A stretch of 64,000 nt of DNA. Source: Yuukianura sp. NJ FZ-2021. Its lineage: Eukaryota. The notes below the pieces were generated by a model. That model had not been told where the DNA came from. It did not search any database and worked only from the letters and a program-made list of their open reading frames with translations. A program made the position numbers and the translations under genes. Positions 1 to 64,000 of this stretch are shown in pieces. Numbering within the stretch: the first letter of the stretch is position 1; each line of letters opens with the position of its first letter. The DNA lies in assembly GCA_046563655.1 (NCBI GenBank), contig CM102283.1:1922001-1986000 (forward strand). The letters run 5' to 3'.

Positions 1-29
1 TTTACTAACCTTTTTGATTACTTTTCTAG

Positions 30-1248
30 CGGTAGGAGTCAATTCTGTGTCACTAGTGACAGGAAAATGTCCTGTTTGTGAAAGGGATATGGAATTGAAA
101 AACTTGTTTGGTGTCCTCGCATGTGCAAATTGTGGTCGCAATTTCTGGATGGCTGTTCGTCTCAACCGGCCGAAGAGTTGTCCAAAAGAAGTGCCATGCA
201 GGAATCTACGGTCTTGTCATGGATGTCGCTGGACAAAGTTCGTACAAGCTGGATTTAAGCCCGAATGTAAGTGTATTTGCATCCTATAAAGTAAAAATGA
301 GGAGTAAAGATTAATTTTTTGAAAATTTTCTGACTGGTATTTTTTGTAATTCAGTGGTGAATTTGCCAAAGGGAGTAATGGAACCTGTTCAAACAAGCTA
401 TACTTGTGCAGTATGTGGTGATGCTGGCAAGCATCGGTGCCGTGACGGACGTGTGTGTGGCAGTTGTAGTTTATTTTTCAGTAAAATTACTGTAAAGGAG
501 GCTGTGCCGGTTTGTACCAAAGGCGGGAACTGTCCCATTGACATGCTCACAAGAGTGGACTGCAAGGCCTGTCGTCTTCAAAAGTGCTACCAAGTCGGCA
601 TGCGCCGAAGTAAAGTTGTCGTAAAAACATTTTTAAAGTAGAACTTTCCAAATAGTGTAAATTGATTGGTTGTTTGTGGTGTGTACAGCAAAGGCCTATA
701 CGAGACGAACGGAACCGGACGGGTCTGTGCAAAATTGTAAAATCTGCGGTGACGTTTCCATTGGAAGTCGCTATGGAGTCCAATCCTGTGAATCTTGTTC
801 CTTCTTTTTTATGAAGGGAAGTGGTAGGGACTTTGGAGACTGTATGGTGACACACGGAAACTGCGAAATTACGAAGGAAACACGCACGAAATGTCAACCT
901 TGTCGTATGGCCAAATGTGTTGAGCAGGGCATGAAGAAAGGTCAGATTTAAAAAAAATGAAACTAACAGAATATCACAGTGTTTTGATTACGTTAATTGT
1001 TTTTTTTCCTAGCTCCTGAGCGAAGACGACTAGGACGAATTCCTAAAGATTCAGAAGAGGCTCGTGCCTTAAGGAAATTAATCAGCAACGCTGCAGCGGA
1101 ACCTGCTGAAGCTGCTTCCGCTGAAGCTCAAAATACTGCTGAAAATGCTGATGAGCCGCCGCAGTTTGCTCTGGAATTGGTTTCAGTTCCACATGAAAGC
1201 CCCGCCGGAACCACCTACTCATTTTCGTTGCCCGCAAATGAGTGGTAG
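30..1248 (+). CDS. Nuclear-receptor-like protein with >=3 tandem C4 zinc-finger DNA-binding domains, no LBD (5' end outside window)
   Basis: Exons 30-266, 355-609, 689-940 and 1013-1248, joined by GT-AG phase-1 introns in a continuous frame. Each of the first three encodes CxxC..CxxC-x-FF/NF..C..C..CxxCR..K..G[MF]. The last exon has RLGRIPK followed by a short acidic tail and TAG. Confidence 0.85.
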
Positions 1249-1853
1249 AACTTTCGTTTAGGTCAAAGGTCAAATTGAGATTTTTGGCAACAAATATTTG
1301 ATTTTGATACATAGTAGTAGTGATGTAAGAAACGAAAGTTTTGAAACTTTCAAAATTGTGGTAGAGTTTTTTTTTTAGAACAAATGTCGCGTTTAGAATT
1401 CACTAATTTTTGTTACTTTTTTTTAAACATTTGTTGTCCATTTCTAATTAGTGAGAGGTTTATATCTTGATTTTCATTGGTCAAAGTCAGAGTTACGAAA
1501 TTAAATGTTTCATTTCCACAACGAATCATCTAGGAATTTGGTCCAAGAATTTTCTTGGACCAACTTCCATACGAAGTTTGAAGAGCAAGGAAAATATTGT
1601 TGATTTGATAATTTTTCTAGGGATGTTAATTGGTTGAACCAAAGTTTCCTCACCACCTCACCTCTTTATTAATGAGTTAACTAATAATTAATCATTAATT
1701 AGGAATAAATGTATTAAAAAATCTGAGTCGACCACATTGAAACTCTTAATTTTCCTTGTGATCTGTTTCCTGTAGCTTTCGACTTGTAATGATTTTAGTT
1801 GATCTTTGAAAGTTATTAAGAAAGCGTTGATCTCCCTTTGAATTTTGGACAAG

Positions 1854-2643
1854 ATGAGGGTCGTCGTATTTCTGTTGGTGGTAAATTTTACCTTAGTTGT
1901 TAGTGGGTCAAAAAACTGGGAAAGAGCAAAACAAGCACTTGCTCATGGAGATCAAGTTTCAGAATTCGCAACAGAACAAGCAAAAGAAAAACGTGGATTT
2001 GGTATACTTTTTTAAAATGAAATTTTAATTTAATTTAAATATTAATTATTTTTTAGGTTATTTAAAATCTTTTGCTGAGACATTTTTCATTTTTAGACTT
2101 TTTCAAGCAGGGACTGGCGAAGCTTCCTATAGGTCTAAAAAACGGTGATTAGAAAAATTTTTTTAAATCATTTTGAAACAAAGAAAACATTTCCATTCTT
2201 TTTTTCGATGTCGTTTTTTGAATGTGATTTTTGTTTATAAGACTTGCAAGCAGGAATGGAGAAGCTGCATAGAGAATTCGTTGAACCAGTTGAAACCACC
2301 GGTAATTTTCAAACCAATATAATTGTGTTTAGCTTCCGTAATAGTAAATTTTAAAACAAAATTTTTTTTCGAAAGATTTCCGGCACAATGTTGAAGTTGC
2401 CCAAAGGGATATCCAATGGTGACAAATTTTTACTGACAAAAAATTTCAGCGCTATAGTTTTGAAAAAATGTTAAAAAAATAATTTTGCTTTTTGAAGACC
2501 TGCAGAAAGAATTCCGGAAATTGCCGAAAGGAGTTCAGCAAAAAATCGGATGTTCATCTCTGGCAGAGAAATTCAAACAAAGGAAAACCCGCAAAATAAT
2601 CAACTTCAGCGTTAATGGCCTCATAGCAGTTAAAAACTTTTAG
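1854..2643 (+). CDS. Putative small secreted multi-exon peptide precursor
   Basis: MRVVVFLLVVNFTLVVSG signal-like start, KR site, then short exons (2097-2132, 2242-2301, ~2376-2418, 2498-2643) with related motifs (DFFKQGLAKLP, DLQAGMEKLH, DLQKEFRKLPKG). The phase of exon 4 is ambiguous. Confidence 0.45.
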
Positions 2644-2800
2644 TCTCATTCTCAATCCTGTACAATTTTTTTAAAAACTTCTTTAGAATTCTTATTATCG
2701 TTTTCAAGTAATTCCACTGTGTTAAACCTTTAATTCACGAATATATTAACCTGCTCTAATAACCCACATTGTTTAACATTTAAAACATATTGTTAAACAG

Positions 2801-4600
2801 TTATCGTTTCAACACGTCAACAAAAATTGGTTTGTGAATCAAAATAAGGCTCCCGCCAATTTCTGATTTACAAATCGTGTCCGGGCGTTTAGCAATTTTA
2901 AACTTTTTCAAAAAAGTTGCCAGTAGAATTTTGAGTGTTTCCGTTGCAAATCGTTGACCAATGCAATTTCTTGGGCCCTGTCCAAATGTCAAGTTAGTGT
3001 AGGCGTCACGCGACTTTTTTTCGTCACCCATGTACCGCCATGGATCAAATTTTTCAGGGTCTGGATAAAACTCAGGATTCATATGCAATGCAGGGAGGGA
3101 AAATATGACATCGGTGCCTTTGGGGATCCGAATTCCCTCAAACTGCCAATCCTGGTTGCACTTCCGATCGAGCCGAATGAAATTGGCATGCATCCGACCA
3201 GTCTCCGTAATCGCAGCGTTTAGAAGCGGAAGATTGTTACTAATTGCTTCCAGCGTCAAATGTGGCAAAGCGTCAATTTCGGCTAAAATTGATTCTTGAA
3301 CTTCCGGATTTACAGCCATTTCGTACATGAAGAATTCAAAAGTGTCACGAGTTCCAGCGTATCCAGCTAGAAAAAATTCCCACGCTTGTGCAAGGACAGC
3401 GTTTTCGTTGATTCCTAGCCGTTTGTAGTCTGCGTCACTCCGAACTTTTTTGATCATTTCAACCAATGATGAAGTGGCATCAATTGACTCTTGACCTGAT
3501 TTTTCCCGCGTAGCCAAAATATTTTTCAAGGCGCCAAGAAAGAAGTTCATTCCACTCTCGTCTATTGTAATGGATTGATATTTTTCAATAATTGGGAACA
3601 TTTCTGTTCAAAAAACAAAACAAAATAAAACTTCAAAATTATTGGAACTCATTCTTTTAAGTTTGAAATTTTGAGAAACTGACTTGTAATGATTATTTTC
3701 CAGTCTTCTTTGGGCATGTCATGAAAGAGTGCCAATTTCATATTTCTGATAAATTCGTTATTCGGATCTCTTGCATTCGGGATTTCAATACCACAGAAAC
3801 ATTTTGACAAGATTTCCAGAATCATTGGAGCGAGAAATCTGTTTCAAAAAATATGTACAATCAAACAAAGTCTTATTGTCAAAAAAAAATATTTTTTTTC
3901 AATTTTTTTTTGTAAATTACTCTTTGAATTCCATTTTTTCAAAACGGCCATTGGACTTCTCACATTGAACTAGCAGTGTCTGCGCATACTCTTCTGCGAC
4001 GCTCTGAGTAATGGTATTCAGTTGTTTGATTTTCCCGGTGGTAAAAATCGGAGTTATGGCGTTCCGGACAGTTTTCCATTTTTCATCTAGTACAAAATTG
4101 TATGTATGGTTTATATTATATGTGTAATATTTTTTATAGTATATTTTTACCTTCAAGCATATCCAAAATTTGGTTCATAACTCCAGTACTGTCGCTTCCA
4201 AACGTTCGTCCATGGTTTCGAAAATGATCAGAATTTACTGTGGTAATCAAACGAATCAATTTTGGATCAGAAATGTAAATTTGTGGGCTTCTTCCATCGT
4301 AAACCTGAAAACAACGAAATTAAAAATCTTCAAGAAATAAGTTTTTAAAAAATTTGTCCAAAATTTTGAAATCCTTACGCCATAAATGGTACCATATTTT
4401 TCCCGCCGTTGGATATCCAGATCCTGGATGTTCACCCATGGTTCAACGTAGTTACTGCCAAAAAATAAAAATGGTTTTACAACTGGAATTCCAAGAGACT
4501 CCAGCAATCCGTAGTTCCAACGAGCATAAACAATTGCAATTATCAGAATTCCAACAACTACTGCCACTATTAAACTAATTAAAGCCAAAATCAAATCCAT
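2801..4600 (-). CDS. Cytochrome P450 (CYP3-clan-like), copy A
   Basis: 5 exons; N-terminal TM anchor, WKTVR, ETGR, DPWRY, heme motif FGQGPRNCIG. Confidence 0.93.
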
Positions 4601-5268
4601 TTTGAACAGTGCTAGGCTAGTAAAATTCAACTTTTCAACATTCAGCTAGGTTCCTCTTCAACTGAAAACTAATTCATTTGAGTGGGTGAATTTATAACCT
4701 TAACTTTGTTTTTTCAAGGTCTTTAAATTAGTACGAATCAAGGACTTTTCTAAAGAGCAAAACAGTTTGAAGTGGCAAAAAAAATCTGACGAGCAAAAAC
4801 ATATTTGCGTTTCAAAAAAGTTCTTTATCTTGCTAGAGTTTTTTTTTTGACAAAAGACAAATTTGTATAAATGACAGCCTAAAAACTTTTATTAACGCGT
4901 CTTGACGTTATTGCCAGTGACAGTTTGACCTTGTATATCAATGACTTGCACCTTACATCATTGACTTACATCTTACATCCTACATCATTGGTTACATCTT
5001 ACATCAATGACTCTTATATGAATCCTTTACTTGCAATGAAACATACATGACAATATAGAATACGCAGTTATAATTGTTGGAAATTGAAAAAAGTAAACCA
5101 GTAAAAAATAAAATGAAAATGAAAATAATAAATGAATATAATATAACAAAATATGAATGAAAATATAATATGTGTTTTCCGTTGTACTTGTACTGCTACA
5201 TTTTTTATTGTTACTCACTAGTTCAACAAGTAGACGGATCAACACCGTTTAAAATGTCTGTTAAACAG

Positions 5269-8200
5269 TCAGCGTTTAAATACATCAACATAAATCGGTT
5301 TGTGAACCACAAGCAGACTCCCGCCAACTTCCGCCGTACAAGACGTGTCCAAACGTTTTACAATTTTGAACTTTTTCAAAAAAGTTGCCACTAGAATCTT
5401 GAGTGTTTCCGTTGCAAATCGTTGACCAATGCAACTTCTTGGACCATGTCCAAAGGTTTGGTTAGTGAACGGATCACGTGACTTTTTTTCGTCACTCATA
5501 AACCGCCAAGGATCAAATTTATTTGGATCCGGGTAATAGTCAGGGTTGAAATGCAAAGCAGCCTGGGAAAATACGAGCTGCGTGTCTTTTGGAATCCGAA
5601 TTCCCTCAAACTGCCAATCTGCATTGCATTTCCGATCGAGCCGAAAGAAACTCGAGTGCATCCGACCGGTTTCTGTAATGGCAGCAGTCATGAGCGGCAA
5701 GTTATTGCTGATCGCTTCCAGCGTCAAGTGTGGCAAAGCGTCAATTTCAGCGAAAATGGATTCTTGAATTTCTGGATTTACAGCCATTTCGTACATGAAG
5801 AATTCAAAAGTGTCGCGAATTCCGCTGTACCCCGCCAAAAAAAATTCCCACGCTTGCCCAAGGACAGTGTTCTCGTTGATTCCTAGCCGTTTGTAGTCTG
5901 CGTCACTCCGAACTTTTTTCATCATTTCAACCAATGATGAAGTGGCATCAATTGACTCTTGGCCTGATTTTTCCCGCGTTGCCAAAATATGTTTCAGTTC
6001 GGTAATGAAGAAGTTCAGCCCGCTTTCATCCGCTACTACCGCACTGTATTTGTGAATGATTGGAAATATTTCTATTCAAAATAGTAAAAATTGAAATTGG
6101 AATAAAGTTGACCGAAAATTGAAATTTTTTAAAGAAATACTTTATCAAATTTTGGAAAACTTACTTGCAAGCATTACTTTCCAGTCACCATTGAGTGGCG
6201 TCTCATGCCAAAGTGCCAGTTTCATGTTTTTGATAAACTCGTTATTCGGATCTTTTGCATTTTGGATTTCAATTCCACAGAAACATTTTGACAAGATTTC
6301 CAGAATCATTGGAGCGAGAAATCTGTTTCAAAAAATATTTGTAAAAAAAATACCTTTGAAATTCTAATTTTTCTAATTTTTTTGAAATTCACTCTTTGAA
6401 TTGCATTTTCTCATAGCGGCCATTTGACGCTTCACATTTAGCCATCAGCGTCTGTGCATAATCTTCTGCAATGCGCTGCGTAATTGTATTGAGCTGCTTG
6501 ATTTTTCCAGTGGTAAAAATTGGCGTCAAGGCGTTCCGGACAGTTTTCCACTTTTCGTCTAGCAAGAAAATGATGTGTTTTAGTATTTTACATAAAAATT
6601 ATTAATAATTCTTTATTATAGTTTATATTATTGTTATGTTTATCTCAATGTATGTGATCTCAATTTTTTCATTTGCATTTCTACAACTGCTGATTTTTCC
6701 TGTGTGGTAAACTGGTTTCATCCATGTGATTGAGAAGTTTTACTTACTGGAAAAGTCTTCTCCGTTGTGTGTTTCAATTTCGCAGTTCTTTAGATTAATT
6801 CATTGTTAATCAACTGCTCTTACTATAATACGCTGCAGTACTAACCAGTCGAGAATAGTCTCCGTCTCAGTCTCTCAGCCAAACAGAGAACACGTATAGT
6901 CTTGTTACTGCAACAGCCTTTACACATAATTGTGGAACACAAATTAGTAAATAATGGCTCCTGCAAGAAAAGTTGGCAAAGGAAAGAGGACTAGAGAAGC
7001 TGGAGGAAACGACGACGAAGAGCAAGGGTCATCGCCAAAAAGGTCACATACTAGTGACACGTCACCAAAAGTGTTCAGACCGGCAGAAAACTTAACGCTC
7101 GCAAATATTGCTCAAATTGTACAAGATGGTGTACAACAAATTACTGGACAAGTTTCATCCCTTGTTAAGACTGTTGAAAATTTAGCTACGGAAGTAAAAG
7201 AAACCAAACAAAGAGTCACAAAACTGGAAGAGTTAAGTTACGGTGCTGACGTTAAGTGGAAGGAACTGCAAAGATGTGTGGAAACAGTGGACTTACAATC
7301 TCGAAAACTAAATCTGGTGATCCTGGGCTTAAATGAATCAGTGGCAGAAACAGAAATTGAACTGAAGTTGGCAGTGTCAAAATTCATCAAAGATGTACTT
7401 GAGGTACAAAATCGAATTGAAATTGACACCTGTTTTCGATTTGGAAAAAGATTTGGAGACAAACCAAGAAAGGTCAAGGTCAAATTTACGAAACAACATG
7501 ATCGGAACGTAGTGTTTGGTGCCAGAGAAATCTTATTTCAGAAGAAAATCAGCATTTACGTGAACGAAGATTTGCCACAAGTTACTATGGACAGAAGGCG
7601 GATGCTGCGGGACGAGGCTAACAAGGCAAGAATACTTGGGAAGAGGTCAAAGGTCGTGGGAGATAGGCTCATTGTGAATGGAGTTGCATTCAAGATTGGC
7701 TCTAATGGAAATCTGGAAACGGACGAGACATCCCCACCACAATTGGAAAGACACAGTATGATTGGAACTGGATTACAAGGTTCAATGCCAACCAACAGTG
7801 GATATCGCAATGCTGTTCTAAGACGAAGCAACGAAAATCAGGTTCAAGGACAAACACAACAAACTGGAGAAACAATGGAAGAAGAAGGAGGAAACTGACT
7901 AAATAAGTGTAAGAATCTCGTAAAACACACAACTAAAATAGGACATTTAAATGTTAGGTCAGTTAATGATAAATGTTACGAGATAGATAATATTTTGACT
8001 ATTGAAAAGTTGGACGTGCTTGGTTTGTCAGAAACATGGCTAAAAGAAAATATGCAAATAGTAATTCCAAAAAACTACAATTTTTTAAGAAAGGACAGGG
8101 AAAAAATTGGAGGGGGGGTTGGCATACTTTACAAGAAAAGCTTAACCGTTAAAAAATTGATTTTGAAAACTTGGAATTTAAGTATCCAACTTCACTGGAG

Positions 8201-11200
8201 CACATCTCTTACAGTTTTCAAGACGGTTTTGTTAAAAGTTTTATAGTGTGTGTTGTTTACATACCAGATAAAAAGTTGAACAGAAATGACCTTCATAATT
8301 TGGAAGAGATTTTAATGCAACTAAGTAAAACAAACAAAGTTTTTTGGGTTTTAGGAGATTTTAACAGAGATCTTCTGGATTCAACTAACTACTCTTGTCA
8401 ATTAATCTCAATTGTTGAGAAAATGGGATTAAAGCAACTTGTTAAAGAACCAACTAGAGATTTGGCATTATTGGACTTGATAATAACAAATTTCGAAGGT
8501 GGAAATGAAATCAAAATTAAAGACTACGGTGTTTCTGACCATGCATTGACAATGGTCAAATTTAACACTGTAAAATCGAAAAGGACACAAATATTGATTG
8601 AATCTAGAGATTATTCGAAAATTGACCAAATTAAACTTAATGAAATTATGTTGGAAAAATTTAACGATTTTGAAGACTTTAAAGAAGTGAATAATATGCT
8701 GAATTTTGTCATTAATGAGACTGTCGAAGTCTTTGACAGAGTGGCACCGATCACAAAAAAACGAAAAAACTCTGAAATAAAGCGTACAAATAAACCATCT
8801 TCAGAACTGACCAGCTTGATTAAGCAGTGTAACGAAAAGTTCAAGATGCTGCGACGAACAGGTCTCGAAATACTGAGGGAAGACTTAAAAAAATTAAAAA
8901 AGAGGTCAAAAAGTTGACAAAAAAAGAAATTCGACAAAGAATAGCCGAAAAGTTAAAAAAAACAGACGTTTGGACAACCTTAAAAAATGAATTAAATTTT
9001 GAACTAAAAAAGAGACAAACAATGCCTAACGTAGACTTTGACATTAATGAATTAAATGAATTTTACATCAAAAATTCGTTTCCAGCGGATGTCGTTCCTT
9101 ACAATACACTTGAGGACAATAAGATCTGTAATATAAATGAAGAATTGTTTGTTGTAAAGGAAATTAAAGCTTGTGAAGTTAAAAAAACATGGAGAAAAAT
9201 TAAGAATCGAAATTCAACTGTTGAAATAGATGGGATTAGTAAAAAAATGTTCAGTATACTGATGAGCTTTCCAAATTTTGTTCAGACTTTAACAAATTTT
9301 TGCAACTTGAGTTTTGGAAGCGGGGAAATACCAAAATTATTAAAAAGAACAAGAATTTGTCCCATCCCAAAAATTAAAGATGCAAGAAACTTTAAAGATT
9401 TTCGTCCGATTGGAATTTCGCATTTTCTGTTGATTTTACTTGAAAAACTTTATGTGCAAAAATTTTTGGAACACTTAAAAAATAACAATTTGTCTTTAAG
9501 TGTCAATCAGTTTGGCTGTCGAAAAAATCATTCGACTGAACAGGCTATGATATACACTGTGGACAATATTAAAAAACAACTTGATTTGGGCAAAGTATGT
9601 TTAATGGTCAGCATTGACCTTAAAAATGCTTTTCCAACAGTACATAGAGAAAACTTTCTTAAAAAATTGAGGAAACAATTTAAAGTATCTGACTTTTGGT
9701 TACGGAGTTATTTTACAGACAGAACACAGTTTGTACAAATTGGCGACACTAAATCTGAGGAGAGGAATAATTTAACAGGTTTGATTCAAGGAAGTGTGTT
9801 GGGACCGATTTTTTCACTTTCTACATAAATGATTTAGAAAAGGTATTATTAGTATCCAGACCACAAATTTTTGTGGATGATACAAATCTGATGTTTATTG
9901 GAGAGTGGAAGGAAAAAACAGCATTAAGAGAAGGGGTAAATGGTGAATTACTAAGGGTGACTAATTGGATTGACGAAAACTATTTAGTAATAAATAGCGA
10001 CAAAACAAAAGTCCTTATTTTTGGAAGTAAAAAACAATTGGAGATTTTTGGAAATTTTGAAATAATGGTTACTGGTTATTTGATAGAGTCTTCGGAAGAA
10101 ATCAAAAGTCTGGGATTGATATTACAAAGGGATCTGAAATGGGACAAACATATTGATGTGGTTATTAAAAAATGCTACGTTGTAATAATCAATGCGTATA
10201 AAGTTAGAGAATTTCTAACAGAAAAAGCAAAAAAATATTTATGGAAGCAATGGTACACTCAATTCTAAAATATATGTTTGTACTCTACGGTCAAACTACA
10301 ATGAAGAATTTGAAAAAAGTCGAAAAAGTAATACGAACAATGGCGAGGTTCGTCACTGGTTTAAAGAAATTTGAACCAGTGGCTGAGGAATTAACAAACA
10401 AGTTAAAATGGCTTCTTCCAAAATTCTTTTTTGAGTTTCAAGTTTTGTGTACAACACATAAAATTTTATATGGAAAGCACGTTAGTGTATTTGATGACTA
10501 CTACAAATACACTTCTGAAGTACATAATTACCCGACTTCAAGGTCAAACAAAAACTCGTTAACTTATGAACATAATAACAAAGGAAAACATTGGCAAACG
10601 ACATTCCAAGCACGTTCAATTCAGTTATGGAACTCTTTACACCCAGAAATAACAAACATCAAGAATTACCAAAAGTTTAAAGATTCTGTTAAAACGATGT
10701 TAATTAAGAAGCAAGGACATTCCTTAGGTATAAGTGATTAGGAATAAGTAATTAATTTTATAGGATAAGTATAGGATAAGTTTGCAATGTCATTAACTTT
10801 TAATTTTAATTTTAATTTTAAGCGAATACTTTTAAGGAAATAAGTCTTAGGGTTAAGTTAACGAGTAATTTTCTTTTTATTTTATTTTAAACGTTAAAAA
10901 AAACACAATCGAACGGGTTAATGAAAGATTAAAGACTGATAATTCAATTGACAAGATGTAAAGCCACTAGCGTGGGTATCTTGTCACTAACAATTATGAA
11001 AGAAAAATGACAAGAATAAATGGCAAATAAAAAAAAAAAAAAAAAAAAATTATCATTATTATATTCTTACCTGCGAGTACATCTAAAAGTTGCTCCATAA
11101 GGCCAGTACTGTCGCTCATCTCCCATCCATGGTTTCGAAAATGATCAAAATCTACTGTCGTAATCAAACGAAGCAATTTTGGATCCGAAATGTAAATTTG

Positions 11201-11522
11201 CGGGCGTCTTCCATCGTAAACCTACAAACAACAAATTGCAAAAAAAAAGAATCAAAAAATGTGTTTTTTAAAAATTTGTGTGAAATTTTGAAATTCTTAC
11301 ACCGTAGATGGTACCGTATTTTTCTCGCCGTTTGATATCCAATTCCTTGATGTTTACCCAGGGTTCAAAGTAGTTACTTCCAAGAAACAAAAATGGCTTC
11401 ACAACAGGAATTCCAAGCTGCTCTAAATATCCGTAATTCCATCGAGCATAAACTATGGCAATTATTAAAATTCCGACAACTATAGCCACAATTAAACTAA
11501 TTAAGGTCCAAATTAAGTCCAT
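5269..11522 (-). CDS. Cytochrome P450 copy B; intron 2 contains a LINE
   Basis: Exons 1-2 at ~11522-11071 and exons 3-5 at ~6558-5269, same exon layout as the paralogs; FGHGPRSCIG. Confidence 0.9.
6954..7898 (+). CDS. LINE ORF1 (coiled-coil plus RRM-like RNA-binding protein)
   Basis: 314-aa intact ORF; heptad region followed by NLVILGLNE...RFGK...PRKVKVKF...YVNEDL, typical of LINE ORF1. Confidence 0.8.
   Translation: MAPARKVGKGKRTREAGGNDDEEQGSSPKRSHTSDTSPKVFRPAENLTLANIAQIVQDGVQQITGQVSSLVKTVENLATEVKETKQRVTKLEELSYGADVKWKELQRCVETVDLQSRKLNLVILGLNESVAETEIELKLAVSKFIKDVLEVQNRIEIDTCFRFGKRFGDKPRKVKVKFTKQHDRNVVFGAREILFQKKISIYVNEDLPQVTMDRRRMLRDEANKARILGKRSKVVGDRLIVNGVAFKIGSNGNLETDETSPPQLERHSMIGTGLQGSMPTNSGYRNAVLRRSNENQVQGQTQQTGETMEEEGGN
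7899..10741 (+). CDS. LINE ORF2 (AP endonuclease plus reverse transcriptase), four 1-nt frameshifts as given
   Basis: GHLNVRS, LSETW, GGGV, LGDFN, LDL, SDH (APE); FRPI, NQFG, SIDLKNAF, QGSVLGP, YINDL, FVDD, LG (RT). Confidence 0.88.
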
Positions 11523-12486
11523 TTTAACAATGTTAGGTTAGCAGCCTAACTAAATTGGGTTCGTCAGAAGAGATTTGTGTGCGCTATAATGTTATTTAGC
11601 TGCGCTTCTCTTCAACTGCCTCCATACACGGTGTGTGTGGGCAATTTTATAATGGTGAGAGGTTTTTTTACAGACTGCTTTCAGTTAATAATCAAGGACT
11701 TTTTTTTTCAGAAGAGTGAAAACAGTTTCAAGCTGTGTTACCAAAAATGAAAAAAGAAAAAAAACAGCGCTTTAAGTTCTTGAAGTGTTTTTGGCACATG
11801 CAAATGACAGATTAGGAACTACATTAAAATTGTCAAAGGAAGGCGCGCGTAGTTAAATTCTGTTACAGGCAGTTGTTGTGCATCAATGTCGTTATTTACA
11901 CCATTCACTTACATCTTGTTGGTAATTATTAACTTACTTCAGTGAAAGTTTAATCCCCAGACTTATATCTATAGATGTACGTGGTTCGTATTTTACTGAA
12001 TTTCAAAAATAATCTTTTTTGGAAACAATTTTTGCAGTGGAGTTTACTTTTTAGTTGGAATTTTTTTTTAAAGTTGAGTTATGTGCTTCAACCGTCAAGT
12101 TTTGTCTAAAATTACGTTCAAGTTTGACAACAAAATTAATTGCTTGCTAATGAAAGAAAAATCTAATTTGAAAAAAAAAAAACACAAACACTTTATTATA
12201 CTTACGCGTTTTATTACACAACTAATATAATTTTTACAAAGCGAAAAAAAGGAAGAGAGTGAAATTCATCAAAACTGCAATTTTTTTCTATTTTTGATGA
12301 AGTTGCAACAGAAGAATGAAGATGTTTTAAATGTCTTGCTGTTTTGGTAGTGACGTAGTACTAACATACATGTATGTATATAGCATGTACATAAATGTAT
12401 GTATATGTGTACTGCATAAAGATTTTACTTGTTGTAAACAATAGCTAAACACATGAGTTAAACAGTTTAAGACGTCTGTTAAGCAG

Positions 12487-14665
12487 TCAGCGTTTCCATA
12501 CATCAACAACACGTTTGTGAAGCACAACCGGATCCCCGCTAGGTTTCAACTTACGCGACGTATCTAAACGTTCTACTATTTTGAATTTTTTCAAAAAAGT
12601 TGCAACTAGAATCTTGAGTGTTTCCGTTGCAAAACGTTGACCAATGCAATTTCTTGGTCCATGTCCAAATGTCAAGTTAGTGTAGGGGTCACGTGACCGT
12701 TTTTCGTCACCCAAAAACCGCCAAGGATCAAATTTGTAAGGATCTGGGTAGTAGTCAGGGTTGAAATGCAAGGCAGCCACGGGGAATACGACCTGAATGC
12801 CTTTTGGAATCCGAATACCCTCGTACTCCAAATCTTCATTGCATTGCCGATCGGGCCGAAAGACAAGCGGATGCATGCGCAAAGTTTCCGTAATGGCTGC
12901 AGTCATAAGTGGCAAGTTGTTGCTGATGGCGTCCAAAGTCAAGTGTGGCAAAGCGTCAATTTCAGCGAAAACGGATTCTTGAATTTCTGGATTCTTGGCC
13001 ATTTCATGTATGCAAGATTTAAAAGTGTGACCTATTCCGACATATCCCGATGAAAAAAAAATCCTAGCCTGTGCCAGGACCGTATTTTTGGTGATTCCTA
13101 GTCGGTTGTACTCTGCGTCGGTGCGAACTTTGTTCATCATGTCAACGAATGCTGCAGTTGCGTCAATTGACTCTTGACCGGATTCTTCCCGCGTTGCCAA
13201 AATATTTTCTAAAGCGCTGACCAAGTAGTCCACCCTGGTTTTATGCGATTCAAAGGTTTCAAAAGTTTCATGGATGTCCAATTCTTGCATAAGCATTTCC
13301 AATTTTTGAATAAGCATCTCCAGTTTTTGAATAAGCATGTCCAAGGGTTTGATCGCAACCCTTAGAATGATTGGAAATATTTCTGTTGAATAAAGAGTCG
13401 AAAAATAAAACATAATTTCAAGTCAAGGTAAAACAGAATACTAATAGGTAAGGTAATATAAAATTTTTTTTTTAAAGTAGCTGCTATGGGTAAGTATTTG
13501 CCTTTTTCCTATTTTTTCACACGCAGTGACGTCATTTACAGTGCTGTTAAACATTTGTATCATTTTAGCTACAAAAATTGCTGCGTTTAAACTGGAAAAA
13601 AAGCTAGAACTTAGATAAACTTGAAATGCACTCGCAGTGACGTCACTGTGTGTTTACTGTTCAAAAATCCGTTTTGCCCGCACAAGCTTTTCAGCCACCA
13701 CCTGATTAGAAGTTAGTTTTTTAAACTTTTAAAATTTTGAAAAACTTACTCACAAACAGTACTCCCCAGTCATGATTGTCATGCAAAATTGCCGCTTTCA
13801 TATTTTCGATGAACTCATTATTGGGATCCTTTGCATTCGGGATTTCAACCCCGCAGAAACATTTGCACAAGATTTCAAGTATCATTGGACCAATGAATCT
13901 GTCTCAAAATGGGTATTTGTAAAATTTCTAAAAGTTTCAAAAAATTGAATGTGTCTTAAATTTACTGTTCGAAATCCATTTTCTCATAAAGGCCGTTCGA
14001 CGCTTCACATTTAGCCATCAGCGTCTGCGCATACTCTTCTGCAATGCTCTGCGAAATCGTGTTGAGCTGCTTGATTTTTCCAGTGGTAAAAATTGGAGTC
14101 AAGGCATTCCGGACAGTCTTCCACTTTTCATCTAGTACAAAATTATATATTTTATATCAAAATTATTAATAATTTATTATATTATGGTTCTTATGATTAT
14201 CATATTACCCTCGAGCATATTCAGAAGTTGGCCCCAAACGCTACTACTTTGGCCAAAATCCCACCCATGGTTTCGAAAATGATCGAAATCTACTGTTGTA
14301 ATTAAACGAATCAATTTTGGATCCGAAATGCAAATTTGCGGGCATCTTCCATCATACACCTGGAAGCAACACGTCAAAATTTCCAAAACCCAGAAGAAAA
14401 AAGTTATATTTAAAAAAAAATTCAACAATTTTCAAGTTCTTACACCGTAAATGGACCCATATTTCTCTCGTCGTTGGATATCCAGTTCCAAAATGTTTGC
14501 CCGCGATTCAGCATAGTTACTTCCAAAAAATAAAAATGGTTTCACAACAGGAATTCCAAGCTGCTCCAAATACCCATAGTTCCAACGAGCATACACAATT
14601 GCAATTATTAAAATTCCAACAACTGCAGCCAAAAATAAACCAAACTGTGTCCAAAGTACGTCCAT
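12487..14665 (-). CDS. Cytochrome P450 copy C (divergent, with heptad-repeat insertion)
   Basis: Same 5-exon layout; ETLR, DPWRF, FGHGPRNCIG. Confidence 0.88.
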
Positions 14666-14991
14666 TTTTAACAATATTAGTTCAGCAACGTAACTACTTG
14701 CTTGTGTTAGGTAGGTGAATAGCCCAGACGTGCGTTTGCAGTGCGTTAAAAGCTTGCGTTTACTGTTTACATGAAGTGATTTGAAGCGACTGAAGAGAAA
14801 CACTAGATTTCACAATGCAGAATACTTCCTTGTAAGGCTATTGCAGAAGATCAGAAAGGAAAGAAGTGTAAAATTAGACTCATTTTTGGATGAAATGAAC
14901 GCACTAATATTTATTTTTAGAACATAGACGTTAATAGAAACGGTCGTTCACGTTTCCCGGATTTGTAGAATTCGGTTTGGTTTGCTCAATA

Positions 14992-15212
14992 CAGTAAAAC
15001 TCCAAATTTGGAAACTTTTTTTTCCTCTCATTCATGTGACAGTGGGGTACCGTAAAGACTAACTTTTGAAGACGGAGAAGAGTTCGTGGCCTTTTGACTG
15101 GTCTAATTTCTCCAATGCACTGTGCATAGAAAGTTTACGGTAGGCGCGAAAATCCTTTAGACCAACCAACGAATCAGAATCAGAGTGAGTTTCCTAATTT
15201 GGAGTTTTACTG
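14992..15212. mobile_element. MITE, Tc1/mariner/pogo-like
   Basis: ~25-bp TIRs cagtaaaactccaaatt(t/a)ggaaact, flanked by TA on both sides. Confidence 0.8.
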
Positions 15213-15269
15213 TAAAACGATTCTTGAGAAATGTGTATCCATAGTTGCCAACAGTTGGTCAAAAACCGA

Positions 15270-17080
15270 TTATCGTTTCAACACATCAACAAAAATTGGT
15301 TTGTGAATCAAAATAATACTCCCGCCAATTTCCTGTTCACAAATCGTGTCCGGGCGTTTAGCAATTTTAAACTTTTTCAAAAAAGTTGCCAGTAGAATTT
15401 TGAGTGTTTCCGTTGCAAATCTTTGACCAATGCACCCCCTTGGGCCCTGTCCAAATGTCAAGTTAGTGTAGGCGTCACGTGACTTTTTTTCGTCACCCAT
15501 GTACCGCCAAGGATCAAATTTTTCAGGATCAGGGTAAAAGTCAGGGTTATAATGTAAAGCAGCGAGAGGAAATACTAGTTGAGTGTCTTTTGGAATCCGA
15601 ATTCCCTCAAACTGCCAGTCCTTGTTGCACTTCCGCTCGAGCCGAATGAAATTGGCATGTTTCCGACCAGTCTCCGTAATCGCAGCTTGAAGTAATGGAA
15701 GATTGTTGCTAATCGCTTCCAGCGTCAAGTGTGGCAAAGCGTCAATTTCAGCCAAAATTGATTCTTGAACGTCCGAATTTACAGCCATTTCATACATGAG
15801 GAATTCAAAAGTGTCACGAGTTCCAGCGTATCCAGCTAGAAAAAATTCCCACGCCTGTGCAATGACCGTGTTTTCGTTGATTCCTAGCCGTTTGTAGTCT
15901 GCGTCGTTCCGAACTTTTTTCATCATTTCAACCAGTGTTGAAGTGGCATCAATTGACTCTTGACCTGATTTTTCCCGCGTTTCCAAAATATTTTTCAAGG
16001 CGCCAACGAAAAAGTTCATTCCACTTTCGTCCATTTCGAACGTCTGGTATTTTTCAATAATTGGAAACATTTCTGTTTAAAAATAAAAATAAAATTAAAC
16101 TTAAAAGTTGGATTTTTTTTTCAAAAAACTTGAAATTTCAAAAAACTGACTGTAAATGAGTGTTTTCCAGTCTTCTTTGGGTTGGTCGTGCCACAATGCC
16201 AATTTCATGTTTTTAATAAATTCGTTGTTTGGATCCGTCGCATTTGGAATTTCAATTCCACAAAAAGATTTGGCCAAAACTTCAAGTATCAATGGAGCAA
16301 GAAATCTGTTTCACCAAAAAATTCACAAAAAAACGTGTTTCCAGTAAAATAAAAATTGAAATGTGCCGTAAATTTACTCTTTGAATTGCATTTTTTCGTA
16401 ACGGCCATTGGACTTTTCACATTGAACCATAAGTTTCTGTGCATACTCTTCTGCGACACTTTGAGTGATTGTATTCAGTTGTTTGATTTTCCCGGTGGTA
16501 AAAATCGGTGTTATGGCGTTCCGGACAGTTTTCCATTTTTCATCTAGTACAAAATGACAAATTTATATTATATGAATATATATTATATTTATTATATTAC
16601 ATTTTATAATAATATAATTTTTCTTACCATGAAGTACGTCCAAGATTTGAGTCATAACGCCATTACTATCGCCAATATACCATCCATGGTTTCGAAAATG
16701 ATCGAAATCTACTGTTGTAATCAAACGAATCAATTTTGGATCAGAAACGTAAATTTGGGGGCGTCTTCCATCGTAAACCTGCAAAAAACGGAATATCAAA
16801 ATTTCAAAAAAAAAATGATCGTTTTTTGAAAGTTTGTCCAAAATTTTGAAATCCTTACGCCATAAATGGTACCATATTTTTCCCGACGTTGGATATCCAA
16901 CTCCTTGATGTTCACCCAATGTTCAGTGTAGTTACTTCCAAAAAATAAAAATGGTTTCACAACTGGAATTCCAAGAGATTCCAAATATCCGTAGTTCCAA
17001 CGAGCGTAAACAATTGCAATTATCAAAATTCCAACAACTGCAGCCACAATTAAACTAACTATGGTCCAAATTAAGTCCAT
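15270..17080 (-). CDS. Cytochrome P450 copy D
   Basis: Close paralog of copy A; FGQGPRGCIG. Confidence 0.93.
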
Positions 17081-17586
17081 TTTTGACAATGTTAGGTTCG
17101 TTGTGGTTAGATTCTTCTTCAACTGCAACTAAACTCATCAGTTTATGTGGGTGAACTTATAACTCTTAGCTTTTTCGTTTCGTGGTGTTCTAAATTAGGA
17201 ATCAAGGACTTATTAGCAAAAACACTTTGAACTTGCAAAAAAAGTTCCATAAGTGTTTTTGACGCATGATAGATTAGGAACCTCAAATCGAAATGACCTT
17301 GGATTTGAATAATGTTATTGCCGGTGACAGTTTAACCAATGTTAGGTTGTACATCAATGACTATAACATCTTACATTATTGCTCTACAGCTTACATCAAT
17401 AATTTTATTACGTAAACTGTAATCTCTATGTACGTGAAAGTTTATCGTAAAGCTTGACGCAAATTTATGAAATCACAAAAAAACATAAACTTTATTTTTA
17501 ACCCGCAACTTCATTAAAGATTGAGATGTTTGCAAAAAGAAATGTTTTTTTTTATTGTAATTTAAGTGCGATTTTATTGACGAGAA

Positions 17587-17700
17587 TTTTATCGTGAGTA
17601 GCATAAGCTAATTTATGTATCGAAATTGTCTGTCTGTCTGTCTGTCTGCCGGTCGTGCAATGGCGGCATTATCTCGGAAACCGCTCAACATTACCGAGAT
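17587..17700 (+). repeat. (TCTG)n microsatellite in a DINE-1/Helentron-like context
   Basis: ttttatc...(gtct)n...atctcggaaacc arrangement resembles non-autonomous Helentron-type elements. Boundaries are uncertain. Confidence 0.35.
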
Positions 17701-18239
17701 CTGCTTTGCCAAATTTAGTTGACATCATTTTTGAAAAAGAAAAGCTGACAACTTTAAACACAACTATTTTTTGAAAGTTCTGAAAAAAAACGAGTTTTTG
17801 TTCAAACCACAATTTTTGTAATTTGCCGACTTTTTAATGAAGTTGGTGTTACACATAGTTTTTGAAACGAGAAAATTTGATAAATGTTTCGGTTTTTGGT
17901 GACGTCCATTTTTTTTATCTAATGTTAGTTAAAATTAGTTATTTGAAAATGAAATGTGGTTTTTGGTCTTTAATTTTAATTGAGATTTAAATTTATCAAA
18001 AAAAAGTTAATGATGGAAGCGACATGTGCATAATTTTGGCTAAAAATTTTCCTTTAATTTGCTAATTGTTTCACCGCAACTTCCGTTTCTGGGGTTTGAG
18101 GCAAGATGGAGGAAGTCCTACTCGTAGACCTATAAATATGAGCGATCCTTCCGTCCAGCATTACAACATTTTTAGAGTTTTCAAAATTTTGAACTTTCTG
18201 AAAATTTTGAAAGTCAAGGTCAGAGGTCAGTCACAAAGT

Positions 18240-20611
18240 ATGAGGCATCTGCTTTTCTTCGGAGCCGTCTTGGCTCTTTTCCTTTCCGTTTCTGCTTTCC
18301 CCTACGACGTTGAGGAAGAAGATGGCGAGGACCCGAATGAGCTTATTTTCGACAATGATGGAACTGGTAATATAAAAAACTATTTTTTCATGAAATTTCA
18401 AAATTTCAAAATACAAAATAAATAAAAATTTTCTAAAATACATTCTTGATAAATTTTTCTAAACTGATTCTTTCCATGCAGCAAGATTTCAATTTGAAGT
18501 GAGTGATGCGGAACACGAAATTTTGAAACGACAGGCCTCTGATGGTAAGTCGACAAATTTAACACAAAGAAGTCGAAAAACGTACCAAATTTTCTTGTAC
18601 TTTTTAAATTACTACTTTTCAAGCTTTTTTCAAAAAGTTTTTTGTTGTTGTAAAAAGCTTTTAGACAAAAGGCTCTTCAAATCCACAACGAACTTCGTGC
18701 CAAACATGGATCTCCACCATTGACATTGGATTCCAACGTAAGAAAAACGTTTCAAAATTTTGATTTTCAGATCACTTCAAAAAAAAGTATAACGCGCGAA
18801 ATCTGGTTTTTAAATTTTCGTTGAAACACATTAATTTTTGAATAGTTGAACAACCAAGCTCAGGCTTATGCCCAACAAGAGGCTTCGACAAACGTGCAAA
18901 AGCACAGTTGCGGCCCATGCGAGCAATACGGAGAAAACTTGGCCTACAAAGCCGGCACTGCGCCAGCCCTTCGTAAGATACTCATAAAATAACCTAATTA
19001 CTAATTATTAATTAGTATACCAATACATTAATAACATTTAGTACTAAAATTTGAAAAATTTTCTTAGTCTTATGCTCATAATTTACGGTTTTACTTGAAT
19101 AGGTGACGCTGCTGCTGCTGAGTGGGCTTGCAAGAGCTGGTAAGAATTTTAAATTTTAAAAATTATGAACTTTGTGTATACTCCCCGGAAACAATTCATG
19201 CATTAGAGACAAAAAGTAAAAACCGTCAGCATAACGTAGCTGGCTGTCCAAGGTTTTAGCGTCATATTGGCGCAATGCAAGTATCCGTCGAGGACGCCGT
19301 TTCAAAATCTTAAATATGATGCAATTCCGGAGGCGTCAAATTGATGTTTGGAACATACTCCAATTTGACGCATGCAAAAGATAGAAAAAAAACTCTTCTC
19401 CGGAGTTTCGAACCAACAACCTTCACTTCTCTCTTATTGTTGACCTATCACACTACAAACTAAGCTACGAATGATTTATTGAAAAACTAGTCGAAAGTTG
19501 TAGTACTTATTCCATTCATTGGGAACTTAAAATTCTTACGACTAAAATCAAGAAAAATTATATGATTAATTGGTTAAGTTACGGTAAGTATGGTCACCTT
19601 TGTACACATACAGACAGAGTGACGTAATTATCAGCTGTCACCGGCATAGTTAGGTGGATTCAGCATCTCTACGTGTGAGCGAGCAGTTTAAATGTTCTAA
19701 ATGACACGGAACCATGTAATGTCTTATTTGATTAGTATAAAAATTATCATCCAATACGATTGTTAATTGGTCATGTGGGATACGAAACTATAAGTTTATC
19801 CGAAGTTTTTAGACGAAGTTTGTCCCGCAACAAAAGAACGTGTAGCAATGACATTGGTTTGTTTAGTGTTCTAATAATTGCGTCTGGAAGCTGTCGGGAC
19901 GGACGCATCATATTGACTGAAGGAAGCTTCACTGCAATTTTACGCACTTTCCATGCAATACAAATCTTGCAATATTTGAATGATTGGAAACAAGCGTCAG
20001 AATCATGCAATTATAATTGCGCCTCTATTGCAGCGAATCGAAGGCGTAAATTTGTGCGCCTCATTTCTGTCCTCACAACAACATGCATGCAACTAACTCA
20101 GTTTTTGCAGAAATATAACGCCAGGCTTACCCTACTCATAATGATGCCAGCGTGAGCGCATCATTTTTGAATCAAAAATGTGTAATCGTCATTGTAATTC
20201 CCAAAACTGACGCAATGCTGACGGTTCATACCCAAAAATTGTTTCCGGGGCTCTTTTGTGTTATTGAAATTCTTAGAAGTTTAGATCGAAAAAGGCAGTT
20301 TCTTTTCAAATTACCATATTCAAAAAAAAATGGAAATTGACTGTTTTTGACAATCTTTTAGGTACGATGAGATCAGTTTGTACAACTTCGCTAATCCGAA
20401 CTTGGGCGCCAACCATCAGTGGGGCCACTTCACTGCCTTGGTGTGGAAGGGGTCACAGCGCATGGGCATTGGGATTGCTTATGGCTCCAAGGTCAGCGCC
20501 AGTGGCAACAAGATGAACACGGTCTACATCGTCGCTCGATATCAACCGGCCGGAAACGTCTTCAGTGTCCCTGAAATGAAGAAGAACGTGCAGCCCCCAA
20601 GTGGAAAGTAA
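18240..20611 (+). CDS. Secreted CAP/SCP (GAPR-1/venom-allergen-like) protein 1
   Basis: Signal peptide, acidic pro-region, HNELRAKHGSPPL, YGENL, GHFTALVWKGS, VARYQPAGN; about 6 exons. Confidence 0.88.
19183..20250. mobile_element. Non-autonomous DNA transposon in the last intron of CAP1
   Basis: 14-bp TIR ccccggaaacaatt / aattgtttccgggg, inverted subterminal motif aaccgtcagcat at both ends, flanking CT on both sides (possible 2-bp TSD, CMC/EnSpm-like). No transposase ORF. Confidence 0.72.
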
Positions 20612-21197
20612 ACTACGCCGAAAATTCAAAATTTTCGAACCATCTTTGTCTAAAATCATTTTCCTTCTAGAGGAATTTGAAATTCAGCAGAGATTATTTA
20701 TGACAGTATTAGTTGCCCAATAAAAGCTTTTGATTGCAATTCTAAATACATTGTTTCACCAAATCTGAAAATTACCATTCACAGCTCAAACTTGCAAAAG
20801 ACAAATCACGTGTTTGCACTAATGGCCCAATCGCTTTTTGTTCATTTTCCTGAGTTGTAGGAGAAAAATTGTTTCACCAAAAACCCGGAAATGACATTTT
20901 TGCACCAGATTTAGAATTTTACGTTTTGCCCGTCACAATATTAGTTGTCACCAGAAAAATTTTATCATGTGCTGGTTTTCCTACCTCTCACTTATACTAC
21001 ACGCACAGGATTCCTATAGGATGCCAAGGTTTCCTTTGACTTTCAGTCAAAAATTTGAAAATTTGCAAATACAATGCCCCTATGTACCCTATAGTTTATC
21101 CACTTTTAGAAGGAGTTTTCTTTGAAAACAATTCCAGTCGTCGCCTTATGGACCGTTAACATAGAAATTATCAATTTTATGAAATTTTGATACAAAC

Positions 21198-21688
21198 CAA
21201 GGCAACTAAACAAAAAGACACACGCGCTTTCTAAGGTAGTCTCACGAGCGGTTTTTTAATATTTTTTTGCGATATTTTTTGGTGGGGCGGATTGTGCGGT
21301 TTCCAAGGAAATAAAACGGTATAGAATTCGTGCAAAGGTTGGTTGAGGTAACAATGATGTGTTAGTTGTACCCAGCGTTCAGTATTTTACGCAAATCAAC
21401 TATTTGTCATTGAGTTGTATTGAATTCGTAGTAATTATAAGCGTAAAATTTGTCTACTCCATTTTCCAATCCCAAAATCAATGTAAACCACTAGCCCGAT
21501 GATTGGGTACACTGAATGGTCACAATGGAGGAATTTGATTTTGTACTCCGACCGAAGGAAAACGTTGTCAGAGGAATGTTTAAAAAACAAACAATCCGCC
21601 CCACCAAAAAATATCGCAAAAATAGCTGAAAAAACCGCTCGTGAGACTACCTTAGAAAGCGCGTGTGTATTTATGTTTAGTTACCTTG
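21198..21688. mobile_element. MITE with CAAGG termini and 8-bp TSD (P- or hAT-like)
   Basis: ~100-bp imperfect TIRs; exact TSD atacaaac at 21190-21197 and 21689-21696. Confidence 0.88.
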
Positions 21689-22207
21689 ATACAAACTAAA
21701 TGGAGAAAGTGTTTTTGAAAAACTGAGTTTTTCCATACGCATCGCAATGGAAGCAAAAAAACCGACGAAGACAAAAGAACCTTCTAATAAAAATAGACAA
21801 ACTATAGTTGCACTATTTTTAGAAATCTTTCAAAATTTTGAATTTGCAGCAATAAATTTCGTTTTTGCGGAGGTTTTCTTGGCTCCAAAAGGCCCAGTTG
21901 AATTTAGAAATCAAATGAGAATGTTGCGAAACAATTGAGAATAGTCCACAATGAAATTACATATCCACGTTCGGTTCCTTTACGTTTGTGTAAAGTGGTT
22001 TAGGACAAATGAAATGGCATTGGATAACGTCATTCGGTAACTAAACTGCTTTTTTTGATGTAATAATCGCCTAAATCCAAAACAATGGATAATTGAAGTT
22101 AAATAATTTTGAATGCTAGTGTCTTTGAAGGGCATTTCTTATGAAAATCTAACTGAATCTCATTTTCAAAATTAGTTCTAAATTGGGTGTTGTCGCCAGC
22201 GCTTGAA

Positions 22208-22792
22208 ATGAAAGCTATGTTTTGGTAAGCATAAATAAAAAACAATAAAAAATTGACATAACACGAGTAGAATTCTAATATAATTTAATGTAGGATTTCG
22301 ATTGTGGTACTGCTGAGCTTTGATGTTAGAACAGCGATTGGTGTAGGCCAAAATACGGCCCTAAAAAATCAACTGGGACGAATGGACGAAATGGTGGTAA
22401 ACGTTTTCACTGATCTGGGAAATCTGAAATCCGCTTTTGAAATTGGTGATTGCGATTTAATAATTAAAAGCACATTGCAACAATTTGACGCTCAATTCAA
22501 GAAAGTAAATCATGTTTGTATGACTCGGAAACCCGACGGGGATGATGTAACTAGACTTTCTGAAGGTATCACGAAAATGGAAGAAGACTACGAGCATGTC
22601 AGACAAGCTTTAGAGTGGGTTAAGAAGAGCAAATTCATAAGTGCTGACATGTGCAAGTATGAAGTTCATCGCTTTTTGGTGAATATTTTGAACTGGTATG
22701 ACAAATTTGAAAAGGACTTACTAGAACCTTGCACCGATGATGCACCAACAATCAAAGGTGCTGTATATGATGCGTTGAAAAAATACGACTAA
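22208..22792 (+). CDS. Secreted, predicted alpha-helical protein of unknown function (~170 aa)
   Basis: ATG 22208, short exon, GTAAGC..TAG intron, giving MKAMFWISIVVLLSF...; long open second exon with 4 Cys. Confidence 0.65.
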
Positions 22793-23092
22793 AATAATAG
22801 TTACTAATAACAACTGCTAAAAGTTTCATTTGAATAGAAGGCAACTTCCTTATAGGCTTTGTGCCATACGCTTCAATCTTGTAACTATTTCATAACTTTC
22901 AGTCAAAAAATAACACCGAGTGTTCTGCCAGTGCAATCTTTTTTTTATTTGTCTAAGTTTCAGTGCAAAAAAAAGTCCAATGAAAACTTTTTGTTGATGA
23001 TTTTGCTGTGTGAGTTTTTCCTGTTTTTGGGCCGTTTTATACTGTTTTATACTGTTTTATTTGCCGTCATGGTCCGTTTTGCTTGAAGCGTT

Positions 23093-23548
23093 TTAGGCAT
23101 CATCAGCGTCAAAATCGGCATCCCGCCGTCGCCTGCCTCCCCCCGGCAAAACTCCACCCAGTCCAAGTCCCTGTTCCCAAAGCAGGACAATGTAAATGGA
23201 ATTACATTTAAATATAATTTAATACTATTACAATAGTATATATATTAAATAAGATAACTAATAAGTCAACCTGCGTAAGTCCACCAGTGAGGCCCCCAAC
23301 GGTATTAGTCAACCCTCCAGTCAATCCGCCTAAGTCCAATGGAAGCTGAAGGCCATTGCCTCCCAACAAACCCAAAAGTCGCTTCCTGCGCAAAAGTTCT
23401 CGTTCCTCATTGTCCGGAGAAGCTGTTCAAATAACGTTGGGGGTAAAAAAATTCAAATTTTTGAAAATGTAAAAATTTTGATTTGGTTTTTACCAAAAGC
23501 TTGTCCGAGGACAGAAACGACGAAGAATAGAGCCAAAAGTTTGTACAT
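23093..23548 (-). CDS. Gly/Leu-rich secreted prepropeptide 1
   Basis: 3 exons: MYKLLALFFVVSVLGQAFA-SPDNEERELL-RRKR-LLGLLGGNGLQLPLDLGGLTGGLTNTVGGLTGGLTQGLGLGGVLPGGG-RRRR-DADFDADDA*. Confidence 0.8.
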
Positions 23549-23933
23549 GTTTGTACCCTGGTTATTGACCTGGACTGAAATTTGTTGTTTTTTTTTGTAA
23601 TACTGTAAGGTGGTGTGATTTCCAAGAAAAATTTTGAAACGTTTATATACCAAATTTTGAAACTAACAAATTTAGTGCGGTACTTTGAAGATTAGGGGCA
23701 GATTTAATTTGCCTGTGTCCTCTTTGATCTTAACTTGATTTGGCCCACTTTTTGAAATTTCGTTCAATCAAAATGAGTTAGCGGTTTTTTAAAATTTTTC
23801 CTCAAAACAAATTAAGGTCAACGAATTAAAGACGATGTGATAAGTGTTTGGAGAAGTTGTTACTTTCAATTTATTTCTTCTTCATTTCTGTTGAATTTGA
23901 TTTAATAAACTATTTGCCCGGTTTTTTTTCTGT

Positions 23934-24477
23934 TCAAAGTTGCTCGAAATCAGGACTTTTCGCGTTGCATTTCAAACATCGATCAACAAATTTTATCGCT
24001 TCGGCAATGTTAGCTCCAACGTCAGCAAGCTTGCGTTGACCCAAAACACCCCCAAGCCCGATTCCCTGGGCACAACAAAATTTAAATATTATGTTATTTG
24101 TATTATTATATAATGTAACTTATAACTATTTAATTAATATTGTTAAGTATATAATTAATATTAAGTTATAAATTGACCTGTGTGAGACCTCCGACGGTGC
24201 TGCCAAGTCCGCCTATCAAACTTCCCAAGCCTGCAATTCCGGCTTGAGTTCCCACTCCACCACCAAGAAGAGCCAACAGTCGTTTGGCCCGCAAATGATC
24301 TTGTTGCTCTTCATCCATCGGAGTTCCTGTTCAAATACGTTCAAACAAAAACTTTTCTAAGGTTTTGAAAAAGCAATGCGGAAATCCTTAGTAGTCTTTA
24401 AAACTTTTTTTTTCCTTGTTACCAAACGATCGTCCGATGAGAAAAACGGCCAGCAGTAGCATCAAAAATTTGAACAT
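23934..24477 (-). CDS. Gly/Leu-rich secreted prepropeptide 2 (paralog)
   Basis: Same 3-exon structure: MFKFLMLLLAVFLIGRSFG-TPMDEEQQDHL-RAKR-LLALLGGGVGTQAGIAGLGSLIGGLGSTVGGLTQGIGLGGVLGQRK...*. Confidence 0.78.
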
Positions 24478-25012
24478 TTTGGATAAACGCTTTAAAAACT
24501 TCAAAGTCATAAAAGTACAAAAGTGTAACCTTATGTTTTAAATTGCAAGCTCGTATTTATACAATTTTTGATCTCGAACTTTCGTGTTTTTTTCAATGTC
24601 AAACAAAGATTCTAGAAGAATAGCGAGCTTTGAAATTCAGCCTCATATTTAGATCCCCGCTTAAAAAAAAAAAAAACTTGTTTGCGCGTCCCTAATTTTC
24701 GAAATTTTGAAAAGAAATTTTTTTGACTTTTCCTGCTTATTCAATTGACCTTAATTTAAGAAAACTGCTTTTTTAATCCTCCGACGATACGGTTAATCAC
24801 AATCACAAAACCGAAATTTCAATTGGACTTAATGAAATTTCTTAATTTCGTAAAGAGATCCAACACTTTGATATGAAAATTTTCAAAAAATGAGGAAAAT
24901 TTTTAAAATTGAACAGAAATAAAACTGTTTGACTGAAATTTATGATTTATTTTGTATTGAAGTAAGTTGAAGACGCAAGAGGCACGTGGAGGAAGTAAAC
25001 TTTTGTGTGAAA

Positions 25013-26096
25013 ATGAATTCCTACTGCCTTTTAATTTTTAGTTTTTCTGCAGCAATAACTTGTTCTGAAGGTAAGAAATGCACATGCGTGTTGCGTTTTG
25101 CGTGTGAAATTTTTGTGCGTTTGACCCTGAGGTCAAATCAAAAACTATGAAAAAACATTTCCTCGTTTGCTGTCATTGTATTTTGCTTTTGTCTTTGCCG
25201 CGTTATAGGGTTCTTGCCTTGGGGTTTCGGCGGAGGTGGAGGCGGATTTGGGGTCAATGACCTCTACAATTTTGCTGGCCAGGGCGGCGGTTTTCCACTA
25301 GAAAGTCTTGGATTCAACTTTCGACCGCAAGGTCACGGCGGGTCAAATAAGAACTTTGACTCGTCTGTTAAGCAAGACCGTAGTGAAGGCGGCGGTGAGT
25401 AGAACTTTCCTATTTTTTACATTTTAGAAATGACAAGGGTCATTGACGTACTTTTGTAAGAACCAAAGGTCAATGCCCTCGCCATTTTACGCCCAAGGTC
25501 AATGACCCCGCTATTTTCAAACCAAAGGTCAATGACCTTATATGATTTTTCTCAGATTTTGAGTCCGCAGCTCTTCAGGAAACCAACAAGTACCGGAAAA
25601 TGCATCAAGCTGGTCCACTTTCTCTGGATCCCGAGGTTTAGAAGAAAAAAAAATTATAAAAAAATTTTTTTTACATAAATTGTTAATGTGATTATTAACA
25701 TTTATTTTTGTTGTTGAAATTTTGAAGTTGAGCGCCGGATGTCAAGCTTGGGCAGAACGGATGGCTTCCACTGGACAATTCAAGCACAGTTGCAGCATGT
25801 GCAGTGAATACGGAGAGAATTTGTGGATGATGGGCGGACTAATCCTGAGTCCACCGGATGCTGCTCGGAAAGCAGTCACGAGTTGGTACAACGAGGTCAA
25901 AGATTACAATTTTAACAATCCCGGGTTTTCTGGTGCCACTGGTCACTTCACAGCATTGGTCTGGAAGGGATCCACCAAAATGGGCATCGGTTTGGCCACA
26001 AATCCAGCCAAAAAGACAACCTACGTTGTAGCACGCTATGTCGAAGCAGGAAACATGCAAGGAGCATTTGCTGAAAATGTTTTGCCGGCACAATGA
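25013..26096 (+). CDS. Secreted CAP/SCP protein 2 with Gly-rich N-terminal region
   Basis: Signal exon 25013-25070, Gly-rich exon from 25209, then TNKYRKMHQAGPL, YGENL, GHFTALVWKGS, VARYVEAGN. Confidence 0.87.
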
Positions 26097-26376
26097 AAAC
26101 ACTTTTCAACAAAAGTGAAAAAAAAAAATTTCAAAATTTTCAAAAACTCCAATTTTTTGCTTCGCAGAGCCACACTTGTTCAAAGTTTGAGTAAAAAAAA
26201 ATAGATTTGCACCGCAATCAAAAATTTGGGGCTTATTTTTGTGACTTAAATTATTATTTATTTCAGTCTAAAAATAAATTACTAGAGCATTCCAACTTTT
26301 GAAATTTTAAAAAATATTATTTCATGTTTGAAAAAAGTGGTGTTTTTTTTTTTGTCAAAAAAATTTGAATCTTTTT

Positions 26377-27759
26377 TCAGAATCCGTGCAGATTCGATCT
26401 TGCACGAGGAAACCCATGTTGGTGAAATCCACGAGCGGAGTTTTCAGCCGGATAGTATATGGCTACGACGACCATTCGACGCGCAGAAGCAGCAAATCCA
26501 ATTCCAAATTCCTTTGCAGAAGGGGACACAAGCTGCGTAAATGCCGATGGAACTGGATTTCTGGAATCGTAGCTCATACGCTGCGAGTACCAGTAGTTAA
26601 TTGCCGTTTCGACAGACATAGAAGCAGAATTTGAAAATGATGGACCAGATCTGCTGTAAATCAAAACGCCGGAAGTGAATGTTGATTGGTTAGGTTCGTC
26701 AACCTGATTGGCTAAAATTTTGGCAGCTTCTTCTGCTCCCCGGTTTAAAGTTTCAGACAAAATTAGTGGCGGAACTTTATGTCTGTGTCGGAGTTTGTTT
26801 TGCAAAGTAAGGGCAAGGAGTTGATGTTCTGCACATGTACCGACTGACGCTACTTTGTCCAGGAAGTTCCAGTGATGAAGGTTCATGCTGCCGATGGTAT
26901 CGGTTTTCTGAATTTGTACCGATTCACCGGTACAACTCGGTCCCGAGTAGAGCCGAACACAAGCGTCATGCGTATTCACCGAAGCGACATTTTTGTACAT
27001 TGGCGGAAACACGTTCTTACAGTCATAAACAACCAAGTCTGCTTTCTTTCCTGAAGAAAAAAGGCAAAATTTTGAATTAGCTCACAAAGTGCAAAAAAGA
27101 TGATGCTTTTAAAAAAATGTTTTTTGAATATATTTTTAGCTTTTACCTTTTCTATCAACAAATTCGTACAACGAAACCAAAAGTTCTGAAAAATCTGCAG
27201 GAATGAAAAAAAAAGTTATATAAAATTTCGATTCCGACAATTCTTTGTTTTAGTGAGCTCACCATCGTCGTAGTCCATTTCTCTGATATGCTCCGAAATG
27301 GCAACACTTCTGGTGGCAGGGGAACACAGCTTAATTGCCAGCAATTTGTCATTGAAATCTTGGTATTCGCCGCTCAAATCAACCAAATTTGATTCTCCCG
27401 CCAAATTTGAAATGATCAAAGGTTTTGCATCGGTGCAAAGCCGCGTAGCATGAAGTTCCAAGCAGGCGCTTTTGTGGAGGAGCAGTGACGAAACACGATA
27501 GAGCCAGCCACGTGGCATCGCCGTGCATGAAATCACATCCAACATAGTTGAGTCTCCTGAATTTCAAAAAAGTTCAAAACTAAAAAGCATGTTATTTACT
27601 AATTGTAACTTTTCAAAAAATTTTTGAAAGGTTTTTTTTTAATTTACCGCCTCCATTGTTGTGGTCAAACACAGTAACAGTCTCTGCACCGACGGTAGTG
27701 CATAGTGTCACAAAAATTAAAATCGCCGCCAGTGAGTAAATAGATTTAATCAAATCCAT
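26377..27759 (-). CDS. Secreted protein: two beta-gamma-crystallin-like domains plus degenerate CAP domain
   Basis: Signal peptide; Greek-key-like motifs (TVFDHNNGGG..RVSSL..FNDKLLAI; VASVNT..VRLYSGPSCTG..FLDKVASV); C-terminal NKLRHRHKVPPL..WY..AFTQLV..FGIG..VVAIYYP. Confidence 0.7.
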
Positions 27760-28842
27760 TTTGAGGTTTTCGAAAATTTGAAACAAAAAAATTCAATTGG
27801 AGCTTGCTTTCGGCTTTGTCCGATAGTAATTGCAACGTTTCTTTTTTGTTCAACTTAACAAATTTCTTAACACTGAACGTCTTGATTCATTTTGTGGTTG
27901 CATTTTATATCCCACACCTTAATTCTTTCTTTCCGGTGCTGGTATTTCTTGAATTGCGACCAATTCAGTGGAATCGCGTCATTTTAAGTCTCCAAAAAAG
28001 CGTCTTTTTTCTAAAATTATTTAGAATGTCAAAGGTTTTTTTTGATCCCCACATATGTACAATATGTCTTTTCATTCCAGTGTTAACTTTTTGTATGAAT
28101 TGCATCCTGGTTTTATATGTCAATTCGAAGCATTCTTTGGAAACTACGCTTCCTAGAAGTTGTTTACTTGTCAAGTCACTGTCACTTGAGAGATAAATAG
28201 TTGCATGATGGGTTACGTCATAAATTGCCAAATTTAGGATCAAATAGAAACGGAGGATTTGTGCTACAAACATCTAAATATTCAACATTTGCTTTTTCAA
28301 AAATAGGTCAGGAATTTCCAACCAAACAAAAAGTTTAAATTTGATCAAAAACTACATTTTCATGACGTCAAAATTTAAATTTGTATCAATTTAAAAAGAA
28401 ATTAGGCACGCGGTGACGCATTTTATTTTTTTTTTGCCAAATTTATTAACCGTGCGTCGGTAATCTCAATTTACAAAAATAATTTCTTTGTCCAGTTGCA
28501 AATGCCTCAGAAATTTAGAGCAAAATGCCGCACCTAGTTTTGAAAGTGAAAACTTGTCCAAAAAAACTTCCAAAAAATAGAATTTTTGCAAAATTGAGAA
28601 CGTACAATTTTGATAAAATTTCAAATTCAAACGTGTGTGTAAAAGGCGAAAGCAAAAAACTTTTCAAAATTTCCAAAGAAAAAGTTTGATAAAACGAGAC
28701 TTTTACGTTTGTAACCAAAATGGGGCAAACAAAATTACGAAAAAAAGAAGGAATAGTTAATGCAAATTTCATGCAGTCAATGTTAGTTTATTAACGAAAA
28801 TCAATTGTTAATGTTAGTTAACAAAAATCAATCGTTTTATGA

Positions 28843-29763
28843 TTAGTTGTAACAACCGGATTCGATACCCGGTCCTTCCAGACCGAACGCAGACCGAACA
28901 TGACCGTAAATCCGGTAGCGAGCTTCAGCTTTGTCTCGGTTTTGACCGTAGCACTCCAGCGCTCCATTGATAGCCCTCGTGGTGGCTCCAAAGTGGCCTT
29001 GAGCCACTCCCGGTTGGTTATGCACATTGATTCTCCAGAACCAAAAAGCAGTGTCCCAAGCCGTCTTTTCGTCACGCGCCACCCTGTCCGGGTCACGCAC
29101 GAGCGTATCGTCTCCAAAGATGTCTTTTGATGCTGGTCTGTAGTTGTAGCACCATGACAACTGAATGTACCCTCTCCCGTAGTAGTCCTGTCCATGCACA
29201 TCGCAGTCTCTAGTTTCGTAGTGACCAGGGCAACCGGTTTGTGCGCAGGCGTACTCCCGTTTAGCTCGAAGTCCGTCTGATTCGTGCATGAATTGGGCCA
29301 AGGCCATTGCTCCCTCCACTTTGCTGGTAATAGAACCCCGGATGGGTGCTGAAGTGATGAAGGCGTCGTACTTGTCTCGTCCTGGAGCGGGGTAACCGTT
29401 AGATGTAACGGCGGCCACAAACTGTTCAAAAGTGACTTGTCCTAAAAAATTTTTTTCAAAATTTTTGAAAAAGAGTAAAAAAAAATGCTCTAGAATTTTG
29501 AAATTTTTTTTGAATATACCAATGTCATCAGCACCGGTTCCCGGATCGGTTTCGCCACCACCGTGACCCGGATCATCAGTGGGGTTGCAGCATTCGTAGA
29601 TCCATCCGCCAGCACATTTCGTCTTGGATTTCTCCACTTGTCCGTAGGGATGGCAACCAACTTGGGCCCAACTGTCCAAGTTACAGCCTGTCGTCCAGCA
29701 GGAATTTGCAGCGGCACAGGACGCCAAAGCAGAAACAACAGTCAAAATGTATACTGTTTTCAT
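28843..29763 (-). CDS. Secreted glycoside hydrolase family 19 chitinase with N-terminal 6-Cys module
   Basis: AQFMHES, YYGRGYIQLSWCYNY, TAFWFW, FGATTRAINGALEC; one in-frame 78-nt GT-AG intron at 29442-29519. Confidence 0.92.
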   Translation of the reverse strand: MKTVYILTVVSALASCAAANSCWTTGCNLDSWAQVGCHPYGQVEKSKTKCAGGWIYECCNPTDDPGHGGGETDPGTGADDIGIFKKNFKILEHFFLLFFKNFEKNFLGQVTFEQFVAAVTSNGYPAPGRDKYDAFITSAPIRGSITSKVEGAMALAQFMHESDGLRAKREYACAQTGCPGHYETRDCDVHGQDYYGRGYIQLSWCYNYRPASKDIFGDDTLVRDPDRVARDEKTAWDTAFWFWRINVHNQPGVAQGHFGATTRAINGALECYGQNRDKAEARYRIYGHVRSAFGLEGPGIESGCYN

Positions 29764-30563
29764 ATTCTCGGGTTTTTGGTGAAGTAAAAATTGAAATTTT
29801 GAAGTAAAAATTAGCAAGTTTTTGAAACATATTTATATGCTTGATGGATGAGCTGACGCACAGAGATCATCCAAATTTCGTTTTCTGGTGGATTAGCAGT
29901 TTATTACACCGTAAGATTAAAAAGTAGCGGCATTTTGCAATTTTTGGCTTTTCGCAACAAAGCTACTTCCTCTAAACAATACGTAGAATTTGATACGCAG
30001 TGAGTTCATAAAACTTATCATTTCCACTTTCAACTTTTTTATTGAACTTGACATTATGATAGATGAACAGTAAGGACAAAACAACAAAGCTTTTTTAGAA
30101 AAAATAGAGGAAAGAAGGAATTTACTAAAGTTGTAAACGGATCATCGGATTTGCAGTTTACGACGCAACCACGATCAGCGTCGACGTCAATAATCTTCAG
30201 ATCATCCCGAAAAGTGATGATCATCCTGTAATGTGATGACATCAGAAACGGCTTAACTCACTCGTCTTGTATATTAGAATCTGAATTATAATTTTTATAT
30301 CATGATTTATATATTTTATATTCTAATTTTTAGAATTGGTTTATTTTATTACAGTCACGTGTTATGACATTTGAAATGTACGTTTAATGGCACAATTTAA
30401 AGCTAAATGTAAACAGAAAATTCACAAGAATTCATAAAGCGCGTACCGTCTACTGAGCTTGTATTGTCTATAAGGTTTCTCTAACGAAGTCTTTACTTTA
30501 ATGTAGAAACTTATTCAAGGTGTAGAGTTGAAACTAGAATTTAGTTAACGGCTTTGCTAAGTT

Positions 30564-32979
30564 ATGTTAGTTTGGAAGTTAGCTTCTATTTTAATTTTTG
30601 CAGCTACTATTACCCGTAACAAAGCAAATGACTCATTTTGCCATGTGAAAGATTTGGAATTTTTTCAAAACGGAAACCAATTTCAAAACGGAAATGAAAA
30701 TTTTGAAGGCCAAAGGTCTTGCTTTGGTGCGATTGTGTTTGAGGAACCAACGGAAATATTTGCAGCTTGTGCAGGTTTTTCCAGGCAGGAAAAGCAATAC
30801 AAAGCAGCAAAATTGGATTACAGATAATTCTGAAATACTTTTACATTTTCGAAAACATTAACAATTTTGTTTTAAATTTTGTTCAGATTTTGTGTGAAAA
30901 AACGGTTGTGCTCGTCTCACAGTTGGAACTGTACGACGAGCCTGGAGAATCAAAAAGTATACGACCTTCATCCGAAGCACGCCAATACATCAAAAAAAAG
31001 ACATCAACTGAAAAGACATCAACTAAAAGACATCAACCAGAAAGACATCAACAATGCAAACACATCAACTATGAAAAGACATCAACCCAAAAGACATCAA
31101 CAATGCAAACACATCAACAATGAAAAGACATCAAAACTAAAAGACATCAACAGAAATTCTATTTTTATACCCGAAATTGAAATTTGGGAATTTTTTTTCA
31201 AAATTTTGAAAAAAAGTAAGTCTGGCCATACTATCACAGTTAGGAATACTGATGACGTGTGGCTAGCTTAGCCTGCGGTACCGCGCCGAAGGCGCGGCGT
31301 TAGGTTTGGTAAAGCACACCATAGGGATTACGTCTGTAGGTTGGATTGTCTAAGTCTGGCTTATTACATTTTCAAAATTTTAAAAAAAAATCCTCATTTC
31401 TTTTCTGTTGATGTCTTTTGGGTTGATGTCTTTTCATTGTTGATGTGTTTGCATTGTTGATGTCTTTTGTGTTGATGTGTTTTTATAGTTGATGTGTTTG
31501 CATTGTTGATGTCTTTCTGGTTGATGTCTTTTGTGTTGATGTCTTTTCAGTTGATGTCTTTTTTTTGATGTATTGGCATGGACCCCCTTCATCATGTATT
31601 AACCTTTGACTATTTCAAAATTTGAAATTTTGAATTTTTTGCTTGAAATTCAATTGTCTAGATCCAAGTGATTTATGCTGTTTCAACTGCGGAGACTCAG
31701 AATTCTTTGAACCGGATTTCCTTCCGAAAATGCTTTTCGAATATCATAAATAGCAAAAATTCAACATTTCAAGGAAACCGTTTTCTTTTAAGAGGCCGAC
31801 GTGCAACAGATGACGCAGAAGCTGCGACGCAGGAGGCCTCAGAACACGAAACCATGATGGAGAAAGTCCTAGGACAAAAAAGTTTGACTGAGAAAGTCGT
31901 CGAACAAGAAACTTTGACCAAAAAATTCCTGGAGCAGACAAAGCGAATGTTTTACTTCTTGGCAAATTTGAATCCAGAGAGTGTTCAAAGTCAAGTACGC
32001 GTGGTCAGCATTTTGGAAAAAACGGTTGACCTCGTGACCTCTCTCTGTGACCCTAACTTCCTCAGCCCACTTTTTATGCGAGAAGCTTTGCGTGGCTTTC
32101 TATTTATGTTTAAAGAACAGGGGTCAGATGGGGTCATTGACCTTGAAGAACAAGACTTCGCAAATTTAACATTTGCTTTAGATTCTTGCGCCACTGTGTC
32201 TGCGCCTCTGACTCTTCTAGGGGTCAACTGCCCGTCTGAAGTCAAGGTCAAATTTCAAGAAAACAATGAAAAATCAAGGTCACGATAGAAAATTTGACTT
32301 TTTATTTTTTTTCTGAAATTTTAGGTGAAAGCTGTCAGTCGATTTGTCAACGGAGAGGCTCATACTGTTGCGTATGCACCTACGACATTTTCCTTCGAGT
32401 GGGGCAAATACGACATTTTTATTGACGCAATGTGGTATGCTATGAACATTGTGCATGGCGCCTGCTATTCAACTTTTCAACAAACTGTCAACCTTCACCA
32501 CAAGTATGAAGTCAGTTTAGAACAACTTTTCAAGGGAGACATTCTAACAAGGTGGTAAGTAGGGCACTTCGGAATTGAAAAAATATGACCAGGGTGGATT
32601 CGAACTCGTGACTCTGAACTGTTTACTTGTGCAGGAGACAACCCGTGACCTTGGTCCGAGAGTCTCAGTACGACCACATTCTCCTTGCTTCCGTCAACCA
32701 ATCAATGCACGTCCTGGATGCTTGTACAGCAGGAGCTTACATCTTGTCTCCATTTCAGCACAGACTCCAACGCCCTGAAAAAGTGACCTTGAAAAGGAAA
32801 AGGTGATTGACATATGACTTTACCCCATGGGGCATTGACCTTGTTTGACCTTGACATTTCACTTTTCAAAATTTTAAACTTTTAGGAGGGAAACACGCAA
32901 CTCAAAAGTTCGGGCACACTGTGTACAAAAAGAGAACATGAAAGACGGATTGAGCAAATTGAAGAAGAAGTTTTGTTAA
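30564..32979 (+). CDS. Multi-exon protein of unknown function (5' structure uncertain)
   Basis: Signal-like start at 30564; open coding-like exons ~31774-32244, 32325-32555 and 32886-32979 with compatible splice phases at the 3' end. Confidence 0.5.
30973..31585. mobile_element. Foldback-like MITE with modular inverted arms
   Basis: Arms made of (aaagacatcaac)n / (gttgatgtcttt)n units; 8-bp TSD ccttcatc at 30965-30972 and 31586-31593; central GC hairpin ccgcgccgaaggcgcgg. Confidence 0.82.
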
Positions 32980-33141
32980 TCGATTTTATAAACATTGACA
33001 ATTTTTACATAGTTTTTAATAAATTACTGAAACAACATAACTGTAATAAAAAAAATTAAGTTAAGGATTCAAAATAATGATAAAAAAAAATTCAAAAAAT
33101 TACCAAATTGCAAACAAAAAACTTAGCAACAATTTTTTTTT

Positions 33142-36078
33142 TTACAAAAGATAAGCAAATACAATGAGTAGGACAACAGTGAAATCTATTGAATGTGTGG
33201 TTGAGGTCAATGACCTTTCGCTACTCTCACTCCTGCAATCCGACTCACGGATTTGGCGGTACGGTTCGAATTTGGGGTAGTGTAGAGTGTTTTCCTAGGA
33301 GAAACAGTAAGTTTAAGAAATTTTCCTGCGTCATAAAAAAGTTATCAAAATTTCGAAACTGAATTTTGAGAAGCTAACTTACGTCAATTGGAATACGTCT
33401 GAGACCAGAAGCGGAGCAGAACATATAATGTAATCCATTTCTCCATCCATTTTCAATGCCTTTAACGGTTTCCGCGTGATTCCAATTGATATGTCGCAAA
33501 AAGGCGCCAACGGATGAGGAATTTGACGACATTGTACCTCTCGCCATTTCAAATGGAGTTTGCAAACTGCTCTCCATTGTTCCCATCAATTGCAGTGCAT
33601 TGTCAACTTGAGTTAGTTGTACAGAACCACTAAAACGAAAAAAATATACATCCAAATTTTATGAAAATTTGGTTGTTTTAATGAAATTTTTAAATTTCTG
33701 TTTTACGATTGAACTTACCGCGTAAAGTAAGGTTGGTACTTTGTAAATGGGAGACGCATTTTGTCAAAAACGGCGCCAGTAACATTTGAAATGCCGAGAG
33801 TCTGAAAAAACGAATGAAATTCGGGCTGACTTCGGCAGTCCGTCAAGTCTGTTTTCGGATAGTAGAGAACAACGGCTTCACACATTTCGTTGCTAGTAGA
33901 CATTCCACCCTAAGAAAAAATTTTGTGTCAAAAATTTTGCTTTCGAAATTTTGAAAATTTGGAGAATCAAATTGTTACAAATGTCAGTTTCTCCTTCCGT
34001 TCCGTGTCGTAAGTACACTCGACCATCAGTTCATCTCCGGGTAAAACTGTAACTTCTTTCTTCACTCTTCTGAATTGTTGAAAAGTAAAATCGTAATTTT
34101 TGTCCTAAAATTTGGAAATTCAAAAAGAGGCTTGAATTTTTTTTCAAAATTTCACTACTTTTTGAATTTACTTGCAAAATGGGCTCAAGTTCTTGACCCT
34201 TGCGAACATGCCGTAACACAATTTTCCGTCCCATCATTTGTGCATGTAGAAGTCCGCTGGTGATTTTGATCCCATCTGATGCCGAAATTCCCTGATATTT
34301 ATAATATTATTATTATACAATATTATTATTATTATGTTAATTCAATTATAGTATTTCTATTCATTTGATTACGTTTTGTGTGCATTCGCTAGAACAGAAG
34401 CTGTGTGTGGTAAAAGCATTTTGGAATTGTGGGATCATTTGAAACGGCGTAATTCGGTGTCCCAAAACCAGCGTTCCAGCATCGTTATTCCGCAGATTTT
34501 CGGTGTAAAATATTCGAAATCCAGAGTTATCCATGACTGTGATAAAAAAAAGTCGAAATCTTTTTTTTTGTATTTCACAAAAAAATTTCTTTTTCGGAAA
34601 GTAATTTTTTTCTCAAAAAGAACGTACATGTCTTGCGCATGGGATTATTGTAGTGAATCTCCAATTTGAAGTAAGTGTCGCCTTCTCCATCTTCCCCAAC
34701 TGGAACTCCAATGTGACTTGGAAACATTTCACCTGTCAACAGAATGAGATTTTAAAATATTTAAATATTATATAAATTATTATATTTTATATAAATTCGC
34801 AAGTGAAAACAAGTTACCCTCTGAACCAATTGCCCAAGTGAACAGGAAAGTCGAACAGTAGGTGGCCCACTCTGGTGGATTTCGTGGGTCATAGCATTCA
34901 GCGGCCTCCGTTCCCACGTATTTTTCAAAAACGTTTCGCGTTCCGCCAAAATGGTCCGGTACATGACATGTGTATAGGGTAATGTGATGCACAAATTCAA
35001 TGTTTTCAGCTTTCAGAATCAGCGGTCGAAACTAAAAAATGACAATTTGGTCAGTAGAAAATAAATTTTGGTCATTGGAAAATAAAGGTCATTGACCTTT
35101 GTCTAGTAGGTCATGAAGCATTGAACTTCAATTGGAAGGTCATTGACCTTACAAAAATGACCTTACAGTTTAATGTCTAAATTAAACCTTGGCATTGTTT
35201 CAACTTACCCCAATCAAGTGAAATTTCTTATCAGCCCGCGGGAATTTGAAAATTCTGCACATGTAAGTCGTTTCTATCGGTTCAATATGCACTCTGCTCA
35301 TGGCGACGTCCCAATGCCGTATCGATTCCGAATCTTGTTCGGCTTTGTTCGGAAACCGTACCGTGTTGACCGGAGATCGCAGCAGAACCGTTCTTGTTCC
35401 GCGGGTTTTAGCACCATGCCAGTGAAAAGTCAAAGTCGGAAGGGTGAGTGGATCACTGAGATGCCACGCCCAGATGAGACGCACAGTATCGTCCTTCAAA
35501 TTTTGAAACACCAATTTCAAAATTTCAATTTTCAAAAACAAATTCAATGCAAATCATCATTTTCAAAATTTTGAATTTTACGTCAATTCTCAAATCATGT
35601 CGGTCGTCACACGTATCCCACCGTCTTCGGAATCGTACCGTCGTTCTGCCATCTCTTTCTGACGCCGCAACCAAATCGTAGTCCTGCTGATCATCTTGAA
35701 TCGGCTGCTCTCTTTCTGGAGCATGAAAGTCCTGGCAGGAAAATGTTGAAAATTCAAAATTCAAGAATCAAAATTTCAAAATTTTGAATTTACCGCCAAG
35801 TGTGGGAGTCCGTCACGGTCAACCCACCCTACGACAATGTCGCTGCCCTTCATGCCTCCACTAGGGCTGAACCCTACGGCGACATAGCCTAACGTAGGTG
35901 CACTCATTTCCATTGTTAAGTAATACGGGTCTTCTGCGTTCCACTTAATCTCCATGCCAGTTTCCAGTGATAGCTCCTGTGTCCAGCGCTGGAAAGAGTC
36001 TGGCAACACTTGACCTTGACCTTGACCCTTAACCGAGGTCAACAGACACAATAGCACTGCCAATATTTCCAAATCCAT
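33142..36078 (-). CDS. DBH-like monooxygenase (MOXD1-like: DOMON plus Cu type II monooxygenase N/C), copy 1
   Basis: GYVAVGFSPSGGMKGSDIVVGW, FRRRWDTCD, VHH, EIHYNNP, DNSG, EMC; hydrophobic C-terminus. Confidence 0.9.
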
Positions 36079-37339
36079 TTTTTTGAAATTCCAACTTTTA
36101 AGAATTTTTCGAACAAATTTCACTTTTCGAAGAACTTTTTACAATAAATGTTCAGTTTAATGGTTTCAGAGCAGGAAGCAAGCAGTGAATGTTTAGAAAA
36201 CGCCTGTTGTACACCATGTGTCTCTTGCTGGTTCCAGAACAAGGTTAGCTTAGGTTAGGTTTGGTACCCTTCAAGGGCCCTCCGCGCAGGGTCCCTTCAT
36301 GGGCTCAAGTGTCTCTACCGGGGTCATGTTACTGAAACTGGATCCGAAGAGGAAGTGGTTCTGAATGAAACAAAAAAATTCAAAACTCTTTCTAAAACAC
36401 ACTGAAAACGTTTCTAAAATTAAAACGTTTGTTAGCCGTTGTTTTTTCAAAAATATCAGAAGTGTTGAAAATTGAAAATTCGAAAGCGTCGAAAATTTTT
36501 GAAATCAAAAGACAAAAATGTTGAAAGTCAACGTTCAAGAAGGATAAAGAGAAATGACTAGAGGAAGAATTTGCAAGAAAACACTGTGAGGTCAATGCCC
36601 CATCGTGTTCAAACAGCACTTTTTTTTTGTTCGTAAAATATAAATACAAAATGTTTCGTGACGATGATAAAAATTGTGTGGCTTCTTTTTCAAACAAAGT
36701 CCAATCACTTTCTAAGCCTTAACCCTCCACTTTCACTTTAATTTCTAAGGAAGTGTTTGGAAAAAAATTGAAAAGTAGGCATGCAATGTCTCTGTGCTGT
36801 GCATAGCACTTTCACCTACGCCACACCATGTGGGGTGCGCAGCTTTTACTTTAGGGTGCGACCATGTTTTACTTGAATAAAAAGAACACTAGGATATTGT
36901 TCTTCCGAGGCCGGTTGGTTAACAAGCTTTACGATTCGATACCGTAAAAGTTCTCGTTTGGCCCACTGTCCGGGCTTAAAATTTGTGGAACGTGAAAATG
37001 ATACACGTTTGTTCAATTTCTTTGGTAAAAGCATTTTTTTTGACAACGTACGGTACTTTGAAGGGAAACGACGAAACGAGCAAGGTGACATGGAGTGAAG
37101 GCCAAAGTGAAAGTGGAAGTTAATTGGAATCAAGAATCAATCACCTTGTTCTTTCTAGCAAATTGGATACAAATTGGTTTTCTAATTTTGGTGAAAACGG
37201 AACAGGGGTCACCAAGGTCAAAATTGTTATTTTCTCGTCATTTTTGAAAAACTGGACCTAATAAGGTGAATTAAAATTCAAAGGAAATAAGATTTTAGTC
37301 AAATTGACTTTAAAAATTTATATACAGTTTGTATTGTCA

Positions 37340-40273
37340 TTATGTATTTTTATATAACAATATTTCTAGACAAGCTATTGTGAAAACTATGAATGCGAAT
37401 GACCTCAAGGTCATGTGTGAGCCTGTCGAAACTACCGAGGGTGAACAGACGCTGGATGGAGGAAGTCGTTCCTTGTAGCCTCCAATTTTCAAAACGCGAT
37501 TCTAAAATTTAGAAAAGTTTGTGACCTTTTAACGTTTTTTTTTATTTAAAAACTTTTACTTACTGGAATATCAATTCGAATTCCATGTTCTCCGCTGCAG
37601 TACATGTAGCGTGGGGCTATGCGTAATTCTTCTTGCACAAGTTTGGAAAAACTTTGATTCCGCCAATCCAGATTAGTCATGTAGCTAAGCAATGATTGGT
37701 CACGCAAATTTGGTGGATCACGGATTGTTAACTTTGAAAAAAAGTTGGATTCTGACACAAATTGAAGAACGTAAGCGTCATCTGGTGGTGCAATGGTTTC
37801 GTTTTCTCTAAAAAAAATATCAAAATTTTGAAATCGATACTTGCGTTTGAAAAAAAAATTTCATCCAAGTTTTGATTTTGAACGTACGGTGGGAGGAGTC
37901 TGCGCAGAATGGATCCACTGGCGTTTTTAACTCTGCCCATTGCTTTTAAGTATGCATAGAATTCCGGTTGACTACGACAGTCCGTCAAACTGGTTTTGGG
38001 GTAATACGAGATAAAAGCTTCGCACGTTTCTTCTTTAGGTGAAATGCCACCCTAAGGTCAATTTCAAATTTTAATCCTAAGTTTTCAAAAAAAAATTTTT
38101 TTTTAAACTTACGAAAATAAAATTTGTGTTTCGTGTTGTGTCGTATTCACATTCCATGATGAGTTCGTCTCCAGGAAGAACTGTTACTTCCTTAGCTAAT
38201 CTTCGGTATTGTCGGTATTTGAAATCGTAGTAATTGTCGTACGCCAAAGGTTCGAGTTCTGCGCCATTTCGAATATGACGCAAAGAAAGTTTCACGGCGT
38301 TCCGATTTGCTTGAAGCAAAATACTAATTACTTTGATTCCAGACAGAGAAAATCCCTGAATTTAAAAATTAATTTTTCATAAATTCTCAATATAAATTTT
38401 TGAATTTTGAACTTTTCATGTTCCAGTTTCACCGCGCTTGTGCAATCGCTGGAACAGTGCCCGTAGAGTCGGAAGTTTTCTGGAGTGGCGGTATTGTTAA
38501 GAATGGCGTTCGACGGTAACCGACAGACAGAACAGCGGTGTCAAAATTTCGCAACTTATCGGTGTAGTAGATTCGAAGACCAGAATTATCCATTACTAAA
38601 AAAAAGTATACCGGTAACCCCGTAACCTTAAAAATTTGCGACCATTTTAAAATCCACATTTTTGAAGTTCGTGCTTGCCTGAATGCCCGTAGGGATTCTG
38701 ATACTGAACTTCTAGTTTGAGATACACTTTATCCGTTCCCATCGGATCTCCAATATTTTCTGAATACATTTCACCTAAATCAAGTAAATATGATATTAAT
38801 ATATTAAAATGTATTAATATTTTTATATGAGTGATAATAAATATATGTGTAAAACTACCTTCAGCACCAACCGACAAGGTAAATCGAATTACGTAACAGT
38901 AGTTGGTCCATTCCAATGGAGAGTTGGCGCCAAAACAATTAGTATCTTCGTGGTTTAAATACTTTGCTAAAATATCGTCAGTTCTCCCGATGGCTTCAGG
39001 TACATGACAAGTATAAACTTTAATGTTGTGGACGTACGGTTCACTTTCTTCAGAAATCAGTGGACGATACTGTTTAAAGCAAAAGAATTTGTTTAAAATT
39101 TGGAACAAGGATACAAAAAAAAAGTTTTACTCCAATGATTTGATGCTTTCTGGAAAGTTTCGGAAACTGGAAAATTTGACACAAAGAACTCGAGTTTGTT
39201 TTTGGAATGTCGACCTATAAAAAGGACAAGAATCGACCAATCAGGAAACTTTTGAGTTTTGCGCATGCTCAATGCCTGCAAAAGCTCTTGGTTCGTTTAA
39301 AATTGAAGTTCGAATGCAAATTTTAAGTAAGGAATTAGATTACAGTGGCAAATTAGTAAATATATTTTTACATTGTACATGGCAATGTCCCAGTGCTGAA
39401 TTGTGGAATCGTCTGGAAATATGATTGGTTTGGGATTTGTTTTGAAGTAGACACGGCGCACACCTCGCCGATTCCCAACTCCATGATGGTGAAGAGGTTG
39501 ACCTTCCACGGGGTCACGCGGATGCCATGCCCAGATCAGTCGTATTGCATCGTCCTAAAATGACCTCTGACCTTTAGTTGCATTAAACCTAAGTACTATT
39601 TGACCTCAAGGTCACACAGTTCGTACCCCGATGATCATGTCGTCCTCGTCACAACTGTCCCACTTTCGCTTGAAAACAAAACTGGATTCTCCCTCAACTT
39701 CACTTCCGTAGAGGAGAACGTAGTTCTGATTCTCATCTTCTACTGGAACTCCATTCGTCATGCCATGATAATCCTGCCAAACATTGCAAACAGCCACAAA
39801 ATTCAAATTTTGAAAAAAAAATTGCGAAATGAAAAGTAGTTTGCTCAGAATTTGGAATTTCTTGTTTCACAAATTTTGAAGCTAGATTATAGAAAACCTT
39901 TAAGTGGGCAACACCAGCGTCATCTACCCAACCAATTACGATGTCAGCACCTATAAAATAACGAATTGTAAGTAAAAAAAATTTTCAAACAACTAAAAAA
40001 ATTTTTTTTCTCTTCAAAATTTGGTAGTTTTTTTAAAATCTAACCTGGCATTCCACCAGTAGGTGAAAACCCAAGGCCAACGTATCCCCTTGTCCTGGCC
40101 TTCATTTCGATTGAGATCCACTCTGGATGTCGATTGTCCCACTTGACCTCAAAGCCACCCTCTCCTGCAAAGGTCATGTGATTTGTCCACACAATAGACG
40201 AGTTTGAAGCGCCACTTTCAAAAAGCGCCAAATTCAAATTCAAAACTAGAGCAACTATTGTGTACTTCATCAT
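37340..40273 (-). CDS. DBH-like (MOXD1-like) copy 2, copper ligands lost, one apparent frameshift
   Basis: Paralogous exon structure; GYVGLGFSPTGGM, RKWDSCD, DNSG; 1-nt deletion near 38478. Confidence 0.8.
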
Positions 40274-40761
40274 GGTGATGAACTAGGGTAAAGTCTAAAG
40301 TAAAACTGGATCACGACTAACGGTTTTGTTTAGCACTTTTTTTTAGCAAATACGTGCGGTGGAGTGGAACCTAATGCGGAAGGACTTTAGAGGCATGGCC
40401 TTACATAATTACAAATTAACAAAACACTTTTTTGCAATTTGAATTTTTGTTTTGAATGTGAAAGTAGAACCATAACTTGCACTGTCATAAGCTATGTGTT
40501 TGTAAAAATATTATGTCAGAGAGTTTTTGGAGACAAAAAAAAATTCTGTTGAACTGTTGCTGAATTTCTCATAAAATAAAAAATTTCGACTTTTTTTGAA
40601 AAACGAGAAAAAGTAAAGCAGTTTTTAGATTTAATTTGAAACATGCTTGTATTCACACCTATTATGTACAAATTGGTACTGAACCTAGTATATTTTTTTT
40701 TCGTCATTGTTTAAATATCTTTTTAGATTAAAATTACGTAGTGCGTTAGTTACGTTTCGCT

Positions 40762-43665
40762 TTATACAAGAGTGGAAGGTGAATTTTCCTGCTTCTGTAA
40801 ACTACTTTTCCTTTGTTTCAGAATTTTCTGAATATCTTTTGGGTTGACGTCTGACTTCCTTCGTTTGGGTTTGAGACTCCAGAACTTATGTTCCTTCCCG
40901 AACGCGTCTGCGTCCTCAATTGTCTCCGGAAGATGCTGATGAAGTGTCTCCGGAAGAAAAGCTGTCACGATCATTCCCGTTAGTGACATCAAAGCCATGG
41001 CTAAATATGGAGCTCCAGCATAAAAACGACCCTGGAAAAAGGTCATAGGTTACGTAGGCTAAGCGAAAGGTCAAAGGTCATTGACCTTTTATGTAATCCT
41101 ACCAAATAGACAATTGATGGTCCAAAAATCCCCATGATGGAGCCGACTGTTCCGCAGAAAGAATTTCCGGAAGATCTGAGTGATGTTGGGAAAAGTTCGT
41201 TTGCTTGGAGGTAGAGAATTAAAAACGTGATGGTGATGGAAAACCTACACAAAAATATACACAATTAATAAAAAAAATATCTTATATAAAAATTAATTAA
41301 TTTATCATGTTTTGACATGTTTTGATGTTACTTGGCAGCTACTGCAGAGATGATTACTAGCATAGATGAGTCGGGGAGAGTGGCAGCTACTGTGGCAACT
41401 CCAAACGTAATGACTGATATGATGAAGAAGACGACCTGTGTCCAGCGTCTCCCAAGGGCCCCCAGTAAGTACCCTCCAAGGACACTAGATGGTACTTCGA
41501 TTATTGACAAAATAAAGAAGTTGAAGAATTGGTCACCAGACATGTTCGGAGTGTTGAGTGTAATCGAGTCGTAAATCATGTTGTTCACGGTCCTGAAACA
41601 TAAAATATGCATGTTTACTCTGTATGCTGCAAAAATGTAAGTTAATGTTACTGTGCCACTCTACATGAAATTTCACAGTGCAACCCGCTATACTATATGC
41701 ATAAGTTTACATAATATGTAAGGGAACATTACCATGATATGCAGAGAAGGATAGTATTTTTGGCTAAATTCCGTTTGCTAAAAAGCGTCCAGACTCCAAT
41801 AGTTTTGTGTTCCTTTTGCTGTTGAATGACCCAGACACGGTCCAGCGCAGCTTCCAGTTCCTCTGGTGACATTTTATCTTGAGTGCCATTGACCTTAGCT
41901 ACTCTATGCAAAATCACTGCAGCTTCCTTCACTCTTCCAGCAGAGGTTAACCATCTCGGACTTTCTGGAAGGAACGGCCAGTACAGGAAAGTCACGAACA
42001 TGGGGATGTACGTCACAAGGCCAATGAGGAACCATGTTCCTGCGTAGTAGGCTACGTAAGGCAACGCAGCCATACCGAATACCCAAACAGCCCAGGCAAA
42101 AGATGCTGTGAAACTACGGTATTCGTCGTCTGTGAATTCAGCAATGATCATGCCTGGAATCAAGGTTGTTTAAATCAAAATTTAGTTTTTTTAACAGGTT
42201 ATACCATAACTCCTTTTTTCAAACGTTCAAAGTTTTCGAACCGCACATCTAATAACGCGGCTATGTTGCGTCAGCAATTCGAAATAAAAGCTATGAGGTA
42301 TGACTCAGCAACGTGATAATTAAAAAATTATTGTGAAAATCAAAATTTTTACAAAAGCTTTTTTTTTTCGTGTTTAAAAAAAATCGGAGTTATGGCATAA
42401 CCTGTTAGTGCATTTGTATAAATTGACGCTATAGCAACCTTGCCTGGAATCAAGTATGAGAAGGGGTAACCAGCAGAACTGAAGAACATGGCAACATTGT
42501 ACAAAACGAAGTTGTGAGGCAGGAAGAGCGACAACATGCGAAACACCAGGTAGACGAGGGCTGACAGGAAGAAAATCGGTTTGCGCCCAACTCTAAACAC
42601 ACCAAAATTTATAACAACAAAAAAGGAGTTGGAATTTTAAACATTCTATAAAATTTTGGAATCTGGAAACATTTCCAAAATTTGAAACGTTGTCTTACTT
42701 GTCCGCGAGGAGACCAAAAATGATAGTTCCCGCCACCGAGCCGACGCTGCCTATCGTGAATACATTGGTAGGATAGTGATCAAAGTGACACACCCAGTTG
42801 AATTCACTGGGTATAGTTGACACAAAGTCTGAAGTGTCGTACTGCCACCCATTGGGACAGTCAACTACTGTCCCATTCTGGTCATACATTTGACATTGAC
42901 TAAACCTAGTTTGACCTTCGGCTCCTACAATTCTGAAAACAAAAATTGACATGTCACATTTCTATATGCAGTTGACCTTTGACGTTTGGACTTAGCAAGG
43001 TTTGTCAACAAGAAAATAGTTTTTTCTTAAACAGGTTAACCAATAATTCGAGGTTTTTAGTTTTAAAAATTAGCAAAACTTGGTTCACCGTGCCTTCCTA
43101 ATGATTTATATGTAACCAAATGGATTGGAGGATAAAATTGTTTGGGCGAGATTTTTCGAAAACAGGACTTATTGCTTAACCTGTTAAAGGAAAACTATTT
43201 CGTTGCTAAAGGAACCTTGGAACTTACAAAGGAAGGTGTTTCTGTTTCCATAGCTGCAGTTGTGATTCATTTAAAAACTGGTTGCCCTCCTGGAAGCACC
43301 AGTGATCTGGAATAAACTGGAGGTAGATTGTGCTAAGGCAGGTCAAAGGTGAGATTCCGATGATTGGACACACGAAGGCATAAAACAGGAGTTGCTGAAA
43401 CCGACCTTTTGACCCTAGGCGCTCCAAAATGTCATCGAATTCAGTTATGTCTTCAATTCCACTTCCAGGTTTCCCTCCGTCATCTTCCTGTGGCTGCTGG
43501 ATATTTTATATAAATATATTATAGTGTTACATATATTTTATATAAACGTATTATATATCTATATTTAAAATCCGCCTTATTGATAGCAACTAATACCTGC
43601 TCTGTGTTTTCGATCACGTCCAACTCCGTTGATTGGTCCAAATGATTAGTAGGCAGATGCCGCAT
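40762..43665 (-). CDS. SLC22/organic cation (carcinine-transporter-like) MFS transporter 1
   Basis: STIPSEFNWVC, LADKVGRKP, PESPRWL, GRRW, ELFPTSLR, LPET. Confidence 0.9.
42161..42442. mobile_element. CAAGG-ended MITE inserted in an SLC22 coding exon
   Basis: TIR caaggttg / caaccttg, inverted subterminal taacaggttat(a/g)ccataactcc, exact 8-bp TSD cctggaat at 42153-42160 and 42443-42450. Confidence 0.88.
42996..43219. mobile_element. CAAGG-ended MITE in an SLC22 intron
   Basis: caaggtt..aaccttg ends, ~55-bp imperfect TIRs containing aacaggttaa; degenerate TSD ggacttag / gaacttac. Confidence 0.7.
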
Positions 43666-44548
43666 CGTTCCGAACTTCCAATTTCAAAAACTATCACATT
43701 TCATTGGTTTTTCATTTCCAAATTTTATTTGCACGAAATTTTACTTGGTTTTTAAATTCAAGAACTGATGAAATTTCATTGAGGTTACACGTTTAAACTA
43801 CCAAAGGTTATCCTTATCGACCTCAAACTCAGTGTTACTATACTTTTAATTTTCATTTCATTTTGAAACTGCACTAAAGTTTGCCCTCCAATGTTCTAAG
43901 AAGAGAGGAAGTTTTTAAAATCTTATTTGTATATTTAGTTTAAAATTTTAAATATTTGAACCTCAAAATCACAAACTATAAAAATTGGAAAAAGGAGTTC
44001 AACGGTGAGGTTTTGGAGATGCGTTAGCTGCGTGTGCTGGAATGTACACTGCCGAAATAAATTAGTTAATTTGGACTTGGGGCGTGGACTGAGCAGTTGG
44101 AAGAGACTAAATTAAACTCATTCAGAACCAACTGTAGAGCCTATGCAAAGTTAGCCAAATGTAGTCAAGTAGACAATTAAATATGTTCAATCCAGTTGAA
44201 CTTTGTTAGTGTCCAATCAAAATTTAACTAACCAGGAAAACCATATAGGATAAACTAATCTGGACCACATTTTAAAACTACTTTTTCAAATGGTCAACCT
44301 TCTCGCGGGCCTTCTCCATTCATTTCAAACGTAAAATTTGACTGAATAAAATTTTTTTTTGAGAATCAAGAACATTGGCGAAAATATAAAACAAAGTGAA
44401 GCAACATTTCATTTAAAAAAAAAAGAACATTAAAGAAAACACGGAGCTTGAAGAAAATAGAGTTCCGTTTATTTCTGAGTTTCAAATTCTTTGAATTTTT
44501 TTGTTACGAAAATGTTTGATTTTTTTTAATGTTTAAATTTTGAAATTT

Positions 44549-45756
44549 TTAACTTCGGCCTTTAAGTAGTCTTGACTTGTTTGAACCAAAGTGTTGATGA
44601 ATGTAGTCGTCTCTGGTAGTTGAGGTGTCGATAAGGATGACGCTCAATTTGTCTTCATTTGAATTCTTTTTCGAATCAGAATTTTGCGGTACTTTTGAAA
44701 GCAGAATGGCACAAAATGGTTTTCCTTCAACTTCCTTCTGGAATCGCATGCAGTCTTCTGGAGTGAACTGATTTTTAATCACTTCTACAACTAAATTCAA
44801 ACACAAAAGATTTGAAAACATTGAATTCTGGAAATTTTGAATTTTCAACTTTTTAAAAATTTTGAACTTACAGTGTAGTTTGGCTTCATAAGCTTGAACC
44901 GGAAGCAAGAGGAAGCTCTTCTTCAAAGGTTGAATACACGCGGGTTCTGTCACATGATAAACTCCATGGTCAGTCAAGTACGTCAACACTGGCATGTTTT
45001 CGTTGAACGGTTTCATAATTTGGCACCTTTGAACAAAATTTAAAAAAAAAACGTTTTTAGTACTTCATAATTTTAAAAATTTTTCTAAATGTTGCGAGTT
45101 TTGTATAGCACAGACCTCACCCAACAGTCTGAGTTGTTGTTTTCATCAATGGGGTTGTCTTTAGATAAAATGGCGGTAGAATTTGAATTTTGTGTGGAAT
45201 TTGAATTTGGTGCGGAGTACTTGACGGCGTAGAATCCGTGCAAAGTGAGATCTGAAAATTTTAGTACGGTCAAATTTTTCTGGACGTAGAACGCAGTCAT
45301 TTCATTTTCCAGTTGTTTCAAGTGCTTGGACTGTCGGTAGTTTTGAATCTGCAAATTTTGAAAACAAATTTTTGACAAATTAGTTTTTGTAACTTTGAAT
45401 TCTAAATTTTCAACTTACAGTAAAATTTAAGGGGCTGACGGCATTTTTGACGATGACGTCAACAAACATTGACTTCATAGTGGACAGATCGAATTTAAGT
45501 GGTCCTTCCACTGGAGCTGCAAATTCGTCTTCAGCCTTTTCAGTCGTTTCAGCTTCAACTGTAAACAAAATGGTAAACAATGTGAAATTTTTTGCTATTT
45601 TCGGTTTTCGCCAGTTTTGTTGTTGCCAAAATTACCTGATGACATTCTCCCATAGTAGATCACTTTCGATCCAGTTTTGGTTTCAGCAGGGTCCTCCGTG
45701 ACCATGATGCTGGTCACAGTCGGTATAGATTTTGCAACAGTAGCCATGTTTTTCAT
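44549..45756 (-). CDS. Extended Tudor domain protein (TDRD7-like module)
   Basis: VSPLNFT|IQ..LENEMTAFY..FYAVK..WVR..YLTDHG..IQPLKKSFLLLPVQAYEAKL..LIDTS; about 5 exons. Confidence 0.75.
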
Positions 45757-46189
45757 GAAATTTTGGTGTAACTTTTTACAAAATTCAAAATTTTCAAAAT
45801 TACACTGTAGCACAAACCACACTGGCCTGGTTAAGCTTCAGTTTTACACAGCAACAATTTCACAAAGCACCGAAGGTACTAAAAACTGTACAACTGTAAT
45901 TGAATCCACCAATAAAAAATAACCAACCTTGTCTGGTCTATTGTTCCGCCAATTTTCTACAAACATAAAAATTTTGCACTTGCAAGCAAATTTTAACAGA
46001 ATCCGTCACACACTGCACTTTTCACATTCAAATTTCAAATTTCAATTGAAAACGAATTGACGTTGTTGCGGAATGACGCACCCTCTAAACTTAAACTGCA
46101 TTTTGACACCTACACACGCCTAAAAATTCTTGCCCCGCCCCATCTCTTGTCCTCCACTAACCAAACATTGTGCAAATATTTGTACAAAT

Positions 46190-46520
46190 ATTCCAAATAT
46201 GGCAACCTATGTCGTAAATATGTCCGGTTATGTCGCAAATACTGTGCTCAATGTCGTAAATATGTTCGCTATGTCGCCAATACCATATTATATGTCGTAA
46301 GCTTGTGTTTTGTAGTAAATGAGGTATCAAATTTCACGAATTTGTTGTGGTCTGTGGTGAATATGCTATCTAATGTTGTAAATATGTGATGTTTTGCTGT
46401 AAATATGTGATGTTTTGTTGTAAATATGTAATGTGATATTGTAAATATGATATGCTATGTTGGAAATATGTTATATTATTGTGTAAATATGGTATGGATG
46501 TTGTGTAATATTTGGTATGA
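46190..46520. repeat. Degenerate ~21-bp tandem repeat (gtaaatatgtgatgttttgct-like)
   Basis: Repeated gtaaatatg cores at about 21-bp spacing. Confidence 0.7.
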
Positions 46521-47595
46521 TGCACAATGAAGATGAGTAATGGAAGTTTAGGTTTTAGGTGGAGACTTGTAAGTGTACTGAATGTATTGAAGGTGGTTTA
46601 GGTTGGAGGTCGTGCCACTTCCACTTGCACGGTGCAAAAGAAATGCAAAAATGAACGTGCTGAGGAATTTAGGAAATTGGCAGAAGTGCACAGCACACAA
46701 ATTGTAGTCCACACCCACAGTTTCACAATTTCCAAACCACGATTAGTAATTACACTTGTTCAGTGGAAGTCTTCTTCCCACTGAAAAGCTAATCACAATG
46801 TCATTCTGCACAGAGACAAAAAATATTTAGGTAGAACAATCAAAGTGATAAGGAGATGAGCCACTAACTATATAGTAGTTAATCTACTTTAGTTTAATTG
46901 CAGACACTTTAACTTTTTAAGTGTTTTTATGAAATTAACTGGTTTTGGGTTTCTGTTTTTTGGCGTCAATCAGATATTGATCAATCAAAAGTGAAACAAA
47001 ACAGCAAAAAATGACTAAAAGGTGAATCAAGGAGTAAAAAAAATTGAAATTTTTAATTAAAAAGTTGGAAAAGTTTGCTGAAAAAAGTTGAAGTAGAACA
47101 AAGCCGTGCATGCAATCATATAATTGCACGGAAAGTTTGCATACGAATTTGAATTTCGTTTTTTTTTTAATTCTGATTTCTTTTACGTTAAGAATTTTCC
47201 CAAGAAGATTTACGGAATTTGTTACAAGCTTCAAAGGTCAAGTTAAACACAGTTCAATTTTGAAACTGGTTTGACATTTTTAAATTTGGTAATTTGGAAA
47301 ATCAACTTTAACTACAAGTTCATGTTTTTCTAAAAGTAGGAAGAATGAGTTGCAAAAATTCTTTGGCAAGGTCACATGTAATTTTTTTTTGCAAAAGCGC
47401 AAACAGGGATTGTGTATGGTGTAACTCAATTGAGTTTTTGCACATTCCAAGCAGATGTAAAAAGTGATCAATTATTTCCGTGTCATTGTGGCTCAAGCTG
47501 AAACAAAAAAATTGTCGTTCTAACTTTGTAACAATATTTGTACTAAGGAATTTTGCCAACACAAAAAAATCGTACAAAATATATGTACAGTTTTA

Positions 47596-47897
47596 GGACA
47601 CGCCATTTCATCGAATGAATTACATCGAAGCGAATTTCCCCGAATGAATTTCCCTGAAACCATTTACAACAACGAGAGTTGAAACAAATTAACAACAAAA
47701 GTCGAATTTCAACTAAAGACAAATAACAACTAAACTCAAATTACAACGAATTTTGTTGTCATTCAACTTTCGCCATAATTCAACTTTAGTTGTAATTCCA
47801 TTTTCGTTATAATTCGCCTAGGTTTAATTCAATTTTGTTGTAATTGGTTTCGGGGAAATTCGCTTCGCTGTAATTCATTAGATGAAATGGTAAGAAG
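47596..47897. mobile_element. MITE-like long inverted repeat
   Basis: ccatttcatc(g/t)aatgaattaca..gcgaatttccccgaa mirrored at both ends; internal acaac/gttgt modules; possible TTA flanks. Confidence 0.7.
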
Positions 47898-48247
47898 TTA
47901 ACCTTGAACGTTGTCAATTTGTTAACAGTTAGAAATTTATTCTGAGCAATGCCGGTCGGAGCAATTTATTCGGAGTAATGGCATGGAGCTAAAGCTCACC
48001 ATTGAATTTACTTAAACTAATTGATGTTGCAATTAAAATTATTATATGAATTAATGAAGTAGCATTTCCTTTTAACTAAAAACTACACGAGAGAGTTGTT
48101 TCCAAAAATAATACTTTTTTATGATGCTGGGAAGATGGAAAAAGTCGCAGTTTAACAGCCTTCGGGTTTAGTTAGCTCCAGTCCAGTATGATTAGGTTCA
48201 ACTACGGTTAGGTTCATTAGGCTAACTGAGATTAAATTAGTTAAAAT

Positions 48248-51015
48248 TCAAGTAATTTTGTTAGATTTAGTTTCTTTTTCGGTTTTCTTTTTGTAGGGCA
48301 AGTAGCTCCAGAAAGCAGCGTCTTTCCCAATGTCATTGGCGTCGTCCATGGATTCCGGAAGACTCCTATCTAACGTTTCAGGCAGAAACAGGGACGCCAG
48401 AATTCCAAGGAGAGAAAGCAGGGCCATTGCGACGTAAGGCAACATAGGATCTAACTTGCCCTGAAACCAAAAATTAACATCTCAATTTACACTTATTGTT
48501 AATTGTTAAAAAAGCAGTTAAAGTTAAACTAGGTTAATTAATTGAGATTAACTTCTCTAAGCATTACCAAGAAAACCAAGTATGGCCCTGTGATGCCCAC
48601 GGCTGAGGCCGTGGTAGAAGCAAAGCCGGAGCCAGTTGACCTCAATTTCGTAGGAAAAATTTCTGTTCCCTGCAGATATACTACGAGGAAGGTCAGGGTG
48701 ATGCAGAACCTAAAATAAAACAAAAGGTCATTGACCTCAAATTTTAAAACTCAGATCATTGACCTCAAAAAACTAAAATTGATGCCAGCGCGGAATTATA
48801 ATAAAAAACTAGGCTCATTGACCTCTGAAATCATTGACGTCTAAGATATGTGACCTCTAAGGTCATTGCCCTCTAAGGTCATTGGCTTATAAGGTCGTTG
48901 ACCTCTAAGGTAATTGATCTTTAAGGTCATTGACCTCTAAGGTAATTGACCTTTGGGGTCATTGAGCCGCGACTAGAGGCCATTGTACTCTTACTTGGCA
49001 CAAACAATGGACACGATAACGAGAAACTGGAGGTTGTTGTGGACGCCAACCGCGGCTCCAATGAAGGCCACAATGCAGAGCGCGAAAAATACGACTTGTG
49101 TCCAGCGTCGCCCCGTCCGATCCACCAAGTAGCCACCAAGCCACCCCGACGGAACTTCAATTACCGCCAAAATGAAGAAATTCAAAAACTGGTTTCCAGA
49201 CATGTTACTTGCGTTGAGTGTAATTCCATAATACACAAGAGCGTTCATTGACCTTGAAAATTCAAAGAAAGATTACATCTTTGTCTCAACGCGCCCAAAA
49301 AATTCGATCTTTTCAAAATCCTCTGAAAATTCCAAATTCCCGGATTCAAAATTTACAGTTGAGTTGATTTCTCCTTTTTTTACCATGAAATTGTAAGCAT
49401 GATGGTATTTTTAGCTAGTCCAGATTTGCTAAACAATGTCCAAATTCCAAAGTGTTTTTCTTCTTGAACTTGTTTGTCTGCAATTGATTTTAGCATGGCT
49501 TCCAGTTTTTCCCGCGGAACTTTGTCTGAGCGTCCATTGGTTGCTGCCACGTTTTGAATTATGGCGGCTGCACGTTCTGTTTGTCCAACAGAAACCAGCC
49601 ATCTAGGGGATTCTGGAAGGTAGTTCCAGAGTCCAAAAACTAAAATTCCAGGAACCGATGTGACCAGACCAATGATAAACCAATGTCTTGTAGCCCATGC
49701 CAGAAGTGGAAGTAGTGCCATTCCAACAACCTTTTCAAAATTTCAAAAAAAAAATCTAAATTACAAAACCTATTCAAAAATTTCAGTTTAAGTTCTAGAA
49801 TTCTTGAATAGAAGTTTTAGTTCCGCATACCCAAATGACCCACGTAAAGGCGTAGATGAATCCACGATATTCTGAAAAAAGAAAGCCAGAATTTCGTGTG
49901 TTTCGAAAATTTCGAATGAGAAATTTTCAGAAATGGCATTTTGAAAATCCCCGTTACCTTTGTCAGACAGTTCCGCAGCGATCATGCTTGGCGTAATGTA
50001 CATGACCGGAAATGCCGTACCGACGATGAATTGTACAACAAGGAACAGGAGAAAACAGTGCGGAACGAAAAGACTCACGACGCGGAAAAACGTATTGATG
50101 AAAACCGTCAGAAAAAATATCGGTCTGCGTCCGAATCTGAAAGTTCAAAAAATGTTTTCTAAAATTTTTTTCATAAGAAAATAGCACAGAAGGAATAACT
50201 CTGGAGGCGCCTTATAGTATATCAGCAGTGGTTCCTTACTTGTCTGCACTCCATCCAAAGATGAGTGCGCCGACGCAGTTTCCAACGGCCTGAAAAGTGA
50301 TACATAAAATTCAAATAATTTTTAACTACTAGATGCCATAATGCATAAATTTAATTATAATTATTATAATATCATAAATTAATTTACGTAGAGTGTTAAG
50401 GCATCGGTTGCATAATGTTCTCTTTCGCAAACCCAGTCGTAGTTAGACGGAATGGTCAAATCGTAGTCAGTTTTGTCATAGTCCCACCCGTGGGCACAGT
50501 CCGTAATTTCCCCATCGCTCCCAAACATTTTACATTGGTTGAACTTTTCTTCTTCGCCTATTCCAACCTCCCTACAAAAAGTTATTTTTTCAAATTTTTG
50601 CATTTTTTTTTTTTGATTTTTTGAAATGAATTTGAAATATTTTCGTACTTAGGAATAGTCAGGTTCTTCCAAGCGTCCATTTCCGTCCCGTTCCCACGTC
50701 CCGGCACGTGACACCAGTGATCAGGCTGGAATCAAGTAAAATGTAAGAAATTAAAAATCAATATTAGTAAAATTCCATTTTTAGAAAACTTGTGTTTTTC
50801 AAAATTTTGAGGTTTTTAGTTACTTCATATAGCATAAAGAGGGCGTTGAGAGTGAAGATGGGTTGGACCATGATGATTGGACCAAGAATGGCAAAAACCA
50901 AAATTTTTTGGTACTTCCCTTGAGATCCTGCCAGTTCCAGAACCTGGTCAAATTCGTCCGTTTCCACGGCAGTTCCAAGGTCATTCTCAGGCAGTTCGTC
51001 ACGGTCATCTTTGTC
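48248..51015 (-). CDS. SLC22/organic cation MFS transporter 2 (first exon not resolved)
   Basis: TIPSNYDWVC, ADKFGRRP, PESPRWL, DRTGRRW, EIFPTKLR, LPET. Confidence 0.88.
48725..48965. repeat. Intronic 16-bp tandem array of AGGTCAnTGACCT palindromes
   Basis: Units like aaggtcattgacctct repeated about ten times with variation. Confidence 0.8.
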
Positions 51016-54000
51016 CTGAGAACAAACATTGCATGATCAAGGTAAGTCACACTAAAGTGTTGGTGTCATGGTGTCACATCAAATAGAACTGACACATAAA
51101 ACATACTGGGTGACCTTGAACATTAACAATGGAAATTTCAAATTCTCCTTTGTCGCAATTTCAAATTTTTTACATTTCAAATGGAACTGGAAGTACTAAT
51201 CAAAATTTTACGAACGTTTTGCAAAAAAATACTGTGTGGATATAATTACTTAGCAACAACTTTAAACCCAAAACGTTAATTACCGTAGAGTAATTTTTTC
51301 GAAATTTATCAATCACGTTTCTTCTTTAGAAATTTTGTATTTTCTTGTTTAAATTCCAGATAAGTGTCGATTTGTACATGGTCATTAATATTCTAAAAGT
51401 CACGTTAAAATTTTGTTCTTGATAAGTGCAATGCTTAATGCTAGAGTTTTATGTGTTGTTTTAGAATTTCACAATTCGTGTGACCTCGAGGTCACTTAGA
51501 ATCTGGAAGTGTGGCGACAATCATAGTTTGTTTTATCTTTGAAGCGCGACGACAACTTTAAGGAAGGGCCAGTAACATGCTTTTTCTTCCAAAATTTGGC
51601 GGCATAAAATTTAGCAATAAGTGAAACAACAAATTTTTGCCCGTACCAAACGACGTAGTTGTCGACTTTCAAAAAATTTGCTTGGTTCGTAAAGAGACGA
51701 AGTAAACTTTGTCGAAGAAAAAGTATGCTGATAGGTTATGACCAAGTAAAATTCAAATGCAAATTCAAGTTCAAATTGATCATAAAAATATATATAAAAA
51801 ACTTTGCTAAAAAACGGTGGGAAAAAAAGTAAAAAAAAAAAAAAACTCTTACCAAATTGATTTCCTCGAACCCCATCTGCTTTGTAAAAATTTGTAAAAA
51901 GTTTATGAAAATTAGTTAATACTTCCACTTCGGAATTTCGAAATTTTGAATTTCCGGAACTATACGTATGTCCATACTTCTAAATTCCAGTTTCACCAAA
52001 ATTCAAAAAATCTTATCAATTTTTTTCACTTGTAACAAATGTATATAACTTTGTATAGTTGAAAATATGTAGCTTTTGTAACTAATGAAATTCTAGACTA
52101 ATGAAATACTAATGACATGTAATTCCGACCAATGCAAAGTCCGAATAACGTGGATAACTGAATGTCTGATGTTTGTAACGTTGGACCTAACGTAGGTAAC
52201 CGAGTTACAAATGTTAGTAACGACGATGTTACAATTGATGCTTTCGTATTGAAGTGCCTGTTGTAAATGAGGTTGTCAGTTAATGATTTGGATTGAGCAA
52301 TGGGGGAAGGGGAGAGTCACCTAAACTTTTTATTAGGTAGGTAGGGACGGGCGTACTGTAAACTTTACTGTGACGGTGGCACACCAAATTCTTACAGTAT
52401 GTGATTGTAAGAACATGAGTTAGGGATTTTACACACCAAAATACTGTAGGACGGTAATTCTTGGCGCGAGTTGATTTTAAAATTCAGAGTGATAAAAAAA
52501 GTCTCAGGAAAAAAAACAAACTTTTTTTAAGAAAAGTAAAAAGAAACGTCCCGAATGCTCTCCTAGATTTCATGACTATCCAGTGATTCAAAATTTAATG
52601 TAGTAGAGGGTTTACTATGTAAAAATTATAGGTTATGTAACAATCCTATCCTACAACTAATACAGTTAAAATAGAATCCATTTAGTGTTAACTTGGACGC
52701 CTTCCATCCCTTTAAAATCGTAGTGAGTACAGCGTGTTGAATGTTGTCGCTTCATCGTTTTTGTTTTGCTGATTCGCTGCAGCTACAGTGACATGTCCTT
52801 CTTTCTACACCTAATATAGAAGAAACGAATCGTCAGTTGGTTCTGGTATCGTAGCTGGGAAAAGAATTGAATTATCAAGGTTCTAAAAGTTACAAACTTA
52901 CGAATATCTAGTTGTCAATTTTGTTGCCGGAACGGAACGGATGCAAGTAGCGTTCTGATACGGCACCGTACTTTTAGTCCATTCACTCCAGAATTAGGGA
53001 TTACTGGATTAATTGCCGTTTCTTCTAATTAATTGCCGTTAATCGTTTCTTCGATTGAATTCGGGAGCCCGAATTAATTGGCAGGGTTGAGTCGGAAGCC
53101 TACAAGAGCATAGTTTAAGTTAAGGCAGAGAGAAGCACAATAATTTTAACGCGTCATTTTTTTCAAGTCGGTCACTTACGATTTGAATATTCTCAGTTCC
53201 CGAATCCGCGTTCTCAGCTTAATCCTACGGTGTCACCAGCTGAGGACTCTTGTCAATTAAAGTACTACTTACGATTAGTCCAGTCAATAAATATATGTAC
53301 TTCCCAAACAAACTTAACAAACTGACGTGACTTCTGAAAGTTCCAGACAGAAACAGCTGAGCAATTTAAGTTTTAGAAAAAAGTCAAATTTCAAAATAAG
53401 TGTTCTGGCGCCAGAGGAAGAGTCTCGGCTGGCCCCTTTTTTGCCCTCATCCTACAGTACAGTAAAATCTAGAGACGTGTTTGGAAAAAAGGCGAGTTTA
53501 CTCTCATTTCTGACGGTGTGCCCAGGCCACAGTCAGAATCACAGTACTACAGTACCACAGTACGCCCTTCCCTACCTTACTATTCTCCCTTTGTTTTTCA
53601 TATGGAAATAAAAACTGTAACTCACCCCCATGCTCTGTGAAAAAGTTAGTTTAGAAATTATGGATATAAGTTTAAATGTAGTTTAAATTAACTAACATTC
53701 GACACAAAATCTCCACTAAAGTTAGCCGAAGAGGGAAGCTGTGATGTAGACCAGAAACAGAGACAGTTACAATTAATAAATGAGATTAATGGCAACCTCA
53801 AATGAAACACACATTCTGCATATCCAGCAATTCTGGAAGCCCTGCTTTCAAAAAACTACAGTAAACCGCCTCAACTTCGTTTATTTCCAAAGTTCAATTG
53901 ACGTTGTTCAGATTGAACGTTTTGAGCAAGTGGAAGTCGGTGCATGAGGAATGTAGAGAATGTTTAAATTCTGAAACCAATTTGTACAATTTGTCATAAG

Positions 54001-57000
54001 TTTTGTTCATAGATGGCACATGTGCATAGGAGAATTCAGTTTCAAAATTTTCGTCTTTTGGAAAATTTCATAATTTGAAAAAAGGGGTGAAGGTCAAAGA
54101 CACCATGCAAAGACGAAACACAGTTTCTGAGAAGTACCTAAACTTTCCTACGTCAATTAAGTAATTAACAACATCGTTTTTGGCAAAAACTTTTGCAAAT
54201 TTCATTTTATGAAAAAATTGGATATCAAATGTTTTAAAAATAATTTATGTAAAGCAGAATTTTTGAACTCAAATTTTTTTTTGAGTTCGTAGTTGGGAAG
54301 TTCAGTTTATAATTTTATTTTTGCAAAAAGAAAAAAAAAGAGACAAAGCAAAAGTTTGTGAGAGAAAATTTTTTGGTTTTAAGGATGTCAAAAAATTTGC
54401 AAAAGCAAAAATTGCAAAAGCAAATGCAAAAAATTTGACTTGATCTTGCAGGTAAGATCAAGTCAACTTTTTGCATAGCAAAAGTTGTATACAAAAATGC
54501 ACACAAGTTGTGTTGTTTGCAAAATTTTTTTGCAAATGTTCCTGAAACCTACGCTGCTGTACTAAAAGTAAAAGCTTCTTTTGCCGATTGTTTAGCAGAA
54601 GGCAAAGAACTTTTGGTTGGTTTCAGACGCGTCAAAATGAAAACAACTTGTACAAAAATTTGCACATGTTTGTTGCCTCGAACTTGTTTCGAATTTGCAA
54701 ATTTTGGCGAGAGGGATGATGATAAAGTATTTTTGCAAAGATTCATTCAACCCTTGTTTAATTTTGCACACAGTGCGGGTAGTGGCAGAAGAGGCGTTAC
54801 CGGACATTACAGATCAAACATAAGTCTGGACCGGTACAGTTCTGGACGGAAACGCATGAACCGGCACACTTCCAAAACGATACTAATGGACGGTATTGTT
54901 GCAGAATGCAAAGTTGCGTTAAGCCACATTCCGTCCACTACTACTGCCGTCCATTAATTTCCGTCCACATCCGTCCTGGAACTGTGCAGAAGGAGTGAAG
55001 GTGACCTTAACCTTGGGCGCAACAGATCCCAGAGCTACCAGTCTGAGTCCAGCCTAAGGATGTTTGGACCACATGGAGGAGATGTGCCAAAATTACGCAA
55101 GCAGTTACGGCGGGGAGATTCAAAAAACCTCCCACCCCACGACGAAAAAAGTTGGAAGTGCCATGGGCCATTGGACAAGAGGTTTAATAGTCTTTATTAC
55201 TTGGCTTTTGAAAACTTGTTTTTAGCCCAACGAATCTTTGTTCCCCGAATCCCGACAATTGAGTAGTGGACCCTAACCATATCACCTCTACTAACCATGA
55301 ACCAAGCACCAAGCTGTTCAACAAAGTCTTTGCGCAGAAACGCATAATAACCAAAAACTGAGCAAAAAATTACTTGGGCAAAAAATCCAAAGTGGAGATG
55401 TGGAATAGCAACCGGAAAAAACAATTGCAGGGCCGGACAACTCCCAGAGAAGGCCGTCACTCATACCTGAGGCTTTAGTATTTTAAGGCAAAAATCTTTT
55501 ATATTTGAGTTTTTAACGCGAAAAGAACATATAGGCTAAAACGTTGTAAAGCAACAACAAAAGCAACGTTATACTGAATTAACCTAAATTGGTTGGTTAA
55601 AACATTAAAATTTATTGTTTGTGGAAAATTCAATGTAGTTAAATAGCACCCATTCAAACAATGTGAAACATTTTTGAGAAATATTTAAAAACATATGATT
55701 GGTGGTTTTCGAATTTGGGTTTTTATTATCATTATTAATTACGGATAACCCGCAATTATTGTTTGATTACTAAAGTTTTCCTTGCAGAATTTCATCACTG
55801 AATTTATTTAGAGTATTTGAACTAAATTTGTCGGTAATTTTCATGATTTGTTTAGTTAGATGCAACTGCGTTTAAAAACTCAGCGCGGAATTTCAAATCA
55901 ATTTAAATCAAATATTATGAAATAATTTCTTACATGATTGGTTTTGTTATTAAAACTTCATCACGATTTCCGGCTGTTTTGTAGTGTTTTTAATTTTTTC
56001 CCCGCTCTTTATTTTCAAATAATTATCCCCGCAGCCAAAGCTCCGCCTCTTTGGATTAATTCATTTCGTCCATTTCTTAAGCTGGATATCCTGCTGTGGA
56101 TGAAATGTCGAAAAAGCTGATATCCAGCCACAATACTGGTTACACTGCAATAGAACCGAGATTTAAATGTGGCCAAATTATGAATTATTGCTCGGGTAGT
56201 TGTGATTGTCGATTCAAAAAAAAAGTTTTTTTTCTAAAGTCTAACTTTTTCTTTTTAGATTTTGGAAGTTTTTACTACGAGATAAATTCCTGTATTGATT
56301 AATAATTTGGGAACGTCAGGTGATGTGAAAACAATTTTTTTAATATAACGGTGGTGGGGCCTCAGTGGCAAATGCGTTGTGCATTCCGGCCCTGAAGTCG
56401 ACTTCAGCAGCATACGATATATGGTTGTGCAGAGTCTATAGAGGACCTATCCGCTGGCCAAGAGGCCTTTGCCTGTGCTTCTAAGTTGGCGCTCTGCTGC
56501 TGGATTTGGACAGATATCCAGTCAGTACTTTTCTGGAAGGAATCCTGAGGACCCGTGTACTTTTGCGCTTCAAGCGCTTCGCTTCCTCCGTTTTAACCAG
56601 AACTTTCTTGAGTGTTTTCTCGGCGTCGAATAGAGGGAAATCGACTGCCAAACTTCGTCATTCCCTCCTGCGTCGTTTCTCTTTTCTACCCGTGTGCCCT
56701 CAGTCCACTTCCAGCATCCGAAACGGAGGGACGTACATAACCTAAGGTACGCCTACGATTAATCCAAGTGTAACTGTTTACTAACAATCGTTAACTAATT
56801 ACACACACACTGCAATTGACGGTCAACCACAACCACAAAATACGAAAGGTCAGTCATTACTTTCTTATGTCGTATTCGTATCTCGTATTCTCTATTCATA
56901 ATTTCTACGTTCCAAAAACGTTTCCTCGTTTCTGACATTTTAAAATAACGACGACATTCAAACGTTCGCATCGTTTAGGTTTATTGTTTTCTAATTGCGC

Positions 57001-60000
57001 TCAATGCTTGTAAGATTCATGAAAATTGGATGTTGATGTAGATGTTATCGTTTAGTATGTTAAGCAATAAGGTAATTGTCAGCAGCAAAGTGTTTACTTT
57101 CAGTTTCAAGATTCCCTATTCCTGATGATTCAGATTCACCTGACTATTTTTCACCTTAATTGTTCCTAACAGGTAGTACGTGTAAAGCTTTATGGTTTGA
57201 CAACAACATCTCAGTCTCGGCCTCCAGACATACCTTAAGTATTCACAGTTTTACTGGAAAAGTTACTCCGGGTTACCGGGTTGCTAAAAAAGCGACAACT
57301 TTGGGATTCTAACCTGGACGATACCCGAACCTATGCTTACTGTGTTTCATCTGGAGACAGGAAATGTACCCACACCAACCACCTTGTCCATGTCCTACAT
57401 TGTTCGTGGTCATGTCTCCGACCATTTTCGTCATTCCATAGTGTAGTGGTCACGGTCAGACAATAGTCATGCACGATTGATGGAAAATATCGTCACCAGA
57501 AATCGCGATTGCCGTTCCTGATTAGTTTTGCGGTTCCGAATTCGGTATTAAGTTTTGGGTTTGTTTGGTTTTGACAAGGCGTAGCGTAAGGTGAAAGGGA
57601 ACGATAAGCTAAAACGGCGGGCTTTTGTGTTTGTTGATAAAGTTGACATTTTACTTTTACGTTCTAAGGTTGTGTTGACGTAATTAGGGAGACTTGACAC
57701 GCTTTTGTATTTCTGGAATCGGAGGTGTTTATAACAGTTTCCAAGAAGAACTTGAGAACTGTTTGTTAGCATCAAAGAAAATCCAGTGGCAGGTTTTCTA
57801 CCAGGGTTGAACTTTGTTAGTATCATGTTTCATTGATTTTTCTTACGTTTTGTTGGCTACGTTTCAGTCATTTGTTTTGTTGTCTTTTTTTCACAAAAAC
57901 TTATTCGGATTTATCCAAAATTAGAACCAGAATCACTCGAATTCATTGCGATTATCGTCTATCTCTGATCAATTCGAAATTTCGATAAACCGTAAACATA
58001 AAGCAAAGTTTTTACCGTCGTAACAAAATTTTGAGTACTTAAACTATTGATGATTGCCAAAACTTTTCAAATAACCATAACCTAATCTTCACACTGCAGG
58101 TGAATCGAAATCAAACAGTTTTTTTTTGCTTTCACTGTCTTTTTCACGTTTTTTTGAGACCGTAGGCACCAGGAACTTTTTTTAAGTAAAAAATTTCTGT
58201 TTTTTTTTTTGTGAGCGTTACATAAAAATCTCGGATTTTACGAAAAATTTGGATTTTTGAAAACTGAAAGTGAAACGATGGACAAAGTAGTTTAAAATTT
58301 AGGGTAGAGCTGGTAGGTAACGCACTAATTGAATCAGTAAGTGGATACAAATGTCGTAATGACTATGATTTGGCGGGAAAAGTAGGAGAGGAGTGTAGTC
58401 GTCGTCATGTTCGTAATTCATCGATTTATCCATAATGATTCCTGGAATTGAAACTGTTTTTGTTCAAAGTCCTTTTTATAGAAAGTTTATTTCTATTTTA
58501 ACAGTTTTTTTTTAGTTTATTTCAGTTTTTACAAGAAAACAGTTTTTTCACAACTACGGAGAACTTTTGTAGAAAACAAAAGTAAAAGCAGGAATCGAGT
58601 GAATGAGATCAAAAGATTCTATTTTGATTTCCTTAGTATTTTGAAGTGTTTGATTTCTGATTCGTAGTAAAGTGCAGTAAGTGTGTTTGGGTTAGTGATA
58701 GTGAGGGATAATTTGGAAGTGTATATTGAGTTATTGATTGGAATTGTAAGTAGAGCAGGATCGCATTTTCGCATTCTGCGAAGAAAGAACTAGAAAGTTC
58801 CATGAAAATGTTGTAGAAAGTGCCCAGTAGCAGACTGACTGCTGTTGTGTCTGGTTGAGATGCTGGTGAAAGTGAATGGAGAAAGTAATGTAATAAATGG
58901 TGTCTTAAAGTTGAAGGTTCCCTGGCTCCTCCAGGATTTTGTTCTGGATAGGAACAAAACTTTTATAATATCCGTAAACTCCTTTCGACTCAATTTAACA
59001 TTCCGCAAGCATAACATTTTTAACATCTTGTGTAGGTGGACGTTTAAAACCTCCGCTCTTGTTTAATTAGTCGTTATTAATTGCATTTTTAAATGCCCAA
59101 CATCTTGATTTTGCTCATCAACGAAAACTCGAAAACACAAAAACAAGAAGAAAACTGGAAGAAAATGAAGCAAAACTTTGTATTGAGCTTCAGCTTTACT
59201 TTTGTTTAGTCTTGGCTTGGTTTGCATTATGCTTAGGTCAACTTTTAGTTAACTACGCTACGTTTACGTCATTTCATCTTATGACGTTCGTTAAAGGAAA
59301 GTTCGGAACTCGGTAAAAACATTAGAGTTTTCGCGTTTACGTGTTTTTAGATTCGTTTAGAGCAACAGACGCACTACAAAGGTCACGTTCTGTGGTTTTG
59401 GTAAAATTATTACGCCAAACTAATATTTTTTGGCGGTTTTTCGATTTTTGACGTTTTCAGTTAATAGGAGTTTGGATTTGGATGTTTAGGTTGAATTAAC
59501 TTCACATTTAGAAATGCCCTTTTCTTTGCTTTTACGAAAGATAATGTTGTTTTTTGTAGTTAAATCAAAAATTGGATAGAAAAGTTAAGTTATATCTATT
59601 AAGTTAGTTTTTTCATCTCAGATTTTGAAAATTCCTGATTGAAATGTGCAGTAATACTTTGAAATTGGAGTTAAGTTGAGAGTAAGTTTTTGTTTTTGCT
59701 TGAAAGACGAGAGAATTTAGATCATGGAGTTCTAAAATTAGGTTCCGTATGGTTTTGTTGGAGATGTGGTTAACGGGGTTTTGAGAAAGGAGGGTAATGG
59801 ATGATGAAGATGAAGTAGTGGCTGGGACATGCAACTTACAAAGTTTGCACTTCGGGATCTTTGCGAATACGTAGATTCAAAATTTGATCCAGATTTAAAA
59901 CATTTTGGAAATGAAAAGGGAAAGTGAAATCAATGAGTTCCGGGAAATCTAAATCTGAATTTTTGTATATTGGATTGTGTGGGATGATAAAAGCATTGTG

Positions 60001-60790
60001 TATTGGGTTAGGAGAAAGAGAATTTAAAAGAGATGGAAAAGGAGTTCCCAGTTCCAGGAATTCCAGGAAAAGTAAAAGTAGAAACATTTCCATTCCAGGA
60101 GTAATCAATCACGTCAATTAATTAAAACTTCTTCGGTTTTCTTTTTACGTACTTCTTTGTTTTGAATTTATGTCACCCTCACTTGGAATGAAAATGAAAA
60201 GTGACAAAAGTTGTTTTTTTTTAATTATATGTATCAACAAATGTAAATTTTCGAAATTTGGATTTTGAAAATGACGAATCTCCGATGAGATGAGAGGAAA
60301 ATGTTTATCTGGGGCAAACATACACAGTTCACATGAAATTTCTAAACGAATTCCTGGAATTTCCATTTTTGCAAATTGTCTGTCCGATGATTTCGAAAAA
60401 CGAAAACACAAAATTCTATGAAATTCGATAATTTGCATTTTGCTACGCAAGAATAGTAAGCATGAGTTCATGAGTTGGATTTCTGGATAGCAAAAACGGA
60501 AATTTGATGCGAGGGTCAGGGTAGAACTGAAAATTATGAAAACAGAAAAAACAGATGTAGTAATTTTATCCTTTTTTTCTGTTTTACAGAACTTGTTGCG
60601 TCTTTACAACTCTCGAAGTTTGTCAAGTTTTTCTGTGGCACAAGAATTGAATTGAGGAACACAAGCAGAACTTAAAAATCGCCTGGGATAAGTTGTTATT
60701 CAAGTCATTTGAGAAGAATGACGGCTTTGTGGAGCCGTGGACAACCTTCACATATCGTTTTGGAAGCATTCGGCATCAGTTTCTGCAAAA

Positions 60791-63700
60791 ATGATGGTTG
60801 AGGAACCCGGGGAAACTGCTGCTGAGAATTGTCGTACGAAAAGGAATGCAGCAGACACAGAGCAGTCACTTGTGCACACCACCTCGTCTCCATCTCCAGT
60901 ATTCCAACAAGCCCCACCATCAGAGCCACCATCGTCTCAAACAAGTCAAGCCCCACCATCTCACACTCAAGTGTCGCAAGAGCCACCATCTCACAGTCAA
61001 GTATCGCAAGAGCCACCATCTCAGAGTACTGTGTTGCCAGAGCCACCGGTTCCAGCCGAAAAGAGTTTGGAGGAAGCATTACTACAAGAGGAAAGTTGTG
61101 CCGTTGCGGTGGCAACAAAATCGGATCTCATCAGTGGTCAGCCTAAAGCGGTCAGCCGAAGTCGGAAGAAGTCTGAAGAGGGGAGGTCAGCATCCAGAGG
61201 TCAACAGTCCCACCAAGGTCGAGGTCAACAGTCACCTCAAGGTCAAGGTCACCAAATACCCCAGGGGGACGTTGGAGGGAGCAAGAAAAGCGGTGGGGGG
61301 CAGGGGAAAAACAGGAAGCAAAGGACCATCCCTGTTGGAATTGCGGTTGCTTGGCAACGGCATGTAACTTCCAGTGGAACATCTTCTCATACCAACACAA
61401 ACACGATGTCGTACGCTTCAAAGAAACATCTGAATCCTCCTACTGACTCCACCTCGTCCGGCCCCACTTGCCCCACCATGTCTTCCCCACCACCGAAACG
61501 CAAAAGATCTCCGAGCTCGCCCAAAGTATCTCTGGCTGTAACCGGTCCGGTGGGCTCTGCGTCGACGCAAGTCAGGAATGGACATGAAGGGCCGCATTGT
61601 CACAAATTGAGAGTCACTGAAGGGCACCACCAAGATTTGAAATGTGGAGGGGCCCTTAAGAGCCCAAGTCCTCTAAGGGTACCTGTAGCAACCGGTGGAG
61701 GTGCGCTGAAAAAGTTGAATGTAGGTGACAATAGCGACTCGAATGGAAAACTTGAGAGTTCTGAGCATGTGCATGCCTTCGGAAGTGATATTGGCGGTGT
61801 GAGTGGAAGTGGTGTGACATGTCACGGTGACAAGCTGAGGTCACCGCAAGGTCAACTTTCTACTAAAAGCAGCAATAGTTTCTACTCGGGGTCACACTAC
61901 GGCTACAGCAATCCGTACGGTGACTGGACTTCCCAGTATTTTGTGCCTAACTCATCTCAACAGAGTAAGTTAAAATTTTAACTTAAGTTTTAACTTAACT
62001 TTAGTTTTAACTTTGATGTGGCTTTCACTTTGACTCCAACTTTAGTTTTGACAGCTTTAACTTTGCGTCTAAAGATTTTAACTTCAGGTTTTCCTAACTT
62101 TCACTTCGGTTTTTGCCCATGTTTTAACTGTGTGAGTTTGATTTAACTTACTTGACGGACTTTGACTTGAATTTTGACGGAATTTGAATTTTTATATTTG
62201 AACAGTTATTTTCAACCAGTTGAAAATCAGTAATCCATCTTGTTCGAAAAAGAACTACTTTACACAATTGAGAATCGAGTTACGAGTTTTAACAAAAAGG
62301 TAAAAGCAAACGGCAAAAGCAAAAATTTAATTATAGGTTTTGGAGGAGGACAGGTAAAGCATGCAAGGAAGGAAACTTTTTTGAAAGGAGTTTTTGAGGA
62401 GAGGTTTTTCAACAACGGAGTTTTTTTTAGACTTTTACTTTTGTGTGGTTTTCTCGGCGGGAAGAAAAGTGAAAGTTTGAAGTTTGAAAAGTGAAAGTGG
62501 GCGAGAACTGTTTTGTTGTCGAAGGAACAAATCCCCTTTAAAATGTGACTTTAGGAATTGAGACTTGTCTTTTTCCTTAACTTTTGAGTTTAAGTTTGTG
62601 TCCTTTTTAGAAAGAAAGGATTAAATTGGTTTCCTTTGTAAAATTGTGACAGGAAATGGATGCTGAATTCTTGTTCTTTTTTCATTTTTTGGTTTTTTAT
62701 TTTTTGCAAACCGATACGGAGTGGAAAAAGCCTGCTGTTTTGTGAGAGCAGTGGCGGAGTTCTCGGAATGAGATAACGAGTGTTTAGATTATTTTTAGAT
62801 TGATGCAACCAAGAAATTGTGGCTCATCCCGACAATTTTTCCGTCTCCTTCTCCTTTGAGTCACTTTTAACACACAAAAAACAAACTTAAAAAGTAAAAC
62901 TGTCTCTGAATACCACCGAGAAATTGGAAAAAGGAGTTCTTTTTTTAAGGTTTGGCGCCTTGGGTGCCACTTTTTTGTTTAATGAAATGCGGGAGATGAC
63001 AAATGGCTAAACTGTAATTTTCAACCGTTGCAAGTTACTAACTAATAAGTTACAACAGTGTAACAAACAAGTTACACAACAATAGTGTAATTATGACACG
63101 CAAAATAGTTAACCCGCAACCAAACACAATTAATCGCCAAATATTTTTCTCATATTAATACACAAATGTACACAGATGTACTTGCAAAAAAAATTTACAC
63201 ATAGGCTACACAAAAATTTACACAACAAATTTCACACACACTTTACATATAACATTAGGGACTAAATATTTTGGCAAGTCTGGTTAGTTGTAAGACAGAA
63301 AATACTATTTTTATTGTTTGATTTAAATATTTTTTTTTTGAAGGTTACAATGCAATGATGGCTGCCTACATTCAACAACTTGCTATGCATAATTCACCGC
63401 CTACGCCAACAGTTCCATACGGCTACAATTCCTTGTCTTCTCCCTACTTGTACCCAGGATCTGGAGACTCCAGTGCCGCCTACACTCCAGAACAACTTCA
63501 CCAATACGATCGCTTACTTCTCCAGCGTCAGCAAGAACAGTTCGAGCGATCACAAGTCGAACAGCAGCGCCGTCTCCTCTCCGACTATGACCTTCGACAC
63601 GGTTCCGTGTCAACGCCAATTCCCAACCTCAGTCCACGCATCAGCATTCCATCTCCGTCACCCAATTCTCCGCAGGGGCCCTTCGGTGGTGCAGGGGGGC

Positions 63701-64000
63701 CCTTTCCAGCCCATCAAGCCTCCACGACTCCAACAGTGCCCTGGATGACCTCTGACCTTTACCACCACCATCATCCAATGACCCTCATTTCCTCTGCGAC
63801 ACTCTCTCCCAGAAGCCTAGCCTCCTCTACTCCATCGCCCATAACAACCTATGAGTCACTCAACCACTCGTACCTCTACAATCGCAAGTGTATTACGCCG
63901 ATTCCACCGCTGAAACAACCGTTTCCTGGCCACGGTGGGCTGTTCAGTCCACCGTTGTATCCCAAAGATGCTGGTCCAGTATCACTCGTAACGCATTGTA
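60791..64000 (+). CDS. Large Ser/Pro/Gln-rich low-complexity protein, N-terminal part (runs off window)
   Basis: Exon 60791-61964 and exon 63344->64000 are joined by a phase-1 GT-AG intron and the frame stays open to the window end. Internal ~10-aa repeat QEPPSHSQVS; PPPKRKR NLS-like motif. Confidence 0.7.

Follow-up and report, generated by a model that had tools for sequence, protein, structure and literature searches.

The left end of the window (the whole 64-kb stretch of DNA analyzed in this study, whose positions serve as coordinates below) carried a + strand gene segment at 30-1248, the 5' part of which lies beyond the window edge. Four exons were recognized in this segment (Table 1). 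The first three each encoded a C4 zinc-type DNA-binding domain (DBD1 to DBD3) of nuclear receptors, and the fourth encoded a C-terminal part with a Grip-box and an acidic tail. All junctions were GT..AG and in phase 1 (after codon base 1), and each DBD exon had a length divisible by three. When joined in silico, the exons gave a frame of 981 nt, corresponding to 326 codons, in which the terminal TAG was the sole stop.

The next gene on the + strand had its own ATG at 1854 and a signal-peptide-like start, and from 2801 on a P450 array occupied the opposite strand. The best named near-full-length match of a P450 exon was from Orchesella cincta (36%). The window also contained an ORF for a GH19 chitinase, with the springtails Folsomia (52%) and Orchesella (48-49%), and additionally Bradysia gnats, as the sources of its best named full-length matches. 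The G+C content of the window was 31-42% and its introns were short. These features and matches would fit a springtail-like soil arthropod that has no close annotated relative as the probable source. Searching the window for Rfam families and tRNAs gave no matches.

Table 1. Features of the DBD gene and its flanks, in window positions
Feature	Position	Strand	Details
Upstream intron, 3' end	1..29	+	Branch-site-like TACTAAC at 3-9, pyrimidine run, acceptor AG at 28-29
Exon 1, DBD1 (degenerate zf-C4)	30..266	+	237 nt; Pfam 22.5 bits; P-box CANCG at 122-136; last loop of finger 2 x5
Intron 1	267..354	+	88 nt, GTAAGT..CAG, phase 1; donor GT at 267, acceptor AG at 353-354
Exon 2, DBD2	355..609	+	255 nt; Pfam 52.4 bits; P-box CGSCS at 456-470
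Intron 2	610..688	+	79 nt, GTAAAG..CAG, phase 1; donor GT at 610, acceptor AG at 687-688
Exon 3, DBD3 (best-preserved zf-C4)	689..940	+	252 nt; Pfam 64.2 bits; P-box CESCS at 787-801
Intron 3	941..1012	+	72 nt, GTCAGA..TAG, phase 1; donor GT at 941, acceptor AG at 1011-1012; in-frame readthrough stop at 949-951
Exon 4, last coding exon	1013..1248	+	Grip-box RLGRIP at 1027-1044; acidic tail; TAG at 1246-1248
Probable 3' UTR (extent inferred)	1249..1709	+	Perfect DR1 AGGTCAAAGGTCA at 1260-1272; candidate AATAAA at 1704-1709

Zinc modules and C-terminal tail

All three domains exceeded the gathering cut-off of 21.1 bits for zf-C4 (PF00105), DBD1 by a margin of only 1.4 bits. Eight Cys were present in each domain (24 of 24 overall). 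The reference pattern of C-x2-C-x13-C-x2-C and C-x5-C-x9-C-x2-C was followed exactly by DBD2 and, except for the displacement of one Cys (Cys5) by one residue (x14/x6), by DBD3. In DBD1, the first loop was longer by one residue (x14), and finger 2 had lost four residues of its last loop (x9 to x5). In comparison with the PDB, DBD3 best matched NR1D1 (E = 4.9e-14, 55.2 bits), with a lead of only 0.2-5 bits over other families, and DBD2 best matched FXR (E = 3e-12), with a subfamily lead of a few bits; at E <= 0.001, each of the two had matches to 88 different nuclear-receptor DBD sequences. The matches of DBD1 to the same nuclear-receptor DBD chains were weak (best E = 0.0033). A regular-expression scan of the 64 kb in six frames found C4 first fingers in these three domains only. 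The three-domain signal is well beyond chance. These results confirm the three C4 domains on symmetric phase-1 exons that a preliminary description of this DNA had proposed, and the non-canonical P-boxes (Table 1) read as it had stated. The Lys that usually follows Cys4 was found in none of the three DBDs, the usual Glu at P-box position 1 in one, and the arginine of FFxR in none. The DBDs succeeded each other with start-to-start periods of 83 and 84 residues, and the modules were separated by approximately 18-20 residues.

The frame of exon 1 was open as far as the window edge. The TACTAAC motif, pyrimidine run, and AG in front of this exon point to an acceptor at 29, which had also been noticed in the preliminary description, and therefore to at least one coding exon upstream of the window. 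No in-frame ATG preceded the first Cys in exons 1 and 3, and the introns were only 72-88 nt long; thus, separate genes are unlikely. In addition, readthrough of any intron meets a stop. A single transcript across all four exons is the economical reading, from which we infer that the three DBD exons are co-spliced.

The origin of the array by exon duplication, as suggested earlier, was not shown by comparison of the domains. DBD1, DBD2, and DBD3 were mutually 24-31% identical, which is below their identity to foreign DBDs (up to 36-48%; the best per-domain identities to other proteins were 36.5%, 47.0%, and 48.5%). In a maximum-likelihood tree of 180 DBDs based on 81 columns, 11 of the 164 inner branches were starred, none of them around the DBDs of the window, and all three were left unplaced. 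If one symmetric exon was duplicated to give the three DBDs, the event would have to be old.

Exon 4 started with a basic C-terminal extension, in which RLGRIP was preceded by a pre-Grip stretch of seven residues. The Grip-box has the consensus RXGRZP, defined from Rev-erb, and sits in the minor groove, according to excerpts of PMC10497141; the RLGRIP of the window agrees with this consensus. The Grip-box-like RLGRIPK, reported beforehand with a stop about 70 residues later, was located at 1027-1047, and the stop followed 66 codons downstream. The final 53 residues included nine acidic residues, 13 Ala, and no basic residue, a composition from which the acidic tail is probably a disordered effector region. 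A 14-nt unit was present three times in the Ala/Glu-rich part of exon 4. Exon 4 and the tail had no match in Pfam, nor in the PDB at E <= 10.

Ligand-binding domain search and sequence variation

In nuclear receptors, the ligand-binding domain (LBD) lies C-terminal to the DBD, and this canonical architecture was not found for the gene within the window. A tblastn search across the window using 154 receptor proteins, most of them with C-terminal domains, gave a best E value of 0.035 outside 1-1000. Pfam analysis of 14 + strand ORFs at 1262-2640 detected neither Hormone_recep (PF00104) nor any other domain, and LBD-like matches were absent from the 62.7 kb downstream of the gene. A tblastn match of the receptor protein P0059 at 2491-2637 (E = 0.048) was attributed to chance, considering the 154 queries and the Lys-rich stretch. 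With the stop of exon 4 and these blank searches, the gene is without an LBD within the 64-kb window, and the lack of an LBD claimed in the preliminary description holds with this scope.

The AGGTCA hexamer occurred 110 times in the window, compared with 25.6 +/- 5.4 times in shuffled sequences. Nine DR1 sites (AGGTCAnAGGTCA, with at most one mismatch) were counted where 0.19 would be expected; one of the nine was perfect and lay 12 nt after the stop codon of the gene. Seven perfect IR1 palindromes were counted against 0.01 expected. Several AGGTCA-type sites were grouped in short arrays at 25.4, 35.1, 41.0, and 48.7-48.95 kb. The AGGTCA sites may be either regulatory elements or members of a small repeat family. 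The non-canonical helices of the window protein offer no ground for expecting that it reads them.

Sequence variation was assessed using DNA contigs from four runs of two studies under two organism labels, aligned over 1-2800 and including several haplotypes; some contigs with less than 90% likeness could be paralogs. Contigs of two runs (X2 and X4) reached 666 and 553 nt upstream of the window start. The differences examined were the best-supported 40 of 271, all located within 118-1281, together with 12 of 68 indels. Among these 40 of the 271 differences, 11 synonymous and four non-synonymous differences fell in the DBD exons, which contain 160 synonymous and 581 non-synonymous sites (pN/pS of about 0.10; binomial p = 2.7e-5 for at least 11 synonymous of 15). 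The DBD1 exon accounted for three synonymous and two non-synonymous differences of this set, and the DBD2 and DBD3 exons for four and one each, the non-synonymous difference of DBD3 being at base 1 of the exon. Cys and P-box residues were untouched by any of the 40 of 271 differences, and the run with the second organism label showed five synonymous and no non-synonymous differences in the DBD exons among the same set. Purifying selection acts on the reading frame, and in the sampled populations the differences show the pattern of a translated, constrained gene and not that of a relic.

Exon 4 contained eight synonymous and eight non-synonymous differences among the 40 of 271 (pN/pS of about 0.33, p = 0.026). 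The non-synonymous ones were all in the acidic Ala/Glu-rich part, and the basic part, including the Grip-box, showed synonymous differences only. Within the same 40 of 271, the density of differences was 6.8% in the tail versus 2.9% in the introns, with five substitutions in intron 2. The tail is fast-evolving. Both in-gene indels among the 12 of 68 were intronic, namely a 1-nt insertion at 312 (intron 1) and a 1-nt deletion at 614 (intron 2).

Relatives in protein databases

Comparison of a DBD2/DBD3 profile with 1.84 billion representative proteins yielded 7661 matches at E <= 0.001, the best 150 of which were examined. No ortholog was found among the 1.84 billion proteins, and the tail was unmatched. 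A search with DBD2 among longer proteins gave four candidates, none of which was significant. In metagenome contigs, a protein-guided scan produced 594 pattern matches with none confirmed, and an exact 41-nt pattern had no match.

According to our own domain count, 110 of the best 150 of the 7661 matches had two near-full DBDs and 29 had three to six (three DBDs, n = 13; four, n = 11; five, n = 4; six, n = 1). Multi-DBD proteins gather at the top of the match list because scores sum over domains. Pfam detected three to six zf-C4 stretches in most of the 29 proteins, and Hormone_recep in P0006 only. The sources of the 29 included Caenorhabditis brenneri (n = 3), the mites Medioppia (n = 2), Oppiella, and Dinothrombium, the stick insect Bacillus rossius (a RefSeq model), and Argonauta, together with four UniParc-only entries and 16 entries from other assemblies. 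Four proteins (P0002, P0003, P0004, and P0008) had an additional, common C-terminal domain after four to six DBDs. Some of the named poly-DBD models are certainly fusions: in P0006, the DBDs were separated by receptor-like stretches, and P0019 was joined to an aminotransferase.

At least 10 of the 29 poly-DBD ORFs were uninterrupted and located on contigs barely exceeding the ORF length (e.g., 746 aa on 2673 nt, 878 aa on 2703 nt, 746 aa on 2302 nt, and 495 aa on 1904 nt). An uninterrupted multi-DBD frame on such short contigs indicates that these arrays are not an artefact of exon joining, and the contigs presumably represent transcripts.

The recognition helices of the poly-DBD proteins deviated from those of the two-DBD proteins in the same match list. 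After exclusion of pattern-misfit domains (13 in the set with at least three DBDs and 18 in the two-DBD set), Glu at P-box position 1 was found in 14 of 96 DBDs in proteins with at least three DBDs versus 142 of 202 in two-DBD proteins. The corresponding counts were 21 of 96 versus 167 of 202 for Lys after Cys4, and 34 of 96 versus 189 of 202 for the FFxR arginine. The DBD period had a median of 86 in the two-DBD proteins, with 54 of 77 values within 80-89, compared with a median of 125 in the poly-DBD set. The DBDs of the window did not preferentially resemble either the first or the second DBD of the two-DBD proteins. Judged from its predicted protein, the window gene appears to pair its Grip box and NR7-like domain geometry with helices of the poly-DBD type and the lack of an LBD.

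A full-text search of non-subscription literature found tandem DBDs in two-DBD receptors only and no paper on receptors with at least three DBDs. The rarity put forward in the preliminary description has to be qualified, since dozens of predicted proteins with three to six DBDs are present in the public sets. The poly-DBD, LBD-less layout is apparently an undescribed variant of nuclear receptors.

Proposed function and known receptor systems

We propose, with a probability of roughly 55%, that the gene encodes a ligand-independent transcription factor with at least three chained zinc modules, altered helices, a Grip box, and an acidic tail. Each DBD would use its altered recognition helix to contact a DNA element of its own, and one polypeptide, acting as a monomer, would recognize a long composite site, to which the Grip-box would contribute a contact in the minor groove. 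The acidic tail might serve as the effector part that recruits the transcription machinery. The proteins with three to six DBDs, 29 of the best 150 matches, may be taken as a precedent for tandem inclusion. DNA binding is not assured, since all three recognition helices are without some of the residues used by canonical receptors for base contacts.

The main rival to a chained transcription factor is the alternative use of the DBD exons as mutually exclusive or skipped cassettes, which would yield LBD-less single-DBD isoforms with differing specificities and one common Grip-box tail; we regard this as possible, with perhaps a modest chance of being correct. Adjacency, homology, and symmetry typically mark tandem-duplicated alternative exons. 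The DBD exons lie next to each other, are homologous, and have similar lengths (237, 255, and 252 nt), and with their symmetric phase 1 every combination keeps the frame. However, no docking/selector pairing was found among the inverted repeats at 1-1300, which had only A/T-rich arms with 75-91% complementarity. Joint inclusion is not precluded by the length of the introns (72-88 nt), and exclusivity is not enforced by the frame, since the exon lengths are multiples of three. DBD1 would also be a poor binder as the sole DBD, other animals have uninterrupted ORFs with three to six DBDs, and a full-text literature search gave no report of mutually exclusive nuclear-receptor DBD exons. None of these points is decisive.

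We consider it rather doubtful that the zinc modules have lost the ability to read DNA and that the protein acts through protein or RNA contacts instead, for example by competing or partnering with canonical receptors. Such a role would be consistent with the three P-boxes without Lys after Cys4, two of them also without Glu, the FFxR arginine present in none, and the shortened finger 2 of DBD1. Against it, the Grip-box, described as a minor-groove motif in excerpts of PMC10497141, is kept with synonymous differences only (among the 40 of 271), and purifying selection preserves the framework residues and all 24 Cys. The degenerate DBD1 and the failure to find an ortholog among 1.84 billion proteins might also suggest that the gene is a duplicate in decay or without expression, a pseudogene composed of DBD exons. 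This is very unlikely for a four-exon open frame with intact splice signals, a synonymous to non-synonymous ratio of 11:4 in the DBD exons (p = 2.7e-5, among the 40 of 271 differences), and no exonic indels among the 12 of 68. It would be equally surprising if the gene were a canonical-type receptor with its LBD exons elsewhere, either beyond the window or reached via an alternative 3' end, as might be imagined from the further C-terminal domain that P0002, P0003, P0004, and P0008 carry after four to six DBDs and from the cut through the gene on its 5' side. Exon 4 has an in-frame stop followed by AATAAA candidates, the next + strand gene begins with an ATG of its own (1854) and a signal-peptide-like stretch, with the P450 array beyond it on the other strand, and the 62.7 kb downstream hold no LBD-like match; moreover, an LBD would be expected C-terminal to the DBD and not in the missing 5' part.

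Beyond the ligand-independent factor proposed for this locus, it is a tentative idea that several invertebrate lineages have co-opted the zinc modules of nuclear receptors to form polydactyl arrays of a second kind. The window gene would then be a compact example, in which each module has an exon of its own. The fold residues would be fixed and the base-contact residues free to change, similar to C2H2 finger arrays. A monomer could then read long, fast-evolving targets without a ligand, possibly repeat arrays such as the clusters of AGGTCA half-sites throughout this window.

The recognized layouts of nuclear receptors are DBD with LBD, DBD only, LBD only, and two DBDs with LBD (PMC10497141), and two-DBD, DBD-only, and LBD-only receptors have been described (PMC10497141, PMC1810520, PMC11589774; excerpts). 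A gene with at least three DBDs, no LBD, and purifying selection would represent a fifth layout. Additionally, the database survey suggests an overlooked class across mites, insects, nematodes, and unassigned transcriptomes. If the modules bind DNA, they would provide a natural system for new specificities of the fold and for the reading of composite sites by chained domains. With one module per symmetric exon, the gene is also a clear candidate for the gain or loss of domains via exon shuffling or alternative splicing.

Among known systems, the window gene resembles Rev-erb/NR1D in that NR1D1 was the best PDB match of DBD3 and RLGRIP fits the Rev-erb-defined RXGRZP (excerpts of PMC10497141). 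Unlike Rev-erb/NR1D, it has a pre-Grip stretch of seven residues, P-boxes other than EGCKG, and no LBD in the window.

Knirps-type receptors (NR0A) have a family-specific motif after the DBD. The window gene shares with NR0A, a group counted among the LBD-less receptors (PMC10497141, in part), a nuclear-receptor DBD without an LBD, and differs from it by three DBDs and a Grip-box, NR0A having a single DBD.

The 2DBD receptors (NR7; Wu & LoVerde 2007, 2023) have 17-22 residues between their DBDs (PMC1810520, PMC10497141), P-P modules of CEACKK-CEGCKG or LPCKS-EGCKK, and a retained version of the Grip-box after the second DBD (both PMC10497141), as given in excerpts of these papers. The same P-P modules were also present among the matches of our profile search. 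Like the 2DBD receptors, the window gene has tandem DBDs in one polypeptide (here predicted) with a short, fixed spacing (83-84 versus a median of 86), and a Grip-box follows its last DBD. In contrast to them, with their exactly two DBDs followed by a hinge and an LBD, it has at least three DBDs, no LBD in the window, and the P-boxes CANCG, CGSCS, and CESCS. The 180-DBD tree contained no supported clade that included the window DBDs.

The poly-DBD proteins of the databases, some of which may be fused models, are not orthologs of the window gene and differ from it by a per-DBD identity of at most 48%, the lack of a match to its tail, and a wider, irregular spacing (median 125). By eye, no Grip-box followed the last DBD in the poly-DBD sequences retrieved, and GRIPK was found in none of the best 150 matches. 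The window gene shares with P0001 (six DBDs), P0007 (four), and P0016 (three) a layout of three to six zf-C4 domains, variable P-boxes, and no Pfam LBD. The same likeness extends to P0009 of Dinothrombium tinctorium, P0012 of Bacillus rossius (XP_063216918.1), and CAL2035663.1 of Caenorhabditis brenneri.

Nuclear-receptor half-sites in the window

The canonical nuclear-receptor half-site AGGTCA was in strong excess, with 110 copies counted over the 64 kb of the window against an expectation of 25.6. Its repeat arrangements were over-represented as well: we found nine direct repeats of the DR1 type, with at most one mismatch allowed (0.19 expected), and seven perfect palindromes of the IR1 type, AGGTCA(A/T)TGACCT (0.01 expected). 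The sequences flanking the nine DR1 sites were unrelated to one another, and the units at 48.7-48.95 kb formed a degenerate tandem array of half-site elements. A perfect DR1 was identified at 1260-1272, 12 nt 3' of the stop codon of the gene encoding three nuclear-receptor-type DNA-binding domains (DBDs). The over-represented half-sites may be either regulatory in nature or members of a family of short repeats.

Repeats and contig junctions at the three-DBD gene

The sequence TTTTGATTAC was present at positions 12-21 and 982-991, with no further copy in the 64 kb, and each copy was located at most 30 nt 5' of a splice acceptor of the three-DBD gene, one before exon 1 and the other before exon 4. 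Because two or more matches were obtained in 16 of 100 shuffles of the sequence, the placement alone, rather than the copy number, is notable.

The second copy falls in intron 3, which was full-length in one contig from sequencing run X4. In another X4 contig, as well as in one from run X1, position 949 was joined to 1010, skipping 60 nt, with the intervening sequence marked as not known. If this gap were a true deletion, the 12 nt remaining would preserve the reading frame from exon 3 into exon 4 even if the intron were not spliced out.

Downstream of the gene, contigs of runs X1, X2, and X4 broke at 1675 and 1715, and one X5 contig broke at 1676. The runs containing both junctions (1675 and 1715) had the same foreign sequence as one another on each side, and this common sequence therefore indicates a structural variant, which lies in what is probably 3' UTR or intergenic DNA.

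Neighboring genes and mobile elements

The features surrounding the three-DBD gene are listed in the table. The small exons of the adjoining 3' gene repeat a motif with KLPKG or LPIG at its end, and no Pfam family was matched by this gene. For the cytochrome P450 genes, the top single-domain match in the database was just 47% identical. The retrotransposon within the array, whose reading frame is split into several ORFs, gave a reverse-transcriptase match of 52.1 bits and an endonuclease match of 21.4 bits, the latter under the Pfam cut-off. The top named matches of the chitinase ORF were from springtails and sciarid gnats, an affinity taken as no more than a hint at the source organism.

Features located in the window
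Feature	Position	Strand	Remark
Half-site elements	1260-1272; 18217; 39561; 41068; 63746		
Half-site arrays	25467-25538; 35086-35163; 41040-41087; 48690-48952		
Adjoining 3' gene	1854-2640	+	Signal-peptide-like start, then small exons
Tandem CYP3-clan cytochrome P450 gene array	2801-17128	-	
P450 large exons	2801-3607; 5269-6075; 12487-13422; 15270-16076	-	
P450 N-terminal exons	4256-4645; 14432-14809; 16796-17128	-	
Non-LTR retrotransposon	6951-10741	+	Within P450 array
Two CAP-domain genes	25692-27081		Adjoin GH19 chitinase ORF
GH19 chitinase ORF	28843-29832	-	

Database proteins with four to six DBDs

Among the hits of the DBD2+DBD3 profile search over 1.84 billion proteins, a set of five (P0002, P0003, P0004, P0008, and P0014) contained 4-6 receptor DBDs. 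The contigs encoding P0003, P0004, and P0014 barely exceed the ORF in length; P0002 and P0008 come from UniParc, which gives no contig for either. Comparison of four of the sequences (P0002, P0003, P0004, and P0008) revealed a common C-terminal domain of approximately 230 residues following the DBDs; this domain was not called a ligand-binding domain by Pfam, where the best E-value among six proteins was 0.17, obtained for a single one of them.

Follow-up and report, generated by a model that had tools for sequence, protein, structure and literature searches.

The window, the whole 64-kb stretch of DNA analysed here, carries an SLC22/Orct-like MFS transporter gene (gene 1) and its tandem paralog (gene 2), and exon 3 of gene 1 is split by a 282-bp MITE (Table 1). 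With the 290 nt from 42443 to 42154 taken out, the coding sequence of gene 1 comprises 1815 nt and encodes 604 aa with no internal stop, while the remaining six introns are GT-AG throughout, all with intact splice-site pairs. Exon 3b matches the Pfam family Sugar_tr (PF00083; E 4e-10, 39.6 bits against a curated cut-off of 22.3), the atlas neighbours of the protein belong to Sugar_tr/SLC22 clusters, mostly arthropod, and those relatives that bear a name are carcinine transporter-like and SLC22 member 16-like. The best named protein matches, from Leptidea and Musca, reach just 32–35% identity, and the host is taken to be an animal, probably an arthropod. Searches of the protein collection gave nothing above 82% identity, either among longer relatives (9 matches from 343 candidates) or among near ones (6 matches from 15 candidates).

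Table 1. Features of the split transporter gene and its surroundings (positions in the window)
Feature	Position	Strand	Remarks
Gene 1, SLC22/Orct-like MFS transporter	40762..43665	-	7 coding exons
Gene 1 coding exons before exon 3	43665-43597, 43496-43228, 42932-42699	-	exon ends read from sequence
Gene 1 exon 3, split by the MITE	42592-42444 + 42153-41733	-	149 + 421 nt
Gene 1 coding exons after exon 3	41592-41332, 41244-41103, 41031-40762	-	last one includes the stop; ends read from sequence
MITE, hAT-like, non-coding	42161..42442	-	282 bp; TIRs CAAGGTTG / CAACCTTG; from sequence, depth and contig ends
Target-site duplication, copy 1	42443..42450	-	ATTCCAGG, 8/8 match; codes ..I P G(1-2); the putative intron begins with its last G
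Target-site duplication, copy 2	42153..42160	-	ATTCCAGG, 8/8 match; ATTCCAG is the putative intron 3' end, last G the first exon base
MITE subterminal inverted repeat	42192-42219 + 42380-42407	-	28-nt arms, 89%; by repeat detection
Putative GC-AG intron	42154..42443	-	290 nt; phase 2 in a Gly codon (GG|C); removal restores the 570-nt exon 3
Putative 5' splice site CAG|GCAAGG	42438..42446	-	exon part and +1 from the duplication, +2 to +6 from the element terminus
Putative 3' splice region	42154..42185	-	..ctaaattttgatttaaacaaccttgattccag|G; read from sequence
Alternative canonical donor CAG|GTTATG within the MITE	42400..42404	-	intron start 42401; paired with acceptor 42154 it keeps 42 nt in frame (14 aa, no stop)
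Related MITE in intron 1	42996..43219	-	224 bp, CAAGGTT...AACCTTG; depth peak, loose ends at 42996 and 43219/43220
Homologous site in gene 2	49958..50010	-	..YITPSMIAAELSDK; no intron at the homologous codon

The MITE and its target site

The element is a true high-copy MITE with an 8-bp target-site duplication. On the minus strand the order is ..TACTTG ATTCCAGG | CAAGGTTGCT ... AAACAACCTTG | ATTCCAGG CATGATC.., and the exact direct repeat around the MITE is 14 nt long (42151-42164 = 42441-42454, 100%) rather than 8, because CTTG 5' of copy 1 and CA 3' of copy 2 happen to match the element ends. Word depth in run X1 amounts to 32–50 in the flanks and to 353–4351 in the four bins covering 42145-42512, so that the MITE stands 10 to 100 times above its surroundings. 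Contigs from other copies stop precisely at the two element ends: X1 has 20 at 42161, and at 42442 there are 43 in X1, 54 in X2 and 74 in X3, with unlike flanks; the flank consensus of these copies is approximately GTCTAAAC on both sides, with a low agreement of 0.37–0.41. Within the window there is no second full copy, just a 43-nt, 81% match to the MITE of intron 1. Sequence, depth and contig ends thus agree with the first-pass annotation of this DNA, which had described a 282-bp element with inverted ends and an exact 8-bp duplication inside an SLC22 exon.

Terminal inverted repeats of hAT transposons begin with YARNG. Both ends of our MITE fit such a start, and the 8-bp duplication, short TIRs, small size, lack of coding capacity and many copies are all traits of the hAT superfamily, so that by its sequence the element may be called hAT-like. 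One might suspect a repeat misplaced in the exon during assembly, given that the element is present in high copy number and short contigs break at its ends. We find such an artefact hardly credible, since the junctions are crossed by independent contigs of three runs (X1 records 5 and 7, X3 records 19 and 21, X5 record 27) and a perfect 8-bp duplication flanks the element.

Ancestral state and persistence of the insertion

The MITE interrupts the part of the protein that is conserved best. In a distant relative represented by a 3019-nt genomic contig (L001), exon 3 is uninterrupted and 570 nt long, precisely the length of the rejoined exon 3 of gene 1, and the neighbouring intron positions are kept. 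A second relative from another assembly (P0016) reads through ..SYLIPGMIIAEF.. unbroken, and both are continuous across ..YLIPGM(I/L)IAEF... Such a distribution indicates that the insertion is derived, the MITE having entered an exon that was ancestrally uninterrupted; orthologs of this kind, free of the insertion, had been named in the first-pass annotation as a check on its reading. The comparison with L001 (81% amino acid identity, pN 0.118) yields no dN/dS ratio because synonymous sites are saturated (pS 0.91). In gene 2 the nearest intron (86 nt, 49957-49872) lies 29 nt downstream of the homologous site, in agreement with the earlier claim that the paralog lacks an intron at this codon, and another one is found at 49830-49731. 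Near the site, gene 2 has ordinary short GT-AG introns that show no MITE features.

Of the five sequencing runs listed for the locus, none is from RNA, which has no bearing on expression. The MITE–exon junction also occurs in DNA contigs from the sample's second haplotype and from X5, which bears another organism label and comes from another study. X3 record 21, which has the alternative allele at 42547, spans 42442/42443 with 71 nt of MITE and 166 nt of exon sequence, and X3 record 19 extends from exon 3b into the element for 8 nt. X5 record 27 (42142-43002) crosses the element completely, showing 38 differences and 9 gaps, its flank at the lower junction being 19 nt, which is under the 31-nt bridging rule; X5 also shows eight differences in exon 3b, none of them among the listed variants. 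Overall, all three haplotype sources sampled (X1, X2/X3, X5), about 1–5% divergent, contain the MITE, and no empty-site joint skipping it was found among the best 15 of 82 joints. The insertion had been called recent in the first-pass annotation; this is doubtful, as the insertion is older than the separation of haplotypes roughly 1–5% apart.

Coding variants number 24 among the best 33 of 154, and 21 of these are synonymous and three non-synonymous, against a neutral expectation of 73–78% non-synonymous (binomial P about 1e-9 for 21:3 among the listed coding variants); this bias is partly uninformative, since it concerns the best-supported variants only and, with recombination, some of them may predate the insertion. 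The listed coding variants nearest to the MITE, at 42547, 42104 and 42065, are all synonymous.

Such evidence bears on the possibility that the insertion is plainly disruptive, that is, that the MITE is retained or spliced out of frame, producing a young null or strongly hypomorphic allele, still undecayed and tolerated thanks to the paralog. In-frame read-through does end in a stop within the element (ORF 42636-42352), 36 codons past the junction (..YLIPGKVAIAS...KKKLL*), yet the 1815-nt reading frame is intact, as are the remaining six splice-site pairs, and the listed coding variants are overwhelmingly synonymous. The still perfect duplication fits a young event, whereas the presence of the MITE in all three haplotype sources and the lack of empty-site joints among the best-supported ones argue against a disruptive allele. 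A tandem paralog lies only 5 kb away; however, the two proteins are roughly half identical by eye in the aligned stretch, and with such a divergence gene 2 is not a redundant copy. Finally, the flanks of other copies suggest that the family is not aimed at AGG targets, which again would suit a simple disruption. Weighing these points, we regard a disruptive insertion as unlikely.

Putative splice sites and the fate of the element

We propose the following scenario. A non-autonomous hAT-like MITE inserted at the target ATTCCAGG in the conserved exon 3 of an SLC22-type gene, and the 8-bp duplication placed one CAG|G on either side of it. Upstream, the G that ends the duplication and the first bases of the element, CAAGG, would together make a near-consensus GC 5' splice site, while in the downstream copy ..ttccag|G would serve as the 3' splice site at the same offset. 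With CAG|G on both sides, the U2-type spliceosome could remove the element along with one copy of the duplication, restoring ..YLIPG MIIAEF..; the gene would then stay functional, and the insertion would persist as a new phase-2 GC-AG intron. We consider it fairly probable that the MITE is indeed spliced out precisely in this manner, and we infer the use of the GC donor and the duplicated acceptor from their sequences. Both sites, as well as the exact restoration of codons upon excision of the 290 nt, had been put forward in the first-pass annotation and can be read in the sequence. Of its broader claim of transposon-driven intron gain, a MITE in an ancestrally intact exon with an exactly removable GC-AG pair stands, and the adjective "recent" is doubtful.

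The consensus of 5' splice sites is MAG|GTRAGT, and GC donors make up a small minority among animal introns. Compared with this consensus, CAG|GCAAGG agrees at 7 of 9 positions, equalling or beating each of the six GT donors of gene 1. TTGAT (A at -21) and CTAAA (about -28) are candidates for the branch point, and the pyrimidine tract of the putative acceptor is moderate (about 11 pyrimidines in 18 positions).

Among the splice pairs around the element, only 42443/42154 leaves a length change of zero. The GT donor AAG|GTTGCT, located 5 nt inside the GC donor, would add 5 nt with the same acceptor and shift the frame, a shift already noted in the first-pass annotation. Donor/acceptor pairs around the element that are stop-free and in frame number 25, among them 42401/42154 (+42 nt) and 42470/42154 (-27 nt). 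The in-frame donor CAG|GTTATG at 42401 had been overlooked in the first-pass annotation.

A rival reading, in whose favour these pairs count, is removal of the MITE mainly through other sites, which would give an altered or leaky product instead of a clean intron: either 14 extra aa (KVAIASIYTNALTG) within a transmembrane region (donor 42401 with the same acceptor), or a mix of precise, +5-nt and -27-nt products. GT donors are generally favoured over GC donors; however, neither alternative GT site (GTTATG, GTTACC) has a purine at +3 or a G at +5, and both have fewer consensus matches than the GC site. Moreover, the most conserved segment of the protein would gain 14 aa or lose 9 aa, which is difficult to reconcile with the synonymous bias. 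Such an outcome therefore seems quite unlikely to us.

Returning to precise splicing, the inverted repeats of the element probably fold the intron and bring the splice sites near each other. The predicted fold of the intron RNA has an MFE of -85.6 kcal/mol (z -6.98), with none of 100 shuffled sequences equally stable, and according to this model the subterminal repeat probably forms a long hairpin holding both splice sites close together. On the other hand, the predicted hairpin pairs the donor region and could just as well impede U1 binding as promote it, and the tandem paralog could make gene 1 dispensable; both points speak against precise splicing, as do the minority status of GC donors in animals, the nearby GT donors and the only moderate pyrimidine tract.

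Relation to known introners

Intron gain is rare in animals. In maize, Dissociation (Ds), a member of the hAT superfamily, reportedly made an intron de novo, as Giroux et al. are said to have described in 1994. The likeness to our locus consists in a hAT-type element, an 8-bp duplication, a position within an exon and spliceosomal removal, which we infer in the case of the SLC22 gene. Still, the plant allele with Ds is a laboratory mutant, whereas the SLC22 MITE is a natural insertion common to all sampled haplotypes.

The original paper on the introner elements of Micromonas and Aureococcus is said to be that of Huff et al. from 2016. In a later review, these introners are short non-autonomous DNA transposons with inverted ends that carry one splice site and obtain the other from the target duplication (PMC11282704). 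The SLC22 MITE resembles them in being a short inverted-end DNA transposon with putative splice sites derived from element and target duplication. However, the same review gives Micromonas a 3-nt duplication and thousands of near-identical intron copies, and at the SLC22 locus the duplication would provide most of both sites, the element contributing only donor positions +2 to +6. Closer in this respect are the class 12 introner-like elements of Polarella glacialis, for which a preprint describes a 3' site from an NNAGG duplication and a GC 5' site made of the terminal G of the duplication and the initial C of the element (Roy et al., bioRxiv 10.1101/2020.10.14.339549). The putative SLC22 donor would arise likewise, from the last G of the duplication and the first C of the element. 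Polarella is a protist whose splice-site usage is unusual, with a 5-nt duplication and classes that each comprise hundreds of introns, whereas here we deal with an 8-bp duplication, a hAT-like MITE, an animal host and a single case.

In the AGGT-target model, a proto-splice site duplicated on both sides of an element permits precise removal (PMC3443670). The SLC22 locus shares the proto-splice site duplicated on both sides of the MITE. Unlike in that model, the target contains AGG without GT, and the second base of the donor is the C of the element, so the putative intron is GC-AG. Among animals, the tunicate Fritillaria borealis is described as having MITE-derived non-canonical introns that need an altered spliceosome (PMC11282704). 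Animal host, MITE origin and duplication remnants at intron borders are common to both cases; the Fritillaria borealis introns have non-canonical ends, whereas those of the putative SLC22 intron are standard GC-AG. A survey covering 3,325 genomes detected introners in just two animal groups (PMC9860276). The words hAT, MITE and GC-AG do not occur in PMC12130899, and a literature search judged by titles and abstract openings returned no animal case like the SLC22 MITE.

The SLC22 locus offers a dated, fully traceable case, in which relatives have the empty site, the duplication is intact, the element family is known and the splice solution is exact. If the splicing is real, an ordinary hAT-type MITE can become a clean animal intron in one step, by the same route via the terminal G of the duplication and the first C of the element as in dinoflagellates. 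If it is not, the locus is simply a shared insertional knockout within a duplicated family of transporters.

It is tempting to suppose that the CAAGG-ended hAT-like MITEs of the host animal form a working introner family, although we hold this decidedly improbable. Both termini bear the same inverted repeat and would supply +2 to +6 of a consensus GC donor in either orientation; any insertion at a target ending in AGG would then be born as a precise GC-AG intron, with the hairpin juxtaposing its sites. In such a case the genome should hold many young GC-AG introns and would reveal ongoing transposon-driven intron gain in a studiable animal. As read from the sequence, the supply of splice sites by element and target duplication, an introner trait, is found for the 42161..42442 copy only. 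In the 64-kb window, CAAGG...CCTTG pairs 80–1500 bp apart with a flanking 8-bp repeat matching at at least 7 of 8 positions occur just twice, one of them being this MITE. Neither of the two other CAAGG-ended MITEs in the window makes up a whole intron: the element at 21198-21688, with an 8/8 match of its 8-bp duplication, lies where no gene is assigned, and the 224-bp one sits inside intron 1, where its target duplication, GTAAGTTC / CTAAGTCC (6/8), coincides with the first 8 nt of the intron.

An element within a coding exon of gene 1

The model of gene 1, a transporter gene of the SLC22/Sugar_tr type, was assembled by script from exon coordinates, the exon ends having been read from the sequence. 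Exon 3b has a Pfam Sugar_tr match of 39.6 bits (cut-off 22.3), carcinine transporter-like and SLC22-like proteins are the closest among those with a name (32-38% identity), and the atlas neighbours fall into Sugar_tr/SLC22 clusters, largely from arthropods. Apart from the putative one, gene 1 has six introns (100, 295, 106, 140, 87 and 71 nt), each of them GT-AG.

Features of the window discussed in the text
Feature	Position	Strand	Remarks
Gene 1	43665-40762	minus	7 coding exons
Exon MITE	42442..42161	minus	282 bp; separates exons 3a and 3b
Target duplication ATTCCAGG	42450-42443 and 42160-42153	minus	two exact copies flanking the exon MITE
Putative intron	42443..42154	minus	phase 2, within a GGC codon
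Intron-1 MITE, CAAGG-ended	42996-43219 (region 42988-43227)	minus	224 bp; in intron 1 of gene 1
Third element	21198-21688		CAAGG/CCTTG ends, ~60-nt terminal inverted repeats, perfect 8-bp duplication ATACAAAC
Extra introns of the paralog	49957-49872 and 49830-49731	minus	short, GT-AG, flanking a 41-nt exon
Cytochrome P450 tandem array	2800-17200	minus	exon ORFs
Non-LTR retrotransposon	6951-10741	plus	between P450 copies
Two tandem multi-exon genes	34000-40300	minus	directly downstream of gene 1

On the minus strand, 42153-42450 reads ..TCATACTTG ATTCCAGG CAAGGTTGCTATAGC ... TTTAAACAACCTTG ATTCCAGG CATGATCATT.., with the element starting in CAAGGTTG and ending in CAACCTTG. A repeat finder returned an exact direct repeat of 14 nt rather than 8 (42151-42164 = 42441-42454), because the four bases preceding the first duplication copy and the two following the second resemble the ends of the element by chance; it also returned a subterminal inverted repeat of 28 nt (89%). 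Contigs from four public DNA runs (X1, X2, X3 and X5) were aligned to 40765-43505. Contigs carrying other copies diverge exactly at 42161 (20 in X1) and exactly at 42442 (43 in X1, 54 in X2, 74 in X3), their flanks being unlike, and word depth in X1, 32-50 along gene 1, rises to 353-4351 over the four bins of 42145-42512. The exon MITE is a real high-copy transposon, its ends confirmed by these break points; the size and exact 8-bp duplication described in the first-pass annotation also hold.

The 8-bp duplication and CAAGG termini are consistent with the hAT superfamily, whose termini follow the rule YARNG. The flanks of other copies (consensus ~GTCTAAAC on both sides, with low agreement) do not suggest that the family prefers AGG targets. 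Only two CAAGG...CCTTG pairs in the whole window, 80-1500 bp apart and flanked by an 8-bp repeat matching at least 7/8, passed our scan: the exon MITE and the 491-bp third element, between which no similarity beyond the termini was found.

Uninterrupted relatives and sampled haplotypes

Relatives were sought by protein search with exon 3b as the query. The protein P0001 (82% identity to exon 3b) is predicted from a 3019-nt metagenome contig, L001, which is genomic DNA of a relative; its introns on either side of exon 3, as well as the one separating exons 1 and 2, are placed as in gene 1. Exon 3 of L001 is one uninterrupted stretch of 570 nt, corresponding to 149 + 421 nt in the window, with TTAATCCCTGGGATG at the insertion site. 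A second relative's protein from a separate assembly (P0016, 81% identity) is also unbroken there (..SSAGYPFSYLIPGMIIAEFTDDEY..). Aligned to these proteins, the two pieces from the window meet with a two-residue overlap (IP) due to the target duplication, and nowhere is the alignment better conserved than around the site. Orthologs without the element, which the first-pass annotation had proposed to look for, were found, and the insertion is the derived state. Over 349 aligned codons, gene 1 and L001 share 81% protein and 71% DNA identity; synonymous sites are saturated (pS 0.91) while pN is 0.118, indicating a distant relative and long-term constraint on the gene.

X1 agrees with the window haplotype; X2 and X3, from the same sample, show a second haplotype differing from it at ~0.6-3.7% of positions per contig in 40765-43505. 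Many of its alleles also occur in X5, a run from another study with another organism code; apparently the species is highly polymorphic, unless the run labels take in close relatives. X3 record 21, with an alternative base at 42547, bridges the upper junction, 71 nt of it lying within the element and 166 nt beyond. At the lower junction, X3 record 19, which has the alternative bases at both 42065 and 42104, continues for 8 nt of the element and shows no additional mismatch; an empty site would produce mismatches in those 8 nt. X5 record 27 (42142 to 43002; 38 differences, 9 gaps) spans the whole element; with a lower flank of 19 nt, short of the tool's 31-nt rule, it is credited with bridging the upper junction alone. 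No empty-site joint appeared among the 15 joints listed of 82 in contigs of the four runs. That the insertion is an artefact is highly improbable. The exon MITE is shared among haplotypes differing by ~1-5%.

Putative splice sites and the fate of the gene

If the element is retained, the reading frame enters it and stops after 36 codons (ORF 42636-42352), as would befit a tolerated null allele. Removing 42443..42154 restores exactly the pre-insertion codons, as the first-pass annotation had claimed, and yields a CDS of 1815 nt (604 aa) without internal stop. Both putative cuts lie at the same offset in the duplication copies, so the product equals the sequence before insertion. The candidate donor, CAG/GCAAGG, joins the last G of the first copy to the first bases of the element, and the candidate acceptor, ..ccttgattccag/G, comes from the second copy. 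Compared with the 5' splice-site consensus, MAG/GTRAGT, this donor agrees at 7/9 positions, with mismatches only at +2 and +6; the six GT donors of gene 1 agree at 5 to 7.

In and near the element, GT or GC donors combine with AG acceptors into 25 pairs that keep the frame open, of which only 42443/42154 leaves the length unchanged. Two canonical alternatives, CAG/GTTATG at 42401 (+42 nt, 14 aa) and CTG/GTTACC at 42470 (-27 nt), both fit the consensus less well; we regard removal mainly via other sites as quite unlikely. The GT donor AAG/GTTGCT, 5 bases further in, would cause a frameshift, as previously noted, by adding 5 nt. As RNA, the putative intron is predicted to form a long hairpin (-85.6 kcal/mol, z -6.98) that would bring its ends together, but the donor region is also paired.

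Among the best-supported 33 of 154 variants, 9 are non-coding and 24 coding. The latter comprise 21 synonymous and 3 non-synonymous changes, against 73-78% non-synonymous expected from random change in this CDS (binomial P ~1e-9), and those seen in X5 15 and 2; the count leaves out eight exon 3b differences of X5 and, given recombination, may include variants older than the insertion. The sharing of the element, intact frame, intact splice sites and synonymous bias together make it likely, on balance, that gene 1 still functions, which would require the element to be removed precisely, or at any rate in frame. A tolerated null allele is unlikely, and we consider precise GC-AG splicing of 42443..42154 fairly probable. 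From the original proposal of a recent, transposon-driven intron gain, the anatomy, the derived exon insertion and the exact restoration stand; "recent" must be softened, as the event predates the divergence (~1-5%) of the sampled haplotypes.

Known systems and neighbouring features

Judged by its sequence, the locus is a strong candidate for one-step conversion of a MITE into an intron in an animal gene, and one that can be traced in full. The proposed mechanism has already been described in other systems. Maize Ds, attributed to Giroux et al. 1994, is reportedly a case of transposon-based intron gain. The review PMC3443670 cites that case and presents the classical model, transposon insertion with duplicated proto-splice sites; introner elements make introns by such insertion at genomic scale, according to the review PMC11282704. 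The closest match is class 12 of Polarella glacialis: an NNAGG duplication supplies its 3' site and, by the same device as here, the last G of the duplication followed by the first C of the element makes a GC 5' site (bioRxiv 10.1101/2020.10.14.339549). Unlike that class, the exon MITE resides in an animal, is hAT-like with an 8-bp duplication, and represents one putative intron rather than a documented intron-making family. Animal introners, in a survey of 835 animal and land-plant genomes, are reported in only two groups (PMC9860276).

The 8-bp target of the intron-1 MITE, GTAAGTTC, is the first 8 nt of intron 1, so the 5' splice site was doubled when the element inserted; today the downstream copy has the sequence CTAAGTCC. 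Intron 1 would measure 63 nt without this MITE and one duplication copy (105 nt in L001). X5 record 31 extends 7 nt into the MITE, which may also be common to that run. In the paralog, the tandem SLC22-type gene 2, the stretch with two extra introns matches one continuous exon in gene 1 and its orthologs, reflecting either intron gain in gene 2 or intron loss in gene 1.

Judged by eye from their exon ORFs, the genes downstream of gene 1 look like DBH/MOXD1-type copper monooxygenases. The retrotransposon, also by eye, has endonuclease- and reverse-transcriptase-like ORFs, its frame lying in several pieces. The P450 array contains four large exon ORFs (2801-3607, 5269-6075, 12487-13422 and 15270-16076), each 268-311 aa long, and its best named relative is only 35% identical.
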